NCBI GenBank assembly: GCA_040388575.1
Contig: JAZKBO010000006.1
Span: forward strand, 43,250-107,249
Reading direction: 5' to 3'
Source of the DNA: Patescibacteria group bacterium
GTDB lineage: Bacteria; Patescibacteriota; Minisyncoccia; Phycocordibacterales; UBA9973
DNA: 64,000 nucleotides
The notes under the pieces: model-generated
What the model was told of the DNA's origin: nothing
Database searches by the model: none
The model's input: the letters and a program-made list of their open reading frames with translations, nothing else
Position numbers and translations under genes: made by a program
In this document: piece by piece, positions 1 to 64,000 of the stretch
Position numbering within the stretch: the first letter of the stretch is position 1
Layout: every line of letters starts with the position of its first letter

Positions 1-44
1 TATAGACCTATAATAGCTAAAAATTAAGGGTTTTGCAAAAGATT

Positions 45-965
45 CTAGTATTTAGGTATAGGCTTGGCGTACAAGTTTGGATTGATAGTTTCGCTGAAGC
101 AATAGTGCCCGGCTGGGTGCGTCCATGATTCGTATCCAATTGGCCTCATATATATATTGGGTTTGGTAGCGGGCGGAGTTGCAGTGTTAAATTCTGCGCA
201 GACATCATATGTTTGAGCCCCAGTCTTTGTGTATTCGTAAGGCAGATTAGATTGAGGATCTACCGCGGGCACATAATAATCACTCGCTGTTGCCTCCTGC
301 AGGCTCGCTGGTAATGACCCGTGAGTAGCATAATATGATTCTAGGCTGCCCTTAATATTTGTTAAGTCATTTACCTTTTGTTCGTCATATTTCATCAGCC
401 TTTGACTGCGAGGTGAACCCAAGACGGCAAAACCCCAAACAATTGCTGCAATTGCTATAACCAAAGCAATTATTCTAAACATATTTCGGCTCTTAGCGGT
501 TAATTTATTTCGGGCATCAGCAAGGTAGTAATAGAATATCAGACCGACTATTATAAATAAGGCTAGGACTTTCAATAAAAATGCCGTAGTCACTTCCTGG
601 CCGTCAATAAAATAATAAAGAATTGTAATAAGATCGATGGCGAGGGTAATGCCGGCGAGGAATAGGGTAATATATGTGAGCCATTTATGGATACCAGAAT
701 TTTGTTTATCAGGATTTACTTTGTAATCCTTCTCCAGTAGCCACATGAGGAGGATATAGATCGGGAAGAAAATAATGATCGTAGCTACTGGCCAACTTAT
801 AGAGGTCGAGCCAAGAAAACTATAGCCATTATTAATTTGCGGATAGGCATTGTTGATAATGGTAAAAAGTAAATTTACTAAACTCACAACTGTAGTGTAT
901 AACGCAACGATAGCTCCTAGATTAATAAATATATCTTTTGCACTTGTTTTTGATTGTGGTTCCAT
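45..965 (-). CDS. Multi-pass membrane protein (about 5 predicted TM helices) with a C-terminal extracytoplasmic tail; function unknown.
   Basis: 306-aa ORF. The first ~180 aa contain repeated hydrophobic stretches (IVALYTTVVSLVNLLFTII, ATIIIFFPIYILLMWLL, ITLFLAGITLAIDLITILYYF, LALFIIVGLIFYYYL, IIALVIAIAAIVWGFAVL). The soluble C-terminus has a Cys pair. No recognisable catalytic motif. Confidence 0.5.
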   Translation of the reverse strand: MEPQSKTSAKDIFINLGAIVALYTTVVSLVNLLFTIINNAYPQINNGYSFLGSTSISWPVATIIIFFPIYILLMWLLEKDYKVNPDKQNSGIHKWLTYITLFLAGITLAIDLITILYYFIDGQEVTTAFLLKVLALFIIVGLIFYYYLADARNKLTAKSRNMFRIIALVIAIAAIVWGFAVLGSPRSQRLMKYDEQKVNDLTNIKGSLESYYATHGSLPASLQEATASDYYVPAVDPQSNLPYEYTKTGAQTYDVCAEFNTATPPATKPNIYMRPIGYESWTHPAGHYCFSETINPNLYAKPIPKY

Positions 966-1001
966 GACATATATTATATCATATAGGAAACACTCAACAA
1001 T

Positions 1002-1343
1002 ATGCGTAAGAAATTCGAAGATTTTTCAACAAAATTAACAAAATGGATTGGTTCACCCCAGTCCATTGTGCTACATACCATTTTCTTTATCGCAATGTTT
1101 TGCCTGCGATTTTTTGGTGTAAAGTCAGATGATATCTTGCTCATATTAACGACAGTTGTGTCGCTTGAGGCCATCTACCTCTCTATTTTTATTCAAATGA
1201 CGGTGAATAGACACACTGAGGAGCTTGAAGAAGTCTCTGAAGATATCGAAGAGATCCAAGAAGATGTGGAGGAAATTCAAGAAGACGTGGAGGGGATCCA
1301 GGAGGAAGTAGAAGATGAAGATATTGACGAAGATCCGGAATAA
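1002..1343 (+). CDS. Small DUF1003-like membrane protein with a C-terminal acidic tandem-repeat tail.
   Basis: 113-aa ORF. Two hydrophobic segments are followed by 'SLEAIYLSIFIQMTVNR', which resembles the DUF1003 core. The C-terminus carries EEIQEDV heptad repeats encoded by an imperfect 21-nt tandem repeat at about 1240..1320. Confidence 0.45.
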   Translation: MRKKFEDFSTKLTKWIGSPQSIVLHTIFFIAMFCLRFFGVKSDDILLILTTVVSLEAIYLSIFIQMTVNRHTEELEEVSEDIEEIQEDVEEIQEDVEGIQEEVEDEDIDEDPE

Positions 1344-1344
1344 A

Positions 1345-2232
1345 TTATTTCTTACCTTCAGAAATCCACAGCGCAGTATTAGCAAGAGGTATCAGCCTGC
1401 CTTTTGATTTTTCTTTAAGACACAACTCCCCTTGCTCAATATTGCCTGCAAAACTTTTCATGGTTTCCTCTAGTGCATAACCGAGAGAAAGTGACGAAGC
1501 ATCGATGGCGTATGAAGTAACAATTACAAATAGTGGATCAGGGTTAAGAACTTTTTTTACAGCTTCCAAGAGCTTGGGCAAATCTTCCTCAATCTTCCAG
1601 GTTTCCCCTTTTGGCCCGCGGCCGAACTTGGGCGGATCCATAATAATTGCATCATATTTATTACCGCGCTTTTCCTCTCGAGCTAAAAATTTCAAAACAT
1701 CATCCTCTATCACACGCATTCCAGTAAGTCCCGATAATTTCTCATTTTCTTTAGCCCAATCTAGGGACTGTTTCGAGGCATCTAGGTGCGTAACTTCCGC
1801 ACCAGCACGCAGCGCAAATAAACTGGCTATGCCAGTGTAGCCGAATAGATTTAAAAATTTAATGGGTCTGTTAGAACTTTTTATTTTGTCTTCAATAAAA
1901 TCCCAGTGCGCGGCTTGCTCTGGAAAAAATCCAAAATGTCGAAATGGCGTCGGTTGCGCTAAAAATTTAATACCATTGTATTCCATAGACCATTTCCCTT
2001 CAATTTTATTCTTCATTTGCCAGCCTGCCTTCTCTCCGCCTTTTGAACTAGCAAATCTGCCGTCAGCATCAGCCCAGTCTTTTTTACCAAGAGTTCTAGG
2101 CCAGACTGAGCCCTCATAAGGACGCACAAATTTATACGGGCCAACACGCTCCAGCTTCTCTCCATCACCTGTATCTAGGAGTTCGTAATCACCGAGGTCG
2201 TCTTCATAAAAAATTTTAATTTGGATATTCAT
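1345..2232 (-). CDS. Class I SAM-dependent RNA methyltransferase, RlmI/RlmK-like (PF10672-type).
   Basis: 295 aa. SAM-binding motif I-like 'LNLFGYTGIASLFALRAGAEVTHLDAS' and the catalytic 'IIMDPPKFG' (DPPxF) motif typical of RlmI/RlmK/YccW-type rRNA methyltransferases. Confidence 0.6.
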   Translation of the reverse strand: MNIQIKIFYEDDLGDYELLDTGDGEKLERVGPYKFVRPYEGSVWPRTLGKKDWADADGRFASSKGGEKAGWQMKNKIEGKWSMEYNGIKFLAQPTPFRHFGFFPEQAAHWDFIEDKIKSSNRPIKFLNLFGYTGIASLFALRAGAEVTHLDASKQSLDWAKENEKLSGLTGMRVIEDDVLKFLAREEKRGNKYDAIIMDPPKFGRGPKGETWKIEEDLPKLLEAVKKVLNPDPLFVIVTSYAIDASSLSLGYALEETMKSFAGNIEQGELCLKEKSKGRLIPLANTALWISEGKK

Positions 2233-2282
2233 TGTGTTTAGTATAGCAATTTTCGACTATAAAGTTGAGGTATAAAAATATT

Positions 2283-2312
2283 CAGCTCGGGTGCCGTGAG
2301 GCGCCCGAGCTG
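2283..2312 (-). terminator. GC-rich hairpin with a 12-bp stem (one G-U pair) and 6-nt loop, followed on the minus strand by a U-rich tract. Putative intrinsic terminator downstream of pyrF.
   Basis: cagctcgggtgc-cgtgag-gcgcccgagctg. On the minus-strand transcript the stem is followed by AAUAUUUUUAUAC. The site is 35 nt downstream of the pyrF stop and at the left GC-content boundary. Confidence 0.6.
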
Positions 2313-2346
2313 GGTAGATAGACGAATGAACGATAGTAACTGCGAA

Positions 2347-3063
2347 CTACGACGACGGATCGGCTTCCTCGGCCATGGCCTCGAAAGCCGCAACCGGATC
2401 TTCGGCATTCGTGAGCTGGCTGGCGCCGACGAGTTCATCCGCGCCGTCGGCAACCGCTTGAGCGGGGGTGCCAGAACGCTTCTGCTGGCCGAATGCAACG
2501 CCTACCGAACGAGTGCCGGGTACGGCGAACCTCATGCCGGGCAGATCCGCTGACTGCTTGAGCATCTTCACTTCCTGCGCAGAGCAGACGACGGTGCGCA
2601 CGCCGGCCTCGTGAGCCATCAACGCGAAATCGTGAACGATTTGCAGACGCGTACGATCATTGCCGTAACTGCGCGCGATTTCAGCATCATCGAGCGAGGT
2701 GAGCACGGTGACGGCGTAGATTTCAGCCAACTGTTCACCAGTAGTGCTGAAAGTTGCGTCGACCGCTGCCTTCATCATCGCAACGCCACCAGAGGCGTGC
2801 ACAGTGATGATCTTGGCGCCGTTCCTAACGAGCGCCTTGACCCGCAGTGCCACAGTTCCCGTGGTGTCGTGAAGTTTATAGTCGACCCACGGCACCTCGA
2901 TTCCCGCGTTCACCAAGTCACGGATGATGCTTGGGCCGTAACTGTCGAGCAGGTCGTGGAGCTTCACTGCCCGAAGCCACTGCCCGAGCCTTCTTGCAAG
3001 GTTAAGCGCTCGTCCTCGTGAAAGGCCGTCGAGCGCCAAGACGATTCTTTTCATTCGACTCAT
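2347..3063 (-). CDS. pyrF: Orotidine 5'-phosphate decarboxylase.
   Basis: 'RIVLALDGL', 'VKLHDLL' and 'VDYKLHDTTGT' match the ODCase signature DxKxxDIxxT. The start is placed at Met18 of the six-frame ORF (MSRMKRIV) because an AAGGAG Shine-Dalgarno sits 6 nt upstream. The gene lies in the high-GC segment, 20 nt downstream of the pyrE-like stop. Confidence 0.8.
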   Translation of the reverse strand: MSRMKRIVLALDGLSRGRALNLARRLGQWLRAVKLHDLLDSYGPSIIRDLVNAGIEVPWVDYKLHDTTGTVALRVKALVRNGAKIITVHASGGVAMMKAAVDATFSTTGEQLAEIYAVTVLTSLDDAEIARSYGNDRTRLQIVHDFALMAHEAGVRTVVCSAQEVKMLKQSADLPGMRFAVPGTRSVGVAFGQQKRSGTPAQAVADGADELVGASQLTNAEDPVAAFEAMAEEADPSS

Positions 3064-3083
3064 GTTGTTCTCCTTATCTCGGG

Positions 3084-3809
3084 TTAAAGACGATAGGCTT
3101 CCATGAGCGCGCACAGGCGCGGCCAGTTCTTCTTCACTTCGAACTCGACCCTTCCGGCGGCGACGTCCGCCGCTACTGCAGGATCATCCTGTTCGTACTC
3201 CGGATACGCCTGCCGAATGGAGGCAACGACAGGCAGGCCCTTGTAGTTCGTGTCATAGATCGGCGAGCGATTGAGCGCGCCGACCAGGAGCACGACGTTG
3301 GCACCACTCGCGGCGATTTCCGCCAGGGTGTTGTCCGTGTTCTGGAAGTTGTTGTAGACATCTTCCGCGATGGCGACGCGTTCACCCTTCTCGAATTCGA
3401 AGCGCGAGAGGTCCCAGGTGTATTCCTGTTTCTTGCCCGGTTCCGTCGGCTTCGGCTTCTTGTCGGCATACACGAACCGGGCGTCGACAACACGTGCGAG
3501 CTCCTGACCGAACGTCCGGCCACCGTGCGGAATACCGCAGATGGTGTCGAACGTATGGAGGAGATCCTCCCGCTGAAGTTTGTGGTGCACCGCCCTCGCA
3601 AACGCCTGGACAACAAAAGGGTGCGGTTCGATCTTGGCGAAGTTGAAGTAAATGTCCCCCACCAGGTTCCGCCCTTTGCCATCCTTGCCGGCGTAGGCGA
3701 CGAGGTCGCCCTTACGCACATCCCCAAGCTTGGGGCAGACGTAAACTGCGTTGCAGTGCTTACCCAGATCAAGGAGACTCTCCCCCGATTCTGGAACAAT
3801 GGTACTCAT
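3084..3809 (-). CDS. pyrE: Phosphoribosyltransferase-fold protein, putative (divergent) orotate phosphoribosyltransferase.
   Basis: 241 aa, immediately upstream of pyrF and in the same high-GC block. 'ICGIPHGGRTFGQELAR' resembles the PRTase flexible-loop region. 'GERVAIAEDVYNNFQNTDNTLAEIAASGANVVLLVGALNRS' has the PRPP-binding-motif architecture, but the acidic residues are atypical. An AAGGA Shine-Dalgarno sits 8 nt upstream of the ATG. Confidence 0.5.
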   Translation of the reverse strand: MSTIVPESGESLLDLGKHCNAVYVCPKLGDVRKGDLVAYAGKDGKGRNLVGDIYFNFAKIEPHPFVVQAFARAVHHKLQREDLLHTFDTICGIPHGGRTFGQELARVVDARFVYADKKPKPTEPGKKQEYTWDLSRFEFEKGERVAIAEDVYNNFQNTDNTLAEIAASGANVVLLVGALNRSPIYDTNYKGLPVVASIRQAYPEYEQDDPAVAADVAAGRVEFEVKKNWPRLCALMEAYRL

Positions 3810-3931
3810 GATTAGTCCTTTTCAATGTTCAAATTCATGCGCTTTAAGCCCCGCAGTTAGGCCGCCGATACTATCGGCTCTGCCGGTAGACTATCGCAAA
3901 ATTCATTTATAGTAAAGTATGAAAATTAGTT

Positions 3932-3961
3932 CAGCCCCGACACTTAAGTGTGTCGGGGCTG
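3932..3961 (-). terminator. Perfect 12-bp GC-rich hairpin with a 6-nt loop between pyrD and the pyrE-like gene. Putative terminator or attenuator.
   Basis: cagccccgacac-ttaagt-gtgtcggggctg. T/U-rich sequence follows on both strands (tgtgttttcttg on plus, AACUAAUUUUC on minus). Located 31 nt downstream of the pyrD stop. Confidence 0.55.
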
Positions 3962-3991
3962 TGTGTTTTCTTGATCCTTTATACGTCGCGA

Positions 3992-4912
3992 TTAGGCGAC
4001 GCCGAGAGTTTCCCGATAGTTCCTCTCCTTGACGATGGAGGTTGGCTTCCATGGAGTGCGCAAGTGGATTGCGCCGAAGCTGACGGCCTTGGCGCCGAGG
4101 TCGTAGGCCCGGGCGACGTCATCGTATTCCATGATCGACGGAGCGATGACAGGAAGTGCTCCAAGACACGAGAGCTTAAAGACGGCAGCCCAATTCAACA
4201 TCTGCGCCGGCTTGCCGGAAACGCCACCACCACCGGTACCTTCCTTACCGATTTTGGCAAGTGGGCTCTCGGTGCCGTCTGGAAATGCGAGTTTCCATGG
4301 CACACTGTTGAGCGAAATAGCTTCCGCTATCCCCTTGAGTCCTTCCGCAATTGCAAGGTAGTCCTGGTCGACGGAGACCTTCACGATCACCGGCAAGTTC
4401 GTCATCGCCTTGACCGCCTTCACGCTCCGAATGATCGTTGCTGTCTGCGTCGCATGATCCGTATTTGGGCACGAGACGTTGACCTCGATCGCAACGAAGT
4501 CAAAGCCATTCAGCCTCTTTGTCATAATCACCAGATGCTCTTCGGTGCCAAAGATAGAGGCGGCGAGTTTAACTTTCTTGAAGTCAAGCTTCGGCCCGAC
4601 TTCCTTGCACCACCATTCGTAGCCGGGGTTGTAGAGCCCGACTTTGTTGGCGGCGCCGCCGTTTGGCAGCAACCGCACGCACGAACGCGGACTGAAGGGT
4701 AACCACGTCCATGGACGAATCCAGGAGAGGTTGCTCACCGGGTAAAGCCGGGGCTCGAACGTCAGCGTCCGGATGAAGTTGGTAAAGAGCTTGGGATCAA
4801 TGAAACCCAGCCACACGAGTAGCCACTCCCACCACCAACCCTTACCGCGGAAACCCAGCGATCCGCTTGCGGTCACATTCTCGAGTTCATGCCCATTGGA
4901 CAACGGAATCAT
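3992..4912 (-). CDS. pyrD: Dihydroorotate dehydrogenase.
   Basis: Signature 'IEVNVSCPNT' (DHOD active-site motif), 'GGGGVSGKP', and the C-terminal FMN-binding 'VIAPSIMEYDDVARAYDLGAKAVSFGAIHL'. A strong Shine-Dalgarno (AAAGGGGAG) sits 7 nt upstream. Lies in the high-GC segment. The Trp-rich N-terminal ~40 aa are unusual. Confidence 0.75.
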   Translation of the reverse strand: MIPLSNGHELENVTASGSLGFRGKGWWWEWLLVWLGFIDPKLFTNFIRTLTFEPRLYPVSNLSWIRPWTWLPFSPRSCVRLLPNGGAANKVGLYNPGYEWWCKEVGPKLDFKKVKLAASIFGTEEHLVIMTKRLNGFDFVAIEVNVSCPNTDHATQTATIIRSVKAVKAMTNLPVIVKVSVDQDYLAIAEGLKGIAEAISLNSVPWKLAFPDGTESPLAKIGKEGTGGGGVSGKPAQMLNWAAVFKLSCLGALPVIAPSIMEYDDVARAYDLGAKAVSFGAIHLRTPWKPTSIVKERNYRETLGVA

Positions 4913-5013
4913 AGAAACTCCCCTTTCGACGAGCTAGGATTTGCCGCGACGCGGCTCCAAAGATAGACTAATCAACTTTAGCCTTAAAGGCAAATTGAAA
5001 AATCAGTAAGAAT

Positions 5014-5832
5014 TTAGATTAAAAATTCCACGACATCGCCGTCCTGCACAATATATTCTTTACCTTCAGTACGGACCCAACCTTTTTCACGAGCTTTGGC
5101 ATATGAGCCGGCTTCAAGCAACTTTTCATATTCGATCACCTCTGCACGAATAAACTTTTCTTTAAAGTCATTGTGGATGGCGCGGCCGGCCTCGGGTGCT
5201 GTGCTGCCACGCTTGGTGGTCCAAGCCCGAGTTTCATCCTCACCGGTAGTTAGAAATGTAATTAATCCCAGGAGGTCATAGCCAGCTTGGATAAGATTAT
5301 CTAGGCCAGTACCAAAAACTGGATCCACTTCAATATGCGGACCAGGGAGTTTGCTGATGAAATCAATTTTGGTACTTTCGGCAGCTTCGGATTTATTCAG
5401 TACATATACTGTAGGCTTTTTAATCCCCGCTTGTTCAAGCTCAAAATTTATTACTTCAATATCAAAAAGCGGATCCACTTTATCATGCACGTGGATAGTA
5501 TTGGAATCTTCAAAAATTCGCACCACTTCAATGATGGCGTCCACCTCACGAATATGGGATAGGAATTTATTACCGAGCCCAGCCCCCTCGCTCGCCCCCT
5601 TTACCAAGCCTGCAATATCTACGAACTCCACCACTGCTGGGATAACCTTTTTGGATTTACTCATAGCAGCAAGCTTATCGAGCCGTTCGTCCGGCACGGG
5701 CACAATACCTACTGATGGATCAATAGTACAGAATGGATAATTCTCCGCCGGTACGCCCTTCTTGGTCAGCGCATTAAAAAGCGTGGACTTCCCCACATTC
5801 GGCAGGCCTACAATGCCAATCTTTAAAGACAT
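5014..5832 (-). CDS. ychF: Ribosome-associated Obg-like ATPase YchF, a minimal form lacking the coiled-coil or helical insertion domain.
   Basis: G1 'GIVGLPNVGKSTLFNALT', G3 'DIAGLVKGASEGAGLGNKFL' and G4 'NKSE' are present. The C-terminal TGS domain ends in the conserved 'GDVVEF' found in YchF/OLA1. The protein is only 272 aa versus about 363 aa for canonical YchF. Confidence 0.85.
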   Translation of the reverse strand: MSLKIGIVGLPNVGKSTLFNALTKKGVPAENYPFCTIDPSVGIVPVPDERLDKLAAMSKSKKVIPAVVEFVDIAGLVKGASEGAGLGNKFLSHIREVDAIIEVVRIFEDSNTIHVHDKVDPLFDIEVINFELEQAGIKKPTVYVLNKSEAAESTKIDFISKLPGPHIEVDPVFGTGLDNLIQAGYDLLGLITFLTTGEDETRAWTTKRGSTAPEAGRAIHNDFKEKFIRAEVIEYEKLLEAGSYAKAREKGWVRTEGKEYIVQDGDVVEFLI

Positions 5833-5869
5833 AGTAAAAATATAGCAGAACTTTCAGCCAAAGTCATTA

Positions 5870-6379
5870 TTAATGCTTATATAAAATTTTGAGCTTTTCC
5901 ATACCGCGATGAACTTGAACTGCGAGAGTATTCTTCGATAGTCCAGTTATCAGCGACATTTCTTTCAGGGTAAGCTCCTGCACATACTTCATCCGCATTA
6001 TTTTTCTATATGCTACGGGAAGTTGTTCGATTAAGATAATGGCGGACTTGCCGTCTAAAAGATTTATTAAATCACTGGTATTAACGACTTTTGGTTCAAA
6101 GCCTTTTTCGATAAGAGAGTCGAGCGATGTTGATTTTTTCTTTCTATATTCGTCAACAATTAAATTATTTAAAATGTGGTAGAGGAAGGCCTTCATTATA
6201 TCAATCTTTCCACCCTTCACTAGATAAACCCAGGTTTTCATGAAAGTTTGCTGGACCAAGTCTTCACCAGTTTCGTGGTTGCTCACCTTAAAATAAGCCC
6301 GAGCATTTAGACCCTTTTCAAAGTCCCCATGGGCTGACGCGAGCCGCGCCTGTAGCGCTATTGTTTGTTTAAGAGTCAT
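5870..6379 (-). CDS. ECF-type RNA polymerase sigma factor (sigma-70 family, regions 2 and 4).
   Basis: 169 aa. Region 2-like 'EDLVQQTFMKTWVYL' and a region 4 helix-turn-helix 'ELTLKEMSLITGLSKNTLAVQVHRGMEKLK'. Confidence 0.75.
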   Translation of the reverse strand: MTLKQTIALQARLASAHGDFEKGLNARAYFKVSNHETGEDLVQQTFMKTWVYLVKGGKIDIMKAFLYHILNNLIVDEYRKKKSTSLDSLIEKGFEPKVVNTSDLINLLDGKSAIILIEQLPVAYRKIMRMKYVQELTLKEMSLITGLSKNTLAVQVHRGMEKLKILYKH

Positions 6380-6461
6380 AATATACTACTAACTAACCTT
6401 AACACTAACGGGGGTATATAGCGAACGGTAATAATTTTTAACCCCTTACGGCTACCTAAAT

Positions 6462-7022
6462 ATGAAACAAAACAAAAATGTCGTAGGGGCAGACTTTTTC
6501 GCGCGTTTATGGGAGGAAAGCTGGACATATATTAAAACTGTAGTGGACGTGGTGCACGAGCCAATACTCATTCTAGATAAGAACCTTATGGTGATGGCTG
6601 CAAATGAATCCTTCTACCAGAAGTTTCAAGTAGAAGCTAAAGACACGGAAAAGAAGGTAGTCTACGAACTTGGCAATGGTCAATGGAATATTCCTGCCCT
6701 GCGGAAGCTGCTGGAAGATATTCTGCCGAAAAATACTTTTTTTAAGGGTTTTGAGGTGATACATGAATTCCCTTTTATCGGTGAAAAGATCATGATTTTA
6801 AATGCCCGACAAATTCATACCAAGGATGACACTGCGGCAAAATTATTCCCGCCTATTATACTCCTGGCAATTGAAGATGTAACCGAGATGATGGAAGTAG
6901 CTAAAACTCTCGCCAATCATACCAGTCAATTCCAAAGTAAACTTACCCAGCGCACAGAAAAACTAGAATCCCATATTGGAAAACTAGAAAAAGAGATAAA
7001 TCTACTCAAGAAAAAAATTTAA
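6462..7022 (+). CDS. PAS-domain protein with a C-terminal coiled-coil. Possible sensor or partner of the divergently transcribed ECF sigma factor.
   Basis: 186 aa. 'VHEPILILDKNLMVMAANESFYQKF...EKKVVYEL...IMILNARQIH' fits a PAS fold. The C-terminus carries the heptad repeat 'KLESHIGKLEKEINLLKKKI'. No transmembrane segment. Confidence 0.55.
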   Translation: MKQNKNVVGADFFARLWEESWTYIKTVVDVVHEPILILDKNLMVMAANESFYQKFQVEAKDTEKKVVYELGNGQWNIPALRKLLEDILPKNTFFKGFEVIHEFPFIGEKIMILNARQIHTKDDTAAKLFPPIILLAIEDVTEMMEVAKTLANHTSQFQSKLTQRTEKLESHIGKLEKEINLLKKKI

Positions 7023-8554
7023 GGGGTTGGCGGAGGCGGTAATTCCGGAGGTACGATAGGAGACGCTGGTGGGATGGCCATCGTATTAATTGGGAAAGAG
7101 GAATGGACAATTTCTCCATCGTTCAATTCAACTACAGGAAGTATTTTAACCTCGGGCATTATCATTTTATGTAATTCTGGTTGAATTATTGGCTGGGGCG
7201 CAATATAAGGTTTGATTACAGGTTCCGGTATTGGAATAGGCTTTGGCTTTATTTCGAACTGCACCCTTTCTTCGAAAGTTTTTGTTGTAGCTTCTGCCTG
7301 TTCATTCTTTTCATTGCGCATTAGTTTACCTGCCAGGCGCATGTAGCGGATGATGTGGTGACCAAATAAGTAGTGGAGTATTAACATAATGAGTCCGAGC
7401 AGGATTATGCCGAGTAGTATATAGACCAAATTATCCTGGATGAATTTTGAAATTTCTTGTGGCAAGCGCACATCAATAGACTCGTCCCGCACGTTGCCAG
7501 CTTTGTCCACAGCACGCACTATTACCTCAAGCGAGGCCTTGCCAGAGAGCGGCACTTGGAAAGGGCTCTCCGCATTTACGAATACTGGTGAGGCGGTGGT
7601 GGGCTGGCTTTTATCTATTACTCCGACTTCATAGTGATCCACGCCGGAGAGATTGTCAGTGGTGAAGAAGGAAACGAGAGTCTGCTCGGCATTAATTGTG
7701 GCAGCTACCAGGAAATTTGCTTTCGGGGTAAATTCCGCTGGCGGCGCAGTATCTATACGTATCAGGAAGTGCCCGGTAGTACTCCAAACGTTAGCCTTAT
7801 TTGCTTTGATATGGAAATACCAAAGGCCATCCGAAAGGGATTCGAAGGTTTTTGTACTTTCATCTGTTTCAATTATATTGTCAGGAATAGTGAAAGGTTT
7901 ATCATCTAACTCATAACTGAAGCCAGTCACGCCCGGATCCTTGATCCAAGAAAGTACCGGAGTATTGTTGTTGTACCAATCGGATTGAATTGGATGCGTC
8001 TCCGAAAATACCTGCACGCCTTCCGGTGCCTTGGTTAAAATAGTGTATTCCGCCCGGCCGAGGTCCACTTGGGCGCGCGTACCTAGGCCATCATTTAACA
8101 AAATGTTGGAACTGGCTGCAACGGAGACAGTGGCCGCTCCTGGAGCCTTGGCCATGAAAGTTATAGTGCCAATGAGGCCGGAACCAGTAGTAATACCATT
8201 CGGCACTACACCCACATAGCTGGCAGTACCGCGAGTATTATCAAATTGTGGCGGCTCCACCCAAACCCCGATGATGGATGTGCCACCGGTGGAGTTAATG
8301 ATGGAGAGTTTATCTTTATTGAAATTTACTCGGACTTCAATGCCGTTGATACTCCGGCCTTTGGTGTTGAGGAGTATCGGCACTTGGAAAGTAGAACCCT
8401 CCACAAAGGACCCGGAGCGTGGAGAAAATCCAACTTCAACTTGTGCCAAGAGCTTACTAGCGTCTACATTGACGGCCTGGGCATAAGCCTTCAAGCCAGA
8501 GAATATTATCAGGAAGGTTAGGAAATATATTATTGTGCGCTTAAGAATCAACAT
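7019..8554 (-). CDS. Surface scaffold protein with a signal peptide, a cohesin-like domain, Ig-like domains, one C-terminal TM helix and a Pro-rich cytoplasmic tail.
   Basis: 511 aa. An N-terminal signal (…AYAQA). The cohesin-like beta-domain 'GSFVEGSTFQVPILLNTKGRSINGIEVRVNFNKDKLSI…VWVEPPQ…ILLNDGLGT' is shared with the next two genes. TM 'LVYILLGIILLGLIMLILHYLF' is followed by a KPxP/Pro-rich tail. Paralogous to 8541..9668 and 9623..10516 (shared 'SGVDHYEV' vs 'SGIDHFLV' motif). Confidence 0.55.
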   Translation of the reverse strand: MLILKRTIIYFLTFLIIFSGLKAYAQAVNVDASKLLAQVEVGFSPRSGSFVEGSTFQVPILLNTKGRSINGIEVRVNFNKDKLSIINSTGGTSIIGVWVEPPQFDNTRGTASYVGVVPNGITTGSGLIGTITFMAKAPGAATVSVAASSNILLNDGLGTRAQVDLGRAEYTILTKAPEGVQVFSETHPIQSDWYNNNTPVLSWIKDPGVTGFSYELDDKPFTIPDNIIETDESTKTFESLSDGLWYFHIKANKANVWSTTGHFLIRIDTAPPAEFTPKANFLVAATINAEQTLVSFFTTDNLSGVDHYEVGVIDKSQPTTASPVFVNAESPFQVPLSGKASLEVIVRAVDKAGNVRDESIDVRLPQEISKFIQDNLVYILLGIILLGLIMLILHYLFGHHIIRYMRLAGKLMRNEKNEQAEATTKTFEERVQFEIKPKPIPIPEPVIKPYIAPQPIIQPELHKMIMPEVKILPVVELNDGEIVHSSFPINTMAIPPASPIVPPELPPPPTP

Positions 8555-9668
8555 CTTTTATTTTCTTGTCGATTATCTTTTCGGCATCGGTAATATCCTT
8601 CTTTATTTCAGTTAAAGTTTTATGATCTACGATATCCTCTTGTAGAAGGTCGAAGGACTTGTGAATAATGTCTTCCGTCTCGGCGAGTTTATGCTTATCC
8701 ACCCTCGTGCCTCTAGTTTTATCACGTTTTAGATGGTAATAAATACGAACAAGTAAATAAATAATGGCCAGAATAAGTAATAGCAATAAAATCCAAAATT
8801 CCGGAGTAATATCGGAAAATATTCCGCCAACTTTTACAATAATAGTATTGGACTGATCGCTGTTAGATTTATCTGGTCTTACCATTACCGCCGTTACAGT
8901 GTAATCACCACGTTTGAGGGATGTTGGAACAAGGATATTGAAGCTGCCGTCGGGCTCCGCCACGCCTACGATGTATACTTTTGCTCCCGCTGGCGATGTA
9001 AAGGTGACCAGTGTCTGCGCAGAAGGATAATCCGATGTGCCTAATATAGCGGGCGCGCCATACCTTGTGCCATACATTATTTCTGGCGCTTTGAGTGTAG
9101 GCTTCGGCTGAGGTTCTTCAACTGGAGTAGGGGTAGGCGTAGGTGTGGGGGCCGGATTTGGAGCAGGTGCTGTAGCTTGGGTTATCACATAATTCCCTCC
9201 CGTGAGAGCACCAGTGATGTCGGTACCCTCTCCGTCATTGGCTAGAATTTGTCCGGACTGAAATGTGATAGCCCCAGCACCTGCCTTTATGGCGCGAAGG
9301 TTAAGTGTAACGACTGTGCCAGAGGAACCACCGAAACCGCCGAGCGCGACGCCCTCGAACTTAACTGTGTTGCCATTGATCTTAGGCTCCGTAACCCAGA
9401 AATCCAAAACGGAATTGGTTTTAAATACTGATTCGATGGAAAAAACTGAAGTAGGCACAACTACCACCCCCGACACTGCGTTGAATGGAGTATTGTTGGA
9501 AGTTGCAATAACCTTGACGGTAACCCTGTCGCCAGTTTGATAATTCCCGGAGCTCGGACTAATAGATAGCGTAGCAGCAAGTGCCGGCCGCGGCAAAAAA
9601 TAGAACAATAAGACAAATACTGCTAACCCAAAAATTTTCGCAGCTTTTTTTTGAGCATTAGGGCGCAT
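8541..9668 (-). CDS. Surface scaffold protein with a signal peptide, a cohesin-like domain, a PT linker, an Ig-like domain, a C-terminal TM helix and a charged cytoplasmic tail.
   Basis: 375 aa. Signal '…PRPALAA'. Cohesin-like 'LSISPSSGNYQTGDRVTVKVIATSNNTPFNAVSGVVVVP…DFWVTEP…ILANDGEGT'. Linker 'PAPNPAPTPTPTPTP'. TM 'FWILLLLLILAIIYLLV' is followed by a Lys/Asp-rich tail. Confidence 0.55.
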   Translation of the reverse strand: MRPNAQKKAAKIFGLAVFVLLFYFLPRPALAATLSISPSSGNYQTGDRVTVKVIATSNNTPFNAVSGVVVVPTSVFSIESVFKTNSVLDFWVTEPKINGNTVKFEGVALGGFGGSSGTVVTLNLRAIKAGAGAITFQSGQILANDGEGTDITGALTGGNYVITQATAPAPNPAPTPTPTPTPVEEPQPKPTLKAPEIMYGTRYGAPAILGTSDYPSAQTLVTFTSPAGAKVYIVGVAEPDGSFNILVPTSLKRGDYTVTAVMVRPDKSNSDQSNTIIVKVGGIFSDITPEFWILLLLLILAIIYLLVRIYYHLKRDKTRGTRVDKHKLAETEDIIHKSFDLLQEDIVDHKTLTEIKKDITDAEKIIDKKIKDVDS

Positions 9669-10516
9669 GCTATAAGTAGTATAACAGGAATTAACACTTG
9701 CAGGAAGAGCGCAAATGAATTTTGGGCGCCTAATTTAACAATTCTTTCATTTTGAGACTTATCGATGGCTTTTATGGTAATTTTACTCTTTAAGGTTTGA
9801 TCATGGAGGAGGTAGGGGCTAACGGCAACTTGATATTTACCTCCCAAGCCCCAGGTATACCAAGGACTTTCACGTACTAGAAAGTGGTCTATCCCTGAAC
9901 CTTTATCGGTAGTGCTAAATACCAGGAAGTGTTGGCCGTCATAGATGCTGGCGTCGTTGGCCACATATGCATTGAAGTCTTCCGGCGGATTAGTATCAGC
10001 TACATTAAGATCGGTAGGTGCGTTTGTGACAGCGCTCGTAACTGTAAGAGTTAGCGGCACACCAGTTGTTGAAATTTTTGTGCCTAGCCCGTCATTTTTT
10101 AAAATTTGTAAATTACTCCAGTCGAGCTTACCCACGCCTTGTGCCTTGGCCTCAAGAATAAAAGAAAATAGGAACTTTTTCTCACCCGTGAACCCACCAG
10201 TAGTAATACCAGAGAAGGATATTTTACCAGTACCATCTTGGTGCGGTCGCTCTACCCAGAAATTTATTACAGAATTTCCATCACGGATTTCTTTAAGTTC
10301 AAAAATTTGGGATGGGTAAGTAATGGACCCCTCTACTGCATTTACTGAATCCTTCTGGGGGTCTAGCCACACATCTACTAGGAAACTTTCCTTTTGGGAA
10401 AAGCTGTTTTTATCCGTATGGAAGGAAATCTGCGCAGCTAAAGACACGCCCGGGGAAATAAAGAGGAGTATGAGCAAGATAATAAATTTTTTCATAATTG
10501 TTTTTTTGATTTTCAT
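9623..10516 (-). CDS. Surface scaffold protein with a signal peptide, a cohesin-like domain, an Ig-like domain and a C-terminal TM anchor.
   Basis: 297 aa. Signal '…GVSLAAQ'. Cohesin-like 'FLVDVWLDPQKDSVNAVEGSITYP…NFWVERP…ILKNDGLGT'. C-terminal TM 'LFLQVLIPVILLIACALML' followed by KKKLRKF. Confidence 0.55.
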   Translation of the reverse strand: MKIKKTIMKKFIILLILLFISPGVSLAAQISFHTDKNSFSQKESFLVDVWLDPQKDSVNAVEGSITYPSQIFELKEIRDGNSVINFWVERPHQDGTGKISFSGITTGGFTGEKKFLFSFILEAKAQGVGKLDWSNLQILKNDGLGTKISTTGVPLTLTVTSAVTNAPTDLNVADTNPPEDFNAYVANDASIYDGQHFLVFSTTDKGSGIDHFLVRESPWYTWGLGGKYQVAVSPYLLHDQTLKSKITIKAIDKSQNERIVKLGAQNSFALFLQVLIPVILLIACALMLKKKLRKFLG

Positions 10517-10537
10517 AAAATAATTTGCTAACTGTAA

Positions 10538-11602
10538 TTAGCCAGTCCAGTAATAGGCCATGATACTGAAGTCTATCAGGTTTATCACACCGTCGCCATT
10601 TAGATGCGCTTTTTCCTTAATTGCAAAAGCTGGACTCAAAGCTCTCTTGTACCAGAAAGCTGCGATAGAAAAGTCGATCAAGTTACAACGAGAGTCTTCA
10701 TTGAGGTCACATTTTGTAAGTTTACCAGGGGCTTCAGCTAGAACATTCTTAGTACCCACAATAAAGTGCGCCAAGTCACCAAAAGAACTAATCTCATTAC
10801 CCACCATGGCCTTACTCCTAGTACTATGGTTACCCATCGCAAGTACGGAAGTATCGAAATTGTGAAGGTATATTCCATCTTTGTCGCTGGTAGTATTGTT
10901 GAAAAATTCTTGTGCGGAATTCACGCTAATAACCACCGTGGCTGCTTGAGCACTCTGGCCGAAAATGGTTATATTGTCACCCTGCTTAACCTCGCTTTTA
11001 TCCACGGCAATAGTTGGCGCGATAAATATGCCGCCGATATTAGTCGTTACTCCCTCTGTGATATAGATCTGGAATGTAAATGGGCTCGAGCGCATTCCAC
11101 TTTTGTCTTCACCATAAACGGAAAAAGTATAGTCACCCGATGCGAGCCCGGAAAGTGTCGCGGTAAATTTACTATCGGGACCTGCAATAGTGGAGAGCAC
11201 CAGCTGCCCATCTTTTAGGAAGCTTACTTTAGATAATGGATATGCTCGGCCCGAAAAAGTAACGCCAGTTATGACTCCAGTGTTGCCACCACCTCCGCCG
11301 CCACCGCCACCAGGTGTGGGAGTAGGAGAGGGAGTTATGGACGCACCAGAGAAGTAAAGGAATCCATAATGTCCTAAAAATGTAGTGGAAGAATTTGCTC
11401 CTGTTAGGAGGGGGTCGAGTGATTGAAACATGCGGAAAGTGCCAGATGCACCATAGCCACCGCCCACACCTATTACCGGATCACGCAGAATAAAATTGCT
11501 GCTGGTTAAATCTTTAGCATCAGCTCTACTTAAACCCAAAAATCCTAACAGAACAAAAGTTAAAAGACATAAAAAAAAATTAATGTATGGCTTCTCGATC
11601 AT
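10538..11602 (-). CDS. Secreted protein with a Gly9 run, Ig-like beta domains and a C-terminal type-I dockerin module.
   Basis: 354 aa. Signal peptide (…LSRADAK). Linker 'PSPTPTPGGGGGGGGGN'. The C-terminal duplicated Ca-binding dockerin segments 'CDLNEDSRCNLIDFSIAAFWYK' and 'HLNGDGVINLIDFSIMAYYW' match the type-I dockerin pattern DxNxDGxxNxxDxxxL. Confidence 0.7.
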   Translation of the reverse strand: MIEKPYINFFLCLLTFVLLGFLGLSRADAKDLTSSNFILRDPVIGVGGGYGASGTFRMFQSLDPLLTGANSSTTFLGHYGFLYFSGASITPSPTPTPGGGGGGGGGNTGVITGVTFSGRAYPLSKVSFLKDGQLVLSTIAGPDSKFTATLSGLASGDYTFSVYGEDKSGMRSSPFTFQIYITEGVTTNIGGIFIAPTIAVDKSEVKQGDNITIFGQSAQAATVVISVNSAQEFFNNTTSDKDGIYLHNFDTSVLAMGNHSTRSKAMVGNEISSFGDLAHFIVGTKNVLAEAPGKLTKCDLNEDSRCNLIDFSIAAFWYKRALSPAFAIKEKAHLNGDGVINLIDFSIMAYYWTG

Positions 11603-11608
11603 AAAAAA

Positions 11609-12049
11609 TTAGAGACTGCCGCCTTTGTACTGCTTGATAGCTTCCAACACCTTAGAATCACTCTTCATATTTTCCCAGAACAAAACTTTATCTTTTTCGA
11701 TAAACATCTGACCCTCCGGACCATGCAGCTCCCCGCCTAGTTGCACTAGTTGAATTTTCTGCTGTGGATTAGCAACTGGAACAGGGCTTTTGGCATCAGT
11801 GACCACGCCTTCTGGCTGCAGTGCATCTTTAGCTTCAAGATAATAAACGTCTTTTAAAACAATCCAGGAGCCAGATGTGGATAATTTACCAAAATAAGCC
11901 TGCCCGTTAGTTAGAAAAACTGCTTGATAGGAATTCTCATTCTGTGGAGAAAATAAACTACTACCACCGAAGAAAAAATAGAAGGCGCCTGCGCCGATAA
12001 TAATTATTAGTAATACTACCCATACTGACTTCTTTATTCTGTATTGCAT
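11609..12049 (-). CDS. Hypothetical N-terminally membrane-anchored small protein (146 aa).
   Basis: N-terminal TM 'VWVVLLIIIIGAGAFYFFF' followed by a soluble domain with no recognisable motif. It is embedded co-directionally between the dockerin-protein gene and the paralog array. Confidence 0.4.
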   Translation of the reverse strand: MQYRIKKSVWVVLLIIIIGAGAFYFFFGGSSLFSPQNENSYQAVFLTNGQAYFGKLSTSGSWIVLKDVYYLEAKDALQPEGVVTDAKSPVPVANPQQKIQLVQLGGELHGPEGQMFIEKDKVLFWENMKSDSKVLEAIKQYKGGSL

Positions 12050-12132
12050 CGTTTACATTATAACATAAGTAAGGTGCGAGGGAACAGGTATGAGGTATCA
12101 GCCTTAATAACTCTACGCTCTAGCCTCCTCCC

Positions 12133-14610
12133 TTAATTGCTGCGGAACCAATTCCTGTTTAATATTGAGAAGTCGATAGAGTTAACTATACCATCATGAT
12201 TCAGATCCGCAGCAGAGTTAGCAGTAAACCAAACTAAACTCATGATAGACCAGTCGAGGGAGTTGACGATACCATCAGAGTTTAAATCCCCCGCTATTGG
12301 GGAAGATATTGGTGAAGGCGTTGGTGCTGGTGCGGGAGTAGATGAGGTGTTGGGTTTGAAAGTAGCAATAGATATTTCCCATGGACCATAGATAGTGTTA
12401 CCGGTAGCACTGTAGCTGCCAGCCGCACTGATCTGACGATATTGGGTCATTTGAGTGTTGAGAGTAGCTACGACGCTAGCCCAACCACTACCCGGAACAT
12501 TTACACTTCCGTATTGGCTCAAACTTAAGCCCACTCCAAAACCTGGGCCGGTGGTTGTGGCAACACCCGAGTTAGGAGCACCACTCGTAGCAGAGTTGGA
12601 AGAAGTGTCGGCGAGAATATAGTCCCCTTTAATTTCCATGACGCTAACACCGGTAACTTGAGCGCCTGCGCCCCCGCTCACATGAATAGTTGGAGTACCT
12701 GCTGCTATATTGTGTGCGTAATAAATTGCACTGTCTTGGCCATAACTACCTGTGTACTCTACGGCTTTAGTATATGTATTTACTCCATCAGTAGGCGCCA
12801 CAATAGTGGTGCCGTACCAGCCGGAGATTGCGACTACTAGTGTGTTGCCTGTGGTCACAGGACTTTGTAAAGAAACGGTTCCATTTGATAGTCCAGAGCC
12901 AGATTGAACTAATGACCCCGCGCCACTTCCTGCTGTCGGGCCAACATTTAGTGAAATAGTTGGGCCCGGAGTGGGCGTTGGTGTAGGTGATGGAGAAGGA
13001 CTAGGAGATGGAGATGGAGAAGGTGGAGGAGTAGACGGTGTTGGATTAATTATTGGGGTATTGGTGTCACTGACTGAATAAACATACACGATTGAATTCC
13101 TAATTCCATAGGCTGCCGTGGCAGTACCTACGTTGTTAATAGCTATAAAAATTTGATTGGTCGCTGGATCAAAAGCCGAACCAATAACTGAAGTCAAAGC
13201 TTGATCGCTACCTGGGTAAATGGAAGGAAGCTCTCCATAAGTTGGCGTCCATTCGCTTGTAGGATCGGGGTCATATGGATTTATTATACCTTGCGCAACT
13301 TTCCCTAAATCGTAAGGACTGTAAACTTGCCAACGAGGTATATAACGTGTAGCAAAAATGTGTGCCCAAATATACATATTTCCAGCTTGTGCATAGCCCC
13401 CGACAATAGCAGGAGTGCCCCTACCACCCGTACCTTCTTGTTTATAAGTTATGGTATTACCACTAACACCAGTAATTCTAATAACATCGCCTGTATATTT
13501 GTCATTCACAGCATCAGGACCCGTGGCAGTTTGAAGGTAAAGCACATCCCCTGGCACAAGAACTTTGTTGCCTTTCATCGTTACCGATGCGAGCGTTGCA
13601 GAGGTCGAAGTCGGTGGCGGAGAAGCTAAAACAGTTGTATTCAAATCACCTTCCATCATTGTAGGGAAAACTAAAATACCAGTTTTATTGGGCGTATCTA
13701 CCCATACTGCCGCTTGACGCAACCAAGTAGCTGGGGACCAATAACCTTGATTGCCTACAGGGTTTGTATAAGGCTGATAATAATCCATATAATCAATATT
13801 CGAAGTACGAGCAGCTATTGGGTCAGAGCCAAATAAATAGCGTTGAAGAATAACACTAGGCGTGAAGTTGAGTGTGTCCGGGCAATTGTTAGTGCCAGTA
13901 TCCGGAATGTATGCAGTAAAACTAGGACCAAGCGAAGAAGCTCCGAAAAGAGATGATCGCGTGCGGCTACCGAAACCTGCCGCTAAACGGTATGCTGTCG
14001 ATGGTAAGTATTGACTGGCAAACCAGCTCGGAATAGGCAAGATTCCGTTTTCGGTGAGGCGATTATTTTGATTAAAAGCATAACAGCCAACGTCAGTAAT
14101 AGTATTAGTAGTGTCGTTAAGCGTAGAAGCACCGACACTGTAGTTAGGTACGTTGACCCCATAGGCATCACCGTGATTCCAATATAATCGATTAAGAGTT
14201 TCATCCCAATATAAACCAGAGATAGTATTTTGAGCTGTAGTATTGGGAAGAATTTGTTTCGGGTACATGCCGCCAGTATAAGTATGTTCAAGAGTGGCCA
14301 TTGGATACCTAGGAACGAGAGAAAATCCTGGGTCGTTCACTTGATGAACTTCTTTTGTAGTGTTGTCGGGCTGATGATAATAGAGGAAATGCCTAACTCC
14401 ATTTATATATCTAATAGTAAAGCCTTTGATATCCCCTGGCACTTCAAAAGCCCCTAAGTAGGTGATGTCGTTTTTAGTAATGACAGACTTAGCAGCTGCT
14501 TCTGCTTGGTTAGGATTGTAGGTTATTTTTATTTGACCAACCAAAAAATTCCCGACCAGTAAGCATACTGCTACTAATACTGCCCAATGCTCGTGACGAT
14601 GTGTATACAT
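12133..14610 (-). CDS. Secreted dockerin-tagged protein, member 1 of a six-paralog family (His-rich signal peptide, Cys-rich globular domain, PS/PT linkers, extra ~330-aa C-terminal beta domain, type-I dockerin).
   Basis: 825 aa. N-terminus 'MYTHRHEHWAVLVAVCLLVGNFLVGQIKITYNPNQAEAA' (H-rich n-region, h-region, AxA cleavage site). Linker '[20 protein letters not shown]'. C-terminal domain 'TISLNVGPTAG…VVAISGWYG…YYAHN'. C-terminal dockerin 'AGDLNSDGIVNSLDWSIMSLVWFTANSAADLNHDGIVNSIDFSILNRNWF'. Confidence 0.7.
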   Translation of the reverse strand: MYTHRHEHWAVLVAVCLLVGNFLVGQIKITYNPNQAEAAAKSVITKNDITYLGAFEVPGDIKGFTIRYINGVRHFLYYHQPDNTTKEVHQVNDPGFSLVPRYPMATLEHTYTGGMYPKQILPNTTAQNTISGLYWDETLNRLYWNHGDAYGVNVPNYSVGASTLNDTTNTITDVGCYAFNQNNRLTENGILPIPSWFASQYLPSTAYRLAAGFGSRTRSSLFGASSLGPSFTAYIPDTGTNNCPDTLNFTPSVILQRYLFGSDPIAARTSNIDYMDYYQPYTNPVGNQGYWSPATWLRQAAVWVDTPNKTGILVFPTMMEGDLNTTVLASPPPTSTSATLASVTMKGNKVLVPGDVLYLQTATGPDAVNDKYTGDVIRITGVSGNTITYKQEGTGGRGTPAIVGGYAQAGNMYIWAHIFATRYIPRWQVYSPYDLGKVAQGIINPYDPDPTSEWTPTYGELPSIYPGSDQALTSVIGSAFDPATNQIFIAINNVGTATAAYGIRNSIVYVYSVSDTNTPIINPTPSTPPPSPSPSPSPSPSPTPTPTPGPTISLNVGPTAGSGAGSLVQSGSGLSNGTVSLQSPVTTGNTLVVAISGWYGTTIVAPTDGVNTYTKAVEYTGSYGQDSAIYYAHNIAAGTPTIHVSGGAGAQVTGVSVMEIKGDYILADTSSNSATSGAPNSGVATTTGPGFGVGLSLSQYGSVNVPGSGWASVVATLNTQMTQYRQISAAGSYSATGNTIYGPWEISIATFKPNTSSTPAPAPTPSPISSPIAGDLNSDGIVNSLDWSIMSLVWFTANSAADLNHDGIVNSIDFSILNRNWFRSN
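12146..12386. repeat. Roughly 240-bp exact repeat (copy A), shared with 16905..17145. Encodes the dockerin and linker at the 3' ends of two paralogs.
   Basis: By eye the two stretches are identical from 'aaccaattcctgtttaatattgagaagtcgatagag…' to '…gatatttcccatggac'. The downstream about 700 bp remain similar but diverged. Confidence 0.7.
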
Positions 14611-14626
14611 ATATACTATTTTACCA

Positions 14627-16885
14627 TTAATTACTCTTAAACCAATTTCGGTTAAGGATGCTAAAGTCGATCGAGTTCACGATACCGTCGTGATTTAAGT
14701 CCGCATTTGCATTTGAAGTGAACCATACGATACTCATGATAGACCAGTCGAGGGAGTTAACGATGCCGTCGGCATTCAAGTCCCCTGCAAGTGGTGCACT
14801 AGTACATGCCGGTTCGGTGGCTCCTACTAAAACCCAATCCTTAGTGGATTCATTCCAGTGGTACCAATTATTGTATCTATCATCAAACACATTAACTATG
14901 CCATTAATAAACTTGTAGTAAGGTCCGTGCGCACCGGCTTTATTGCCTCCGCCAGGTAACGAGTAGTCACCATCACGTAGCGTCCACCCGCTTGTGCTGC
15001 TAGTAGGTCCGAAAGTCCAAACATGGCCGAGTGCATCAGTACCTGATGTAACTAAGGTGCAAGGAGCACCGGAAGAAGGTGGGGTCGGCGTTGGTGTAGG
15101 ACTTGGTGTTGGAGATGGTGATGGACTTGGTGCTGGCGCGGGAGCTGGAGGCGGTGTCCCCGGGCTCGCTGTTGGCGGCGTAACTGCATTTGGTCCAACA
15201 TTGAAAACATAGATAGCGTCAGAAACTTGGTATAAAGGATTGTTACCATTTTTAAAAGCTATCATCATTTGATGAGCAAGGGGGTCTGTAATGGTACTAA
15301 CTGGAGGGTAAGTTTCTGTACCAAGATATCCATAATTAACTCCATGGCCACAATTTGGGCAGCCGAAACCTGGCACCAACGAAGACATATCGATTTCCTG
15401 ATTGTAAGAAACATCATATGGTTGTCTGGTACCCGCAATCACTTGCGCATATTGAGCTGGATCATATATTTGAAGTAAAAATACTCCGCGGGAACAACTA
15501 GGCTCACCGTGCATGTATATACAACCATCGAGAACTTCACCACCCACGATTGGCTTGTGGTCACCACTACCAAAATCAGAGTTTAGATTATGATACGCAA
15601 TTTTTCCTGTACTAGGATTGACTGAATCGACAACCATAAAGGAAAAGTCGCGACCATTAGCATTACTGTCACAACCAGGGTCCACTCCGAACCTACAAGT
15701 CTTCACCCATATTAAGTCACCTGTATTTATATTCAGTCCGTCATGTGTAGAAGTAGAAGGCACATAAAAAACTCCTGTTTGATAAAATCCAGAATTATCT
15801 ATTGTAGGAGCTGGTGAAGCTAGCACCGTAGTATTAGCCCAACCTTCGGGTGCCAAAATAGGCACAACTATTCCCTGCTTCGCACCATCGTCGTACCAAC
15901 CCATACTAAAAGTTGAATTAAAACCAAACCAACCATGCCCCTGCCAAGGATCCCAATCCGGCTCATACATTGATTTAGAATAAGTATTCAATCCTAATTT
16001 TGCAGGATACGGCGCAGTGGGCGCTTGCGTTGGTGTACATCCGAGCCCCAAAACACTACAAGTTGGTCCAACAGGATTTTGTCCGTATTGAGCCAGAACA
16101 GTACCACTACCTATAAAAGTATCAGTGTTTGGAGTACAAGGATTCGGAGCGGGTGGAGGTACTGCAAATAGTGTAGGCCCTAGAGAAACTCCAACATAAG
16201 AACCTAGTGGGCCACCGTAGCCCACACCCCAGCGAGCACCGGCTGGCAAATTTGCAGATACGAATGAATTAGGAATACTCAAAACTCCGCCTGCCGCCTG
16301 CGACTGAATGACACCAGTAAGCGCCCAGCAGCCCACATTACTGAAAGTGTGAGTAGAATTATTAAGGGTCATGGCAGCAAATGAATTGTGTGGTGGCGCA
16401 AGTGAGTAGGTATTGCTCCAATTTAATATTAATTCCGAAAGTACACTATCGTAACTTAAGCCCATGCCAACCACAGAAGAATTTTGGAAAGGAGTGCTAC
16501 CAGGACTTCCATTTACAGTAAAAGATCCCCAATCCCCGCCCCAGCTTTCCATAGTTGCTCGATTTACACTTGTTAGAGGAGTATTGCAGGGCATTAAAGT
16601 TGGTTCTGGAAATTCGTAGACATGCTTGTCACCAGCAAAAATAAAATAATGGCGGCTACCGTTTTCATAACGCATTGCTACTGGGTAGCGTGAGCCACCC
16701 TGATCGGAAACCCCGGGAGTTATAAATACGCCTGCGCAAGTGATATCGGAAGTTTGAAGTAAACTACCTGCCGCCTCGGCTTTATCAGTATTGTAGGTTA
16801 TATTTATTTGACCAACTAGAAAAAATCCTACAAATATACTCACTGCTACTAATATCCCCCAATGTATGTGCTTATGTTGATTCAT
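14627..16885 (-). CDS. Secreted dockerin-tagged protein, paralog family member 2.
   Basis: 752 aa. N-terminus 'MNQHKHIHWGILVAVSIFVGFFLVGQINITYNTDKAEAA'. Conserved core motifs (CAGVF, MRYENGSRHYF, PCNTP, GHGWFGF, GWYDDG, QIYDPAQYAQV). Linker '[21 protein letters not shown]'. C-terminal dockerin 'AGDLNADGIVNSLDWSIMSIVWFTSNANADLNHDGIVNSIDFSILNRNWF'. Confidence 0.7.
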   Translation of the reverse strand: MNQHKHIHWGILVAVSIFVGFFLVGQINITYNTDKAEAAGSLLQTSDITCAGVFITPGVSDQGGSRYPVAMRYENGSRHYFIFAGDKHVYEFPEPTLMPCNTPLTSVNRATMESWGGDWGSFTVNGSPGSTPFQNSSVVGMGLSYDSVLSELILNWSNTYSLAPPHNSFAAMTLNNSTHTFSNVGCWALTGVIQSQAAGGVLSIPNSFVSANLPAGARWGVGYGGPLGSYVGVSLGPTLFAVPPPAPNPCTPNTDTFIGSGTVLAQYGQNPVGPTCSVLGLGCTPTQAPTAPYPAKLGLNTYSKSMYEPDWDPWQGHGWFGFNSTFSMGWYDDGAKQGIVVPILAPEGWANTTVLASPAPTIDNSGFYQTGVFYVPSTSTHDGLNINTGDLIWVKTCRFGVDPGCDSNANGRDFSFMVVDSVNPSTGKIAYHNLNSDFGSGDHKPIVGGEVLDGCIYMHGEPSCSRGVFLLQIYDPAQYAQVIAGTRQPYDVSYNQEIDMSSLVPGFGCPNCGHGVNYGYLGTETYPPVSTITDPLAHQMMIAFKNGNNPLYQVSDAIYVFNVGPNAVTPPTASPGTPPPAPAPAPSPSPSPTPSPTPTPTPPSSGAPCTLVTSGTDALGHVWTFGPTSSTSGWTLRDGDYSLPGGGNKAGAHGPYYKFINGIVNVFDDRYNNWYHWNESTKDWVLVGATEPACTSAPLAGDLNADGIVNSLDWSIMSIVWFTSNANADLNHDGIVNSIDFSILNRNWFKSN

Positions 16886-16890
16886 ATTTC

Positions 16891-19524
16891 TTAACTACTT
16901 TTAAACCAATTCCTGTTTAATATTGAGAAGTCGATAGAGTTAACTATACCATCATGATTCAGATCCGCAGCAGAGTTAGCAGTAAACCAAACTAAACTCA
17001 TGATAGACCAGTCGAGGGAGTTGACGATACCATCAGAGTTTAAATCCCCCGCTATTGGGGAAGATATTGGTGAAGGCGTTGGTGCTGGTGCGGGAGTAGA
17101 TGAGGTGTTGGGTTTGAAAGTAGCAATAGATATTTCCCATGGACGATACACATAATCCGCGGTTGCACTGTAGCTGCCGGCAGTAGCGATTTGGCGATAC
17201 ATGGCCATGGAGACGTTAATATTTTCCGCTATTTTAGTCCAGCCACTGCCTGGAGTATTTACAACACCAAGTTGACTTAAGGCCAAACTAACTCCAAAAC
17301 CAGCACTCGGAGTTATAGCTGCACCCGAGTCCGGTGCTCCAGTAAGAGCAGAATTTGAAGAGGTGTCGGAGAGAATATAATCCCCTTTCATTTCCATAAC
17401 ACTGACACCGGTAACTGCAGCACCAACTCCACCACTGATATGGATAGCAGGGGTTCCAGCTTTAATATTATGTGCGTAATATATTGCACTATCTTGACTA
17501 TAATTAGAGCCGGCATATTCTAAAGCTCGCGTGTATGTATTTACGCCATCAGTAACAGCATCGGCAGTTGTACCGTACCAGCCAGCTATTGCGACAACGA
17601 TAGTGTTGCCTGCTGACACCGGACTTGGTAGCGAAACAGTTCCAGATGATATTCCTGAAGCAGATTGTACTAAAGAGCCTGCGCCAGTCCCGGCTGTCGG
17701 GCCAACATTGAGAGACGTTGTGGGGCCAGGAGTCGGAGAAGAAGGTGAAGGAGTAGGACTTGGAATTGGTGAAGGTGACGGACTTGGTGCTGGAGAAGGC
17801 TGGGGAGCTAAAGGTGGAGTAACTGAGCCCGATCCGGTATTGAATACATAGACAAGATTGGACTCTTGATATCGAGGACTGTTTCCGTTGGTGAATGCCA
17901 TCATAATTTGTTTAGCAGAGTTATCCACTATAGTACTTGATGGATAATGATCGTAAACAAAACGAGATGTCACTCCACTACCAGACTCTGGGGAACCGAA
18001 AGCTTTCACAAAATTTGTTAAATCAATTTCTTCATTGTATTTAACATCATAAGGTTGCCGAGTACCGGCAGCTACTTGCGCATACTGCGCTGGGTCGTAA
18101 ATTTGTAATCGATAAGTAGAACGCGAACATGCTGGCTGGCCGTGGAAATACACACAACCAAATAATACCGGACTACCCACAACAGGCTTATGAGTACCAC
18201 TACTTACATCCGCATTATAAATATGAAAAGCGATACGCCCTGTGGCTGAATTTACTGAATCCACAATAATGAATGACAGATTGCGGCCATTGGCGGTACT
18301 GTCACAACCCGGATCTACTCCTACTGTACATGTTTGTATCCACATTAAGTCACCCGGATTTACATTTAAACCATCGTGAGTAGAAGTTGAAGATACATAG
18401 AAAGCACCGGTGGGAGTGTAACCAGAATCATCTATGGTAGGTGCTGGGTTAGCAAGTACTGAAGTATTGAGCCAACCTTCTGGCACCTGTATCGGCACAA
18501 CTACTCCTTGTTTTATGCCATCATCATACCAACCAATACTATGATACATATCATAGCCAAACCAGCCGTGACCGCCCCAAGGGTCCCAGATAGTTCCATA
18601 TGTGCCTTCTGAATATTTATTGAAAGCTAACTGCGCTGCGTAAGGTGGTGTCGGCGGCTGAGTTGGAGTACAGCCTATACCAAGATCACTGCAAGTAGGA
18701 CCGTCATAATTTGCGAGATAAAGTGCTAGGATCTTACTGTAATCTACTGGGTAATTCGTAGCTGGAGCACATGGATTATCAGCTGGTGGAATAGTGGCAA
18801 ATAGCGTTGGTCCATAGCTAGCCGATGCAGCTTGACCAAGGGAGCCTCCGAAGCCAACGCCCCAACGCGCGCCAGAGGGTAAGTTGGCATTAACGAAACT
18901 ACTCGGAATATTTAAAATTCCGGTGCCAGTTACTGTGGTGTTGGTGTTGTTAAGCCCCCAGCAACCTTTGGTAGTGAGAGTGTGAGTTGTATCATTTAAA
19001 GTTGCCGCAGCAAAACTGTTGCGTTGAGCCGTATTACTATAATTACCGCTCCAGGATAGGAGCAAGCGAGATGCAACATTGTCATAATTCATCCCGTAAG
19101 CATCGACAGACTGAGTGTAACTATTGGGTATATAATCATCTTTTTCATGAACGATGTAATATCCCCAGTCACCACCCCAACTCTCGAGGCTCGCTCGATT
19201 TAGGGAGGCGGTTGGTGTGTTACAAGGCAAGAGCTGTGGCTCTGGAAATTCATATACATGAGAGTCGCCAGCGTACATAAAGTAATGTCGATTACCGTTT
19301 TCATAGCGCATGGCCATAGGAAAATAATAAGTACCATTGCCTGTGGGTACGCCAGGAGTGAGAAATGCTCCCGCGCAGGTAAGGTCACTTGTTGCAAGTA
19401 CACTACTTGCAGCCTGTGCTTGATTAGCATAGTAAGTAATATGTATCTGCCCAACTAGAAAAACTCCTACAAATATACTCACTGCTACTAATATAGCCCA
19501 ATGCATGTTGTGATGCCGGTTCAT
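16891..19524 (-). CDS. Secreted dockerin-tagged protein, paralog family member 3, with the same extra C-terminal beta domain as member 1.
   Basis: 877 aa. 'MNRHHNMHWAILVAVSIFVGVFLVGQIHITYYANQAQAA'. Core motifs as in member 2. C-terminal domain 'TTSLNVGPTAGTGAGSLVQ…VVAIAGWYG…YYAHN'. The last about 80 aa, including the dockerin, are identical to member 1 (240-bp exact nucleotide identity). Confidence 0.7.
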   Translation of the reverse strand: MNRHHNMHWAILVAVSIFVGVFLVGQIHITYYANQAQAASSVLATSDLTCAGAFLTPGVPTGNGTYYFPMAMRYENGNRHYFMYAGDSHVYEFPEPQLLPCNTPTASLNRASLESWGGDWGYYIVHEKDDYIPNSYTQSVDAYGMNYDNVASRLLLSWSGNYSNTAQRNSFAAATLNDTTHTLTTKGCWGLNNTNTTVTGTGILNIPSSFVNANLPSGARWGVGFGGSLGQAASASYGPTLFATIPPADNPCAPATNYPVDYSKILALYLANYDGPTCSDLGIGCTPTQPPTPPYAAQLAFNKYSEGTYGTIWDPWGGHGWFGYDMYHSIGWYDDGIKQGVVVPIQVPEGWLNTSVLANPAPTIDDSGYTPTGAFYVSSTSTHDGLNVNPGDLMWIQTCTVGVDPGCDSTANGRNLSFIIVDSVNSATGRIAFHIYNADVSSGTHKPVVGSPVLFGCVYFHGQPACSRSTYRLQIYDPAQYAQVAAGTRQPYDVKYNEEIDLTNFVKAFGSPESGSGVTSRFVYDHYPSSTIVDNSAKQIMMAFTNGNSPRYQESNLVYVFNTGSGSVTPPLAPQPSPAPSPSPSPIPSPTPSPSSPTPGPTTSLNVGPTAGTGAGSLVQSASGISSGTVSLPSPVSAGNTIVVAIAGWYGTTADAVTDGVNTYTRALEYAGSNYSQDSAIYYAHNIKAGTPAIHISGGVGAAVTGVSVMEMKGDYILSDTSSNSALTGAPDSGAAITPSAGFGVSLALSQLGVVNTPGSGWTKIAENINVSMAMYRQIATAGSYSATADYVYRPWEISIATFKPNTSSTPAPAPTPSPISSPIAGDLNSDGIVNSLDWSIMSLVWFTANSAADLNHDGIVNSIDFSILNRNWFKSS
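16905..17145. repeat. Roughly 240-bp exact repeat (copy B) of 12146..12386.
   Basis: See copy A. The 3' coding ends of paralogs 1 and 3 have been homogenised (consistent with gene conversion). Confidence 0.7.
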
Positions 19525-19552
19525 ATGTAAATTATTGTATCATTTTTAAATT

Positions 19553-19740
19553 TTACGGGCTTGCACCTCCCCCACCGCCTGAGCCACCGCCACCTTGCGA
19601 GCCGCCGCCGCCGGAGCCGCCATTATCTCCCTGATCACCAGAGCCGCCAGAGCCGCCGCCAGAGCCGCCGCCGCCTTGAGAACTACCGCCGCCAGAGCCG
19701 CCGCCAGATGCTCCACCCCCGCCACCGCGTGAGATAAAAT
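19553..19740 (-). repeat. GC-rich simple-sequence tract (GGN/GCC codon repeats) encoding the poly-Gly/Ser C-terminal tail of the giant protein.
   Basis: ggagccgccgcc / gccaccgcc repeats. Locally far higher GC than the surrounding gene. Confidence 0.6.
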
Positions 19741-22700
19741 GCCAACAAGCAGAATCATTGCCACCTTGATTGTTAGAATGGTCATTGAAAGTAATTATGC
19801 CGGTACCATTAGCACAGCCGCTATCCATAACATCAACGAAGTCCATAATAACAGAACCGATCAAATTAAGATTCCACTGATTGCCTGGGGAATCAGAAGC
19901 TATCGAAATATGATTATTGGAATTACCAACTATATGTAATATTCCTGAAAAGCCGGTGTCCCTGGCATGTTTAAATTGCACCAGGGTGCTACCAGTTGTA
20001 TCGGTAAAGTCATTGAAGGTGGTCGCAGTTGATCCATCAATAGTAACAGCGGTACTTGGATTACTTGGCTCAATTATTACCGCCCCAGCGGCTGGATTGA
20101 AAATTCCATTATTTGTGAATCCTGTACCGGTCAATGTAATATTGTGGCTTCCGTTAGCATCTAAGGTTTGTGAAGCATCGATGATAATTGTTTTAGCCTT
20201 AGTGTTAGAGCCGAGGTTAAGCGTCGTTGCACCAGATCCTGCAGATATTTGAACATTTCCTAGATCTTCTGGGGTGCTATTTCCATCGGTAAGAGTCTGT
20301 GTCGTACCTCCGTTAAATACTGTAGTACCGGATCCTGCATGAATACTAGCGCCATTGGTGACAGTCAGGTTACCTTTTAGAGTTGTGTTGGTATTTGGTA
20401 ATGAATACGTACCTGAACCACCTAAGATAAGATGGTTGAATGTTGTTGGGGCTATAGTGGCTGTTGTGCCAGTATATTCTACGGTACCGGTTGAAGGTGT
20501 AAATGTTCCGGTAACTGAAAGTGGAGTACCAGTACCAGTGAGGGTTATAGTATTAGAACCATTAGCATCTAACGTTTGACTAGAATCAACTGCAATAGAA
20601 GTGGCCTTGATTGATGAGCCAAGTTGAGCAGTAGTTGGGACGCTACCTGGTGTCCAAGCTTCGACTTCAATCACACGACTATAACCAGTACTTCCTGACT
20701 CCTGTGTATCGTGAACTAGAACTCTGACCTTTGAAGTATGGACGTTTAATCCAGTTAGTTGAGTCCAAACATGATTATTATTTGTTATAGCTCCACCAGT
20801 AAATATCTGCCAAGCCGCACCGTCCCAATACTGTATATCAAAATCCTCAAGGCCAAAGTCGGTTGAAGTCATGCCGAGGGTTGGATCTGTTGGAGAGCTG
20901 AAGTTATCTTGCATGCCAAATACATCCATTTCACCGAGGGTATATGAGGTGTCGAAATCCACCTCTAACCAGTCATTACTAAAGTCGTTGATGGTATTGT
21001 CATTCCAACCACCATTGGTACCCCAGACATCACCCTTGCGGTTACCGTCATTGGCAAAAGCTGGTAAGTAGTTAGCGTCAAATGTAGTCGAACCTGAAGC
21101 TGTGCCACCATTACCCGAGGCAGCAACATTCGTTGGAGTGCCGGCAGCGCCTGAAATTTGTATATTACCTAGATCTCTCTTAGTGCTATTGTTATCTGTT
21201 ATCGCCTGAGTTGTTCCACCACTGAAGATAAGTGTACCGCCACCGCGAGTTATATTTGCTCCAGAGGTTATGACTAAATTGCCTTTGATGTTGGCATCAG
21301 TGCCTGGAGTGGTGTAGGTACCGGAGCCGCCAAGAGTAAGATTATTAAATGTTGCTGCAGTTACTGTAGCGCTAGAACCTGTATAAACTACTGTGGAAGA
21401 ATCGCGAGAAAATGTTCCGCTGACAGTTAGAGGTGTTCCAGAACCCGTAAGTGTTATTGTTGAGCCATTGGTAGTCAAGGCTCCCTTAGTAGTGATATTA
21501 ATGGAGCCTGCAGTTAAGGAACGATTTGATCCAGTTGTATCTAATATGTCATTACCGGTTGAAGATGCATTACCTATCGTCACGGCATTATTTACTACAA
21601 TATTCGCAGGAAGATTGTAAGTGGTAGCCGTAGAGTCAGAAGCTGTGCCCACGCCCAGGCCGCCGTAAGTGGTGTTTTCAATATCTGTAGTACTTGTTCC
21701 CTCATAATTTACTGTACCACTTGTAGCGGTGAGAGTTCCACCATTGTTGTACAGCGGTCTTGAAGTTGTAGTGCCGGAGCCTGTGAGTGAAATAGTATTA
21801 CTGCCTAGAGTTAAGACCTGTGATGCATCTATAGTAATTTTTGTAGCCTTAATAGATGAGCCCAAACTTAGTGTAGATGTTCCTGAATTTGCCGATATTT
21901 GAAGTAAGCCTAAATCACTATTTGTGGCGTTGCCGGTTATAGTTTGCGTACCGCCCCCGCCTTTGGCAAAAATTATTTTATTCGCTCCGGACTTGGTGAC
22001 AACTGTTCCAGTACTGACCAACATATCACCACGCAAAGTTATATTGGCTGATGGTAGAGTATATGTCGGTGTGCCAGATGCTGGAGTGAAAGAAAGATTA
22101 TTATATGTTGCCGCTGTGATATTTGTAGCTGATGTGCCAGCATACACTAATGTAGAGGCACCTGGAGTAAATGTGCCGCCCAGTGTAAGTGGATCACCAG
22201 AACCTGAAAGCGTAATAGTAGAACTATTCGGTGTAAGGGTAGATAATGTCGGGATTATAAGACTGCCAGCGGTAAGGTTATAATTGCTTCCAGTTGTATC
22301 GAGCACAACATAACCTTCATGTCCGGAAGTACCATCAGGTTGGAGATGTAACGTACTGGCTACAGAAGTTGTACCACCGAGGTTAAAAGTATTAGTGCCA
22401 TCAGACCATGCCTCTAATAAGATATTGTGGCCAACTGTAATGGCACCTAGGATGGTAAAGCTAGTATTAGCACTATTCGGGTAAAGTTCTAGATCATAAT
22501 AGTTTACCGCTTCCACACTTGTATTGCCTACTCCGTAATAACCAACCCATCCTGTTCCACCAGTAAATGTTCCGCTATTTATGAACGGCCTTGATCCAGC
22601 AGTGCCTGATTTATTTAAATACAAATTACCAGAACCCATGTTGAGCCCTCCAGAAGCGCCCACACTGAGTACATTCGATGAACCCATGTTAAGTGTCCTT

Positions 22701-25700
22701 GTAGATAGTAATAGGTTTCCTGCTGTAACAGTGACATTTCCACCCGGAGTAATATTGCCCGACATAGTAAAGTCTGGAGTTCCCGAGGCCGCGTTTATTA
22801 CAAGATTACCGTATGTCGCAGCCACTACGCTGGTTGCTGCAGTTTGCATATAAGTTACCGTCGAGCTCGCCCCATAAGTATATGTCGTGAAGCTTGCAGG
22901 ATATGCGGAAGTGCCCGACATTTCAAAGAAGGCACCGTTAGAGACTGTAAATGTTTTGCTAGAAGCGCCAGTTATTGCGGAACCCCCGTTCTTTAGGGTT
23001 CCTGCACTGACAGTTAAGTTCCCATCAGCAATTAAATTAGAAGCCAACGTCCAGACTCCGCCGGAACCGTTAAAGTTAACAATATTAAAATCTCCAACGC
23101 CATCGATGGAATCAACAACTTCGTTTGTGGTAGAAGTAAAATTAACTGTTGAACTTCCAGGATTGAAAGTACTATTGTTTTCCCAAGAACCAGAGATATT
23201 AAATGTTGCAGTCGAAGTGGCAGTTAAAGTTCCATCGATCAGTATATTGTGAGTACTTAAAATTTCTGATGAACCAATAGTAAAGGTGTCGGCTGATCCC
23301 ACCTCAATAGTTTCATCGGCGTAGGAATTAGAGCAACCCTTGACTGAAAGTGTGCTGGAAGCTACTGAATACATGACATCTTCATCATCGCTACAATCAT
23401 ACCCTGTCCCAGAAGTATTCATGTCGGTAAGAGTTAGCGACTGAAAATCGTTTAGTGAACCAATAGATATAACATTGGTATCAAGTATCATCGCTGTGAT
23501 GTCCCCTGTGCCGTCATACTTAGCCACTGCGGTAGACTCAGCACTGTCAGCTACGTTATCAAGCCAGACAGTGACTATTTGACCAGAACTTACGGTAACG
23601 TTTGAAATAGACCAGGCACTAGAAGCGGTAACACCACTTTGACCCGCAAGCACACCATTAACTGCAACTTTAACTACAATAACGTCTCCGGCATTTGTTG
23701 TTCCGGAAATCGTGATACCGCAGCCAACGAAAGTCCACGCATTACTGCCATTGTCAGTAGAACCATTGGCTGTAATAGAGCCTGCTTGATGATCGGCAGC
23801 TACGTTCCAGATAGTAACTGTTCCGCTGTTGGTCCAGGTTCTGGAGGAAGCTGCAGTAATAACTATGTCGTCCGTGCCTGCACAAACAGTGCTGCCATTA
23901 GCCTCAATAATAATAGTTCCTGAATTAGAAACATTGCCCGTAAGAGTAATGTCGCCAGTGCCGAGGTTAGACCAAGTGCCGCTCGCACCCACAGTGACAG
24001 CGCCTGTTGTTAAATTAAATGTGGCTCCCTGCGACAAAGTTCCGGTAGTTATGCCAAGCGCACCACTGACTGTTACATTACCTGTTTGAGTAAATGTCGG
24101 AGTACCTGAAGCGGCGGCAATAGTTAAATTATTGAAAGTTTCCGCGGCAATATCCGTAGTCGAAGTTCCGGCAAATACAACAGTACCCGTAGATTCAGTG
24201 AAAGAACCATTGTTCACAAATGGACGTGAAGTGCTAGTACCAGAGCCGGTGAGAGTTAAAGTATTAGAACCATTAGCATCCAAGGTTTGAGAAGAGTCAA
24301 CTATTATTTTGGTGGCTTTGATACTAGAGCCGAGGGCAAGGGTCGTGGATGAACCTCCACCACCAGCAAATCCCCCACCTTGTATTCTCCAATAGTCGCC
24401 ACTCCAACCAGTTACATCAGGATTAATATCTGTAGTCACTCCTTCATTATAAAGGAAGTGAAAAGTGTAAGCAGTTTCAGTTAATGCTTCAGTAAATCCG
24501 GATGGGGGTGTTATAGCTTGAGGGCTAGCAGTTGCCATTGCTAAGACGACAATGCCAGTTGATGGCATAGTAATCGTGCCGGGTGTTGCATGGCCTGCTC
24601 CAACAGTCACATTGTCGTTAGCTGAATAACCTTGAGCACTTCCAAGATTAGATACTTCCCAAACACCCACTACTCTATTTCCTGCTCCTGACCCTCCTCC
24701 CCATGAAGCCGTTACCACATCATTTACTGCACCATTAGTTGATGCGGTATAGAACATTTCCATAAAGTTGGCATTAGGGTCTGTGGTAGTGGTATGTTTT
24801 GCTCCCATCGAAGTAAATGTATCACCTGCCGTATTAGTAATTGTCGGATCACTCAAGCCTGTATCGCCAGCGTTGTACCATTGGACAAAGACAATAAGTC
24901 CGTTACCTGCGGTGTGAGTTTGTGCATTTGTGACTTGTGACCAAACGAAATAGCCACCGCCAGATCCATCTACGAAGTTTTGATATGTTGGCGATCCTCC
25001 TCCCCCGCCGGAAACCTCCAATATCCCCAAATCTTGTTTAGTGGTGTTGTTGTCGGTCACCGTTTGAGTTGTTCCGCCAGTTAAAATAATTTTATTCGAT
25101 GAGGATTTGGTAACTGTTGCCCCATTAGTTACAACCAAATTACCATAAAGAGTTACGTCTGATGCAGGCAATGTATATGTTCCTGTACCGCCTAAGGTTA
25201 GATTTCCGTAAGTTGCGGCTGTGATAGTAGGAGCAGTTTGTTTATACGTTACAGTCGAGCTAGCTCCATATGTATATGTAGTAAAGCTTGCAGGGTAGGC
25301 CGAAGTGCCAGACATTTCAAAGAAGGCGCCGTTAGAGACTGAAAAGGTATCAGTAGCTCCATTACCAGTAATAGAGAAGCCTCCATTTTTCAGAGTACCA
25401 TTTGGGATATCTATTGCAGTAGCACTAGCAGCATCAGTTTCTAAGTTTGCACCCAATGTCCACTCTCCCCCAGTACCGTTAAATTTAAGACGGTTAAAGT
25501 CAGATGAGCCTGAAAGAGTTCCACCGATTGTATGACCTGCATCAGTTGCTTCAAAAATTACCAGGCCAGAATTGTTGGTAAAGGTGCCGGAGTTGGAATA
25601 ATTTCCATAAAGCTCTAGTGTGCCAGAGGTTGAAGTAAAAGTACCGCCCGAGATGGTTAGGTCTATGGCGCTGATGCCACCCGAACCGCCGGTGAATGTA

Positions 25701-28700
25701 CCACCAGAAGAAATGTTACCAGTTGCCGTAATCACCCCAGAAGTTGTTTGCACTAAAGTTCCCGTCACGGTTACATTGTCCGTGGAGAGAGTTTCGGCTG
25801 ATCCAATTGTTAGAGTGTTGCCCGATTCGATTTGAATAGTTTCGTCAGCATACGAGTTACTAGTTGCGCCCACACAACTGTTGCCTTGTACTAATAAGGT
25901 ATTAGAGAAAACATTATACATGACATCCTCATCATCACTACAATCATAGCCAGTCCCCGTTGGATTCATGTCGGTAAGCGTTACAGACTGATTGTCTACG
26001 GAGCCAATAGAAAGAACATTAGTATTGAGAACTATTCCTGTCATGTTGCCCGAACCATCGTACTTAGCCACAGCTGTAGATTCCGCATTATCCGCCACAC
26101 CATCAAACCAGACTACTACTACTTGGCCAGACGTTACTGCTACGCTGCTGATTGACCAAGCTCCAGAAGAAGTTGAGCCTGTGGAACCGGATACTGAACC
26201 GTTCACTGCAACTTTTACAGTTAAACCATTCCCAGCATTTGTTGTTCCAGAAATAGTGATGCCGCAACCAACGAATGTCCAGGTTGTCCCTGTGCCTTGA
26301 GTTGAACTGTTGGCAGTAACAGAACCTGTTTGATGAATTGCATTCACGTCCCAAATGGTGAAAGTTCCAGCTCCTGACCAAGCTCGGTCAGTTGTGCCAT
26401 CACTCGTGGTAATAGTAATATCATCTGTGCCAGCAGTGCCACAAGAACTGTGACCATTCGCCTCTATAGTTATCACTCCTGAATTGCTAACACCTCCTGC
26501 TAGTGTTATGTCCCCTGTTCCAGTGTTAGACCAGATACCATGAGTGGCCACAGTAACAGCTCCAGATGCTAAGTTGTATGTAGCTCCTTCATCTAATGTG
26601 TGGTTACTGCCTGATGCGTTACCGATAGTGAGTGTTCCTGCTGCAGTAACATTTCCAGTTTGAGTGTAAGTCACTACATTGGCATCATTTTGAGTTCCGA
26701 TTTCAAGATTGCCATATGTGGCTCCCACTACCGAAGCTGCGGCAGTTTGTAAATATTTAGTGGTACTAGTGGAACCAAAAGTATATGTAGTGTAACTCGC
26801 TGGGTAAGCTGATGTGCCGGTCATGGAGAAAGTTGCGCCACTGGCAATGTTGAAGGTGTCAGTAGCGCCGTTACCAGTGATGCTGTAGCCACCTGTATCT
26901 AATGTTCCAGCTGAAAGGTTTAAGGCAGTGCCAGAGGCACCAGCTGTAATAATGTTGCCGCCTAAAGTAAATGTAGGAGTGCCAGATGCAGGAGCTAGAG
27001 AGAGATTACCGTATGTGGCTGCTACTACGCTAGTCGCCGCAGTTTGCTTGTATGTCACAGTCGAACTTGCCCCATATGTATATGTAGAAAAGCTTGCAGG
27101 GTATACGGAAGTTCCGGACATTTCAAAGAAGGCGCCATTGGATATCGAGAGAGTGTCTGTCGCGCCGTTACCAGTAATAGAAAAGCCACCGTTCTTTAGT
27201 GTACCTGCTGTTATAGCAAGAGCAGTAGCACTGGCTTTACTAACTTCTAGATTTGCACCCAGAGTCCACTCCCCGCCTGAACCGGAGAAATTAAGAATAT
27301 TGAAGTCTGAACTTCCAGACAGTGTGCCGCCGAGTGTGTGACCAGAGCCAGTAGCGGTGAAAGTGACTGTGCCGGAATTGTCAGTAAATGTTCCGGAGTT
27401 AGAATAGTCACCGCTTAAAGATAAGGTGCCTGAAGTTGAGGTGAATGTTCCGCCAGAGATTGTCAGGTTGACTGCACTTACTGCTCCGGAGCCTCCAGTG
27501 AAGGTACCTGAAGAGGAGATGTTACCAGTAGCTGTGATAGTGGCGGTGGTAGTTTGAACTAAGGTTCCTGCAAGTGTTAAGTCCTTGGTAGTGATGGAAT
27601 TTCCAGAGCTCTCAGTCAATGTCGCGCCCGAGAGAATATTTAAATTCTCGTCCGAATATGCACTGCCGGCATCGACGAGAAGCGTGCCGGAATTAGCACT
27701 ATGCATGATGTTAGCATTGTCATCATGGTCGTATTGTCCCAAGTTAGTTATGGAGAGTGACTGACTACCGTGCCCTATGGCAAGCACATGCTTGTTGAGG
27801 ACTACCCCCGTAACATTGCCGCTTGCATACTTTGTAACTGCGGTACCTTGATTAGCGGTTGTACCAGTATTCAGGAAAACAGTAATTACATCTCCAGCCA
27901 CAGGCGCTGGCACATCTGTTAGTGACCACGCACCGCTAGCAGTATTAACTGGAGTACCAGCGGTAGCAGTATTTACCGCAACTACAACTTGTATTCCATC
28001 CGCTACATCCGTGGTACCAGAGACCGTTATACATGATGATGAAAATGTCCAGCCATTGTTACTGGTATTGGTGGAGTTATAGGCAGTTATTGATCCAGTT
28101 TGGTAAGAAACCGATACATTATATATAGTGAAGGTCCCAGCTCCAGACCAATTACGTTGAACTGCCGCAGAAGAGCCAATAACAATATCATCCGCCCCAG
28201 TGCATGAAGTAGAGTTGTTGGATTTAATAGTAATCACACCGGCGTTGGAAACAGCCGATCGCAGCGTAATATCCCCTGTTCCGATATTAGACCAAGTACC
28301 ATTAGCGCCGACTGTTATACCATTAGCGTTTAAATCGTAAGATGCCCCTTGCGAGAAAGTTCCTTTTGTTATTGTCAGGACCCCAGCCCCCAATGTAGCG
28401 TTCGTTGCCAGGGTGACAGTGTCAGAATTATTTGTTTTATTAATAGTGATTATGCCACTGGTTGCAGTTCCGCCACTATTTGTATAAGTTTGCGCATTAG
28501 AGCCAGTGAAATTAAGAGGATAGTTTCCGCCATCACCACCTGCCGCAATAACCACATTACCTTGAGCTTCAATTGTACCAGTATTAATAAGACCGTCAGT
28601 TTGGGTAAATGTCCCTAAAACAATAAGCGTGTCTCCACTAGCAACAGTTGTGGTAAAGCCGCCCGCACTAGCCATATTTAAATTATTAAACGTCTCCGTA

Positions 28701-31700
28701 GTAATTACATCCCATGTAGCATTTCCATAAAAACCGGAGCCCGCCACAGTTCCGCTATTGTGGTTAAATGTTCCTCCGGCAGTATGCGTCCAGGCACCGT
28801 TAACTGTAAGTGTTCCAGAAGTTGAAGTGAATGTACCAGAAGTTAAAGTAAAACTGTCTATTATTAAATTTCCTGTCACGCTGACAATACCTGAAGCTTT
28901 GTTGATATTTAATGAACCAAGCAACCCGCCGCTTGCGGTTATGGCTTGGTCCCCAGTTTGAGTAAGGCTGATAGTTGCATTACAGTTTAGAGTTGTATTT
29001 GAACCGACAGTTATTCCTGCCCGAGCATCTATGGTACCCACATCGATGCACCCTTGTGTGCTGGTGAATGTACCCAGCACCACAAATGTATCACCCGAGC
29101 CCATTGTCGTAACGAATCCACCAGCATTATTTATAGTAAGATTATTAAAAGTCTCGGAAGAATTTACATCCCAAGTGTTAGCTCCGTTGGCACCGTTCCC
29201 AACCTTAACTGTACCCGAGTTATGTGTGAAAGTTCCACCAGCTGTATGCGTCCAGTTGCCAGCAACTTGCAAGTTACCGCTCGTCGAAGTAAATGCACCA
29301 GCAGTTTCAGTAAAGTTACCAGTGATAGTTACATTACCCGAGCCGCCTGTAAATGTACCAGATGTTGCGAGGTTGCCGCTGACGTTAATAGTGGCAGTAG
29401 TAGTTTGCACCAAAGTCCCAGAAATTGTTAGATCGCCGCCGGTGGTTAAGCCGCCCCCGGAACCTATAGTAAGAGTGTCGCCAGATTCAATTTGTGCGGA
29501 AGCAGTAGAAAGGTTACTACAGCCCGAACCAGGCGCCGCGAAAGTTTGAGAAGTAACGGAATAAATAATATCCTCATCATTGTTGCAATCATAAGTATCC
29601 AGGTCACCCATTGTTAATGACTGATCATCTACCGAGCCTACAGAAACAACTCCTGCATTTAGGATCATGCCTGTCATACTGCCAGTGCCATCATATTTAC
29701 CTACAGCATTAGCTTCCGAAGCATTAGCTACGTTATCTATAAACACAACGACTCTCTGACCTATTGTCGGAGCTGTGTTTGGAGTAATAGTCCAAGCACC
29801 GGAAACAATCGAGCCAACAGCACTGTCTAGTGATCCATCAATAGCAACTTTAATTACATTACTTTGATCAGCTTCATTTGAAGTTCCAGAAACAACTATA
29901 CATACTGTAGCAAAAGTCCAACCGTTGTTACTAGTGTTAGTAGAGTCATAGGCGGTGACTGTACCTGTTTGATACGACACCGATACATTATTTATTGTAA
30001 ATGTTCCTGCCCCGCTCCAAGTACGTTGGACTGCAGCTGATGAAGCAATAACTATGTCATCAGTTCCAGCACAAGCTGTAGAGTTGTTTGATTTTAAAGT
30101 AATGGTACCAGCATTGGCAACATTGCCACCGAGAGTTATATCGCCTGTACCAGTGTTGGCCCAAGTAGCAGACGCAGCGATGGTAAGCGTACTGCCCGTG
30201 GTCAAGTTATATGTAGCACCTTCGTCGAGGGTTACCGCATGCGTTCCGTCCCCCACCGTTACTGCGCCGTTAGCGGTAACGTTGCCGGTAAATGTATAAG
30301 TTGGACTGCCGGAAGCTGGCAAGAATGACAGCACTTGGTAAGTAGCCGCAGGAATATTTGTAGCGCTCGTGCCGGTGAAGGAGACAGTGTTAGTCCCCGA
30401 CGGCGTAAACGTACCGCCGATAGATAATGGAGTACCAGAGCCAGAGAGGGTTAGCGTGTTTGATGTTGGCGAGAGTGTGCCAGTAACTGTAAGTACATGG
30501 GACACAGTAAAGTCAGTATTAGCAGTAGAAGTACCTGCTGCGACAGTTAGATCATAAAATGAAAGTAGGGTGCCAGAGTTTGAAAGTGTAGCAGTAGTTA
30601 ATGTGATGGCGCTAGAGGATGATGCAGTGAAGCTACCGGTGGAGCTATTGGTCAAAGTTCCATCAATGGAGAAGTTGGAAGTAGTAGTGACAGTAGCACC
30701 GGAAGCAACGGTTAAGTTAAAGAAGGTTGGCGCTGAACCTGAAGTAGATATAGAAGAGCCGTTGTTTAAGGTGATGGTTCCTGCACTCGGCACAAAAGCT
30801 GCACTAGTGGTGAGCGCGCCACCAACAGTAGCGGTAGTGGAAGCAGTAATTGCAGCACTGATAGTTAAATTCTTAAATGTGGTATTTGTAATCGTGGCAC
30901 CAGAGTTAGAATATGTGACAGTGTTAGTTCCAGAAGGTGTAAATGTACCACCGATAGACAGTGGTGTACCAGATCCGGAAAGTGTGATGGTACCTGAAGA
31001 CGGAGTAAGTGTGCCAGTAACTGTTAGCACATGGGAAACTGTATAGTTAGTATTAGCAGTTGTCGTGCCGGTGCCAATTGTTAAATCATAGAAAGAAAGC
31101 AAAGTGCCACCGTTACTGATAGTTCCAGCTGTTGAGGTAATGGCACTAGCAGATGAGGCTGTAAAGGAAGCACTGGTGCCGTTAGTGAAGGTGCCGGTAA
31201 AACTAAAATTGCTGGTGGTGGTAACGGTCGCGCTGGATGCGGTGGTTAAACTTACAAATGTGAGTGTACCCGAATTTACTATTGATGAACCGGTATTGAA
31301 AGTTATCGTGCCCGAGCTTGGCGTGAAAGTTCCGGAGACAGTGAACGCGCCACCTACTGTAGCCGAGTTTGCGCCGGTAGAAATTGATCCAGAAACTTTC
31401 AAGCCACTATACGTTGTATTAGTTAAAACCTGTCCGGTGCCGGCATAGTCCACCGTCAAGTTAGTTAGAGTTTTAGTTGTGATAGTGTACTGCGATGCAA
31501 AGTCTGCGGTGGCCGCAGTACGAGTAACTTTGACAGTTCCTGATCCAGTTAGAGTTCCAGCACCCGAGATAATATCCGCAGCTGCGGGAGTGAATGTTCC
31601 GCCTCCATTGTTTACCGTGAAAGTCCCAGCTACTGAAAAGTTACCACTACTTGTTACCGCCGCACCTGAGGCAGTGGTTAAATTATTAAAAGCCAGCGTC

Positions 31701-34700
31701 GCGGAATTAGCAATTGAAGCACCGTTGTTAAATGTCACCGTACCACTATTGTGAGTGAAAGTACCAGATGCTCCTAGAGTAAATATTCCACCTATTGTCA
31801 GAGTTCCAGAAGTAGAAGTAAATGTACCGCCTGAAATATTTGTATTGACTGCACTGATAGCGCCCGATCCTCCGGTGAATGTACCGGTTGAAGCTATATT
31901 ACCGCTGACAGAGATAGTGGCTGTGGTTGTTTGGACTAGAGTACCACCAATAGTTAAGTCCCCTCCCGTTGTTATTGACCCGCCGGAACCATCGGTGAGC
32001 GTAGTGCCCGACAAAACATTTAATGCGGCGGAAGCATAATTACTACAACCCGTGCCGGGTGCAGCAAAAACTTCAGAGGCCACAGAATAAACCACGTCCT
32101 CATCATTATTACAATCATATGTGTCCAGGTCAGTCATGGAGAGTGACTGGTTGTCTACGGAGCCCACGGTAACTACGCCGGCATTGAGGACCATCCCAGT
32201 AATGTCGCCCGTGCCGTCGTATTTAGTAACAGCAGTAGACTCTGAAGCACTTGAGGCAATACCGTCAAGGAATACCACTACCCTCTGGCCAGTGGTGGGT
32301 GCTGTAACTAATGTGATAGTCCACGCATGTGATACGATGGAGCCGCTCGCACTGTCCACTGCGCCATTCACTGCTACTTTGACTACGCTGGCTTGATCAG
32401 CTTCATCAGAAGTACCGGAAACAACAACTACTATACAACCTTCCGTCCAGTTACTGTTTGAAAATGTAGATTTTTCTGCGGCTAATGCGCCTAGCATGTC
32501 AGTGACACTCAAATTTCTTAAAATAAATATACCAGCTCCGGACCATGTACGCTGCGTACCACCGGAAGATGAAGTTAGCACAATATCATTAGCACCATCA
32601 ACACAAGATGAGCCATTGTTTGAATTTAGTGTTATGGTTCCAGCGTTAGAAACATTGCCACCGAGAGTTAAGTCACCTGTACCTATGTTAGAAAAAGTTC
32701 CTGAAGTATTTACAGTAATTGTACCCGTAGTAGTTAGCGTAAAGGAAGCTCCTTGGCTGAAAGTTGCATTGGTGGTGACCACCAGGTTTGTCAACTTAAT
32801 ACTTGAAGCCATGTTTACCACTTTCGCTACCGAGCCGTCACCCACAGTGAGGCTACCCAAATCCGGATTCCCGGAGTTGCTGGTAATAGTCCGGGTATTG
32901 GCACCACTGTTCATAGTAATGACGCCTGCACCCTTGGTCCAGGTGGCGCTCGTACCGATGGTTAAGTTCCCGCCCAAGTTAATAGCGCCGCCGTTAGCCG
33001 TAAAAGTTCCACTACTTCCTCCGCCCACCGTAACATCTCCAGTCACCGATAATGCAGCCGAGGAACTTGCAGCAAATGTGGCGCCATTGGCTACAGTCAT
33101 AGTGCCTGTAACATTCATAATAGGATCATTAGTATCCGCAGTAGCGCCCGCATTAGTAGCATTACCCACTGTGAGGTTGTGCGTGACTGTCAGAGTTTCA
33201 CTGGTAGTAGTACAAATAGTTTGCGCAGAAGTGCTGGAGGGATAAAGTTGGAGGTCGTAATAGGAAAGAGTTGTGCCATTCTGTGAGCAGGCAATGGTTG
33301 CTCCATCACCCGTAAACTTTGTCGTGTTTCCGCTAGTGGCGGTAAATATGGCATCGCTGGTAATACTAAGGGGTGTCGAGGTACTAGATAAAGTTAAAGT
33401 TCCACTTCCAGTAGTAAAAGTCGCACCAAACCCTGCCACACTTAATGACGATGCAGTAATGTTACCACCGTTGCCTGTAAAACTTCCGTTATTATTAGTT
33501 CCTAATGTAATTGAGCCAGTAACATTGAGCGCTGCACTGGAACTCCCTACGAAGTCGGAGAGCTTAGTAATAGTTAGATTCCCTCCAATATTAATGATTG
33601 GGTCATATGTATCTGCTGTTGCTCCAGGTGAACCGAAATTACCGACATTCATGTTATGCGTGACAGTCAGAGTTTGGCTCGTCCCAGTGCAAAGATTCAT
33701 ATCTGTACCCGTGCCAACTGGAAGACTAAGATCGTAATACGAAATTCCAGTACAAGTTACATTTCCTCCGCTCCCAAAATATTTAACCAGGCTTCCAGAA
33801 CCCACATTGAAAATTCCAGAGATACTTAAACCCGTACCAGTCGATCTTAGGTCGAGCTCCGCCCCTACATCTAAATTATATGTCACTCCACTACCGATAG
33901 TAAGAGTGCCGTCTACCTCGAAACTACTTGGTGTGGTATAACTCATAGTGCCTGCCGTGGAAAAAGTCATATTATTGGCAACTCTATTAAAACCTATTGA
34001 GCAAGTGACTGTCCCGCTTCCAGTAAAACTCAGATTATAGTAGCCAGTATTTTTACAGGTTGGGCCTGCGGCAGTAAAAGTTATCGTGTTCGCGTTCGAA
34101 AGAGCATTAAGTGTTCCTGCACCGCTGTTACCTAAAATAGTTGCTGATCCATAACTTAAAGTGGAGTTCGTGCCTTGAGTCCAGCCGCCAGTGAACGTCA
34201 AAATACCTGTGACGGTGACAGTTCCAGTATTACTATTTGTTGTAGTGCCGCTCGATACCGTCAATGCTCCCGCAAAAGTGATCGCTCCTGAACCTGATAA
34301 ATCCCCCACTAATGCCGCAGCGCCAGTGCCCGTCTTCATTTCATTCGCGCTGTTGTTGGCGATACCTGCACCAAAGCTCGTGGCGTGTGTGCCTGCCGTG
34401 ATATCAAATGTCGCCCCTGCAGCTACTGTAACTGCTCCGGTAAATGTGTAGGTGCCTGTAGAGCCTGCACCATTAACTGAAATAGAACCGCTCGTGCCCC
34501 CGCCCACGGTGGTAGCTCCACCGACAGTAATCGCATTATTGTCGAGGGTAAGAGTAGCGCCATTAGCTATGCTTAGTGTGGCGGTGCCCGAAAGAGTAAT
34601 AGTCGGATCATTAGTAGCCGCCGATGCGCCCGCATGAGTAGCATCTCCAACTGTAAGACTGTGCGTGACCGTCAGAGTCTGACTGCCAGCTGTACATAGT

Positions 34701-37069
34701 ACTTGAGCAGTGGAACTAGATGGATAAAGTTGAAGGTCGTAATAAGAAACACTTGAACAAGCTATTGTTGCACCATTACCGGTATATTTTATTGTAGCAC
34801 CTGAAGTTACAGTAAAAGTATTACTGATTACGAGTGGTGTGCCTGTGTTCGAAAGCGTTAACGTTCCCGAACCTGTCACATATGTACAGCCGGCACCTAC
34901 AGTTAGAACTCCTGCAATACTATAACTTTCATTGCTGGTGGTGCTACTGACTGTCGGTGTACCGCCGTTAGCGTTACTACAAGTTAAGTTACCGGCAACA
35001 GTAATCGATGCGGGCATTTGAAATGTGGGCGAGGTACTAGCTGGTTTAAAGAAAAGATTTCCATAAGTGTCGCCACTTGTTAATGTGAAGCCAGTAGTAA
35101 TGTTGTTATATTCAACAGTACTATTACTTTCAAAAGTTTTTGTGAGCGATGTTCCAGTTGGTAGACCGTCACCACCAGTATTTGTCATTTTAAATGTAGC
35201 ACTGTTTTTAACCGTGAAGGTTTTACTGTTGGCCATTCCTATTGCCAGAGCATTGTTTAAGAAAATTGCTGCAGTGTTGCTATCGTCACCTACTGTTATA
35301 TTTCCTGTAACGTTATTACTCGTAATAGTAGCGTTGAGTGTCGCTCCTGTTGAAGTAGTGTCTATTACTAAATTGTTGTACGCACCAGCTCCAGGCATAT
35401 AAACAATTTGCGCAGATGTATCTATATAATTAAAGTTTGCACCCGAAGTTCCCATTGTGAATGTAAATCCAGCAGCACCTGTTCCACTGTTCGTGGCTAT
35501 CGCACCTTTTAGATTAAAGTTACCCGCACCTCCTGACATATCGATAATGTGAGCCGCCGCAGTAGTGTTACCCGTGCCTGAGCCAGTTGTGATACCACCG
35601 TTCGCGTTGATAGTACCGGACGTAACAGTTATACTTACAGGCCTAGTGGCGGCGCTAGTATTCATGATGATTTGACCAGTCACAGTTAGTATTCCCTGCC
35701 CAACGCTGTATGTATTCGTATTAGTTCCGGAACTACCCCCAATGAACGTGGCGGTACCTCCAACGCTTAACACAGCATTACTGTTCGTATTCAAATCTAG
35801 CTTTGTCGCACCGTTACCTTGCGCATCGGTATAGTTATTTGTCACAGTAACAGTCGTGCTCGCACCAACAGTGAAAGTTCCCGCGACAGCACTTGAGGTA
35901 AGCGTGCTAAAAGTGGTATTACCAACCACTGTCGGCGCAGCACCGGAAAATGTAGTCGTAAATGCGCCAGTCCACGAACCAGTTGTGTTGTTGTTAACGA
36001 AAGTAGTAGTACCTGTGGCTGCAACTGTTTGAGCTATACCAAGCGTCACTACAGCCCCACTGTTGATTTGAACTTTACCCCAAGTAACAGTTTTGTTTAA
36101 AGTTGCGTTTCCAGTAAATATTGCTATAGATGTAGCAGCAAAAGATGTTGTACCAGAGTTATTCATCGTTCCTGCCATATTGAAAGTTCCAGCTCCGGAA
36201 ATTGTAAGCTGTGCCTGCGCGGCAGTACCTGAAAAAGTTACGCCAGAGGTTGTAGTAATCGTTCCACTTGTTGCACTAACAATAGCAGCCACTGTTCCAC
36301 CCACAATAGAAATACCTGCAGCCGAAATTAAACCACCAGTAGCAGTAACGTTAGCTGTTCCAGCAGTACTACTCGTAACTGTTAAAGTTCCTCCTGCGAC
36401 GATTCCTGTGGCATTTGTGGTCACTGACAATGTTGCGGCAGAAACACTTCCACCCGTAACTGATATCGCGCCAGTGGCAGTAACCTTACACGCACCCATT
36501 GTTATACCTGCAGTGCCGCCAGAAGCAGTCGAACTTCCAGTAATACTTATAGTTCCATTCGCTGGAGTTCCGTTTCCATTTACAACTATGCCTCCTGCGC
36601 CGGAACAAGTCGTTCCGCCAACACCAGTAATCAAACTGTTGAATGCAACTGTGGGAGCACTCATTACCAAACTACCAGTAGTGAGAAGTCCTGTTCCTTG
36701 AATATTTACAGTTTTTGCTCCACTTCCAGTGTTGTCTACAGTAAATGCACCAGTTAATGTAAGTGATCCGCCAGTTGAAATAGTTAATCCTCCCGCGCCA
36801 CCAGCTCCGGAAATAGTAACACTCGCTGCCGCATCAGTAGTACCAAGGGTTGGAGTAAATGCGCCGATTGTTACCGTATCTCCAGCTTGAGGATATGGTG
36901 AGCCTGTACCTTCATGGCAAGTCGTCCAAGTTGAGTCAGTTCTCCATGCAGTACTTGCAGCTGCAGCACAACTATCAGCCGATGCGGAATTTGTATTGCC
37001 AAAAAAAATAAAGCCCGCTACGAAAAGTACAGCGGAAAATTTTATTATTTTTGGCAGGCTAAATTTCAT
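19553..37069 (-). CDS. Giant secreted surface protein (5838 aa). Thr/Gly/Ser/Ala/Asn-rich beta-helix or adhesin-like repeats, at least 5 diverged supermodules, a discoidin (F5/8 type C)-like domain near the C-terminus, and a poly-Gly/Ser tail.
   Basis: Single uninterrupted 17.5 kb ORF. Signal peptide '[31 protein letters not shown]'. Recurrent supermodules '…WSGAGTFTI(x)[10 protein letters not shown](V/I)TA… KVA(V/I)(N/D)G… KYDGTG.MTG… TYDCNNDED(V/I)(V/I)YSV' (5 copies) and '[34 protein letters not shown]' (4 copies). Discoidin-like segment 'LPAFANDGN…[22 protein letters not shown]…[12 protein letters not shown]'. C-terminal '[25 protein letters not shown]…'. Confidence 0.8.
20640..21140 (-). 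other. Discoidin / F5/8 type C (CBM32-like) carbohydrate-binding domain inside the 5838-aa protein (approximate coordinates).
   Basis: Translated segment '[65 protein letters not shown]…[15 protein letters not shown]…[25 protein letters not shown]' follows the discoidin pattern (ANDGN…W…WL.VDL…I..V… Y.I.Y…W). Confidence 0.55.
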
Positions 37070-37077
37070 TCAAGTAA

Positions 37078-38133
37078 TTAATTACAATTTGCAGGCGGTG
37101 TTGAAGACGCTGATAATACACCGTCATTTGCAGTAATATAAGTAACTCCCGATCCGTCGCTGTCGCCCATGATAATGCATCCAGGGTTTCCACTAGCACT
37201 ACCTAAATGAACGGTTGTACTATTGTCACCGGAAAAATTACTAACATTAGATAATACGGAAAAAGTACCTCTATGGCCTGTCCCATGAACAGCACCTATT
37301 ATTATTTGAGCATCACCAGAGTTTGCAGAACCATAGGCATCTCCAGTAGACAGAATAAATTGACCACCATGTCCACCACTGATTGTGCCTGTTGCTGCAC
37401 CAGCAGCTATACTAATGTTGCCCCCATACTGGTCTCCGCTTCCAGTACCAATTTGCATTGAGCCTCCATCGCCGGACACTATACCTCCGCTTCCAGTACC
37501 AATTTGCATTGTGCCCCCAATACCCGTTCCAGCACCGGCGTTACCTGCCAAAAACAATACATTACCTCCGTTAGAATTATTATTTCCCTCCCCTGAAACA
37601 ATTCTAACGGCTCCACCATCCTGATTTGGAGTTGTGGAAGTAAGAACATTTAAATCCATTCCATCTTGTGAAAAATTCACTGTGCTAGCTTTTACTTTAA
37701 GCTGTCCTGCACTTCCAGTTATCTGTCCTTGAATATTTAAATCACCCCCTATATACGCATCCCCCCCGTTATCCAAACCACCGATAAATAATACGTCGTT
37801 TACTTCATCCCAGTTCAAATTATTACTTTGAGCAAAAACGGATCCATTAAAAAATGGAATTGCACCAACTTCAAATCCTGATGCATCTAGTCCTAAACCA
37901 CCTCGATTTGGCGCAAGCAGTCCATTCCATCCCAAGGTATGGGTAGTACCCGATGAAATTATTTTTAAATTGGTATCGTTCACAAAAGTCTGATCTGCTG
38001 TATTTAGACCATTTAGAGTTTTGATCATTGACGCTGCCTGAACGCTAGACATAGGCAAAATAGTAATTGCTAATGCAACCAGAAACAATTTTTTATATGC
38101 TTTCATGAAATTTTTAAAAACTTTAAGAAACAT
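37078..38133 (-). CDS. Secreted glycine-rich repeat protein.
   Basis: 351 aa. Signal peptide (…SSVQAAS). The Gly/Thr/Ser/Asn-rich body has the near-tandem repeat 'MQIGTGSGGIVSGDGGSMQIGTGSGDQYGG', reflected in a ~48-bp nucleotide repeat near 37440..37540. C-terminal Cys pair. It sits 8 nt upstream of the giant gene. Confidence 0.6.
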   Translation of the reverse strand: MFLKVFKNFMKAYKKLFLVALAITILPMSSVQAASMIKTLNGLNTADQTFVNDTNLKIISSGTTHTLGWNGLLAPNRGGLGLDASGFEVGAIPFFNGSVFAQSNNLNWDEVNDVLFIGGLDNGGDAYIGGDLNIQGQITGSAGQLKVKASTVNFSQDGMDLNVLTSTTPNQDGGAVRIVSGEGNNNSNGGNVLFLAGNAGAGTGIGGTMQIGTGSGGIVSGDGGSMQIGTGSGDQYGGNISIAAGAATGTISGGHGGQFILSTGDAYGSANSGDAQIIIGAVHGTGHRGTFSVLSNVSNFSGDNSTTVHLGSASGNPGCIIMGDSDGSGVTYITANDGVLSASSTPPANCN

Positions 38134-38246
38134 AATAATAGAAACTTTTTGATGCCTTATTAGCTAAATTATACCATTGTGTTATAAGGGGATTCTAGTA
38201 AAAGTGTGGATAAATAAGGGCGGTTGGTGTACAATATTTCAAAGCG

Positions 38247-39008
38247 ATGGTTATCATAAAAATAAAGGAAAATACGGAGGAGGTTTCAAAAGCAGAGATT
38301 CGGAAGCATTTCGATGTAACCAGCCACAAATGGTACTTTTCTGTCGTGGATGTGATAGGCGCACTCACTGATAGCTCCGATGCTCGTAATTACTGGAAAG
38401 TTCTAAAAAACCGTTTAAAGAAAAACCCAAATGACAAACTGCGTGAGTTGGTTACTAGATGTAACCAAGTGAAATTGAAGGCCAAAGATGGTAAAAGCTA
38501 CCTAACTGACGTCGCCGACTCTGAAACCCTTATAGATATAATAGAGAGTATCCCGAAGGCCTCGGTGGAAGCATTTAAGGTATTAATCGCAGATATTGAC
38601 GAAAGTGGCACAATATCGCCTACTGTAAATCCCCCTGCTGAAGCATCAAAAATTACTAAACCGGAACCTGCTTTGACTCCTCAAATTATAGAACCGGAAG
38701 AAGATTTAACTGAGCCCCAAACCGAAGCCCAGCTTCTAGTAGATGCATACCAAACTCCAACAACAATAATTATCAAAGCATTTATTGCCGGCGTTGCTCC
38801 TGACTTACTCAATATACATGTAGGTTCAAGAAAAATAATTATTCAAGGCCAAAGGAAGCCGGAACAGTTACAGGATAAATATTTATATAAAGAATTATAT
38901 TGGCCAACATTTTCACGCAGCATTACTCTCCCCTGCCCAGTTGAAAAAGATAATGTAAAAATAGACGAGTATGATGGACTCGTAACTATTGAACTTAGAA
39001 AAATTTAA
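38247..39008 (+). CDS. Fusion protein with an N-terminal Bro-N/DinD-like (phage antirepressor-type) domain and a C-terminal Hsp20/alpha-crystallin domain.
   Basis: 253 aa. N-terminus 'HKWYFSVVDVIGALTDSSDARNYWKVLKNRLKK…DGKSYLTDVADSETLIDIIESIPKASVEAFKVLIA' resembles Bro-N. C-terminus 'VDAYQTPTTIIIKAFIAGVAPDLLNIHVGSRKIIIQGQRK…YLYKELYWPTFSRSITLPCPVEKDNVKIDEYDGLVTIELRK' matches the alpha-crystallin domain pattern (…GER… F.R.F.LP..VD… A…NGVL.I.LPK). It is the only plus-strand gene inside the 55 kb minus-strand block. Confidence 0.6.
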   Translation: MVIIKIKENTEEVSKAEIRKHFDVTSHKWYFSVVDVIGALTDSSDARNYWKVLKNRLKKNPNDKLRELVTRCNQVKLKAKDGKSYLTDVADSETLIDIIESIPKASVEAFKVLIADIDESGTISPTVNPPAEASKITKPEPALTPQIIEPEEDLTEPQTEAQLLVDAYQTPTTIIIKAFIAGVAPDLLNIHVGSRKIIIQGQRKPEQLQDKYLYKELYWPTFSRSITLPCPVEKDNVKIDEYDGLVTIELRKI

Positions 39009-39018
39009 ATAAATTTTT

Positions 39019-41277
39019 CTACGGAGTGGTACGGAACCAATTTCTATTCAATATCGAGAAGTCGATGGAATTAACTATGCCGTCATGGTTGAGGTCCGAT
39101 TGTGCATTTGATGTAAACCAGACTGCACTCATGATGGACCAGTCGAGGGAGTTTACTATATTGTCATTATTTAAGTCGCCAGCAAGCGGTACGGTTATTG
39201 GTGATGGAGTGGGTGCGGGAGTAGGGGTAACTGAACAAGATGGTTCACCATTTACTATTGTCCATTTAGGGGAACTAGTAGGATCCCAGCGATACCAACC
39301 AACAGTGGCGGAACGTGGGTCATGGACATAAACTATTTTGTTTACATATTTATATATATCGCCACTTGCGCCACCCAACTGGCTTGGTTGAAGAGAGTAT
39401 GCTCCATCTTTTAATGTCCAACCAAAATCAATTGTAAATAAATTGCCTGCATTATTCATTATGGAAGTAGCCTTTGTACAATCAGAAGATTCTACTAAAG
39501 GTGTTGGGGTGGGTGTCGGAGTTGGTGAAGGTGTAGGACTTGGTGTTGGGGACGGAGACGGACTAGGAGTTGGGTTCGGTGTTGGCCCAGGACCAGGTGG
39601 TGGTAATGTCGGGAAGCCAGCACTCGTGCGAACATTGTAAACAAAGATACCCGGTTTAGTTTGTGCAAATGTGGAATTATCAATATTACGAACTCCCACA
39701 ATGATTTGGTTCGCTACTGGATCATATGCGACTGCTACTGCACCAAAATTATTAGCGCAAACACCGGCACCGTTCGCACCGCAATGTGGATTAGGGCGGA
39801 TAGGGCTAGGAAAAGTTGGCATCCATTCCGCAACTGGATTTGGAGCATTTGATGCTATGGTTCCCTGGATAACTTTGCCTAAATCTTTCATATCATAAAC
39901 CTGAAATACGTCATCCACGCGCATAGGCCCTGGTTGAGCATGACAATAATGCCCTGCGGAGCCTTTGGCAAAACCTCCGACGAGTGGGGGCACTACTGGT
40001 ACAGGTCCGTATGAAGAAAGCGTCCAAGTAATATCATTTGTGGATGTATTAACTGTATCAACAATAATATCCATAGATGTTCCATTGCAATTTTGACCAC
40101 CAACTGGGCCAATTTGAAGCTCAATACCATCACCTTTTTGAATGGAAGTACCATCTGCTAATGTTAAATTAGAGAGTCTGGCTGAATTAAGTGTAGGCGC
40201 AGGACTCCCTAAAATTGTAGCGTCGAATTTACCATCACTCTTTTCTATCATACAAAAGTACCCTTGCACTGCGTCACTCCAAACTGGTGTACATACTAGT
40301 CCATCTGTATTTAAAACAAAGCCATGACCATTGTAAGAACTCCAGCCTCCATACTCATCCCGCACATTAGCGAAGCCAAGCATCCGCGCTGGCGTCGGAA
40401 TGCCAGTTGGCCAAAGACTTGTTGTACTATTGTATGGATAAAATAAAGCGAGGTGGTGTTGTACCCAATTGGCAGTTGTAGTTGGGCAACCAGCTAAGTT
40501 AGTAGGTGGCAGAAAAGTAGCAAGCGAAGGCCCGTGCGAATAGTCCGCTCCATTCACTGATTCCCAAGGGCCGCCAAATCCAGCGGCGAGCCTCTCGCCC
40601 GCAGGCAAATAGTCTGTTACGAACCATGGCGGCAAAGCAGCGACTCCGTGGCTCGTAATGTTAGGACGTTGGTTTTGAAATCCAAAACAACCTACATCAG
40701 CTCCCGTGTGAGTGGCGTCATTAAGAGTAGATTGGACGATAGTCGGGTCTGGAGTACTGTTTGTATAAAGATTAGCAAAATTAGAATATAATTTCTGACC
40801 TTGCTCATCCCAATATAGCCCTATGCCGGCGCACTGATTACATGGAATGCCGCTAGGGTTTGGTGCCGATAAATTAGGTAAACTCCAGTCCGTACCGACA
40901 ACTCCCCAACTCCCTCCCCAACTTGGATGAATTGCTTGATTGTATGGATAAGTAGTACGATAAGCAGCCTGACCTGGATCAAGATAATCGAAAAGATAAT
41001 TTTGATACTGACCACAACCAAATCCGGCGCGGGTTAAGAAATGTCTGACTCCATTTTCATATCGAACAGTAAGCCCATTAATAGCAAATGCGCATTCATC
41101 AGGTAGAAGAAAGCCTCCGGCAAATTGTAAATCACCTTGACCTAAGACAGCCAGGCTTGTCGCCGCTTGTGCCTGATTCGGATTGTAAGTTATATTTATC
41201 TGACCAACTAGAAAAACTCCTACAAATATACTTACAGCTATTAATATCCCCCAATGAGCGTTACGATGTTGATGCAT
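39019..41277 (-). CDS. Secreted dockerin-tagged protein, paralog family member 4 (most divergent core).
   Basis: 752 aa. 'MHQHRNAHWGILIAVSIFVGVFLVGQINITYNPNQAQAA'. Linker '[23 protein letters not shown]'. C-terminal dockerin 'AGDLNNDNIVNSLDWSIMSAVWFTSNAQSDLNHDGIVNSIDFSILNRNWF'. Confidence 0.7.
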   Translation of the reverse strand: MHQHRNAHWGILIAVSIFVGVFLVGQINITYNPNQAQAATSLAVLGQGDLQFAGGFLLPDECAFAINGLTVRYENGVRHFLTRAGFGCGQYQNYLFDYLDPGQAAYRTTYPYNQAIHPSWGGSWGVVGTDWSLPNLSAPNPSGIPCNQCAGIGLYWDEQGQKLYSNFANLYTNSTPDPTIVQSTLNDATHTGADVGCFGFQNQRPNITSHGVAALPPWFVTDYLPAGERLAAGFGGPWESVNGADYSHGPSLATFLPPTNLAGCPTTTANWVQHHLALFYPYNSTTSLWPTGIPTPARMLGFANVRDEYGGWSSYNGHGFVLNTDGLVCTPVWSDAVQGYFCMIEKSDGKFDATILGSPAPTLNSARLSNLTLADGTSIQKGDGIELQIGPVGGQNCNGTSMDIIVDTVNTSTNDITWTLSSYGPVPVVPPLVGGFAKGSAGHYCHAQPGPMRVDDVFQVYDMKDLGKVIQGTIASNAPNPVAEWMPTFPSPIRPNPHCGANGAGVCANNFGAVAVAYDPVANQIIVGVRNIDNSTFAQTKPGIFVYNVRTSAGFPTLPPPGPGPTPNPTPSPSPSPTPSPTPSPTPTPTPTPLVESSDCTKATSIMNNAGNLFTIDFGWTLKDGAYSLQPSQLGGASGDIYKYVNKIVYVHDPRSATVGWYRWDPTSSPKWTIVNGEPSCSVTPTPAPTPSPITVPLAGDLNNDNIVNSLDWSIMSAVWFTSNAQSDLNHDGIVNSIDFSILNRNWFRTTP

Positions 41278-41300
41278 GTTAATAATATGAATTAATAATT

Positions 41301-43613
41301 TTAGCTTCCAGTGGTTCTAAACCAGTTACGATTAAGAATCGAGAAGTCGATGGAATTAACTATGCCATCATGGTTGAGGTCTGCTTGCGCATTTGAAGTA
41401 AACCAAACAGAGCTCATGATGGACCAGTCTAAACTATTTACTATTCCATCACTATTCAAGTCCCCTGCTAATGGTATTACTATCGGTGATGGTGATGGTG
41501 ATGGTGCAGGTGCGGGAGTAACTGTGCACATTGGTTCAGATGCTCCGACTAATACCCAATATTTTGTAGTTTCGTTCCAGCTATACCAAAGATTGTCTCG
41601 ATTATCTTTTACGTTAACAATTCCATTTACAAATTTATATACTGATCCTGATGCTCCGGGCAAACTGCCGCCGCCGGGTAGTGAATAAGCACCGTCACGC
41701 ATTGTCCAGCCGCCTCCACTACCATTTGCAGCAAAAGTCCAAGTGTGGCCGAGGACATCGGTTCCTGCTGAAACTAAAGTACAAGGTGCACCTGACGATG
41801 GAGGAGTTGGAGTTGATATAGGTGATGGAGTTGGACTAGGAGATGGTGATGGCGAGGGACTAGGTGAAGGCTGTGGAGCAATTGGTGGAGTAACAGCATT
41901 TGGGCCGACATTGAAAACATAAATTGCGTTAGAAACCGCACCGATAAGACTACCAGCATCAGTAAATCCAATCATTATTTGGTGAGCTTGTGGATCAGTC
42001 ATAGTACTTACCGGACCATGGTGCTCACCTCCAACTGTAACACCGTGCCCGGAAGAAGGAGAACCAAAGCCTGTAACTAAAGTTGTTAAATCCATTTCCT
42101 GGTTATAACTAACATCATATGGGTGGATGGCGCCAGAAAGTACCTGACCGTATTGAGCTGGGTCGTAAATTTGGAGAAGGTATGTAGCACGGGAACATGT
42201 AGGTGAACCGTGAGCATATAGGCAGCCAAGGTAGACTGCGCCGCCTACAACTGGCAGATGATTACCACTGCTATAGTCTGGGCTTGTAATATGGAATGCT
42301 ACCCGGCCAGTCGAGGGAGTAACTGAATCAACGATAGCAAAAGATAAATGTCTGTCATTGCCTCCCTCTGCGCAATTGAGGTCTATGCCTGGAGCGCAAG
42401 TTTGGATCCAAATAGTATCGCCTGGATTAATATTATTACCATCATGAGTGTCTGTAGAAGTTACATACATTGTGCCAGTTGGAAATCCATATGGATTCAA
42501 AGAAGGTGTATCGAAAGTAGGGGGAGGAGTAGCACGCACTGTGGTATTAGCCCAACCTTCAGTATTCTGAATAGGAACTACAACACCTTGTTTTACACCA
42601 TCGTCATACCAACCCATAGAAAAACCTGTGCCGAAACCCATCCAACCATGCCCCTGCCAAGGATTCCAGTCCGGATAATACATATCTAAAGAGTAATTGG
42701 TAAATGCAAGCTTCGCAGGATATGGTGGCGTCGGTGCACTGGTAGGAGTACATCCTAGAGTCGGACCTGAAACATTAGTGAGTGAGCAGTGTGGCCCGTT
42801 ACTATTTTGACCATACTGCACTAGAGTTGTTGCACCACTAACAAAGTTATCTACGCCAGTTGCACATGGATTACCAGAGGGAGGCACAATTGCAAACAAT
42901 GTTGGCCCAAGTGAGAGACCCGCGTAGGAAGCTGTGGCACCACCCCAACCAACGGCCCACCTTGTTCCAGCAGGAAGATATGACGATATAAATGAACTTG
43001 GAATATTTAATACCCCTCCACCCTCTTGTGACTGATTGACATTAGAGAGGCCCCAACAACCAGTGACGACAAGCCGATGAGTAGAAGCATCAGTGGTGGC
43101 AGCTGCGAAGGAATTGTGTGGCGGTGAATTTGAATATGTATTAGTCCAATTCAACATCAATTGATTAGTAGCGTTATCATAAGTTAACCCATTACCGTAA
43201 GTTGCTCCAGTCCCTGGAATGAAGTTGTTGCCGGCACTTACATTAAAAGTACCCCAATCCCCGCCCCAACTTTCGGAGTGGGCTCTGTTGGCTTGTGTAA
43301 GCGGCGTATTACAAGGCGAAAGTGTAGGCTCTGGAAATTCAACCACGTGGCCTGTACCCTCATACATAAAATAATGACGGTTACCATTTTCATAACGCAT
43401 AGTCATTGGATAAGCTGAGGTGTAACTACCAGCATTAACATGAGGTGTCAGAAATACTCCAGCACAAGTAAGGTCAGAGGTTTGGAGAAGGCTGCTTGCC
43501 GCTTCTGCCTGTTCAGGATTGTAAGTTATATTTATCTGGCCGACTAGAAAAACTCCGACAAATATACTTACTGCTACTAGTATCCCCCAATGAGCGTTAC
43601 GATGTTGGTGCAT
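41301..43613 (-). CDS. Secreted dockerin-tagged protein, paralog family member 5.
   Basis: 770 aa. 'MHQHRNAHWGILVAVSIFVGVFLVGQINITYNPEQAEAA'. About 70% identical to member 2 through the core (CAGVFLTP, MRYENGNRHYFMY, PCNTP, GHGWMGF, QIYDPAQYGQV). Dockerin 'AGDLNSDGIVNSLDWSIMSSVWFTSNAQADLNHDGIVNSIDFSILNRNWF'. Confidence 0.7.
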   Translation of the reverse strand: MHQHRNAHWGILVAVSIFVGVFLVGQINITYNPEQAEAASSLLQTSDLTCAGVFLTPHVNAGSYTSAYPMTMRYENGNRHYFMYEGTGHVVEFPEPTLSPCNTPLTQANRAHSESWGGDWGTFNVSAGNNFIPGTGATYGNGLTYDNATNQLMLNWTNTYSNSPPHNSFAAATTDASTHRLVVTGCWGLSNVNQSQEGGGVLNIPSSFISSYLPAGTRWAVGWGGATASYAGLSLGPTLFAIVPPSGNPCATGVDNFVSGATTLVQYGQNSNGPHCSLTNVSGPTLGCTPTSAPTPPYPAKLAFTNYSLDMYYPDWNPWQGHGWMGFGTGFSMGWYDDGVKQGVVVPIQNTEGWANTTVRATPPPTFDTPSLNPYGFPTGTMYVTSTDTHDGNNINPGDTIWIQTCAPGIDLNCAEGGNDRHLSFAIVDSVTPSTGRVAFHITSPDYSSGNHLPVVGGAVYLGCLYAHGSPTCSRATYLLQIYDPAQYGQVLSGAIHPYDVSYNQEMDLTTLVTGFGSPSSGHGVTVGGEHHGPVSTMTDPQAHQIMIGFTDAGSLIGAVSNAIYVFNVGPNAVTPPIAPQPSPSPSPSPSPSPTPSPISTPTPPSSGAPCTLVSAGTDVLGHTWTFAANGSGGGWTMRDGAYSLPGGGSLPGASGSVYKFVNGIVNVKDNRDNLWYSWNETTKYWVLVGASEPMCTVTPAPAPSPSPSPIVIPLAGDLNSDGIVNSLDWSIMSSVWFTSNAQADLNHDGIVNSIDFSILNRNWFRTTGS

Positions 43614-43637
43614 TATAATTTATATTAATTAATAATT

Positions 43638-46259
43638 TTAGCTTCCAGTTCTAAACCAATTTCTGTTTAAAATTGAGAAGTCGATGGAGTTTACTATACC
43701 GTCGTGGTTAAGGTCAGCCGCAGAGTTGGAAGTAAACCAAACTGCACTCATGATGGACCAATCGAGAGAGTTTACGATGTTGTCATTATTTAAGTCGCCA
43801 GCGAGAGGTACTGTAATTGGGGATGGAGTTGGTGCGGGGGTTGGGGCCGGAGAAGGAGCAGGAGTTGAAGTGGGGGTAGTATTATTTGCGGACCAATTAT
43901 CCAGCCGAGTGATTTGATGAAACGCGCCATATATAAATATTCCTGGTTGGCCATTCGCAATATTCGAATCTGTAACTGTAGCTTGCAGCACACCATTCTT
44001 ATACGCAGTTAAAGTAGTGCCGACAACTTGTAACTTCATAACATCGCCTTGAGATATGGTGGAAAGATTTTGAACGAGCGTGCTGAATGTGCCATTTATT
44101 ACTTTATCAATTTTGCCTTTACCTGCATTATCAACAGAGTAAATATATGCTTTTCGTGAGTCTTGCCTGCCGGACGCTCGAACTATCACGCCAGGATCCT
44201 CACCATACGCTGGCACAGAAGCCACAGTAGCTTGAGAATATTGATCCGCGTTAAATGTATTCGCCGCCCAAACTGATTCAGTTTCATAAGTACTAATCAC
44301 GTCTTGATCCGCAGTGTTATTGATTATGTCAAAGCCACCAATCATTGTTGACCAGTTTGATCCTAAACTTGTCGCGTCAGCGCGATCGAAATTATCACTT
44401 ACTCCGCTACCTGGTACGGGCGTAGAAGAAATTGGATTTACAGGTGGCGCCGAAGGGCTAGGAGTTGAAGGAGACGGCGCGACTGGTGAAGGTTGCGGCG
44501 CTGTCGGTGGAGTGACAGAATTTGATCCGGTATTGAAAACATAAACTGCGTTCGCAATTACCCCGATGAGGCCGTCTCCACCTTTAAATGCGATCATAAT
44601 TTGATGCGCCGCAGGGTCAGTAATTGTACTAACTGGGTTGTGCGCATCAATCCCTTGATTTTTAACTCCCCCACCCGCACAAGAAGGACAACCGAAGCCT
44701 TTAACTAAAGTAGTCAGGTCCATTTCGGTATCGTATCTAACATTGTACGGTAAGCGGGTGCCCGCTATTACTTCCGCATATTGAGCTGGATCATAAACCT
44801 GTAAGCGGTAAGTTCCGCGGGAATAACTTGGGCTGCCGTGGAAATAACTTGAACCAAAGTATACTAGCCCGCCAGGAACTGGTGCGTGATTACCAGTACC
44901 ACTATCATAACCAGCGTTATGATAATCCACTCGGTTAGTACTTGGATCGACCGCATCAATAACAGCAAAAGATATATCATTACCGTTAGCAACGAAGCAA
45001 CCAGGTCCGTCCACACCTACAGTACAAGTTTTAACCCAAATCAAATCCCCCACATTCATATTATTGCCATCGTTAGTAGAAACTGAAGAAAGGTACATGG
45101 TACCGTTGGCGCCATTATTAGTAACAGAAGGCGCTGGGTTTGCTAAAATTGTCGGATTCGCCCAACCTTCCATTACTTCTGTCGGCACTACTACCCCACC
45201 TTTTATTCCATCATCATACCAGCCTATAGATCCAGCAGTGCCGAAAGTGTACCAGCCATGCCCCGCGTAAGGAGTCCAGCCTTCAGGATATGTAGTATTG
45301 GAATATTGATTGAACGACATTTGCGCTGGATAAGGTGGAGTTGGTGGTTGTGTTGGAGTACAACCATAAATTCCAGTAGAATTCGGAATGAAACAAGTAG
45401 GCCCAATACCATTAGCTGGATACTCTGCGAGCACTTTAAGGAGTGGAATTAAATTGTTTGTATGGGGTGCACATGGATTTGGTGTTGGTTGGGGGATAGC
45501 GATGAGTGTTGGTCCGTAACTATCTTGTGCAGCTTGCCCTAATGGACCCGCAACTCCCACCGCCCAATGCGCACCTGGTAAATATGTATTTGCAAAACTA
45601 GGAGGAATATTAACAGTAAGCCCTCCTGTATATAGAGTGTTACGATTATTAAGACCCCAACACCCTTGAACATTGAGCGTATGATTGGTACTATTTAATG
45701 TTGCAGCAGCAAAAGTATTACGGTAGCCGGAATTACTATATGTACCAGTCCAGTTCAAAACTAATTGGTTTATGGTGTCATCATATAACAAACCAAAGGC
45801 ACCAGTGGACGCATTACCATTGCCAGGAATATAATCCTGAGCTTCACTTACCGGAAAAGCACCCCAATCCCCACCCCAGCTTTCCATGTGGGCACGATTA
45901 GCACCAGCAAGAGATGTGTTACAAGGTGAAAGAGTTGGCTCTGGAAACTCCACTATGTGGCCTGTACCGTCATACATAAAGTAATGGCGGTTGCCATTTT
46001 CGTAACGCATGGTCATAGGGTAATAAGAAGTATAGCCTTGATACTGAACCCATGGAGTGATGAACATTCCAGCGCAGGTTAAGTCAGAGGTTTTAAGTAG
46101 GCTTGTTGCTGCCTCAGCTTGTTTAGGATTGTAAGTTAAACTAATTTGCCCAACCAAAAAAACAGTAACCAAAACAGCTACTGCTAAGAATATACTCCAA
46201 TGCACTTGATGATGCTTCGGATCCTGATGCCACTCGTAATACGTTTGTTCTATGCTCAT
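43638..46259 (-). CDS. Secreted dockerin-tagged protein, paralog family member 6, with an inserted concanavalin-A-like/LamG-like lectin-fold domain before the dockerin.
   Basis: 873 aa. 'MSIEQTYYEWHQDPKHHQVHWSIFLAVAVLVTVFLVGQISLTYNPKQAEAA'. Family core motifs present. Extra domain 'FDRADATSLGSNWSTMIGGFDIINNTAD…PGVIVRASGRQDSRKAYIYSVDNAGKGKIDKVINGTF…GVLQATVTDSNIANGQPGIFIYGAFHQITRLDNW' (about 43880..44430). C-terminal dockerin 'AGDLNNDNIVNSLDWSIMSAVWFTSNSAADLNHDGIVNSIDFSILNRNWF'. Confidence 0.7.
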   Translation of the reverse strand: MSIEQTYYEWHQDPKHHQVHWSIFLAVAVLVTVFLVGQISLTYNPKQAEAATSLLKTSDLTCAGMFITPWVQYQGYTSYYPMTMRYENGNRHYFMYDGTGHIVEFPEPTLSPCNTSLAGANRAHMESWGGDWGAFPVSEAQDYIPGNGNASTGAFGLLYDDTINQLVLNWTGTYSNSGYRNTFAAATLNSTNHTLNVQGCWGLNNRNTLYTGGLTVNIPPSFANTYLPGAHWAVGVAGPLGQAAQDSYGPTLIAIPQPTPNPCAPHTNNLIPLLKVLAEYPANGIGPTCFIPNSTGIYGCTPTQPPTPPYPAQMSFNQYSNTTYPEGWTPYAGHGWYTFGTAGSIGWYDDGIKGGVVVPTEVMEGWANPTILANPAPSVTNNGANGTMYLSSVSTNDGNNMNVGDLIWVKTCTVGVDGPGCFVANGNDISFAVIDAVDPSTNRVDYHNAGYDSGTGNHAPVPGGLVYFGSSYFHGSPSYSRGTYRLQVYDPAQYAEVIAGTRLPYNVRYDTEMDLTTLVKGFGCPSCAGGGVKNQGIDAHNPVSTITDPAAHQIMIAFKGGDGLIGVIANAVYVFNTGSNSVTPPTAPQPSPVAPSPSTPSPSAPPVNPISSTPVPGSGVSDNFDRADATSLGSNWSTMIGGFDIINNTADQDVISTYETESVWAANTFNADQYSQATVASVPAYGEDPGVIVRASGRQDSRKAYIYSVDNAGKGKIDKVINGTFSTLVQNLSTISQGDVMKLQVVGTTLTAYKNGVLQATVTDSNIANGQPGIFIYGAFHQITRLDNWSANNTTPTSTPAPSPAPTPAPTPSPITVPLAGDLNNDNIVNSLDWSIMSAVWFTSNSAADLNHDGIVNSIDFSILNRNWFRTGS

Positions 46260-46303
46260 GATTTTGCTACAAATTTCTCTTTAATAATAAAATTATAACA
46301 TTT

Positions 46304-49300
46304 TTATGGTGTTGGTGGTGGCTCTGGTGTGGGTTCTGGAGCGGGTGCTGGAGTAGGAGGGGGTGTAGGCGTCGATGCTATACAAGAACCGTCATCGACT
46401 GTGGCCGTTGGATCATAATTTGTTGCAGTGGAATCAGTGCAGCCAGAAACTGCTGTCGGAGCAGGAGGTGGAACTACACAAGAGCCGTCATCGACTGTGG
46501 CCGTTGGATCGTAGTTAGTTGCCGTTGCATCAGTACAGCCCGGAATTGAAGTTGGTGTAGGTGATGGACTTGGACTAGGAGATGGTGATGGAGAAGGAGC
46601 GGGGCTTGGAGCTGGAGCAGGCGCTGGTGGTGGAGTAGGAACATTTACTACAATTGTGCCATTAGTACTGTAACCAGTATCCTTCCCTACTACTAGATAG
46701 TGTACGATAGCTGATACATTGTCTCCATGGATATCAAAAGTTTTAATCTTAAAGCCAACATATTTCTGGTTTGAATCTTTCTTCCAAGAGAGTATTTGAG
46801 CAAATACTGGCTGGTCCGCTTCAGGTGTTAGCTGGATCGATGGCTTGCCAGTACCAAGGTCATAATCGAAGTCTACGTCCGCTTCGCCACTCGCGTCAGT
46901 TGCGATTGAACCAGCAATATTATTATTCTTGATAAAGATTGCCCCCAGTACTTGTGCATCACCGCGAGCATTAATACTAAATACTTCACTACCATTTGAT
47001 TTAACCACCACGAGGTCATCTGTTGAGTTCGAAGTTATAGCGTTTATATTTACTGCACCAGAATTTTGAACCAAGAAGCGGTCAGTGCCATCAGATTGTA
47101 ATTGCAACAAGTCACCTGAACCGTTTTGGTTGATGAGGAATGCAGTGGAGTCAGTATTGGCAATGAGTGAAGTAGTAGCAATTCTTTGCATGGTTACACT
47201 GCCGTCCGCTGCGATGTCAACCGTCGGATCATAATATGAAGTACGAGCGAATACCATTATCTTGTTGCCAGGAGTACCATCATAGTCCGCCAAAGCTTGA
47301 CCGATTATTACTCCAGGCCTGGTAGCTCGCATCGCCTCGCCCGGAGTACTCGAGGAAGTAAGCACATCACCTTTATGAATTGGACCGTTTTCTTCATTAA
47401 CTTTTACGAGTACACGGCCCACTAGCGCGACCGGCATAGGGTTGTCCGCCGCTTTGATGTTGTAACCAGTACTCGAGAAGTCCGCAGTATTGTCGGAAAT
47501 AATTCCGATTAGATTGCCTTGATATGGGGCTCCAGATTTTACTAACTGGGTAATCTGGCCCTTCACGATATTCCAATCCGCGGTTCCAGCAGAATCAGTA
47601 GCATAAGTATCAACTAGATTTGTGCCGATAGAAACCAAGTCGCCTACTTCTATTCCAGCTTCAACTGGGTACATTTCGGCATAGTCGGCACCCGCGGATG
47701 GGTCACAGTCTACTAGTTCATCATTGTTAGCTTTACCAGCGCCAGTGTGACATACCGCATGGGTAGTTTGCGTACCGGTAAAGGAGAGGAACAATTTTCC
47801 ATCTGCTTCGAAATGCGCTTTGATAGTATCCGTGGATTGGCTGTTGTTGGTAGTGTCAGATTCGATCTTAAATACAGTTTGGGTTGATGTTGATTCTTCC
47901 GTATTGATATAGATAGCATCGGCATTATCCGCATCTGCTATTTTTACTGTAAGCTCGCCAGTGTCATCAATGGTGAATTTAGAAGTAGCATTTTTTTGCA
48001 AGTCAACGAAGTTACCAGTGAATCCTCCAGAGCCAGATGCAAAATTCATAATGAGGCCTGTACCGGTGAAAGTAGAAGTATCGGTAGTAAAGTTCACCAA
48101 GTTTGCAGAAGTAATATCGTTGGAGTACGCACGGATTGCATTGCCTGATGTAGGATCGGAGCTATTATTGAGGTCCGCAAAGACTGCTGCAGGTGAAGCT
48201 ACTGCTCCCGCTTCTCCAGTTGTTTCTGCTTGGATACCGAAGGTCTTGCCGAAAGTAGCAATACCAGTATTTATTCCAGCGGTGTTGGTACCAGAGTAAG
48301 CTTGAACTTCTAGTCCGCGAACTGTGTTGATACAGTCTGTAGCCGAGCAGTCATTGTCGATCATTCTGATAAGTTGGCCTACATATGTAGCATCGATTCC
48401 TGAAGCAGAATTTATAGTATTGATAAATCTATTGCCGTACTGGAAGGTACCATCAGTAGTAGTGTTAGTCATAGAATAATTTCCGTAGAATCCAGCAATA
48501 GCGTTTGCTCCCGTTGCCAAAGCGCTGTTCAAACTTGCGTTAACGACAACTGGCCCACCGAAGTTTCCACCACCTGGGCCTACGTTTAAGGAATTTCCTA
48601 CATATAGATCGTTGTTGATGCGAGCACTATCAGTGACATTAAGCGAGCCTAACCCGGCCACCCCGATAGTAGCGCTCGCTGCGTCTACCCCCGCAATATC
48701 AAATGCGCGGAATTCATTTCCGGAAACTGTATCGAGGGCTGCATATAAGTATTTACCTGAAGCAAAGACTTCATTAACTCCGATAGAAACATCCACACCA
48801 CCAACAGCTGATGGTGAGGCTGTATTCGTGACATCCGCGATTCTAAGATCGTTGCCGGAAACTGTTGCAGCCCCGAGGTATGCATATTTACCGTAAACTG
48901 CTACCGAGTTAACATCTGCTCCTACTTCAAGCCCACCAATTTCCGAACCGATTGTTCCCGGATTACTAATATTGTATATCTGGAATTCATCCCCAGAGCC
49001 AGAATCCGTACCAATGTATGCAAAAGCACCGGAGACATATACTGAATTAACCTCTTTAGCAACATTCACACCGTTAGCTGCGGATGGATCGAATGGATTA
49101 GAAATGTCGTAGATAATAAATTCGCAACCAGTAACTGTGGTTCCTGAACATGTGCCGGATGAAGTATCGCGGCCAACATATGCATAAGTACCTTGGACAT
49201 ACACTGAGTTAGCTCGATATTGAGTGCCGGAGTCCACAAAGTCCTCCCCACCAACTGCCGCGGGGCTTGCCGGATTTGTTATGTCGTAAATTGAAAATTC

Positions 49301-52300
49301 ACAACCTGTAAGAGTTGTGCCAGAGCAAGTGCCGGAGTTAGTACCCTTTCCTACATACAGGAACTTACCAACAACGAATACTGAATTTACATCGGCGGCT
49401 GTATCGATGCCTCCGGTGAGAGTCGGAGTTGAAGGATTACTGATATCATAAATTCTCAAATCATTGGCGCTGTCCCCCGAGGATGCATAGCCGACATACG
49501 CGTACTTACCAGATACAAATATAGAGAGTGCATTAAAGTTATAGGAAATTCCACCGACTGAAGCTGGAATAGAAGCTGGATTATGAATATCGTAAATCTG
49601 GAATTCATTGCCGCTACCGCCATCGGAATTCACTCCCACATAAGCGTAGCTACCGTCCGCATAAACAGTGTTAGCATTCACGTTAGGTGTCGCTCCGGAA
49701 AGTGCAGTAGGGGTAGAGCTTGTACCGTAGTTAGAAAGTATTGTTCCATCGGAAACTGTTAAGCGCTGTGCAGGTGTTACTGTACCGAGCCCAACATAAT
49801 CATTTCCTAACACTGTCAGGCCGGCAGTGTTATCATTGTTCGCTACTTGGAACACTGTCTCAGCTGCACCGAGGTCTGCGGTACTAGTGCCGCCATCAGA
49901 TTTAGCTCCGACTATTTTAATTGCTGGAATGGTATCAGTCGGATTGGTTGAACCGATAACTCCACGGACTGACAACGCTTGTGCATCGGTGTCGGAAATT
50001 GCAGTAATCTGGGCGCCACCGGCTGTGGTAGAAAGTGAAGTTGCGTGGAGGAAGACATCGGTTTGCGCTAGACTAGTTAGACCATGAGCCACATCATCAT
50101 CCGAGAGCGCAAAAGTTGGGGTGTTTGTGGAATCGGAAATTTCTAAAGTATAATCTGGGGAACTGTCACCGAGACCAAGGAATTTTGTAGAGTTATCAAA
50201 GAAGAAATTCGCATTGTCTTGCTGCAATATTCCTGAAGCTCCTGCAAACAGCACCGAGCCTGCAGTCGGAGCAAACCACGTAGGTGCTCCAGTACCGCCA
50301 GAAATTGCAGCTTGGCCTGTGGTACCTGCAGCGGAAACTTCCGCAGAGTCAGAATCTGTCCACAGTAGTCCTCCGGATACTGCAGTTAGGTTCTTGTTAG
50401 TGCCACCGTTAGCTAGTGGTAACACTCCCGAAACTTCCGCAGTCGCAAGATCAACCGCGTTTGTAGTAGAACCCGAACCAATAAAAATGGACGCAGTAAG
50501 TGTATCGGAGATTTGAGAGTCAGTTAATCCAGTTATATCCGTAATATTTCCAGTTGTTATAACTGTACCAGTAGCATTAGGTAAGGTATAGGTCTTATCA
50601 GTACCAGTTAAATCAGCAGTAGTAATGATGCCGGCAAACCTTGCCGCGCCTCCGGCTTGTGACAATAATTTAATATCATCATCAGTAGACGTAGCAGAAC
50701 GGACAATTAATGCTGGAGTGCCAGCCGCTGCGGTAAATATATCTTGGGCGGAAGTGGTAAGAGAAGTTCCAGAAGCCACCCCAAGAGTTGGAGTAGTAAG
50801 TACTGGTGATGTTGAGAAGACTAAATTCGTGGAAGTTGTTCCGGTACTACCAGCGGCAGTGAATCCAGTAATATTATTAAAACAAGTTATAGTTGCCGAG
50901 GAACAGTTCGTGCCACCATTAGCAACAGCCAGTACTCCAGCAATTTCCGCAGTAGCTAGATCAACCGCATTAGTGGTGGAGCCGGAACCGATAAAGATCG
51001 AAGAGGTTAAAGTATCTGAAACTTCAGAATCAATAATGTCGTTGGCTTGGAAAGTTGTAGTGGAACCGAAGGCAACTGTACCGTTAAATGTTTTTGCTCC
51101 ACCAAATGTTTGAGTAGAGGCATTAATAATACCTGCATGAGTAGCATCTGCTGTAGAGATTGCTAATGTAATATCATCCGGCGTTGAAGCTCCTACTAGT
51201 GTCCAGGCAGTTCCAGCCACAGTAGTGGTGGAAGCTACGTCTAAGAAATTTGCATCTGCCGCACCCACACTATTGACTGTAATATTGTCGCCACTACCGC
51301 CGGAACATGTAGCCCACGCCAAAGTTCCGGAACCGTTGGAGGACAAACATTGAGTACCTGTGGAATCGACATTTGGTAGAGTCCACGTTACGTTCGTGCC
51401 TACAGTAGCCGGAGCTTGAAGAGCGACCCAGTTCGAGGAATCAGCATCAGCAAAGCGTAGGTCGCTTTGTGTATCCAAAGTAACATTGTTAGCAGCTTCT
51501 ATAGTGTCAGCAAAATAGTTCGCCCCTCCAGCGGAATAAATTCCGTAATTGGTACCAGCATTTGCAGCATTGGCATATACGGCATAGTTGGTGTCGGCAG
51601 TGCCAATAGTTGAGAAATACCCAGCATAATTCGTAGTAGCACCAGTTGTACCCAAGTCACTATTCGCAAGACTCTTAACTCCGTAAACAATAACACCATC
51701 TGTGGCGCCTCCGATGGTACCCGAGAATGAAGGAGAGGTTCGGATGCCTGTTAAGATAACATTGGCGGAACTATTGTTGGTGGAGCCAGAGAATGTTGGC
51801 GTTGATTCAAGACCATAAAGTTGTCCAGAGCTTCCCGCTGTGATGGCACTACTTTCAGTCGGCGAAGAAACAATACCGTCAAAACTAGTGCTTCCTCCGG
51901 AACTTAGTGCGCCGGAATAAGTAAGGTGAGAGTTAAGAGTTGTTATTGCCGTATTGGCTGTTGAGTTTGTGCCAGTTACATCTAATTCGTACGATGGACT
52001 CGCTGTACCGATGCCAACATTTCCAGATGCATCTACAACAAAAGCTGTACTGTCGGTAAGAGTTCCATCATCATTTACTCGTAGCGCTAATCCACTACCC
52101 GCCGTGGTGACATCAAGAGCCGCGCCAGTGTTGGCAGAAACTAACTGCTTAATAGCCAAAGCATCTGCTGAAGATGTACAAGTCCCCCCAAAACTTCCGG
52201 CAGTACAGGAAGTGTCGCTTATGCTAGCCACCGCACCAGTTATAGTAAGTGCAGTTGCCGCACCACCATTTATAGAACGTTCAGCATTCAATACATTTCC

Positions 52301-55300
52301 AGAGACTGTCACTCCAGCTCCTGTAGCGCCCAAATTATAAGAGGTGGCGTTATCCCACCAAACCTTTAATCCGCTTGCAGAAATATCTGTAGTATCTGGA
52401 GTACTTCTTGGCGAGAAAGTAATATTTCCTACGTTTTGAGTGCCAGTGGTACTGAGTGGATCACCCGTGATATTTAATATAGTTGAATCAGTATGTAATG
52501 TGAGACCACCAAGAAAACCTGCTCCCCAAATCACTCCACTATTAGCATAAAGATTACCCGCAGAATCTAGCTGTAACTTTGTTGTGCCACCATACTTTGC
52601 ATTAATTAAATTAGTACTAACTCCCGTTGTTGAAGTATTGGTAGTGTCAATATTTAAAATATCAAGACTGGTGTTTGTGTTTGATCCGCCAGTGTTAATT
52701 GTTGGTTTTATGTTTAATCCTGTAAAGTTTCTTGCATTTGCATCATTTTTAGTTAAAGAGAAAGTAAGCTTTTCTGCACCCACAGTGCCATTGGCGTCAG
52801 TGTTTAAGGTAAGCCCTGTCACATCCAACCTCGTCGCTGGTGCAGCATTGCCTATACCAAGATAATTATTCGTATCATCGAAAAAGAAATTAGCATTGTC
52901 TTGTGTAAGTTTTGTTCCATCAGAGAAGATTACAGAGCCTGCAGTGTAGGCACTGTTGTTGTTTGTACCACCATTTGCAATAGGAAGTATTCCAGTAACT
53001 TCAGAAGTTAAATCAACTGATGTTCCAAGAGTTGAAGCGACGGTGATAGTGTCTGTTGCACCACCAGTAGTAGTGATGCCTGCACCAGCTGCGATAGTTA
53101 ACGTATCACCTTGTGAAATTGTTTGGTTGGAGCCAGATGTCCCTGCTGCAGTGAAGAGTGTGCCCCCAGAAACTACACAAGTACTACATGTCAGTGTCAG
53201 TGTGCCGCCTAAAGATACTGCACCTCCACCTCCTAGTGGAGATGAAGTGTTGACAGTGATGGATGAATTTACAAGTTCAGCATTACCGACAGAGTTACCT
53301 GGAAGAACAACTTCTCCATCACCTGTGCCGTCAGTGGTTAAAGTGATTGCTGTTGTTGATGAGCCGCCGAGTCCGAGTGCTGCTGCACCTCCTGGGAGAA
53401 TAGTTAGTGCGGCAGTAGCATCATCATCAGCTGAAGTGATGGTGACGGTACCAGCATCATTTCTACCGAAAGTGAAAGTAGAGTTGGTGCCGTTAGAGAG
53501 TGTTTCGAGGTTAGCTAGAGTGAGAGCACCATTTAAAATTAGTGAGGCAAAGGTTGGACCAGAGGCAGTGGTCAAGTTCTGGCCGGTGTTGAAGGCGAGT
53601 TGGGTGTCGGTAATGGAGTCAGCGGTTACACCTACGGTAATAGTATCTGTGGCACTACCAGTAGTGGTGATAGAAGTGCCAGCAGCAATGGTCAGAGTAT
53701 CACCTTGTGAAATTGTTTGGTTCGAGCCCGAAGTTCCTGCTGCAGTGAAGAGTGTCCCGCCAGTAGCAATACAAGTAGAACAAGTGATGTCTCCAAGTGC
53801 AGAGACAGAGATTACTCCGGAACCAGAAACTGCAACTGTACCGGAAGCATTTGGAATAGTAATTGTTTTATCAGATGCAGTTGGATCAGTAACTTTTAGG
53901 AAAGTTTCAATAGTGTCTGCAGTGGCTCCTTCGAATACTAATCCAGAAACACCGAATACTTCTCGATCAGCTGTTAAGGCCACGTCTCCGGAAGTAGCTT
54001 GGGATTCGTCTAAGGATAGTGAGAGTGATGCAGCGTTAGAGCCAGCAGATCCACCGGTAAGTCCGGTGAGTGCTGCCGTTGCAGCATTGGCGACGTAGTT
54101 AGCAGTGAGGACTGATGCGGTAAGAGTGTCGGAAATTTGAGAATCAGTGAGTGCGTTACAACCGGCAATAATACCAGAAGAATTTTTACATAATATAGTA
54201 GTGTTGTCTGTAGTGCCGAGAGTTGCGGGAGCAACGGTTCCATCAACAGTTAAATTCAACTTTCCTGCTCCAGAGTTTGTAAGTGCTAGGGTTGTGTCTG
54301 AACTATCTACAAAGTCCATAGTGTAAGTTCCAGCAGCAGTATGTGAAAGGCTAGTGTCGTTAGCAGCAATAACCAAGGCGTTAGACCCAGAGTCGAGTGT
54401 TAAGGCACTTGTTGTGGAAGATACCGTAACTGCGCCGGCACCAGTATATGATTGACCGGAGGCGATGGTGACAGTGCCGGAAGAGTTGACTATAAGTTTA
54501 CCGTTATTGATATCAAGCAAGCCTGCAGGTGTGGTGTCGCCATCGATTCCAACATTTCCGGAAGCATCTACTGTTAAAGCTGTAGTGTCAGTAAGGGTAC
54601 CGTCGTCGTTGACGCGAAGTGCAAGTCCGGTACCAGCGCTAGTTACATTAAGTGCCGCGCCAGTATTGGAAGTGTAACTTTGAGTAAGGTCTAAAACATC
54701 CGCGCTAGAAGTACAGCTTCCCCCCGACACTGCCGAGCAAGTATCAGTAAGTTTTGCCAAAGCTCCGGTAACAGTTATTGTTCCCCCGCCGCCAAATCCA
54801 GTAAGAGCTCGAGTAACCAATAAATTATTACCTGAAATGGTGCTGCTCCCAACATCAGTATCATTTAGGTTTAATTCCAACATATTAGCTGTAGTAACAT
54901 TGGCGGTACTAACGATGTTAAAAGATGAACCCGTAGTGTTGGCCGGTCTAACATCTGTGAGACCGTTAGCAGCAATATTGAATCTTGAAGTTCCCCCTGA
55001 AGCTACTTTAAGCAAATTGATTGTATCACCTGTCACATCCGTGTTAACTGTATCGATATTCAAAGCAGTTATAGTTTTATTGGAGCCACCAGGAGTATTA
55101 ATGGTAGGTTTAATTTGTAAACCGGTGTATGACTCAATAGACGAATCGGTGGTTGTAATCGAGCCGACAAAGTTAGCTGCTAGAATTTGTCCAGAAGAAA
55201 ATGAGTTGTCTAGAGTAATACCTGTGACATCGAGCCGGGTTGCTGGCGCCGCATTGCCTAATCCAAAATAATTATTTGTGTCATCCCAGAAGAAATTGGC

Positions 55301-58300
55301 ATTGTCCTGCGTATAAACTCCAGAAGTTCCTGCGAAGACAACGGAACCTGCAGTGAATGCGCCCGCACCTGTGCCGCCATTCCCTACTCCTAGCGTACCG
55401 GCCACTTCTGCTGTGCCTAGATCCACCGCATCCGTAGAAGTTCCGGAACCTTTAAAAATAGAAGCGGTTAGAGTATCCGAAACTTCAGAATCAACTATGT
55501 CGTTAGCTTGGAAAGTTGTAGTGGAACCGAAGGCAACGGTGCCATTAAACGTTTTTGCACCACCAAATGTTTGAGTGCCAGCAGTAACCCCTCCTGGATT
55601 GGATCCGTCAGCTGGTTGGAGAGTTAATACTTGACCTGAAAGAGAGGCTCCACTTGAGTTAGGTGAAGAACCAAATGCTCCGAGAGTTACATCGCCTGTA
55701 TTTGTTCCAGAAGTAGTTCCAGAGAAGTTAGAAAATGTTCCAGTGCCGGTACATGCAAAGTTACCATTTGAGTTAGTAACCGTACAACCAGTGGAGCCTG
55801 AGCCACCACCTAGGAGGATGTTACCTGTGCCCGTATTGTTTAAGTTAAGTGCTCCAGCTCCTTGCGCATCAATAGATAGAGCAACATCCGTATCATCTCC
55901 TGTTGCTTTTAATGCTAGACCTCCTGCAGTAGCAGCGTTTGTGATAGTTAATTGGTTGACTGCAGAAGCAACAGAATCAAAAATTAGCATTTCATTACCA
56001 CTAGAATCTGCAATGTAACCTAAGTCAGCAAATTTGGGAGTAGTTAGAGTTTTACCAGAGAGCGTTTCACTGCCTGCTAGTGTTGCCAATGTCCCTGTAG
56101 TTGGAAGAGTTACTCCTGTAGTTCCAGAAACTGTTAGTGTGGTCGCAAAGTTTCCAGAGATGGTGAGAGTGGATGCTGCGTTGTTGGCTATTCCGGTGCC
56201 GCCGTGGTCGGCGCCCAATGTTCCTGCAATTTCTGCAGTCGCCAAATCAACAGCGTTAGTAGTGGAACCGGAACCAATGAAGATGGAAGAAGTTAGAGTG
56301 TCGGAAACTTCCGAATCCACGATGTCATTAGCTTGGAAAGTGGTAGTGGAACCGAAGGCGACAGTACCGTTGAATGTTTTAGCACCAGCAAATGTTTGAG
56401 TACCGGTAGTCACGGATCCAGCCTCTGTTGCGGAAGCATTGCCGATAGCCAAAGTTATGTCATCTGGAGTCGAAGCACCCACTAAAGTCCAAGTTGTACT
56501 GGCGCTTGTACCAGAGCCTGCAACATCTAGGAAATTTGCATCGGCTGCGGCAGAAGAGTTAACTGAGATGCTATCACCTGAACTTCCGCAACTCTGCCAT
56601 TCAAAATCGCCGCCGGTAGATTCATAGGTTAAACAAAATTCATCAGTTGGAGAGTTTACCGCCTTGAGCATTGCTTCAGTAACTTTATCGGAGCCAATAG
56701 TTAAAGCTGTTGCGCCAGAGGAATTAAGCGTGCCCGTAACATCCCCAGTGAAAGTATCGCCAGAGAGTGACACGGTACCAGAGCGATTCGGGAAAGTATA
56801 AGTTTTATCTGTAGAAGAAAGATCCGCTACATCAAAAATTCCAAATAGTGTTGGCGTTGATCCATTTTCTAAAATTTTAAGTCCAGCCGAAGAATTATCT
56901 AAAACAATATTAAAAGCTCCTGTTTGATCCCAATCAGCAGTAAGTGGCCCTAGATCAAAAGTTACAGTATCTGTAGCACTCCCGGTAGTTGTTATGCCAT
57001 TACCAGTAGCGAGAGTAACTGTGTCGCCATCGGTAATAGTTTGGGAACTACCCAAGCTACCAGTCAAAGTGAAAGATGACATTCCACCAGAACCTGAACC
57101 ACAAGTGAAACCTGTAGCCCCGATTACTCCGTTATTATCAGTTTGCAAACATTGGGTTCCTCCGCCGGCGAGCGAATCAACTTTCAACTTTGCATTACCT
57201 GCACCGGAGTTAGCTAACGCTAGAATTGTATCAGAGCTATCCTTTAGGTCCTCTGTATAAGTACCCGCCGCGATTCGCTGGAGTGTTGTATCCCCCGCTG
57301 CGATTGTCAAAATATTATTTCCAGAGTCCAGTGTAAGTGTATTCGTAGTGGAAGAAAGAGTTACAGCTCCCAACCCGGTGTAAGATTGACCCGCGGCGAT
57401 AGTGGCAGTTCCGGAAGAGTTAACAGTAAAAACTTCTGCACCAACATCGAACAGCGCAGCTGGAGTATCGTCGCCACCGATGCCGACATTACCCGATGCA
57501 TCTACTACAAACGCAGTACTGTCAGTGAAAGTGCCATCATCATTCACTCGAAGAGCGAGGCCACCATTAGTAGTGGCTGTAGTGATGTTAAGGGCCGAGC
57601 CTGAGTTTTGGGTAATTGCTTGGTTAACTTCCAGAACGTTCGCGGTAGAAATACATGTGCCAACACCATTCGTACATGTGTTATCAGTAAATGAACCCAC
57701 AGCGCCCGATACCGTAATGGTATCAAAGGTTCCAGCACCAATAGAACGATTAGCGTTAATTATTTTACCCGATACAGTCGCAGAGCCCGTTCCTATTATA
57801 GATAAAGTTGAACCGAAAGTTGCTTCCAATACATCGGCTGAAATATTAGTAGTATCAGGCGGGGCAAAAGAACCTAGGGCAAATGAAACCAAATCGTTGG
57901 CTGTTGTGGTAAGTAGTGTATTTGAAGTCACACTTAAAAAGGTAGCGTCAGGACCCGCAGCTAAAATGGAAGTTGCTCCAGTAGATGCTACGTCAAAATT
58001 TGTGAAGTCAATCGCTGCAGTACCACCTTGAAGTGTATTATTGTTGAGTTGAACATTCGCACCAAAGTCAGCCCCGATACCACTGAAAGTTAATTTATTT
58101 ACTCCAGTAGAAGAATTAACTACTACAGTATTGGAAGTATCTTCAAAATTAAATGTAAGGTCTTCATCGGAGTCCGATGATCCATCACCAATGCCTAGAA
58201 GTGTAAGATCGCCATCACCATCTCCAGAAATTTTTACTCCAGCGGCACCGAGATTAAAGTCATCAGCAAATGTTGGTGAGTCGTTAAATACCGCAAGCCC

Positions 58301-61300
58301 TGTTCCAGTTTCGTCGGAGAGTGAAGTTGCAAGTTGTGAAGATGAGATTGATCCTGAAGCTGTACCATAAAGTGTCCCAGAAGTTGGCAGAGTGACGGAG
58401 GTGGTACCTGAAACTGTAAGTGTAGTACCGAAAGCACCGCTAATGGTGAGAGTGGAAGCTGCATTGTTAGCTACTCCTGTACCTCCATTACCAGGAGGTA
58501 GTATCCCCGTCACTTCCGAAGTTAAATCAACACTCGTTCCAAGAGTTGAAGCGACGGTGATGGTATCAGTTGCTCCACCAGTAGTAGTGATGCCCGCTCC
58601 TGCTGCGATAGTTAAAGTATCTCCTTGGGAAATAGTTTGGTTGGAGCCAGATGTTCCTGCTGCAGTGAAGAGTGTGCCCCCAGAAACTACACAAGTACTA
58701 CATGTCAGTGTCAGTGTGCCGCCTAAAGATACTGCACCTCCACCTCCTAGTGGAGATGAAGTGTTGACAGTGATGGATGAATTTACAAGTTCAGCATTAC
58801 CGACAGAGTTACCTGGAAGAACAACTTCTCCATCACCTGTGCCGTCAGTGGTTAAAGTGATTGCTGTTGTTGATGAGCCGCCGAGTCCGAGTGCTGCTGC
58901 ACCTCCTGGGAGAATAGTTAGTGCGGCAGTAGCATCATCATCAGCTGAAGTGATGGTGACGGTACCAGCATCATTTCTACCGAAAGTGAATGTAGAGTTA
59001 GTACCGTTAGAAAGTGTTTCGAGGTTAGCTAGAGTCAGTGCACCATTTAAAATTAGTGAGGCAAAGGTTGGACCAGAGGCAGTAGTTAAGTTCTGGCCAG
59101 TGTTGAAGGCGAGTTGGGTGTCGCCAATACAGTCAGCGGTTACTGCAATATCATTTGCATTAGAAGTGATACAAGTTCCAGCGCCTACATCCACAGTGAC
59201 TACTCCAACTGTGCCACCCCCAGTTAGGCCATTACCAGCAGTGACTCCAGTAGTAGCGTTGGATGCCACGTTAGCGGTATCAATTAATGTTCCAGATCTT
59301 CCATCAAGAAGTGATAGTTCTGTTGGTGAAATCAAAGTCCCATTCACATCGATAGCTTGTTCCCATCCTGAACCAATATGAAGTGCAGTTTCAGTAACTA
59401 CTGCAGCAGCAGATGAAAGGTTTGCAATATCAATTCCATAAAGTGTATCCGCATCCCCTGTGGTTGCAGATGTTGCTGCAACTTTAATTGCAGATATGGT
59501 ATCAGCATTAGCATCGTTACCTAAAGTTAGGTTGTAAGTTTCTTCCGAGCCATCATCAGTGATGGTGTTGGTGTGAGTTTGGAGTCCAGTCCAGGCGAAG
59601 GCAAATGCTTGGTTCACTGCCACGTCATCAGCATTCACAGTGATACCAGTACCAGCTCCCACTGCTACAGTTGCCGTATCAGAAGCCACTGAAGAAGTTA
59701 ATCCTCCACCCCCAGCGACAGTGAGAGTATCTCCGGAAACAATTGTACTTGATCCAGAGTCACCAGCTAATGTAAAGATTGTGGTACCAGTGGTCACACA
59801 AGTCGAACAAGTAAGAGTTAGAGTACCACCGAGTGATACTGCACCTCCACCACCAAGTGGTGAAGAAGTGTTGACAGTGAGTGATGAGTTTACGAGTTCA
59901 GCATTACCGACAGAGTTACCTGGAAGAACAACTTCTCCATCACCTGTGCCGTCAGTGGTTAAAGTGATTGCTGTTGTTGATGAGCCGCCGAGTCCGAGTG
60001 CTGCTGCACCTCCTGGGAGAATAGTTAGTGCGGCAGTAGCATCATCATCAGCTGAAGTGATGGTGACGGTACCAGCATCATTTCTACCGAAAGTGAAAGT
60101 AGAGTTGGTGCCGTTAGAGAGTGTTTCGAGGTTAGCTAGAGTGAGAGCACCATTTAAAATTAGTGAGGCAAAGGTTGGACCAGAGGCAGTGGTCAAGTTC
60201 TGGCCGGTGTTGAAGGCGAGTTGGGTGTCGGTAATGGAGTCAGCGGTTACACCTACGGTAATAGTATCTGTGGCACTACCAGTAGTGGTGATAGAAGTGC
60301 CAGCAGCAATGGTCAGAGTATCACCTTGTGAAATTGTTTGGTTCGAGCCCGAAGTTCCTGCTGCAGTGAAGAGTGTCCCGCCAGTAGCAATACAAGTAGA
60401 ACAAGTGATGTCTCCAAGTGCAGAGACAGAGATTACTCCGGAGCCAGAAACTGCAACTGTACCGGAAGCATTTGGAATAGTAATTGTTTTGTCAGATGCA
60501 GTTGGGTCAGTAACTTTTAGGAAAGTTTCGATGGTATCAGCGGTGGACCCCTCAAACACTAATCCAGAAACACCGAATACTTCTCGATCAGCTGTTAAGG
60601 CCACATCTCCAGAAGTAGCTTGGGATTCATCGAGTGATAGTGAGAGTGATGCAGCGTTAGAGCCTGCACTTCCGCCGGCAAGACCAGTGAGTGCTGAAGT
60701 TGCAGCGTTGGCTACGTAGTTAGCCGTGAGGACGGAGGCGGTGAGGGTGTCGGAGATTTCAGAATCAATTAAGTCGTTAGCTTGGAAGGTGGTCGTGGAA
60801 CCGAAGGCGACTGTGCCGTTAAATGTTTTTGCACCACCAAATGTTTGGGTGCCGGTAGTCACTGCTCCGGCTTCTGTTGCGGAAGCGTTACCGATAGCTA
60901 AAGTTATATCGTCAGGATTAGAAACTGTGTTTAGAGTCCAGGTTGTAGAAGTACTGGTACCTGTTCCGGCAACATTAAGGAAATTCGCATCAGTTGCTGC
61001 AGAAGAGTTCACGGTAATGCTGTCGCCTGAGGTCCCGCATGTTTGCCATTCGAAATCACCACCAGTGGATTCGTAAGTTAAACAAAATTCATCAGTCGGA
61101 GAGTTTACTGCTTTGAGCATTGACTCAGTAACTTTATCCGCCCCAATGGTAGTAGTGATTGCAGTTGTTCCGCTACCGGAAACATCTCCTGAAAGAGTGA
61201 TAGTTTGGTTACCGGAAATATAAGCAGCGGCATTATTTTCTGCTTGAGTCCAAACGTCATAGCACCCCTCGGAGGCTCCCGAAGCATCCACACCAAGTGG

Positions 61301-62437
61301 TGCATTTCCTGCCGAACAATTTGCACCATTAGCTGCTAACGCTGTTGCCGTTGTTGCGTTTCCAACGAGTGCGCCGGTGAAGGTAGAAGCAGCTACTGTG
61401 TTAAAAGTTACATTGGAACTAGTAGTCAAATTCTGCCCAGTATTAAAGGCTAGTTGGGTATCACCTATAGAATCCGCAACAATTCCAAGGGTTACAGCAG
61501 CACTTTCGGATCCTGATCCAGTTACCGCGATGGTACTAGAGCCGGAATCTGCAATGGTTGCAACGTAATTTCCGGTAGTGTCAGCACCAAGGGCAATTAA
61601 ATTGTTTAATGTACTCGCTCCAGTGCCACCGGCCGCAACATCGATAATGCCGTCAGTGTTGGAATCATAAACTGAAGTGAGCATGTCCCCAGTTCCTGAA
61701 ATTGTTTGCCATGATGGTAAGTTTCCACCGGAAACTATCAGCGCCTGACCTGGAGAGCCGATTCCTAATCGCGCAAAATTTCCGCTGCTATCTCTGTAAA
61801 ATAAATCTCCAGTAGCATCGCTGCCAAGTGTTAAGGAAAGTCCACCAGCATTCACAGCGCCAGCTAAATTTAAATCACCGCCCGTGAGTACCGGGATTTC
61901 ACTTCCAGTTGGAGTTTGGGATACGGAAAATCCGCCAACTGTTCCGGAATTTATTGCAAAACCAGAAGAAACAATTTGAGGTCGAGGGCTAAGCGTCTCA
62001 AAACTTACGCCGGAACATGAGGATGCCACTTGTGCCGCAACTTCTACATTTACATACACCGTGTCATTGTCCTGAAAATTATAATCGAGCACATCTGCAC
62101 CCGAACCTATTGAGGCATCGAAAACTCCATCGCGAGTTAGAATCGTCATAGTAGAGGGCGTTCCTGATGGCCAAAGTTTGGTTCCCGAGCCCGCGGTAGG
62201 GTTGTCATAAATTGAAAATCTGTAACAGTAATTAGTGCCACTGGTACCGCCCAGGAGTGTACCCGAAGAATTTAAAAGCCTACCTTGAAAATTAATAACT
62301 TTTGGCACCCCAGCCGCAGAGAAGGCGCTAAGTGCCGGAAACAAAGAAAAAATGATCAAAATTGCTGCAAAAAAACGCACAAAAAAGAGGCTAATTTTCT
62401 GTAAATTTTTGACGAGTTTGTGAGTTAGAAAATTCAT
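46304..62437 (-). CDS. Giant secreted surface protein (5377 aa). Thr/Gly/Ser-rich fibre or beta-helix repeats with kb-scale near-identical internal duplications, a C-terminal LVIVD-repeat beta-propeller, an unassigned about 150-aa beta domain, and a PT/PA-rich tail with two Cys-bracketed 21-aa motifs.
   Basis: Single 16.1 kb ORF. Signal/anchor '[43 protein letters not shown]'. The roughly 330-aa block '[35 protein letters not shown]…[60 protein letters not shown]…' recurs 3 times almost identically. LVIVD blades such as '[28 protein letters not shown]' and '[31 protein letters not shown]' span about 48700..49700. The C-terminus carries '[21 protein letters not shown]' twice. Confidence 0.8.
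48700..49700 (-). other. LVIVD-repeat beta-propeller region (about 7 blades) within the 5377-aa protein (approximate coordinates).
   Basis: Repeated ~45-aa units of the form N(S/A)V(Y/F)V.G.YAY(V/L)G…G…(E/D)(F/L).I(Y/A)D(I/V)(S/T)NP, characteristic of LVIVD (PF08309) repeats. Confidence 0.6.
53150..54098. repeat. Roughly 0.95 kb near-identical intragenic direct repeat (copy 1 of 3) inside the 5377-aa gene (approximate boundaries).
   Basis: Plus-strand antisense ORFs 52956..54098 and 59640..60719 translate to near-identical strings over more than 300 aa (…PPPPSG(D/E)EVLTV(M/S)[126 protein letters not shown]…). This implies over 95% nucleotide identity. Confidence 0.6.
58670..59250. repeat. 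Roughly 0.6 kb near-identical intragenic repeat (copy 2 of 3; shorter, diverges after …[12 protein letters not shown]).
   Basis: Antisense ORF 58392..59381 shares the same about 190-aa string as the ORFs covering copies 1 and 3. Confidence 0.55.
59780..60719. repeat. Roughly 0.95 kb near-identical intragenic repeat (copy 3 of 3).
   Basis: See copy 1. Even the nested small antisense ORFs 53717..53899 and 60338..60520 are identical in 58 of 60 aa. Confidence 0.6.
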
Positions 62438-62574
62438 TTATCTAATTCTCAAATTATACCATATATATAAAGGCTAAAGTCACGTTTTTGGCACCTGAAA
62501 TTTGAGGCTAATTTAGTACCAAAATCTTGGTCAATTTTTGACTACTTTTTTTAGCCTAAATTTCAATATTTTTC

Positions 62575-63351
62575 TTACTCTAAAATTTCGAAATCTTGAG
62601 CAGTGTCTAAGGAATTAGTTTCACGGTTTCTACGTCTAATAAAGTAACTAGCAATGGATCCAATAACGATAAGGATAATCAAGATGGTTACAAAAAGTAA
62701 CCGACTGATTTTATGATTACTTTCTTGCGTCTGTACTTTTTCTATGGGCTGAATTAATGGTGTCGCTTCAGTTTTTTGGATAGTTGTCATAGTAGATAAT
62801 TTAGCTGGAGGTGTTGCAACTTGAGTAATCTTTGGCTTTACAATTAGGTAGTTTTCCACACCCGCGGTTGGCAATGATGCAACCCAGGCACCATTTATTT
62901 TCTGCAAAGAATTACCATCACCTGCCCCGCCTTGGCTGGATTGATATGTAAATTGATCTAAAATATTTTCAGAATTTTTTATAATTTCTTTCAATGCTAA
63001 GGGCTCACCAGTATTACTTAATGAAAAAGTTGAGTCGAAAATAGTACCGGAATAACTCGGCCAATCACTTTTAAATTTTGCACTGTCGGCTACTATTACC
63101 GCGTAGCCTTCAGCGGGTATTTTATTTATGCCTTGCACTAAAGTAAGCTTATGATTTGTATTGGCTTCAAATAATTTTATGTTTGTCATATCGATTTCTT
63201 GATCGGAATTATTGAATATCTCGATCCACTCCCGGCCAGTATCGCTGCCAGTTTTAAGGTTGTACATTATTTCATTAATTTGGAGTGCTGCAAAAGCAAA
63301 ATAGCTCGGGCAAAATAAAAGAATCATCAGCATGACAATTACTTTTTTCAT
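62575..63351 (-). CDS. Lamin-tail-domain (LTD) surface protein with a signal peptide and a C-terminal TM anchor.
   Basis: 258 aa. Signal 'MKKVIVMLMILLFCPSYFAFAA'. LTD signature 'LQINEIMYNLKTGSDTGREWIEIFNNSDQEIDMTNIKL' (cf. the I.E.mynP.G.D..EWIElyN pattern). C-terminal TM 'LLFVTILIILIVIGSIASYFI' followed by RRRNR. Confidence 0.65.
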   Translation of the reverse strand: MKKVIVMLMILLFCPSYFAFAALQINEIMYNLKTGSDTGREWIEIFNNSDQEIDMTNIKLFEANTNHKLTLVQGINKIPAEGYAVIVADSAKFKSDWPSYSGTIFDSTFSLSNTGEPLALKEIIKNSENILDQFTYQSSQGGAGDGNSLQKINGAWVASLPTAGVENYLIVKPKITQVATPPAKLSTMTTIQKTEATPLIQPIEKVQTQESNHKISRLLFVTILIILIVIGSIASYFIRRRNRETNSLDTAQDFEILE

Positions 63352-63366
63352 TGCTATAATAATACC

Positions 63367-64000
63367 ATGAAAAATTTACAATTCTTGGCAATTGGGGATA
63401 CCGTAATAGACGCCTTTATTAAGCTAACGGATGCTGACCATATAGATGTACGCGGGGTGCCAGATCACGAGGACTTCAAAATTTGCTTACCTTATGCTGA
63501 AAAAATACCGTATGAGGAAGTGGACGTAATAAATGCAGTTGGAAATGCTGCTAATGCAGCGGTTTCTGCTGCCCGCCTTGGGCTCACTAGCTCTCTTGTT
63601 TCAAATTTAGGAGATGATCAGAATGGCAGAGACTGTTTAGCATCACTTGAGAGCGATAAAGTTGGTACTGAATTCATTCAAATAAATAAGGGGATGAAGA
63701 CTAACTATCATTATGTACTTTGGTATAAAACAGAGAGGACAATACTAATAAAACACGAGAAATATCCTTATATTTTGCCGGATATTGGCGAGCCAGAGTG
63801 GCTTTATTTCAGTTCTGTAAGTAAGGATGCCTTCCCTTTCCATGACCTAGTAGCCAACTACCTAGAAACTCATAGTGGTATCAAATTTGCCTTCCAACCA
63901 GGTAAAAATGAGATAAATCTTGGTAAAGACAAGCTTGCCAGGCTATACAAGCGAGCTGATATCTTCTTTTGTAACGTTGAGGAGGCTAGGACTATCCTAG
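63367..64000 (+). CDS. PfkB-family carbohydrate/ribokinase-like kinase (N-terminal part; the ORF runs off the window end).
   Basis: 'LAIGDTVIDAFIKL' (N-terminal Gly-rich sugar-binding motif) and 'INAVGNAANAAVSAARLGL' are typical of the ribokinase/PfkB superfamily. TATAAT sits about 8 nt upstream of the ATG (possibly a leaderless or short leader). Not in the ORF table because it lacks a stop within the window. Confidence 0.6.
   Translation, partial: MKNLQFLAIGDTVIDAFIKLTDADHIDVRGVPDHEDFKICLPYAEKIPYEEVDVINAVGNAANAAVSAARLGLTSSLVSNLGDDQNGRDCLASLESDKVGTEFIQINKGMKTNYHYVLWYKTERTILIKHEKYPYILPDIGEPEWLYFSSVSKDAFPFHDLVANYLETHSGIKFAFQPGKNEINLGKDKLARLYKRADIFFCNVEEARTIL

Follow-up and report, generated by a model that had tools for sequence, protein, structure and literature searches.

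A giant open reading frame with a fibre-like architecture

The window analysed here, a stretch of 64,000 nucleotides from a Patescibacteria group bacterium, carries on its minus strand an open reading frame (46304..62437) that starts with ATG, has no internal stops and encodes a protein of 5377 aa, which we call giant2. The 16.1-kb frame reported in the earlier note is thus open throughout. Composition counts gave 15.7% Thr, 12.6% Gly, 11.6% Ala and 10.8% Ser (51% together), so that the protein is rich in Ala in addition to the Thr, Gly and Ser named before. Each of its 48 Cys residues belongs to one of 24 pairs of neighbours in the sequence, a pattern consistent with an extracellular protein. 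A Kyte-Doolittle scan (window 19) revealed one hydrophobic segment, N-terminal at aa 11-45, consistent with either a Sec signal peptide or a signal anchor and in agreement with the earlier description of a secreted protein; judged by eye, signal cleavage would fall after AFSA. The modular, fibre-like C-terminus that had been proposed is likewise reflected in the domain architecture (Table 1).

Table 1. Features of giant2, listed from the N-terminus to the C-terminus
Feature	Residues (aa)	Position in window	Strand	Basis
Signal peptide or signal anchor	1-41	62315..62437	(-)	sole hydrophobic segment in giant2
Conserved N-terminal head	42-260	61658..62314	(-)	121 relatives
T/G/A/S-rich repetitive shaft	261-4253	49679..61657	(-)	self-comparison
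Seven LVIVD repeats, putative 7-bladed beta-propeller	4254-4599	48641..49678	(-)	Pfam PF08309
Conserved domain without assignment (...GNAIRAY...)	4640-4917	47687..48520	(-)	~40 CPR relatives
D4918-Y-A-E4921, predicted autoproteolytic boundary A4917/D4918		47675..47686	(-)	phi29 gp12 equivalence
gp12-D4-like beta-tulip (decoration-protein-like) domain, putative intramolecular chaperone	4918-5079	47201..47686	(-)	
Conserved neck (...FSINARGD)	5080-5165	46943..47200	(-)	16+ relatives
Terminal beta-sandwich, weakly H-type-lectin-like	~5166-5256	46670..46942	(-)	
Pro/Thr/Ala/Ser-rich tail	5267-5377	46307..46639	(-)	direct sequence reading
Cys-bracketed loop 1	5301-5320	46478..46537	(-)	
Cys-bracketed loop 2	5333-5352	46382..46441	(-)	

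All named relatives of the head belong to CPR/Patescibacteria, as do all named homologues of the N- and C-terminal regions of giant2 in general; most of the 121 head relatives are annotated as 'partial' at contig ends, and none of them contains a Pfam domain. Self-comparison of the shaft uncovered large duplications (aa 554-932 with 2761-3141, and aa 1097-1329 with 2939-3165) whose copies are 91-99.5% identical at the amino acid level. The shaft had no sequence matches in Pfam, NCBIfam, PHROG or the PDB, the last queried with both shaft halves, and the whole protein gave nothing significant in NCBIfam or PHROGs (best PHROG E 0.023, without a qualifying stretch).

Since such repeats could have been collapsed, expanded or mis-joined during assembly, we considered whether the real gene might be of another length or split. 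Exact DNA repeats of up to 548 nt, repeats of 972 nt at 94% identity and the many N-terminal relatives that end at contig ends speak for this reading. Against it, the frame stays open for 16.1 kb across every repeat, the ~6% difference between copies allows an assembler to tell them apart, and relatives of 4-5.8 kaa exist. Moreover, an independently assembled Logan contig from run SRR26324622 is 100% identical over 6622 nt, a match that covers the C-terminal 1.9 kb of giant2 and the downstream genes; for the shaft, the number of repeats is that of the present assembly and is provisional. We therefore regard an assembly artefact as unlikely. Such an artefact would have no effect on the C-terminal module described below.

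Two other relationships were tried and rejected. Alignments of giant2 with giant1 were of low complexity only (~23% identity) and the C-termini differ, so the tips of giant1 and giant2 are not paralogous. A role of giant2 as a scaffoldin, a component of a cohesin-dockerin system, was discarded because neither domain appeared among its Pfam matches; phmmer searches with the three cohesin-like domains of the window also found no match in giant1 or giant2, these modules being confined to neighbouring genes.

Domains flanking the C-terminal beta module

The LVIVD repeats of a putative beta-propeller of about seven blades, proposed in the earlier note together with a Pfam check, were confirmed by PF08309, with 62.6 bits on giant2 (cut-off 20.2, E 2.1e-17). 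Its seven units align well with one another and a blade HMM counted exactly seven; at ~45-60 aa each, seven units in tandem are enough to close a propeller. The same HMM counted 5-21 blades in ten relatives. In its seven tandem units above the Pfam threshold giant2 resembles LVIVD-repeat cell-surface proteins, but its propeller, unlike theirs, is flanked by a 4-kaa shaft on one side and a phage-type assembly module on the other. This combination is shared by 10 of ~141 relatives, with one to three propellers each.

Between the propeller and the beta module lies the conserved domain of aa 4640-4917, which had no PDB or Pfam match; 26 homologues gave only scattered, chance-level Pfam matches. 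An AlphaFold2 (AF2) model of aa 4596-4925 reached a pLDDT of 55, too low for a fold search. It is this upstream region that an autochaperone would act on, and a trimeric beta-helix there is hypothetical. Two residues, Cys4896 and Cys4911, stand just ahead of the domain boundary at aa 4917.

Downstream of the beta module, pLDDT is low across aa ~5080-5128 of the neck. The beta-sandwich that follows is weakly reminiscent of H-type lectins (Helix pomatia agglutinin, 2ccv; discoidin I; SLL-2). The corresponding family PF09458 had no match in giant2, and on a relative (P0055) it stayed below its cut-off of 24 bits, at 20.2 bits. A hydropathy scan found neither a hydrophobic anchor nor a sorting signal at the end of the tail. 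The two Cys-bracketed motifs noted earlier in this Pro/Thr/Ala-rich region are present, and the loops are equal in length. The motif also occurs twice at the C-terminus of another relative (P0009). When searched for elsewhere, it turned up in many unrelated metagenomic ORFs (among the matches listed, at least 80 candidates, all shorter than 95 aa) and is therefore not specific to giant2. A literature search on the DDGSC motif returned nothing relevant.

A beta-tulip module homologous to phi29 gp12 D4

The beta domain flagged in the earlier note is present (aa ~4915-5060) within a conserved module. In an AF2 model of aa 4880-5290, most of aa 4919-5079 has a pLDDT of 85-96, and confidence leaps from ~54 to 91 exactly at the DYAE motif, which marks the domain boundary, as in the pre-neck appendage (tail spike) protein gp12 of phage phi29. 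A fold test matched aa 4918-5079 to the beta-tulip that makes up the C-terminal fragment of gp12, D4 (PF11962, PDB 3gqh). The structural database BFVD returned 58 matches at E<=1e-3, of which the named top ones are phage fibre, appendage and tail proteins and algal giant-virus proteins.

The two domains also share a boundary of the form x/D-[FY]-A-E-[YM]-[FY] at their start, the slash marking the cut: ...TWS/DFAEYF in gp12 (D692, E695) and ...AGA/DYAEMY in giant2. All aligned relatives (28/28 and 23/23) keep the Asp and Glu of this motif, and the motif is present in 256 of 269 domain copies from the top representatives of the family. Comparison of the domain profile with gp12 by hhalign (E 1.3e-3) aligned DYAE with DFAE. 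The sequence relationship is distant, at ~22% identity. PF11962 (Peptidase_G2) was not matched by the last 810 aa of giant2 or by the isolated domain, even at E<=1, whereas a relative (P0056) that is 35% identical to giant2 over 292 aa passes the Pfam threshold, with 29.7 bits as an isolated domain spanning the motif (cut-off 25; 24.4 bits as a whole protein). Here, gp12 itself spans profile positions 10-228. Sequence searches of the PDB found nothing with the domain profile and nothing significant with the last 1300 aa of giant2 or the profiles A1 and A3. Peptidase_S74 (PF13884), the endosialidase-type intramolecular chaperone, was absent from the Pfam matches of giant2 and of the scanned relatives.

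A search with the single protein recovered 3 related loci, and the module family as a whole comprises at least 28,632 cluster representatives at 50% identity. In 125 of 142 scored proteins (141 representatives and giant2) the module is repeated in tandem, with 2-3 copies, and a median of 259 aa lies beyond the last copy. In giant2, the module is followed by 298 aa that include a conserved folded domain.

These matches raise the question of whether giant2 could be a tail-fibre gene of a phage, prophage or tailocin instead of a cellular surface protein. Fold and motif homology to the C-termini of phage spikes and fibres would suit such an origin. However, the protein has 5377 aa and an N-terminal signal or anchor, it matches no PHROG family, and its neighbours are genes for dockerin, cohesin-like, LTD, HSP20, pyrimidine-biosynthesis, YchF and sigma-factor proteins, with no phage structural genes among them. 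In addition, its relatives reside on contigs of 0.65-1.08 Mb, a size typical of CPR genomes. We consider a phage gene very improbable.

A probable assembly module for a surface fibre

Together, these data lead us to favour the view that giant2 is probably a giant, Sec-exported surface fibre of CPR/Patescibacteria with a beta-tulip homologous to phi29 gp12 D4, for which trimerisation and self-cleavage are predicted. From the N-terminus, it would consist of a signal or anchor, a head, a ~4000-aa shaft, the propeller, the conserved domain, the beta-tulip, a neck, a small beta-sandwich that may be H-type-lectin-like, and a Pro/Thr tail that bears two loops of the disulfide type. The earlier note had likened its fibrous shaft with a distal tip to phage receptor-binding fibres and to eukaryote-like adhesins, and had taken giant2 for the probable distal binding module of the surface apparatus. 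The resemblance to phage fibres reflects true homology, although the homologue is an assembly module rather than a receptor-binding tip, the gp12 counterpart being a chaperone; no search supported the adhesin comparison. Since the flagged domain matches the autochaperone of the phi29 tail spike, it probably helps to build the fibre, not to bind, and may also be self-cleaving.

Asp692 and Glu695 are reportedly catalytic in gp12 (Xiang et al. 2009; MEROPS family G2). The D4 domain of gp12 is a tandem beta-tulip autochaperone that is required for trimerisation and resembles some bacterial adhesion proteins (10.1101/216911). This chaperone domain is missing from the virion (PMC9863714), mature gp12 comprising residues 1-691 (PMC6542822). 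By analogy, the gp12-D4-like module of giant2 would fold first after export and set three chains in register, and this register would nucleate C-to-N folding of the fibre tip. The invariant Asp4918 and Glu4921 could then cut between Ala4917 and Asp4918, as occurs between Ser691 and Asp692 in gp12. The domain architecture, the fold match, the identity of the motif, and the size and CPR affiliation of the family come directly from the analysis, whereas it is from the parallel with gp12 that we infer trimerisation, cleavage and what becomes of the resulting 460-aa C-terminal fragment.

Each of the two domains comes after the body of a fibre or spike, but D4 forms the end of gp12, whereas 298 aa follow the module in giant2 and its relatives often have 2-3 tandem copies. 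Furthermore, gp12 is a component of the virion, while giant2 would be a cellular fibre with a putative signal peptide. Several observations run counter to an autochaperone. There is no Peptidase_G2 match in giant2 itself, the tandem copies in most close relatives are unlike a disposable terminal chaperone, and non-cleaving trimeric cement proteins have the same fold. The module is also not terminal, so that a folded downstream domain would go with cleavage; the 298 downstream residues argue against simple disposal after the cut.

An alternative is that the architecture is the same and the beta-tulip does not cleave, acting instead as a knot that holds the trimer together permanently, much as cement proteins do in phage capsids, with the lectin-like domain and the Cys loops retained as a binding tip. 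This reading comes close to the view of the earlier note. The trimeric cement and decoration proteins of phages (PF23982, XM1_gp53_minor_capsid; PF09956, Phage_cement_2; HFTV1 8qsy, Sf11 9ocb, XM1 7kmx) share the fold, but they are small, stand-alone and without the cleavage motif, whereas the giant2 domain forms part of a giant fibre and has a gp12-type D-x-A-E boundary. A permanent knot would suit the conserved folded domain and tail downstream of the module, as well as the tandem copies and the long extensions past the last copy seen across the 142 scored proteins. It accounts poorly for the correspondence of an Asp and a Glu to the gp12 maturation boundary, for the invariance of this pair amid surroundings that vary almost throughout, and for the location of this motif at the jump in confidence that marks a domain boundary in the manner of gp12. 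We hold a non-cleaving knot to be possible rather than probable. For the preferred reading of the beta-tulip as an assembly module, the most plausible candidates for host or substrate binding are the propeller, the domain of aa 4640-4917 or the lectin-like domain of aa ~5166-5256, and not the flagged beta domain.

CPR bacteria are regarded as living in attachment to host cells (PMC8080830). Like the giant surface proteins of CPR and other ultra-small or predatory bacteria (West-Roberts et al., 10.1101/2023.11.21.568195; Vampirococcus, PMC8080830), giant2 is very large, repetitive, mostly unannotated and presumably related to attachment, and comes from a bacterium with a reduced genome. Those giants have been described with many transmembrane regions, SecA-like domains or dockerin repeats (10.1101/2023.11.21.568195; PMC8080830); giant2, in contrast, lacks dockerin and cohesin modules, its one hydrophobic segment is at the N-terminus, and its C-terminal part contains the gp12-D4-like module. 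While large CPR surface proteins are almost wholly unannotated, the C-terminal module of this one can be placed in the lineage of phage tail-spike autochaperones, a placement that extends to related protein clusters numbering in the tens of thousands even though Pfam misses the module in giant2. The assignment yields a model of assembly (C-terminal trimer nucleation and predicted cleavage at A/DYAE), a target for mutagenesis and a route to annotating the family. It also shifts the search for host binding from the flagged domain to the propeller, the aa 4640-4917 domain and the small lectin-like domain. More speculatively, the module of aa 4880-5079 might represent a very large branch of the self-cleaving phi29 gp12 autochaperone. 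Placed ahead of a lectin-like tip and frequently present in tandem copies, it would serve CPR/Patescibacteria in assembling, and then proteolytically processing, giant host-attachment fibres, and cleavage would release or unmask a trimeric lectin or propeller tip instead of discarding a chaperone. If so, episymbiont attachment would include a maturation step by cleavage that is either held in common with phage tail spikes or taken over from them.

The giant2 gene, its relatives and its neighbourhood

The gene for giant2, the secreted fibre under study, opens with ATG and runs through 5377 codons with no internal stop, and threonine, glycine, alanine and serine make up 50.7% of its residues, which bears out the earlier note's description of a giant T/G/S-rich ORF. 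A Kyte-Doolittle scan returned a single hydrophobic segment. It is N-terminal and fits a Sec signal peptide or a signal anchor, with the rest of the protein lying outside the cell. The 48 cysteines all form 24 sequence-adjacent pairs (spacing 3-70 residues), as suits an exported protein, and this pairing suggests local disulfide loops along the whole chain. The C-terminal part is reproducible: a Logan contig from a separate assembly (run SRR26324622) matches window 41638-48259 at 100% identity. Within the shaft are duplications of up to 99.5% amino acid identity and DNA repeats of up to 548 nt (exact) or 972 nt (at 94%), so the assembled copy number of its repeats is provisional. Inspection by eye of the interval upstream of the ATG showed TGGTATAAT, which resembles an extended -10 element and stops some 15 nt before the start codon, but nothing that clearly looks like a Shine-Dalgarno sequence; this suggests a very short leader.

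LVIVD (PF08309) was the only Pfam family found in the whole of giant2, scoring 62.6 bits where the cut-off is 20.2. Seven repeat units could be cleanly aligned and an HMM built on them returned exactly seven, in agreement with the putative propeller of about seven blades noticed earlier. We found 59 homologues of the last 810 residues and 121 of the first 260. Those with names belong to CPR/Patescibacteria (Uhrbacteria, Doudnabacteria, Levybacteria, Paceibacterota, Woesebacteria, Nomurabacteria and others), the label exceptions being one Dehalococcoidales and one locus in a 'Gammaproteobacteria' MAG. Several relatives sit on contigs of 0.65-1.08 Mb.

Each giant gene is followed by three paralogous genes. 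Their six products (~750-880 aa) have an N-terminal hydrophobic segment, a C-terminal type I dockerin (Pfam) and, in common, a ~570-aa N-terminal conserved domain that gave no Pfam match. With three membrane-anchored cohesin-like proteins, they constitute a predicted cohesin-dockerin set in this CPR locus. Neither Pfam nor a search with the window's cohesin-like domains detected a cohesin or dockerin within giant1 (the other giant ORF) or giant2. A seventh candidate dockerin protein (354 aa) showed 32-40% similarity to the dockerin ends of the other six, by BLAST only. The neighbouring genes include none for phage structural proteins, and giant2 itself had no significant PHROG match. Between the two clusters of giant genes, the opposite strand carries a gene for an HSP20/alpha-crystallin protein; of its 253-aa ORF, just the C-terminal third is small heat-shock domain. 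GC content is 0.50-0.55 at window 2001-6000, against 0.38-0.47 elsewhere, and several long ORFs overlap on both strands at ~3018-4912 (pyrF / dihydroorotate dehydrogenase region).

Positions of features in giant2 and in the window
Feature	giant2 residues	Window	Strand
giant2 ORF		46304-62437	-
Hydrophobic segment	11-45
Shaft	261-4253
LVIVD repeat units	4254-4599
Cys pairs, propeller blades 3 and 4	C4371/C4379, C4430/C4438
Conserved domain preceding D4918	4640-4917	47687-48520	-
Cys pair just upstream of predicted cleavage site	C4896/C4911
gp12-D4-like module	4918-5079
Cys-bracketed 20-mers	5301-5320, 5333-5352
Interval upstream of giant2 ATG		62438-62470	-
LTD-domain membrane protein gene		62575-63351	-
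giant1 ORF		19553-37069	-
HSP20/alpha-crystallin gene		38247-39008	+
Cohesin-dockerin set (cohesin-like proteins in first interval)		7019-10516, 10538-11602, 12133-19524, 39019-46259	-

Homology of the C-terminal module to phi29 gp12

BLAST against the homologues delimited a conserved region at aa ~4640-5270, of which aa 4640-5070 occur in most relatives and aa 5070-5270 in a subset too. In a 28-protein alignment of the aa 4880-5080 region, D4918, E4921, G4978, G5007, R5008, G5023, D5024, S5029, G5033, G5046 and A5048 were invariant. Pfam matched zero families in giant2's own copy; among the 28 aligned members it matched XM1_gp53_minor_capsid in nine, Phage_cement_2 in five and Peptidase_G2 (PF11962) in three (best E 5.3e-7). 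The domain of the relative P0056 exceeded the Peptidase_G2 cut-off of 25 with 29.7 bits, and its match, at profile positions 37-101, takes in the D-Y-A-E motif. We modelled aa 4880-5290 with AlphaFold2 from a 23-sequence alignment; the model reached pLDDT 85-96 over most of aa 4919-5079 and was also confident over most of aa ~5129-5254. A Foldseek search with this model left the top match unchanged, and a BFVD search gave 58 viral matches at E<=1e-3. Among the named top entries are a 'preneck appendage protein' and a tail protein, together with proteins of algal giant viruses and phage fibre proteins that carry collagen repeats.

Aligned by hhalign (E 1.3e-3), the family profile and the phi29 tail spike gp12 pair DYAE with DFAE and GIISDN with GVISET. 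Around this motif gp12, translated from the phage record, reads GGNTWS691/D692FAE695YFESLDG, and giant2 reads DPSAGA4917/D4918YAE4921MYPVEAG. Asp692 and Glu695 of gp12 are reportedly a catalytic pair (MEROPS family G2). AlphaFold2 confidence rises from ~54 to 91 exactly at the giant2 motif, as expected for a domain boundary. In the virion, mature gp12 ends at residue 691 (PMC6542822); the 163-aa C-terminal fragment that was crystallised corresponds to residues 692-854. Without D4, its tandem beta-tulip domain that serves as autochaperone for trimerisation, gp12 fails to assemble, and similarity of D4 to 'some bacterial adhesion proteins' is already on record (10.1101/216911); the chaperone domain is missing from the final virion (PMC9863714). 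The phage-fibre likeness proposed earlier held, as true homology to a phage spike. The homology is to an autochaperone, and the proposal that this beta domain belongs to the binding tip was not supported: it is a putative assembly module and not a binding surface, whether or not it cleaves.

Domains on either side of the module

The ~270-aa domain preceding the module is strongly conserved and common to ~40 CPR proteins, with the motifs FGKTFG, PAAVFADL and GNAIRAY and two near-invariant cysteines just ahead of the D4918 boundary. PDB and Pfam searches with it gave no relatives. Its AlphaFold2 monomer model was unusable (pLDDT 55), which would be expected for an intertwined trimer, yet does not demonstrate one.

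Two Cys-bracketed 20-mers do lie in the Pro/Thr/Ala/Ser-rich tail, as the earlier note had read, and the relative P0009 bears the motif twice at its C-terminus. Searching elsewhere, we found it in many short metagenomic ORFs of varied origin (P0201-P0249), among them a fragment from Flavobacteriales and a transcript of the haptophyte Pleurochrysis; most have it in tandem and with no Pfam family assigned. This mini-module, so far uncharacterised, is widespread and not particular to giant2. In one such ORF, P0241, the Cys loop immediately precedes a lamin-tail domain (LTD); the gene directly upstream of giant2 encodes a membrane protein with an LTD.

The C-terminal tips of giant1 and giant2 proved unrelated, and neither the gp12-D4-like module nor the Cys loops were found in giant1. 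By eye, a region of the differing giant1 C-terminus (aa ~5330-5838) resembles an F5/8 type C (discoidin-like) domain, and the protein terminates in a Gly/Ser-rich tail.

The module family and the fate of the chain

The 28-sequence profile was run through an exhaustive HMMER search. It matched 28,632 cluster representatives at E<=1e-3, a number that falls to 22,398 at E<=1e-10 and to 3,096 at E<=1e-30; most of the best 150 are 1000-5800 aa long. We scored module copies in 142 proteins, namely giant2 and 141 top representatives (P0060-P0200). Tandem modules were present as two copies in 120 and three in 5, D-x-[AGMS]-E was found in 256 of 269 copies, and a median of 259 residues followed the last copy. 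LVIVD-like blades precede the module in ten of the representatives, their 5-21 blades corresponding to one to three propellers. Nearly every tandem copy keeps D-x-A-E.

From the architecture and homology demonstrated for giant2, we infer that the protein would be exported by Sec, that the module would then trimerise and nucleate folding of the tip, and that Asp4918 and Glu4921 may cut the chain between A4917 and D4918. The main rival, that the module is a permanent trimerisation knot and the weakly H-type-lectin-like domain (aa ~5166-5256) a retained tip, arises because the giant2 module is not terminal, with a folded conserved domain downstream, because relatives bear tandem copies, and because phage cement proteins share the fold but do not cleave; we hold it to be rather unlikely. 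If gp12-type cleavage does occur, the conserved domain at aa 4640-4917 would be the mature C-terminal end. Fibres with a C-terminal intramolecular chaperone are an already known kind. What sets giant2 apart from them is the giant CPR surface protein that hosts the module and the non-terminal, often tandem placement of the module; also notable is the very large size of a module family that Pfam fails to detect in giant2.
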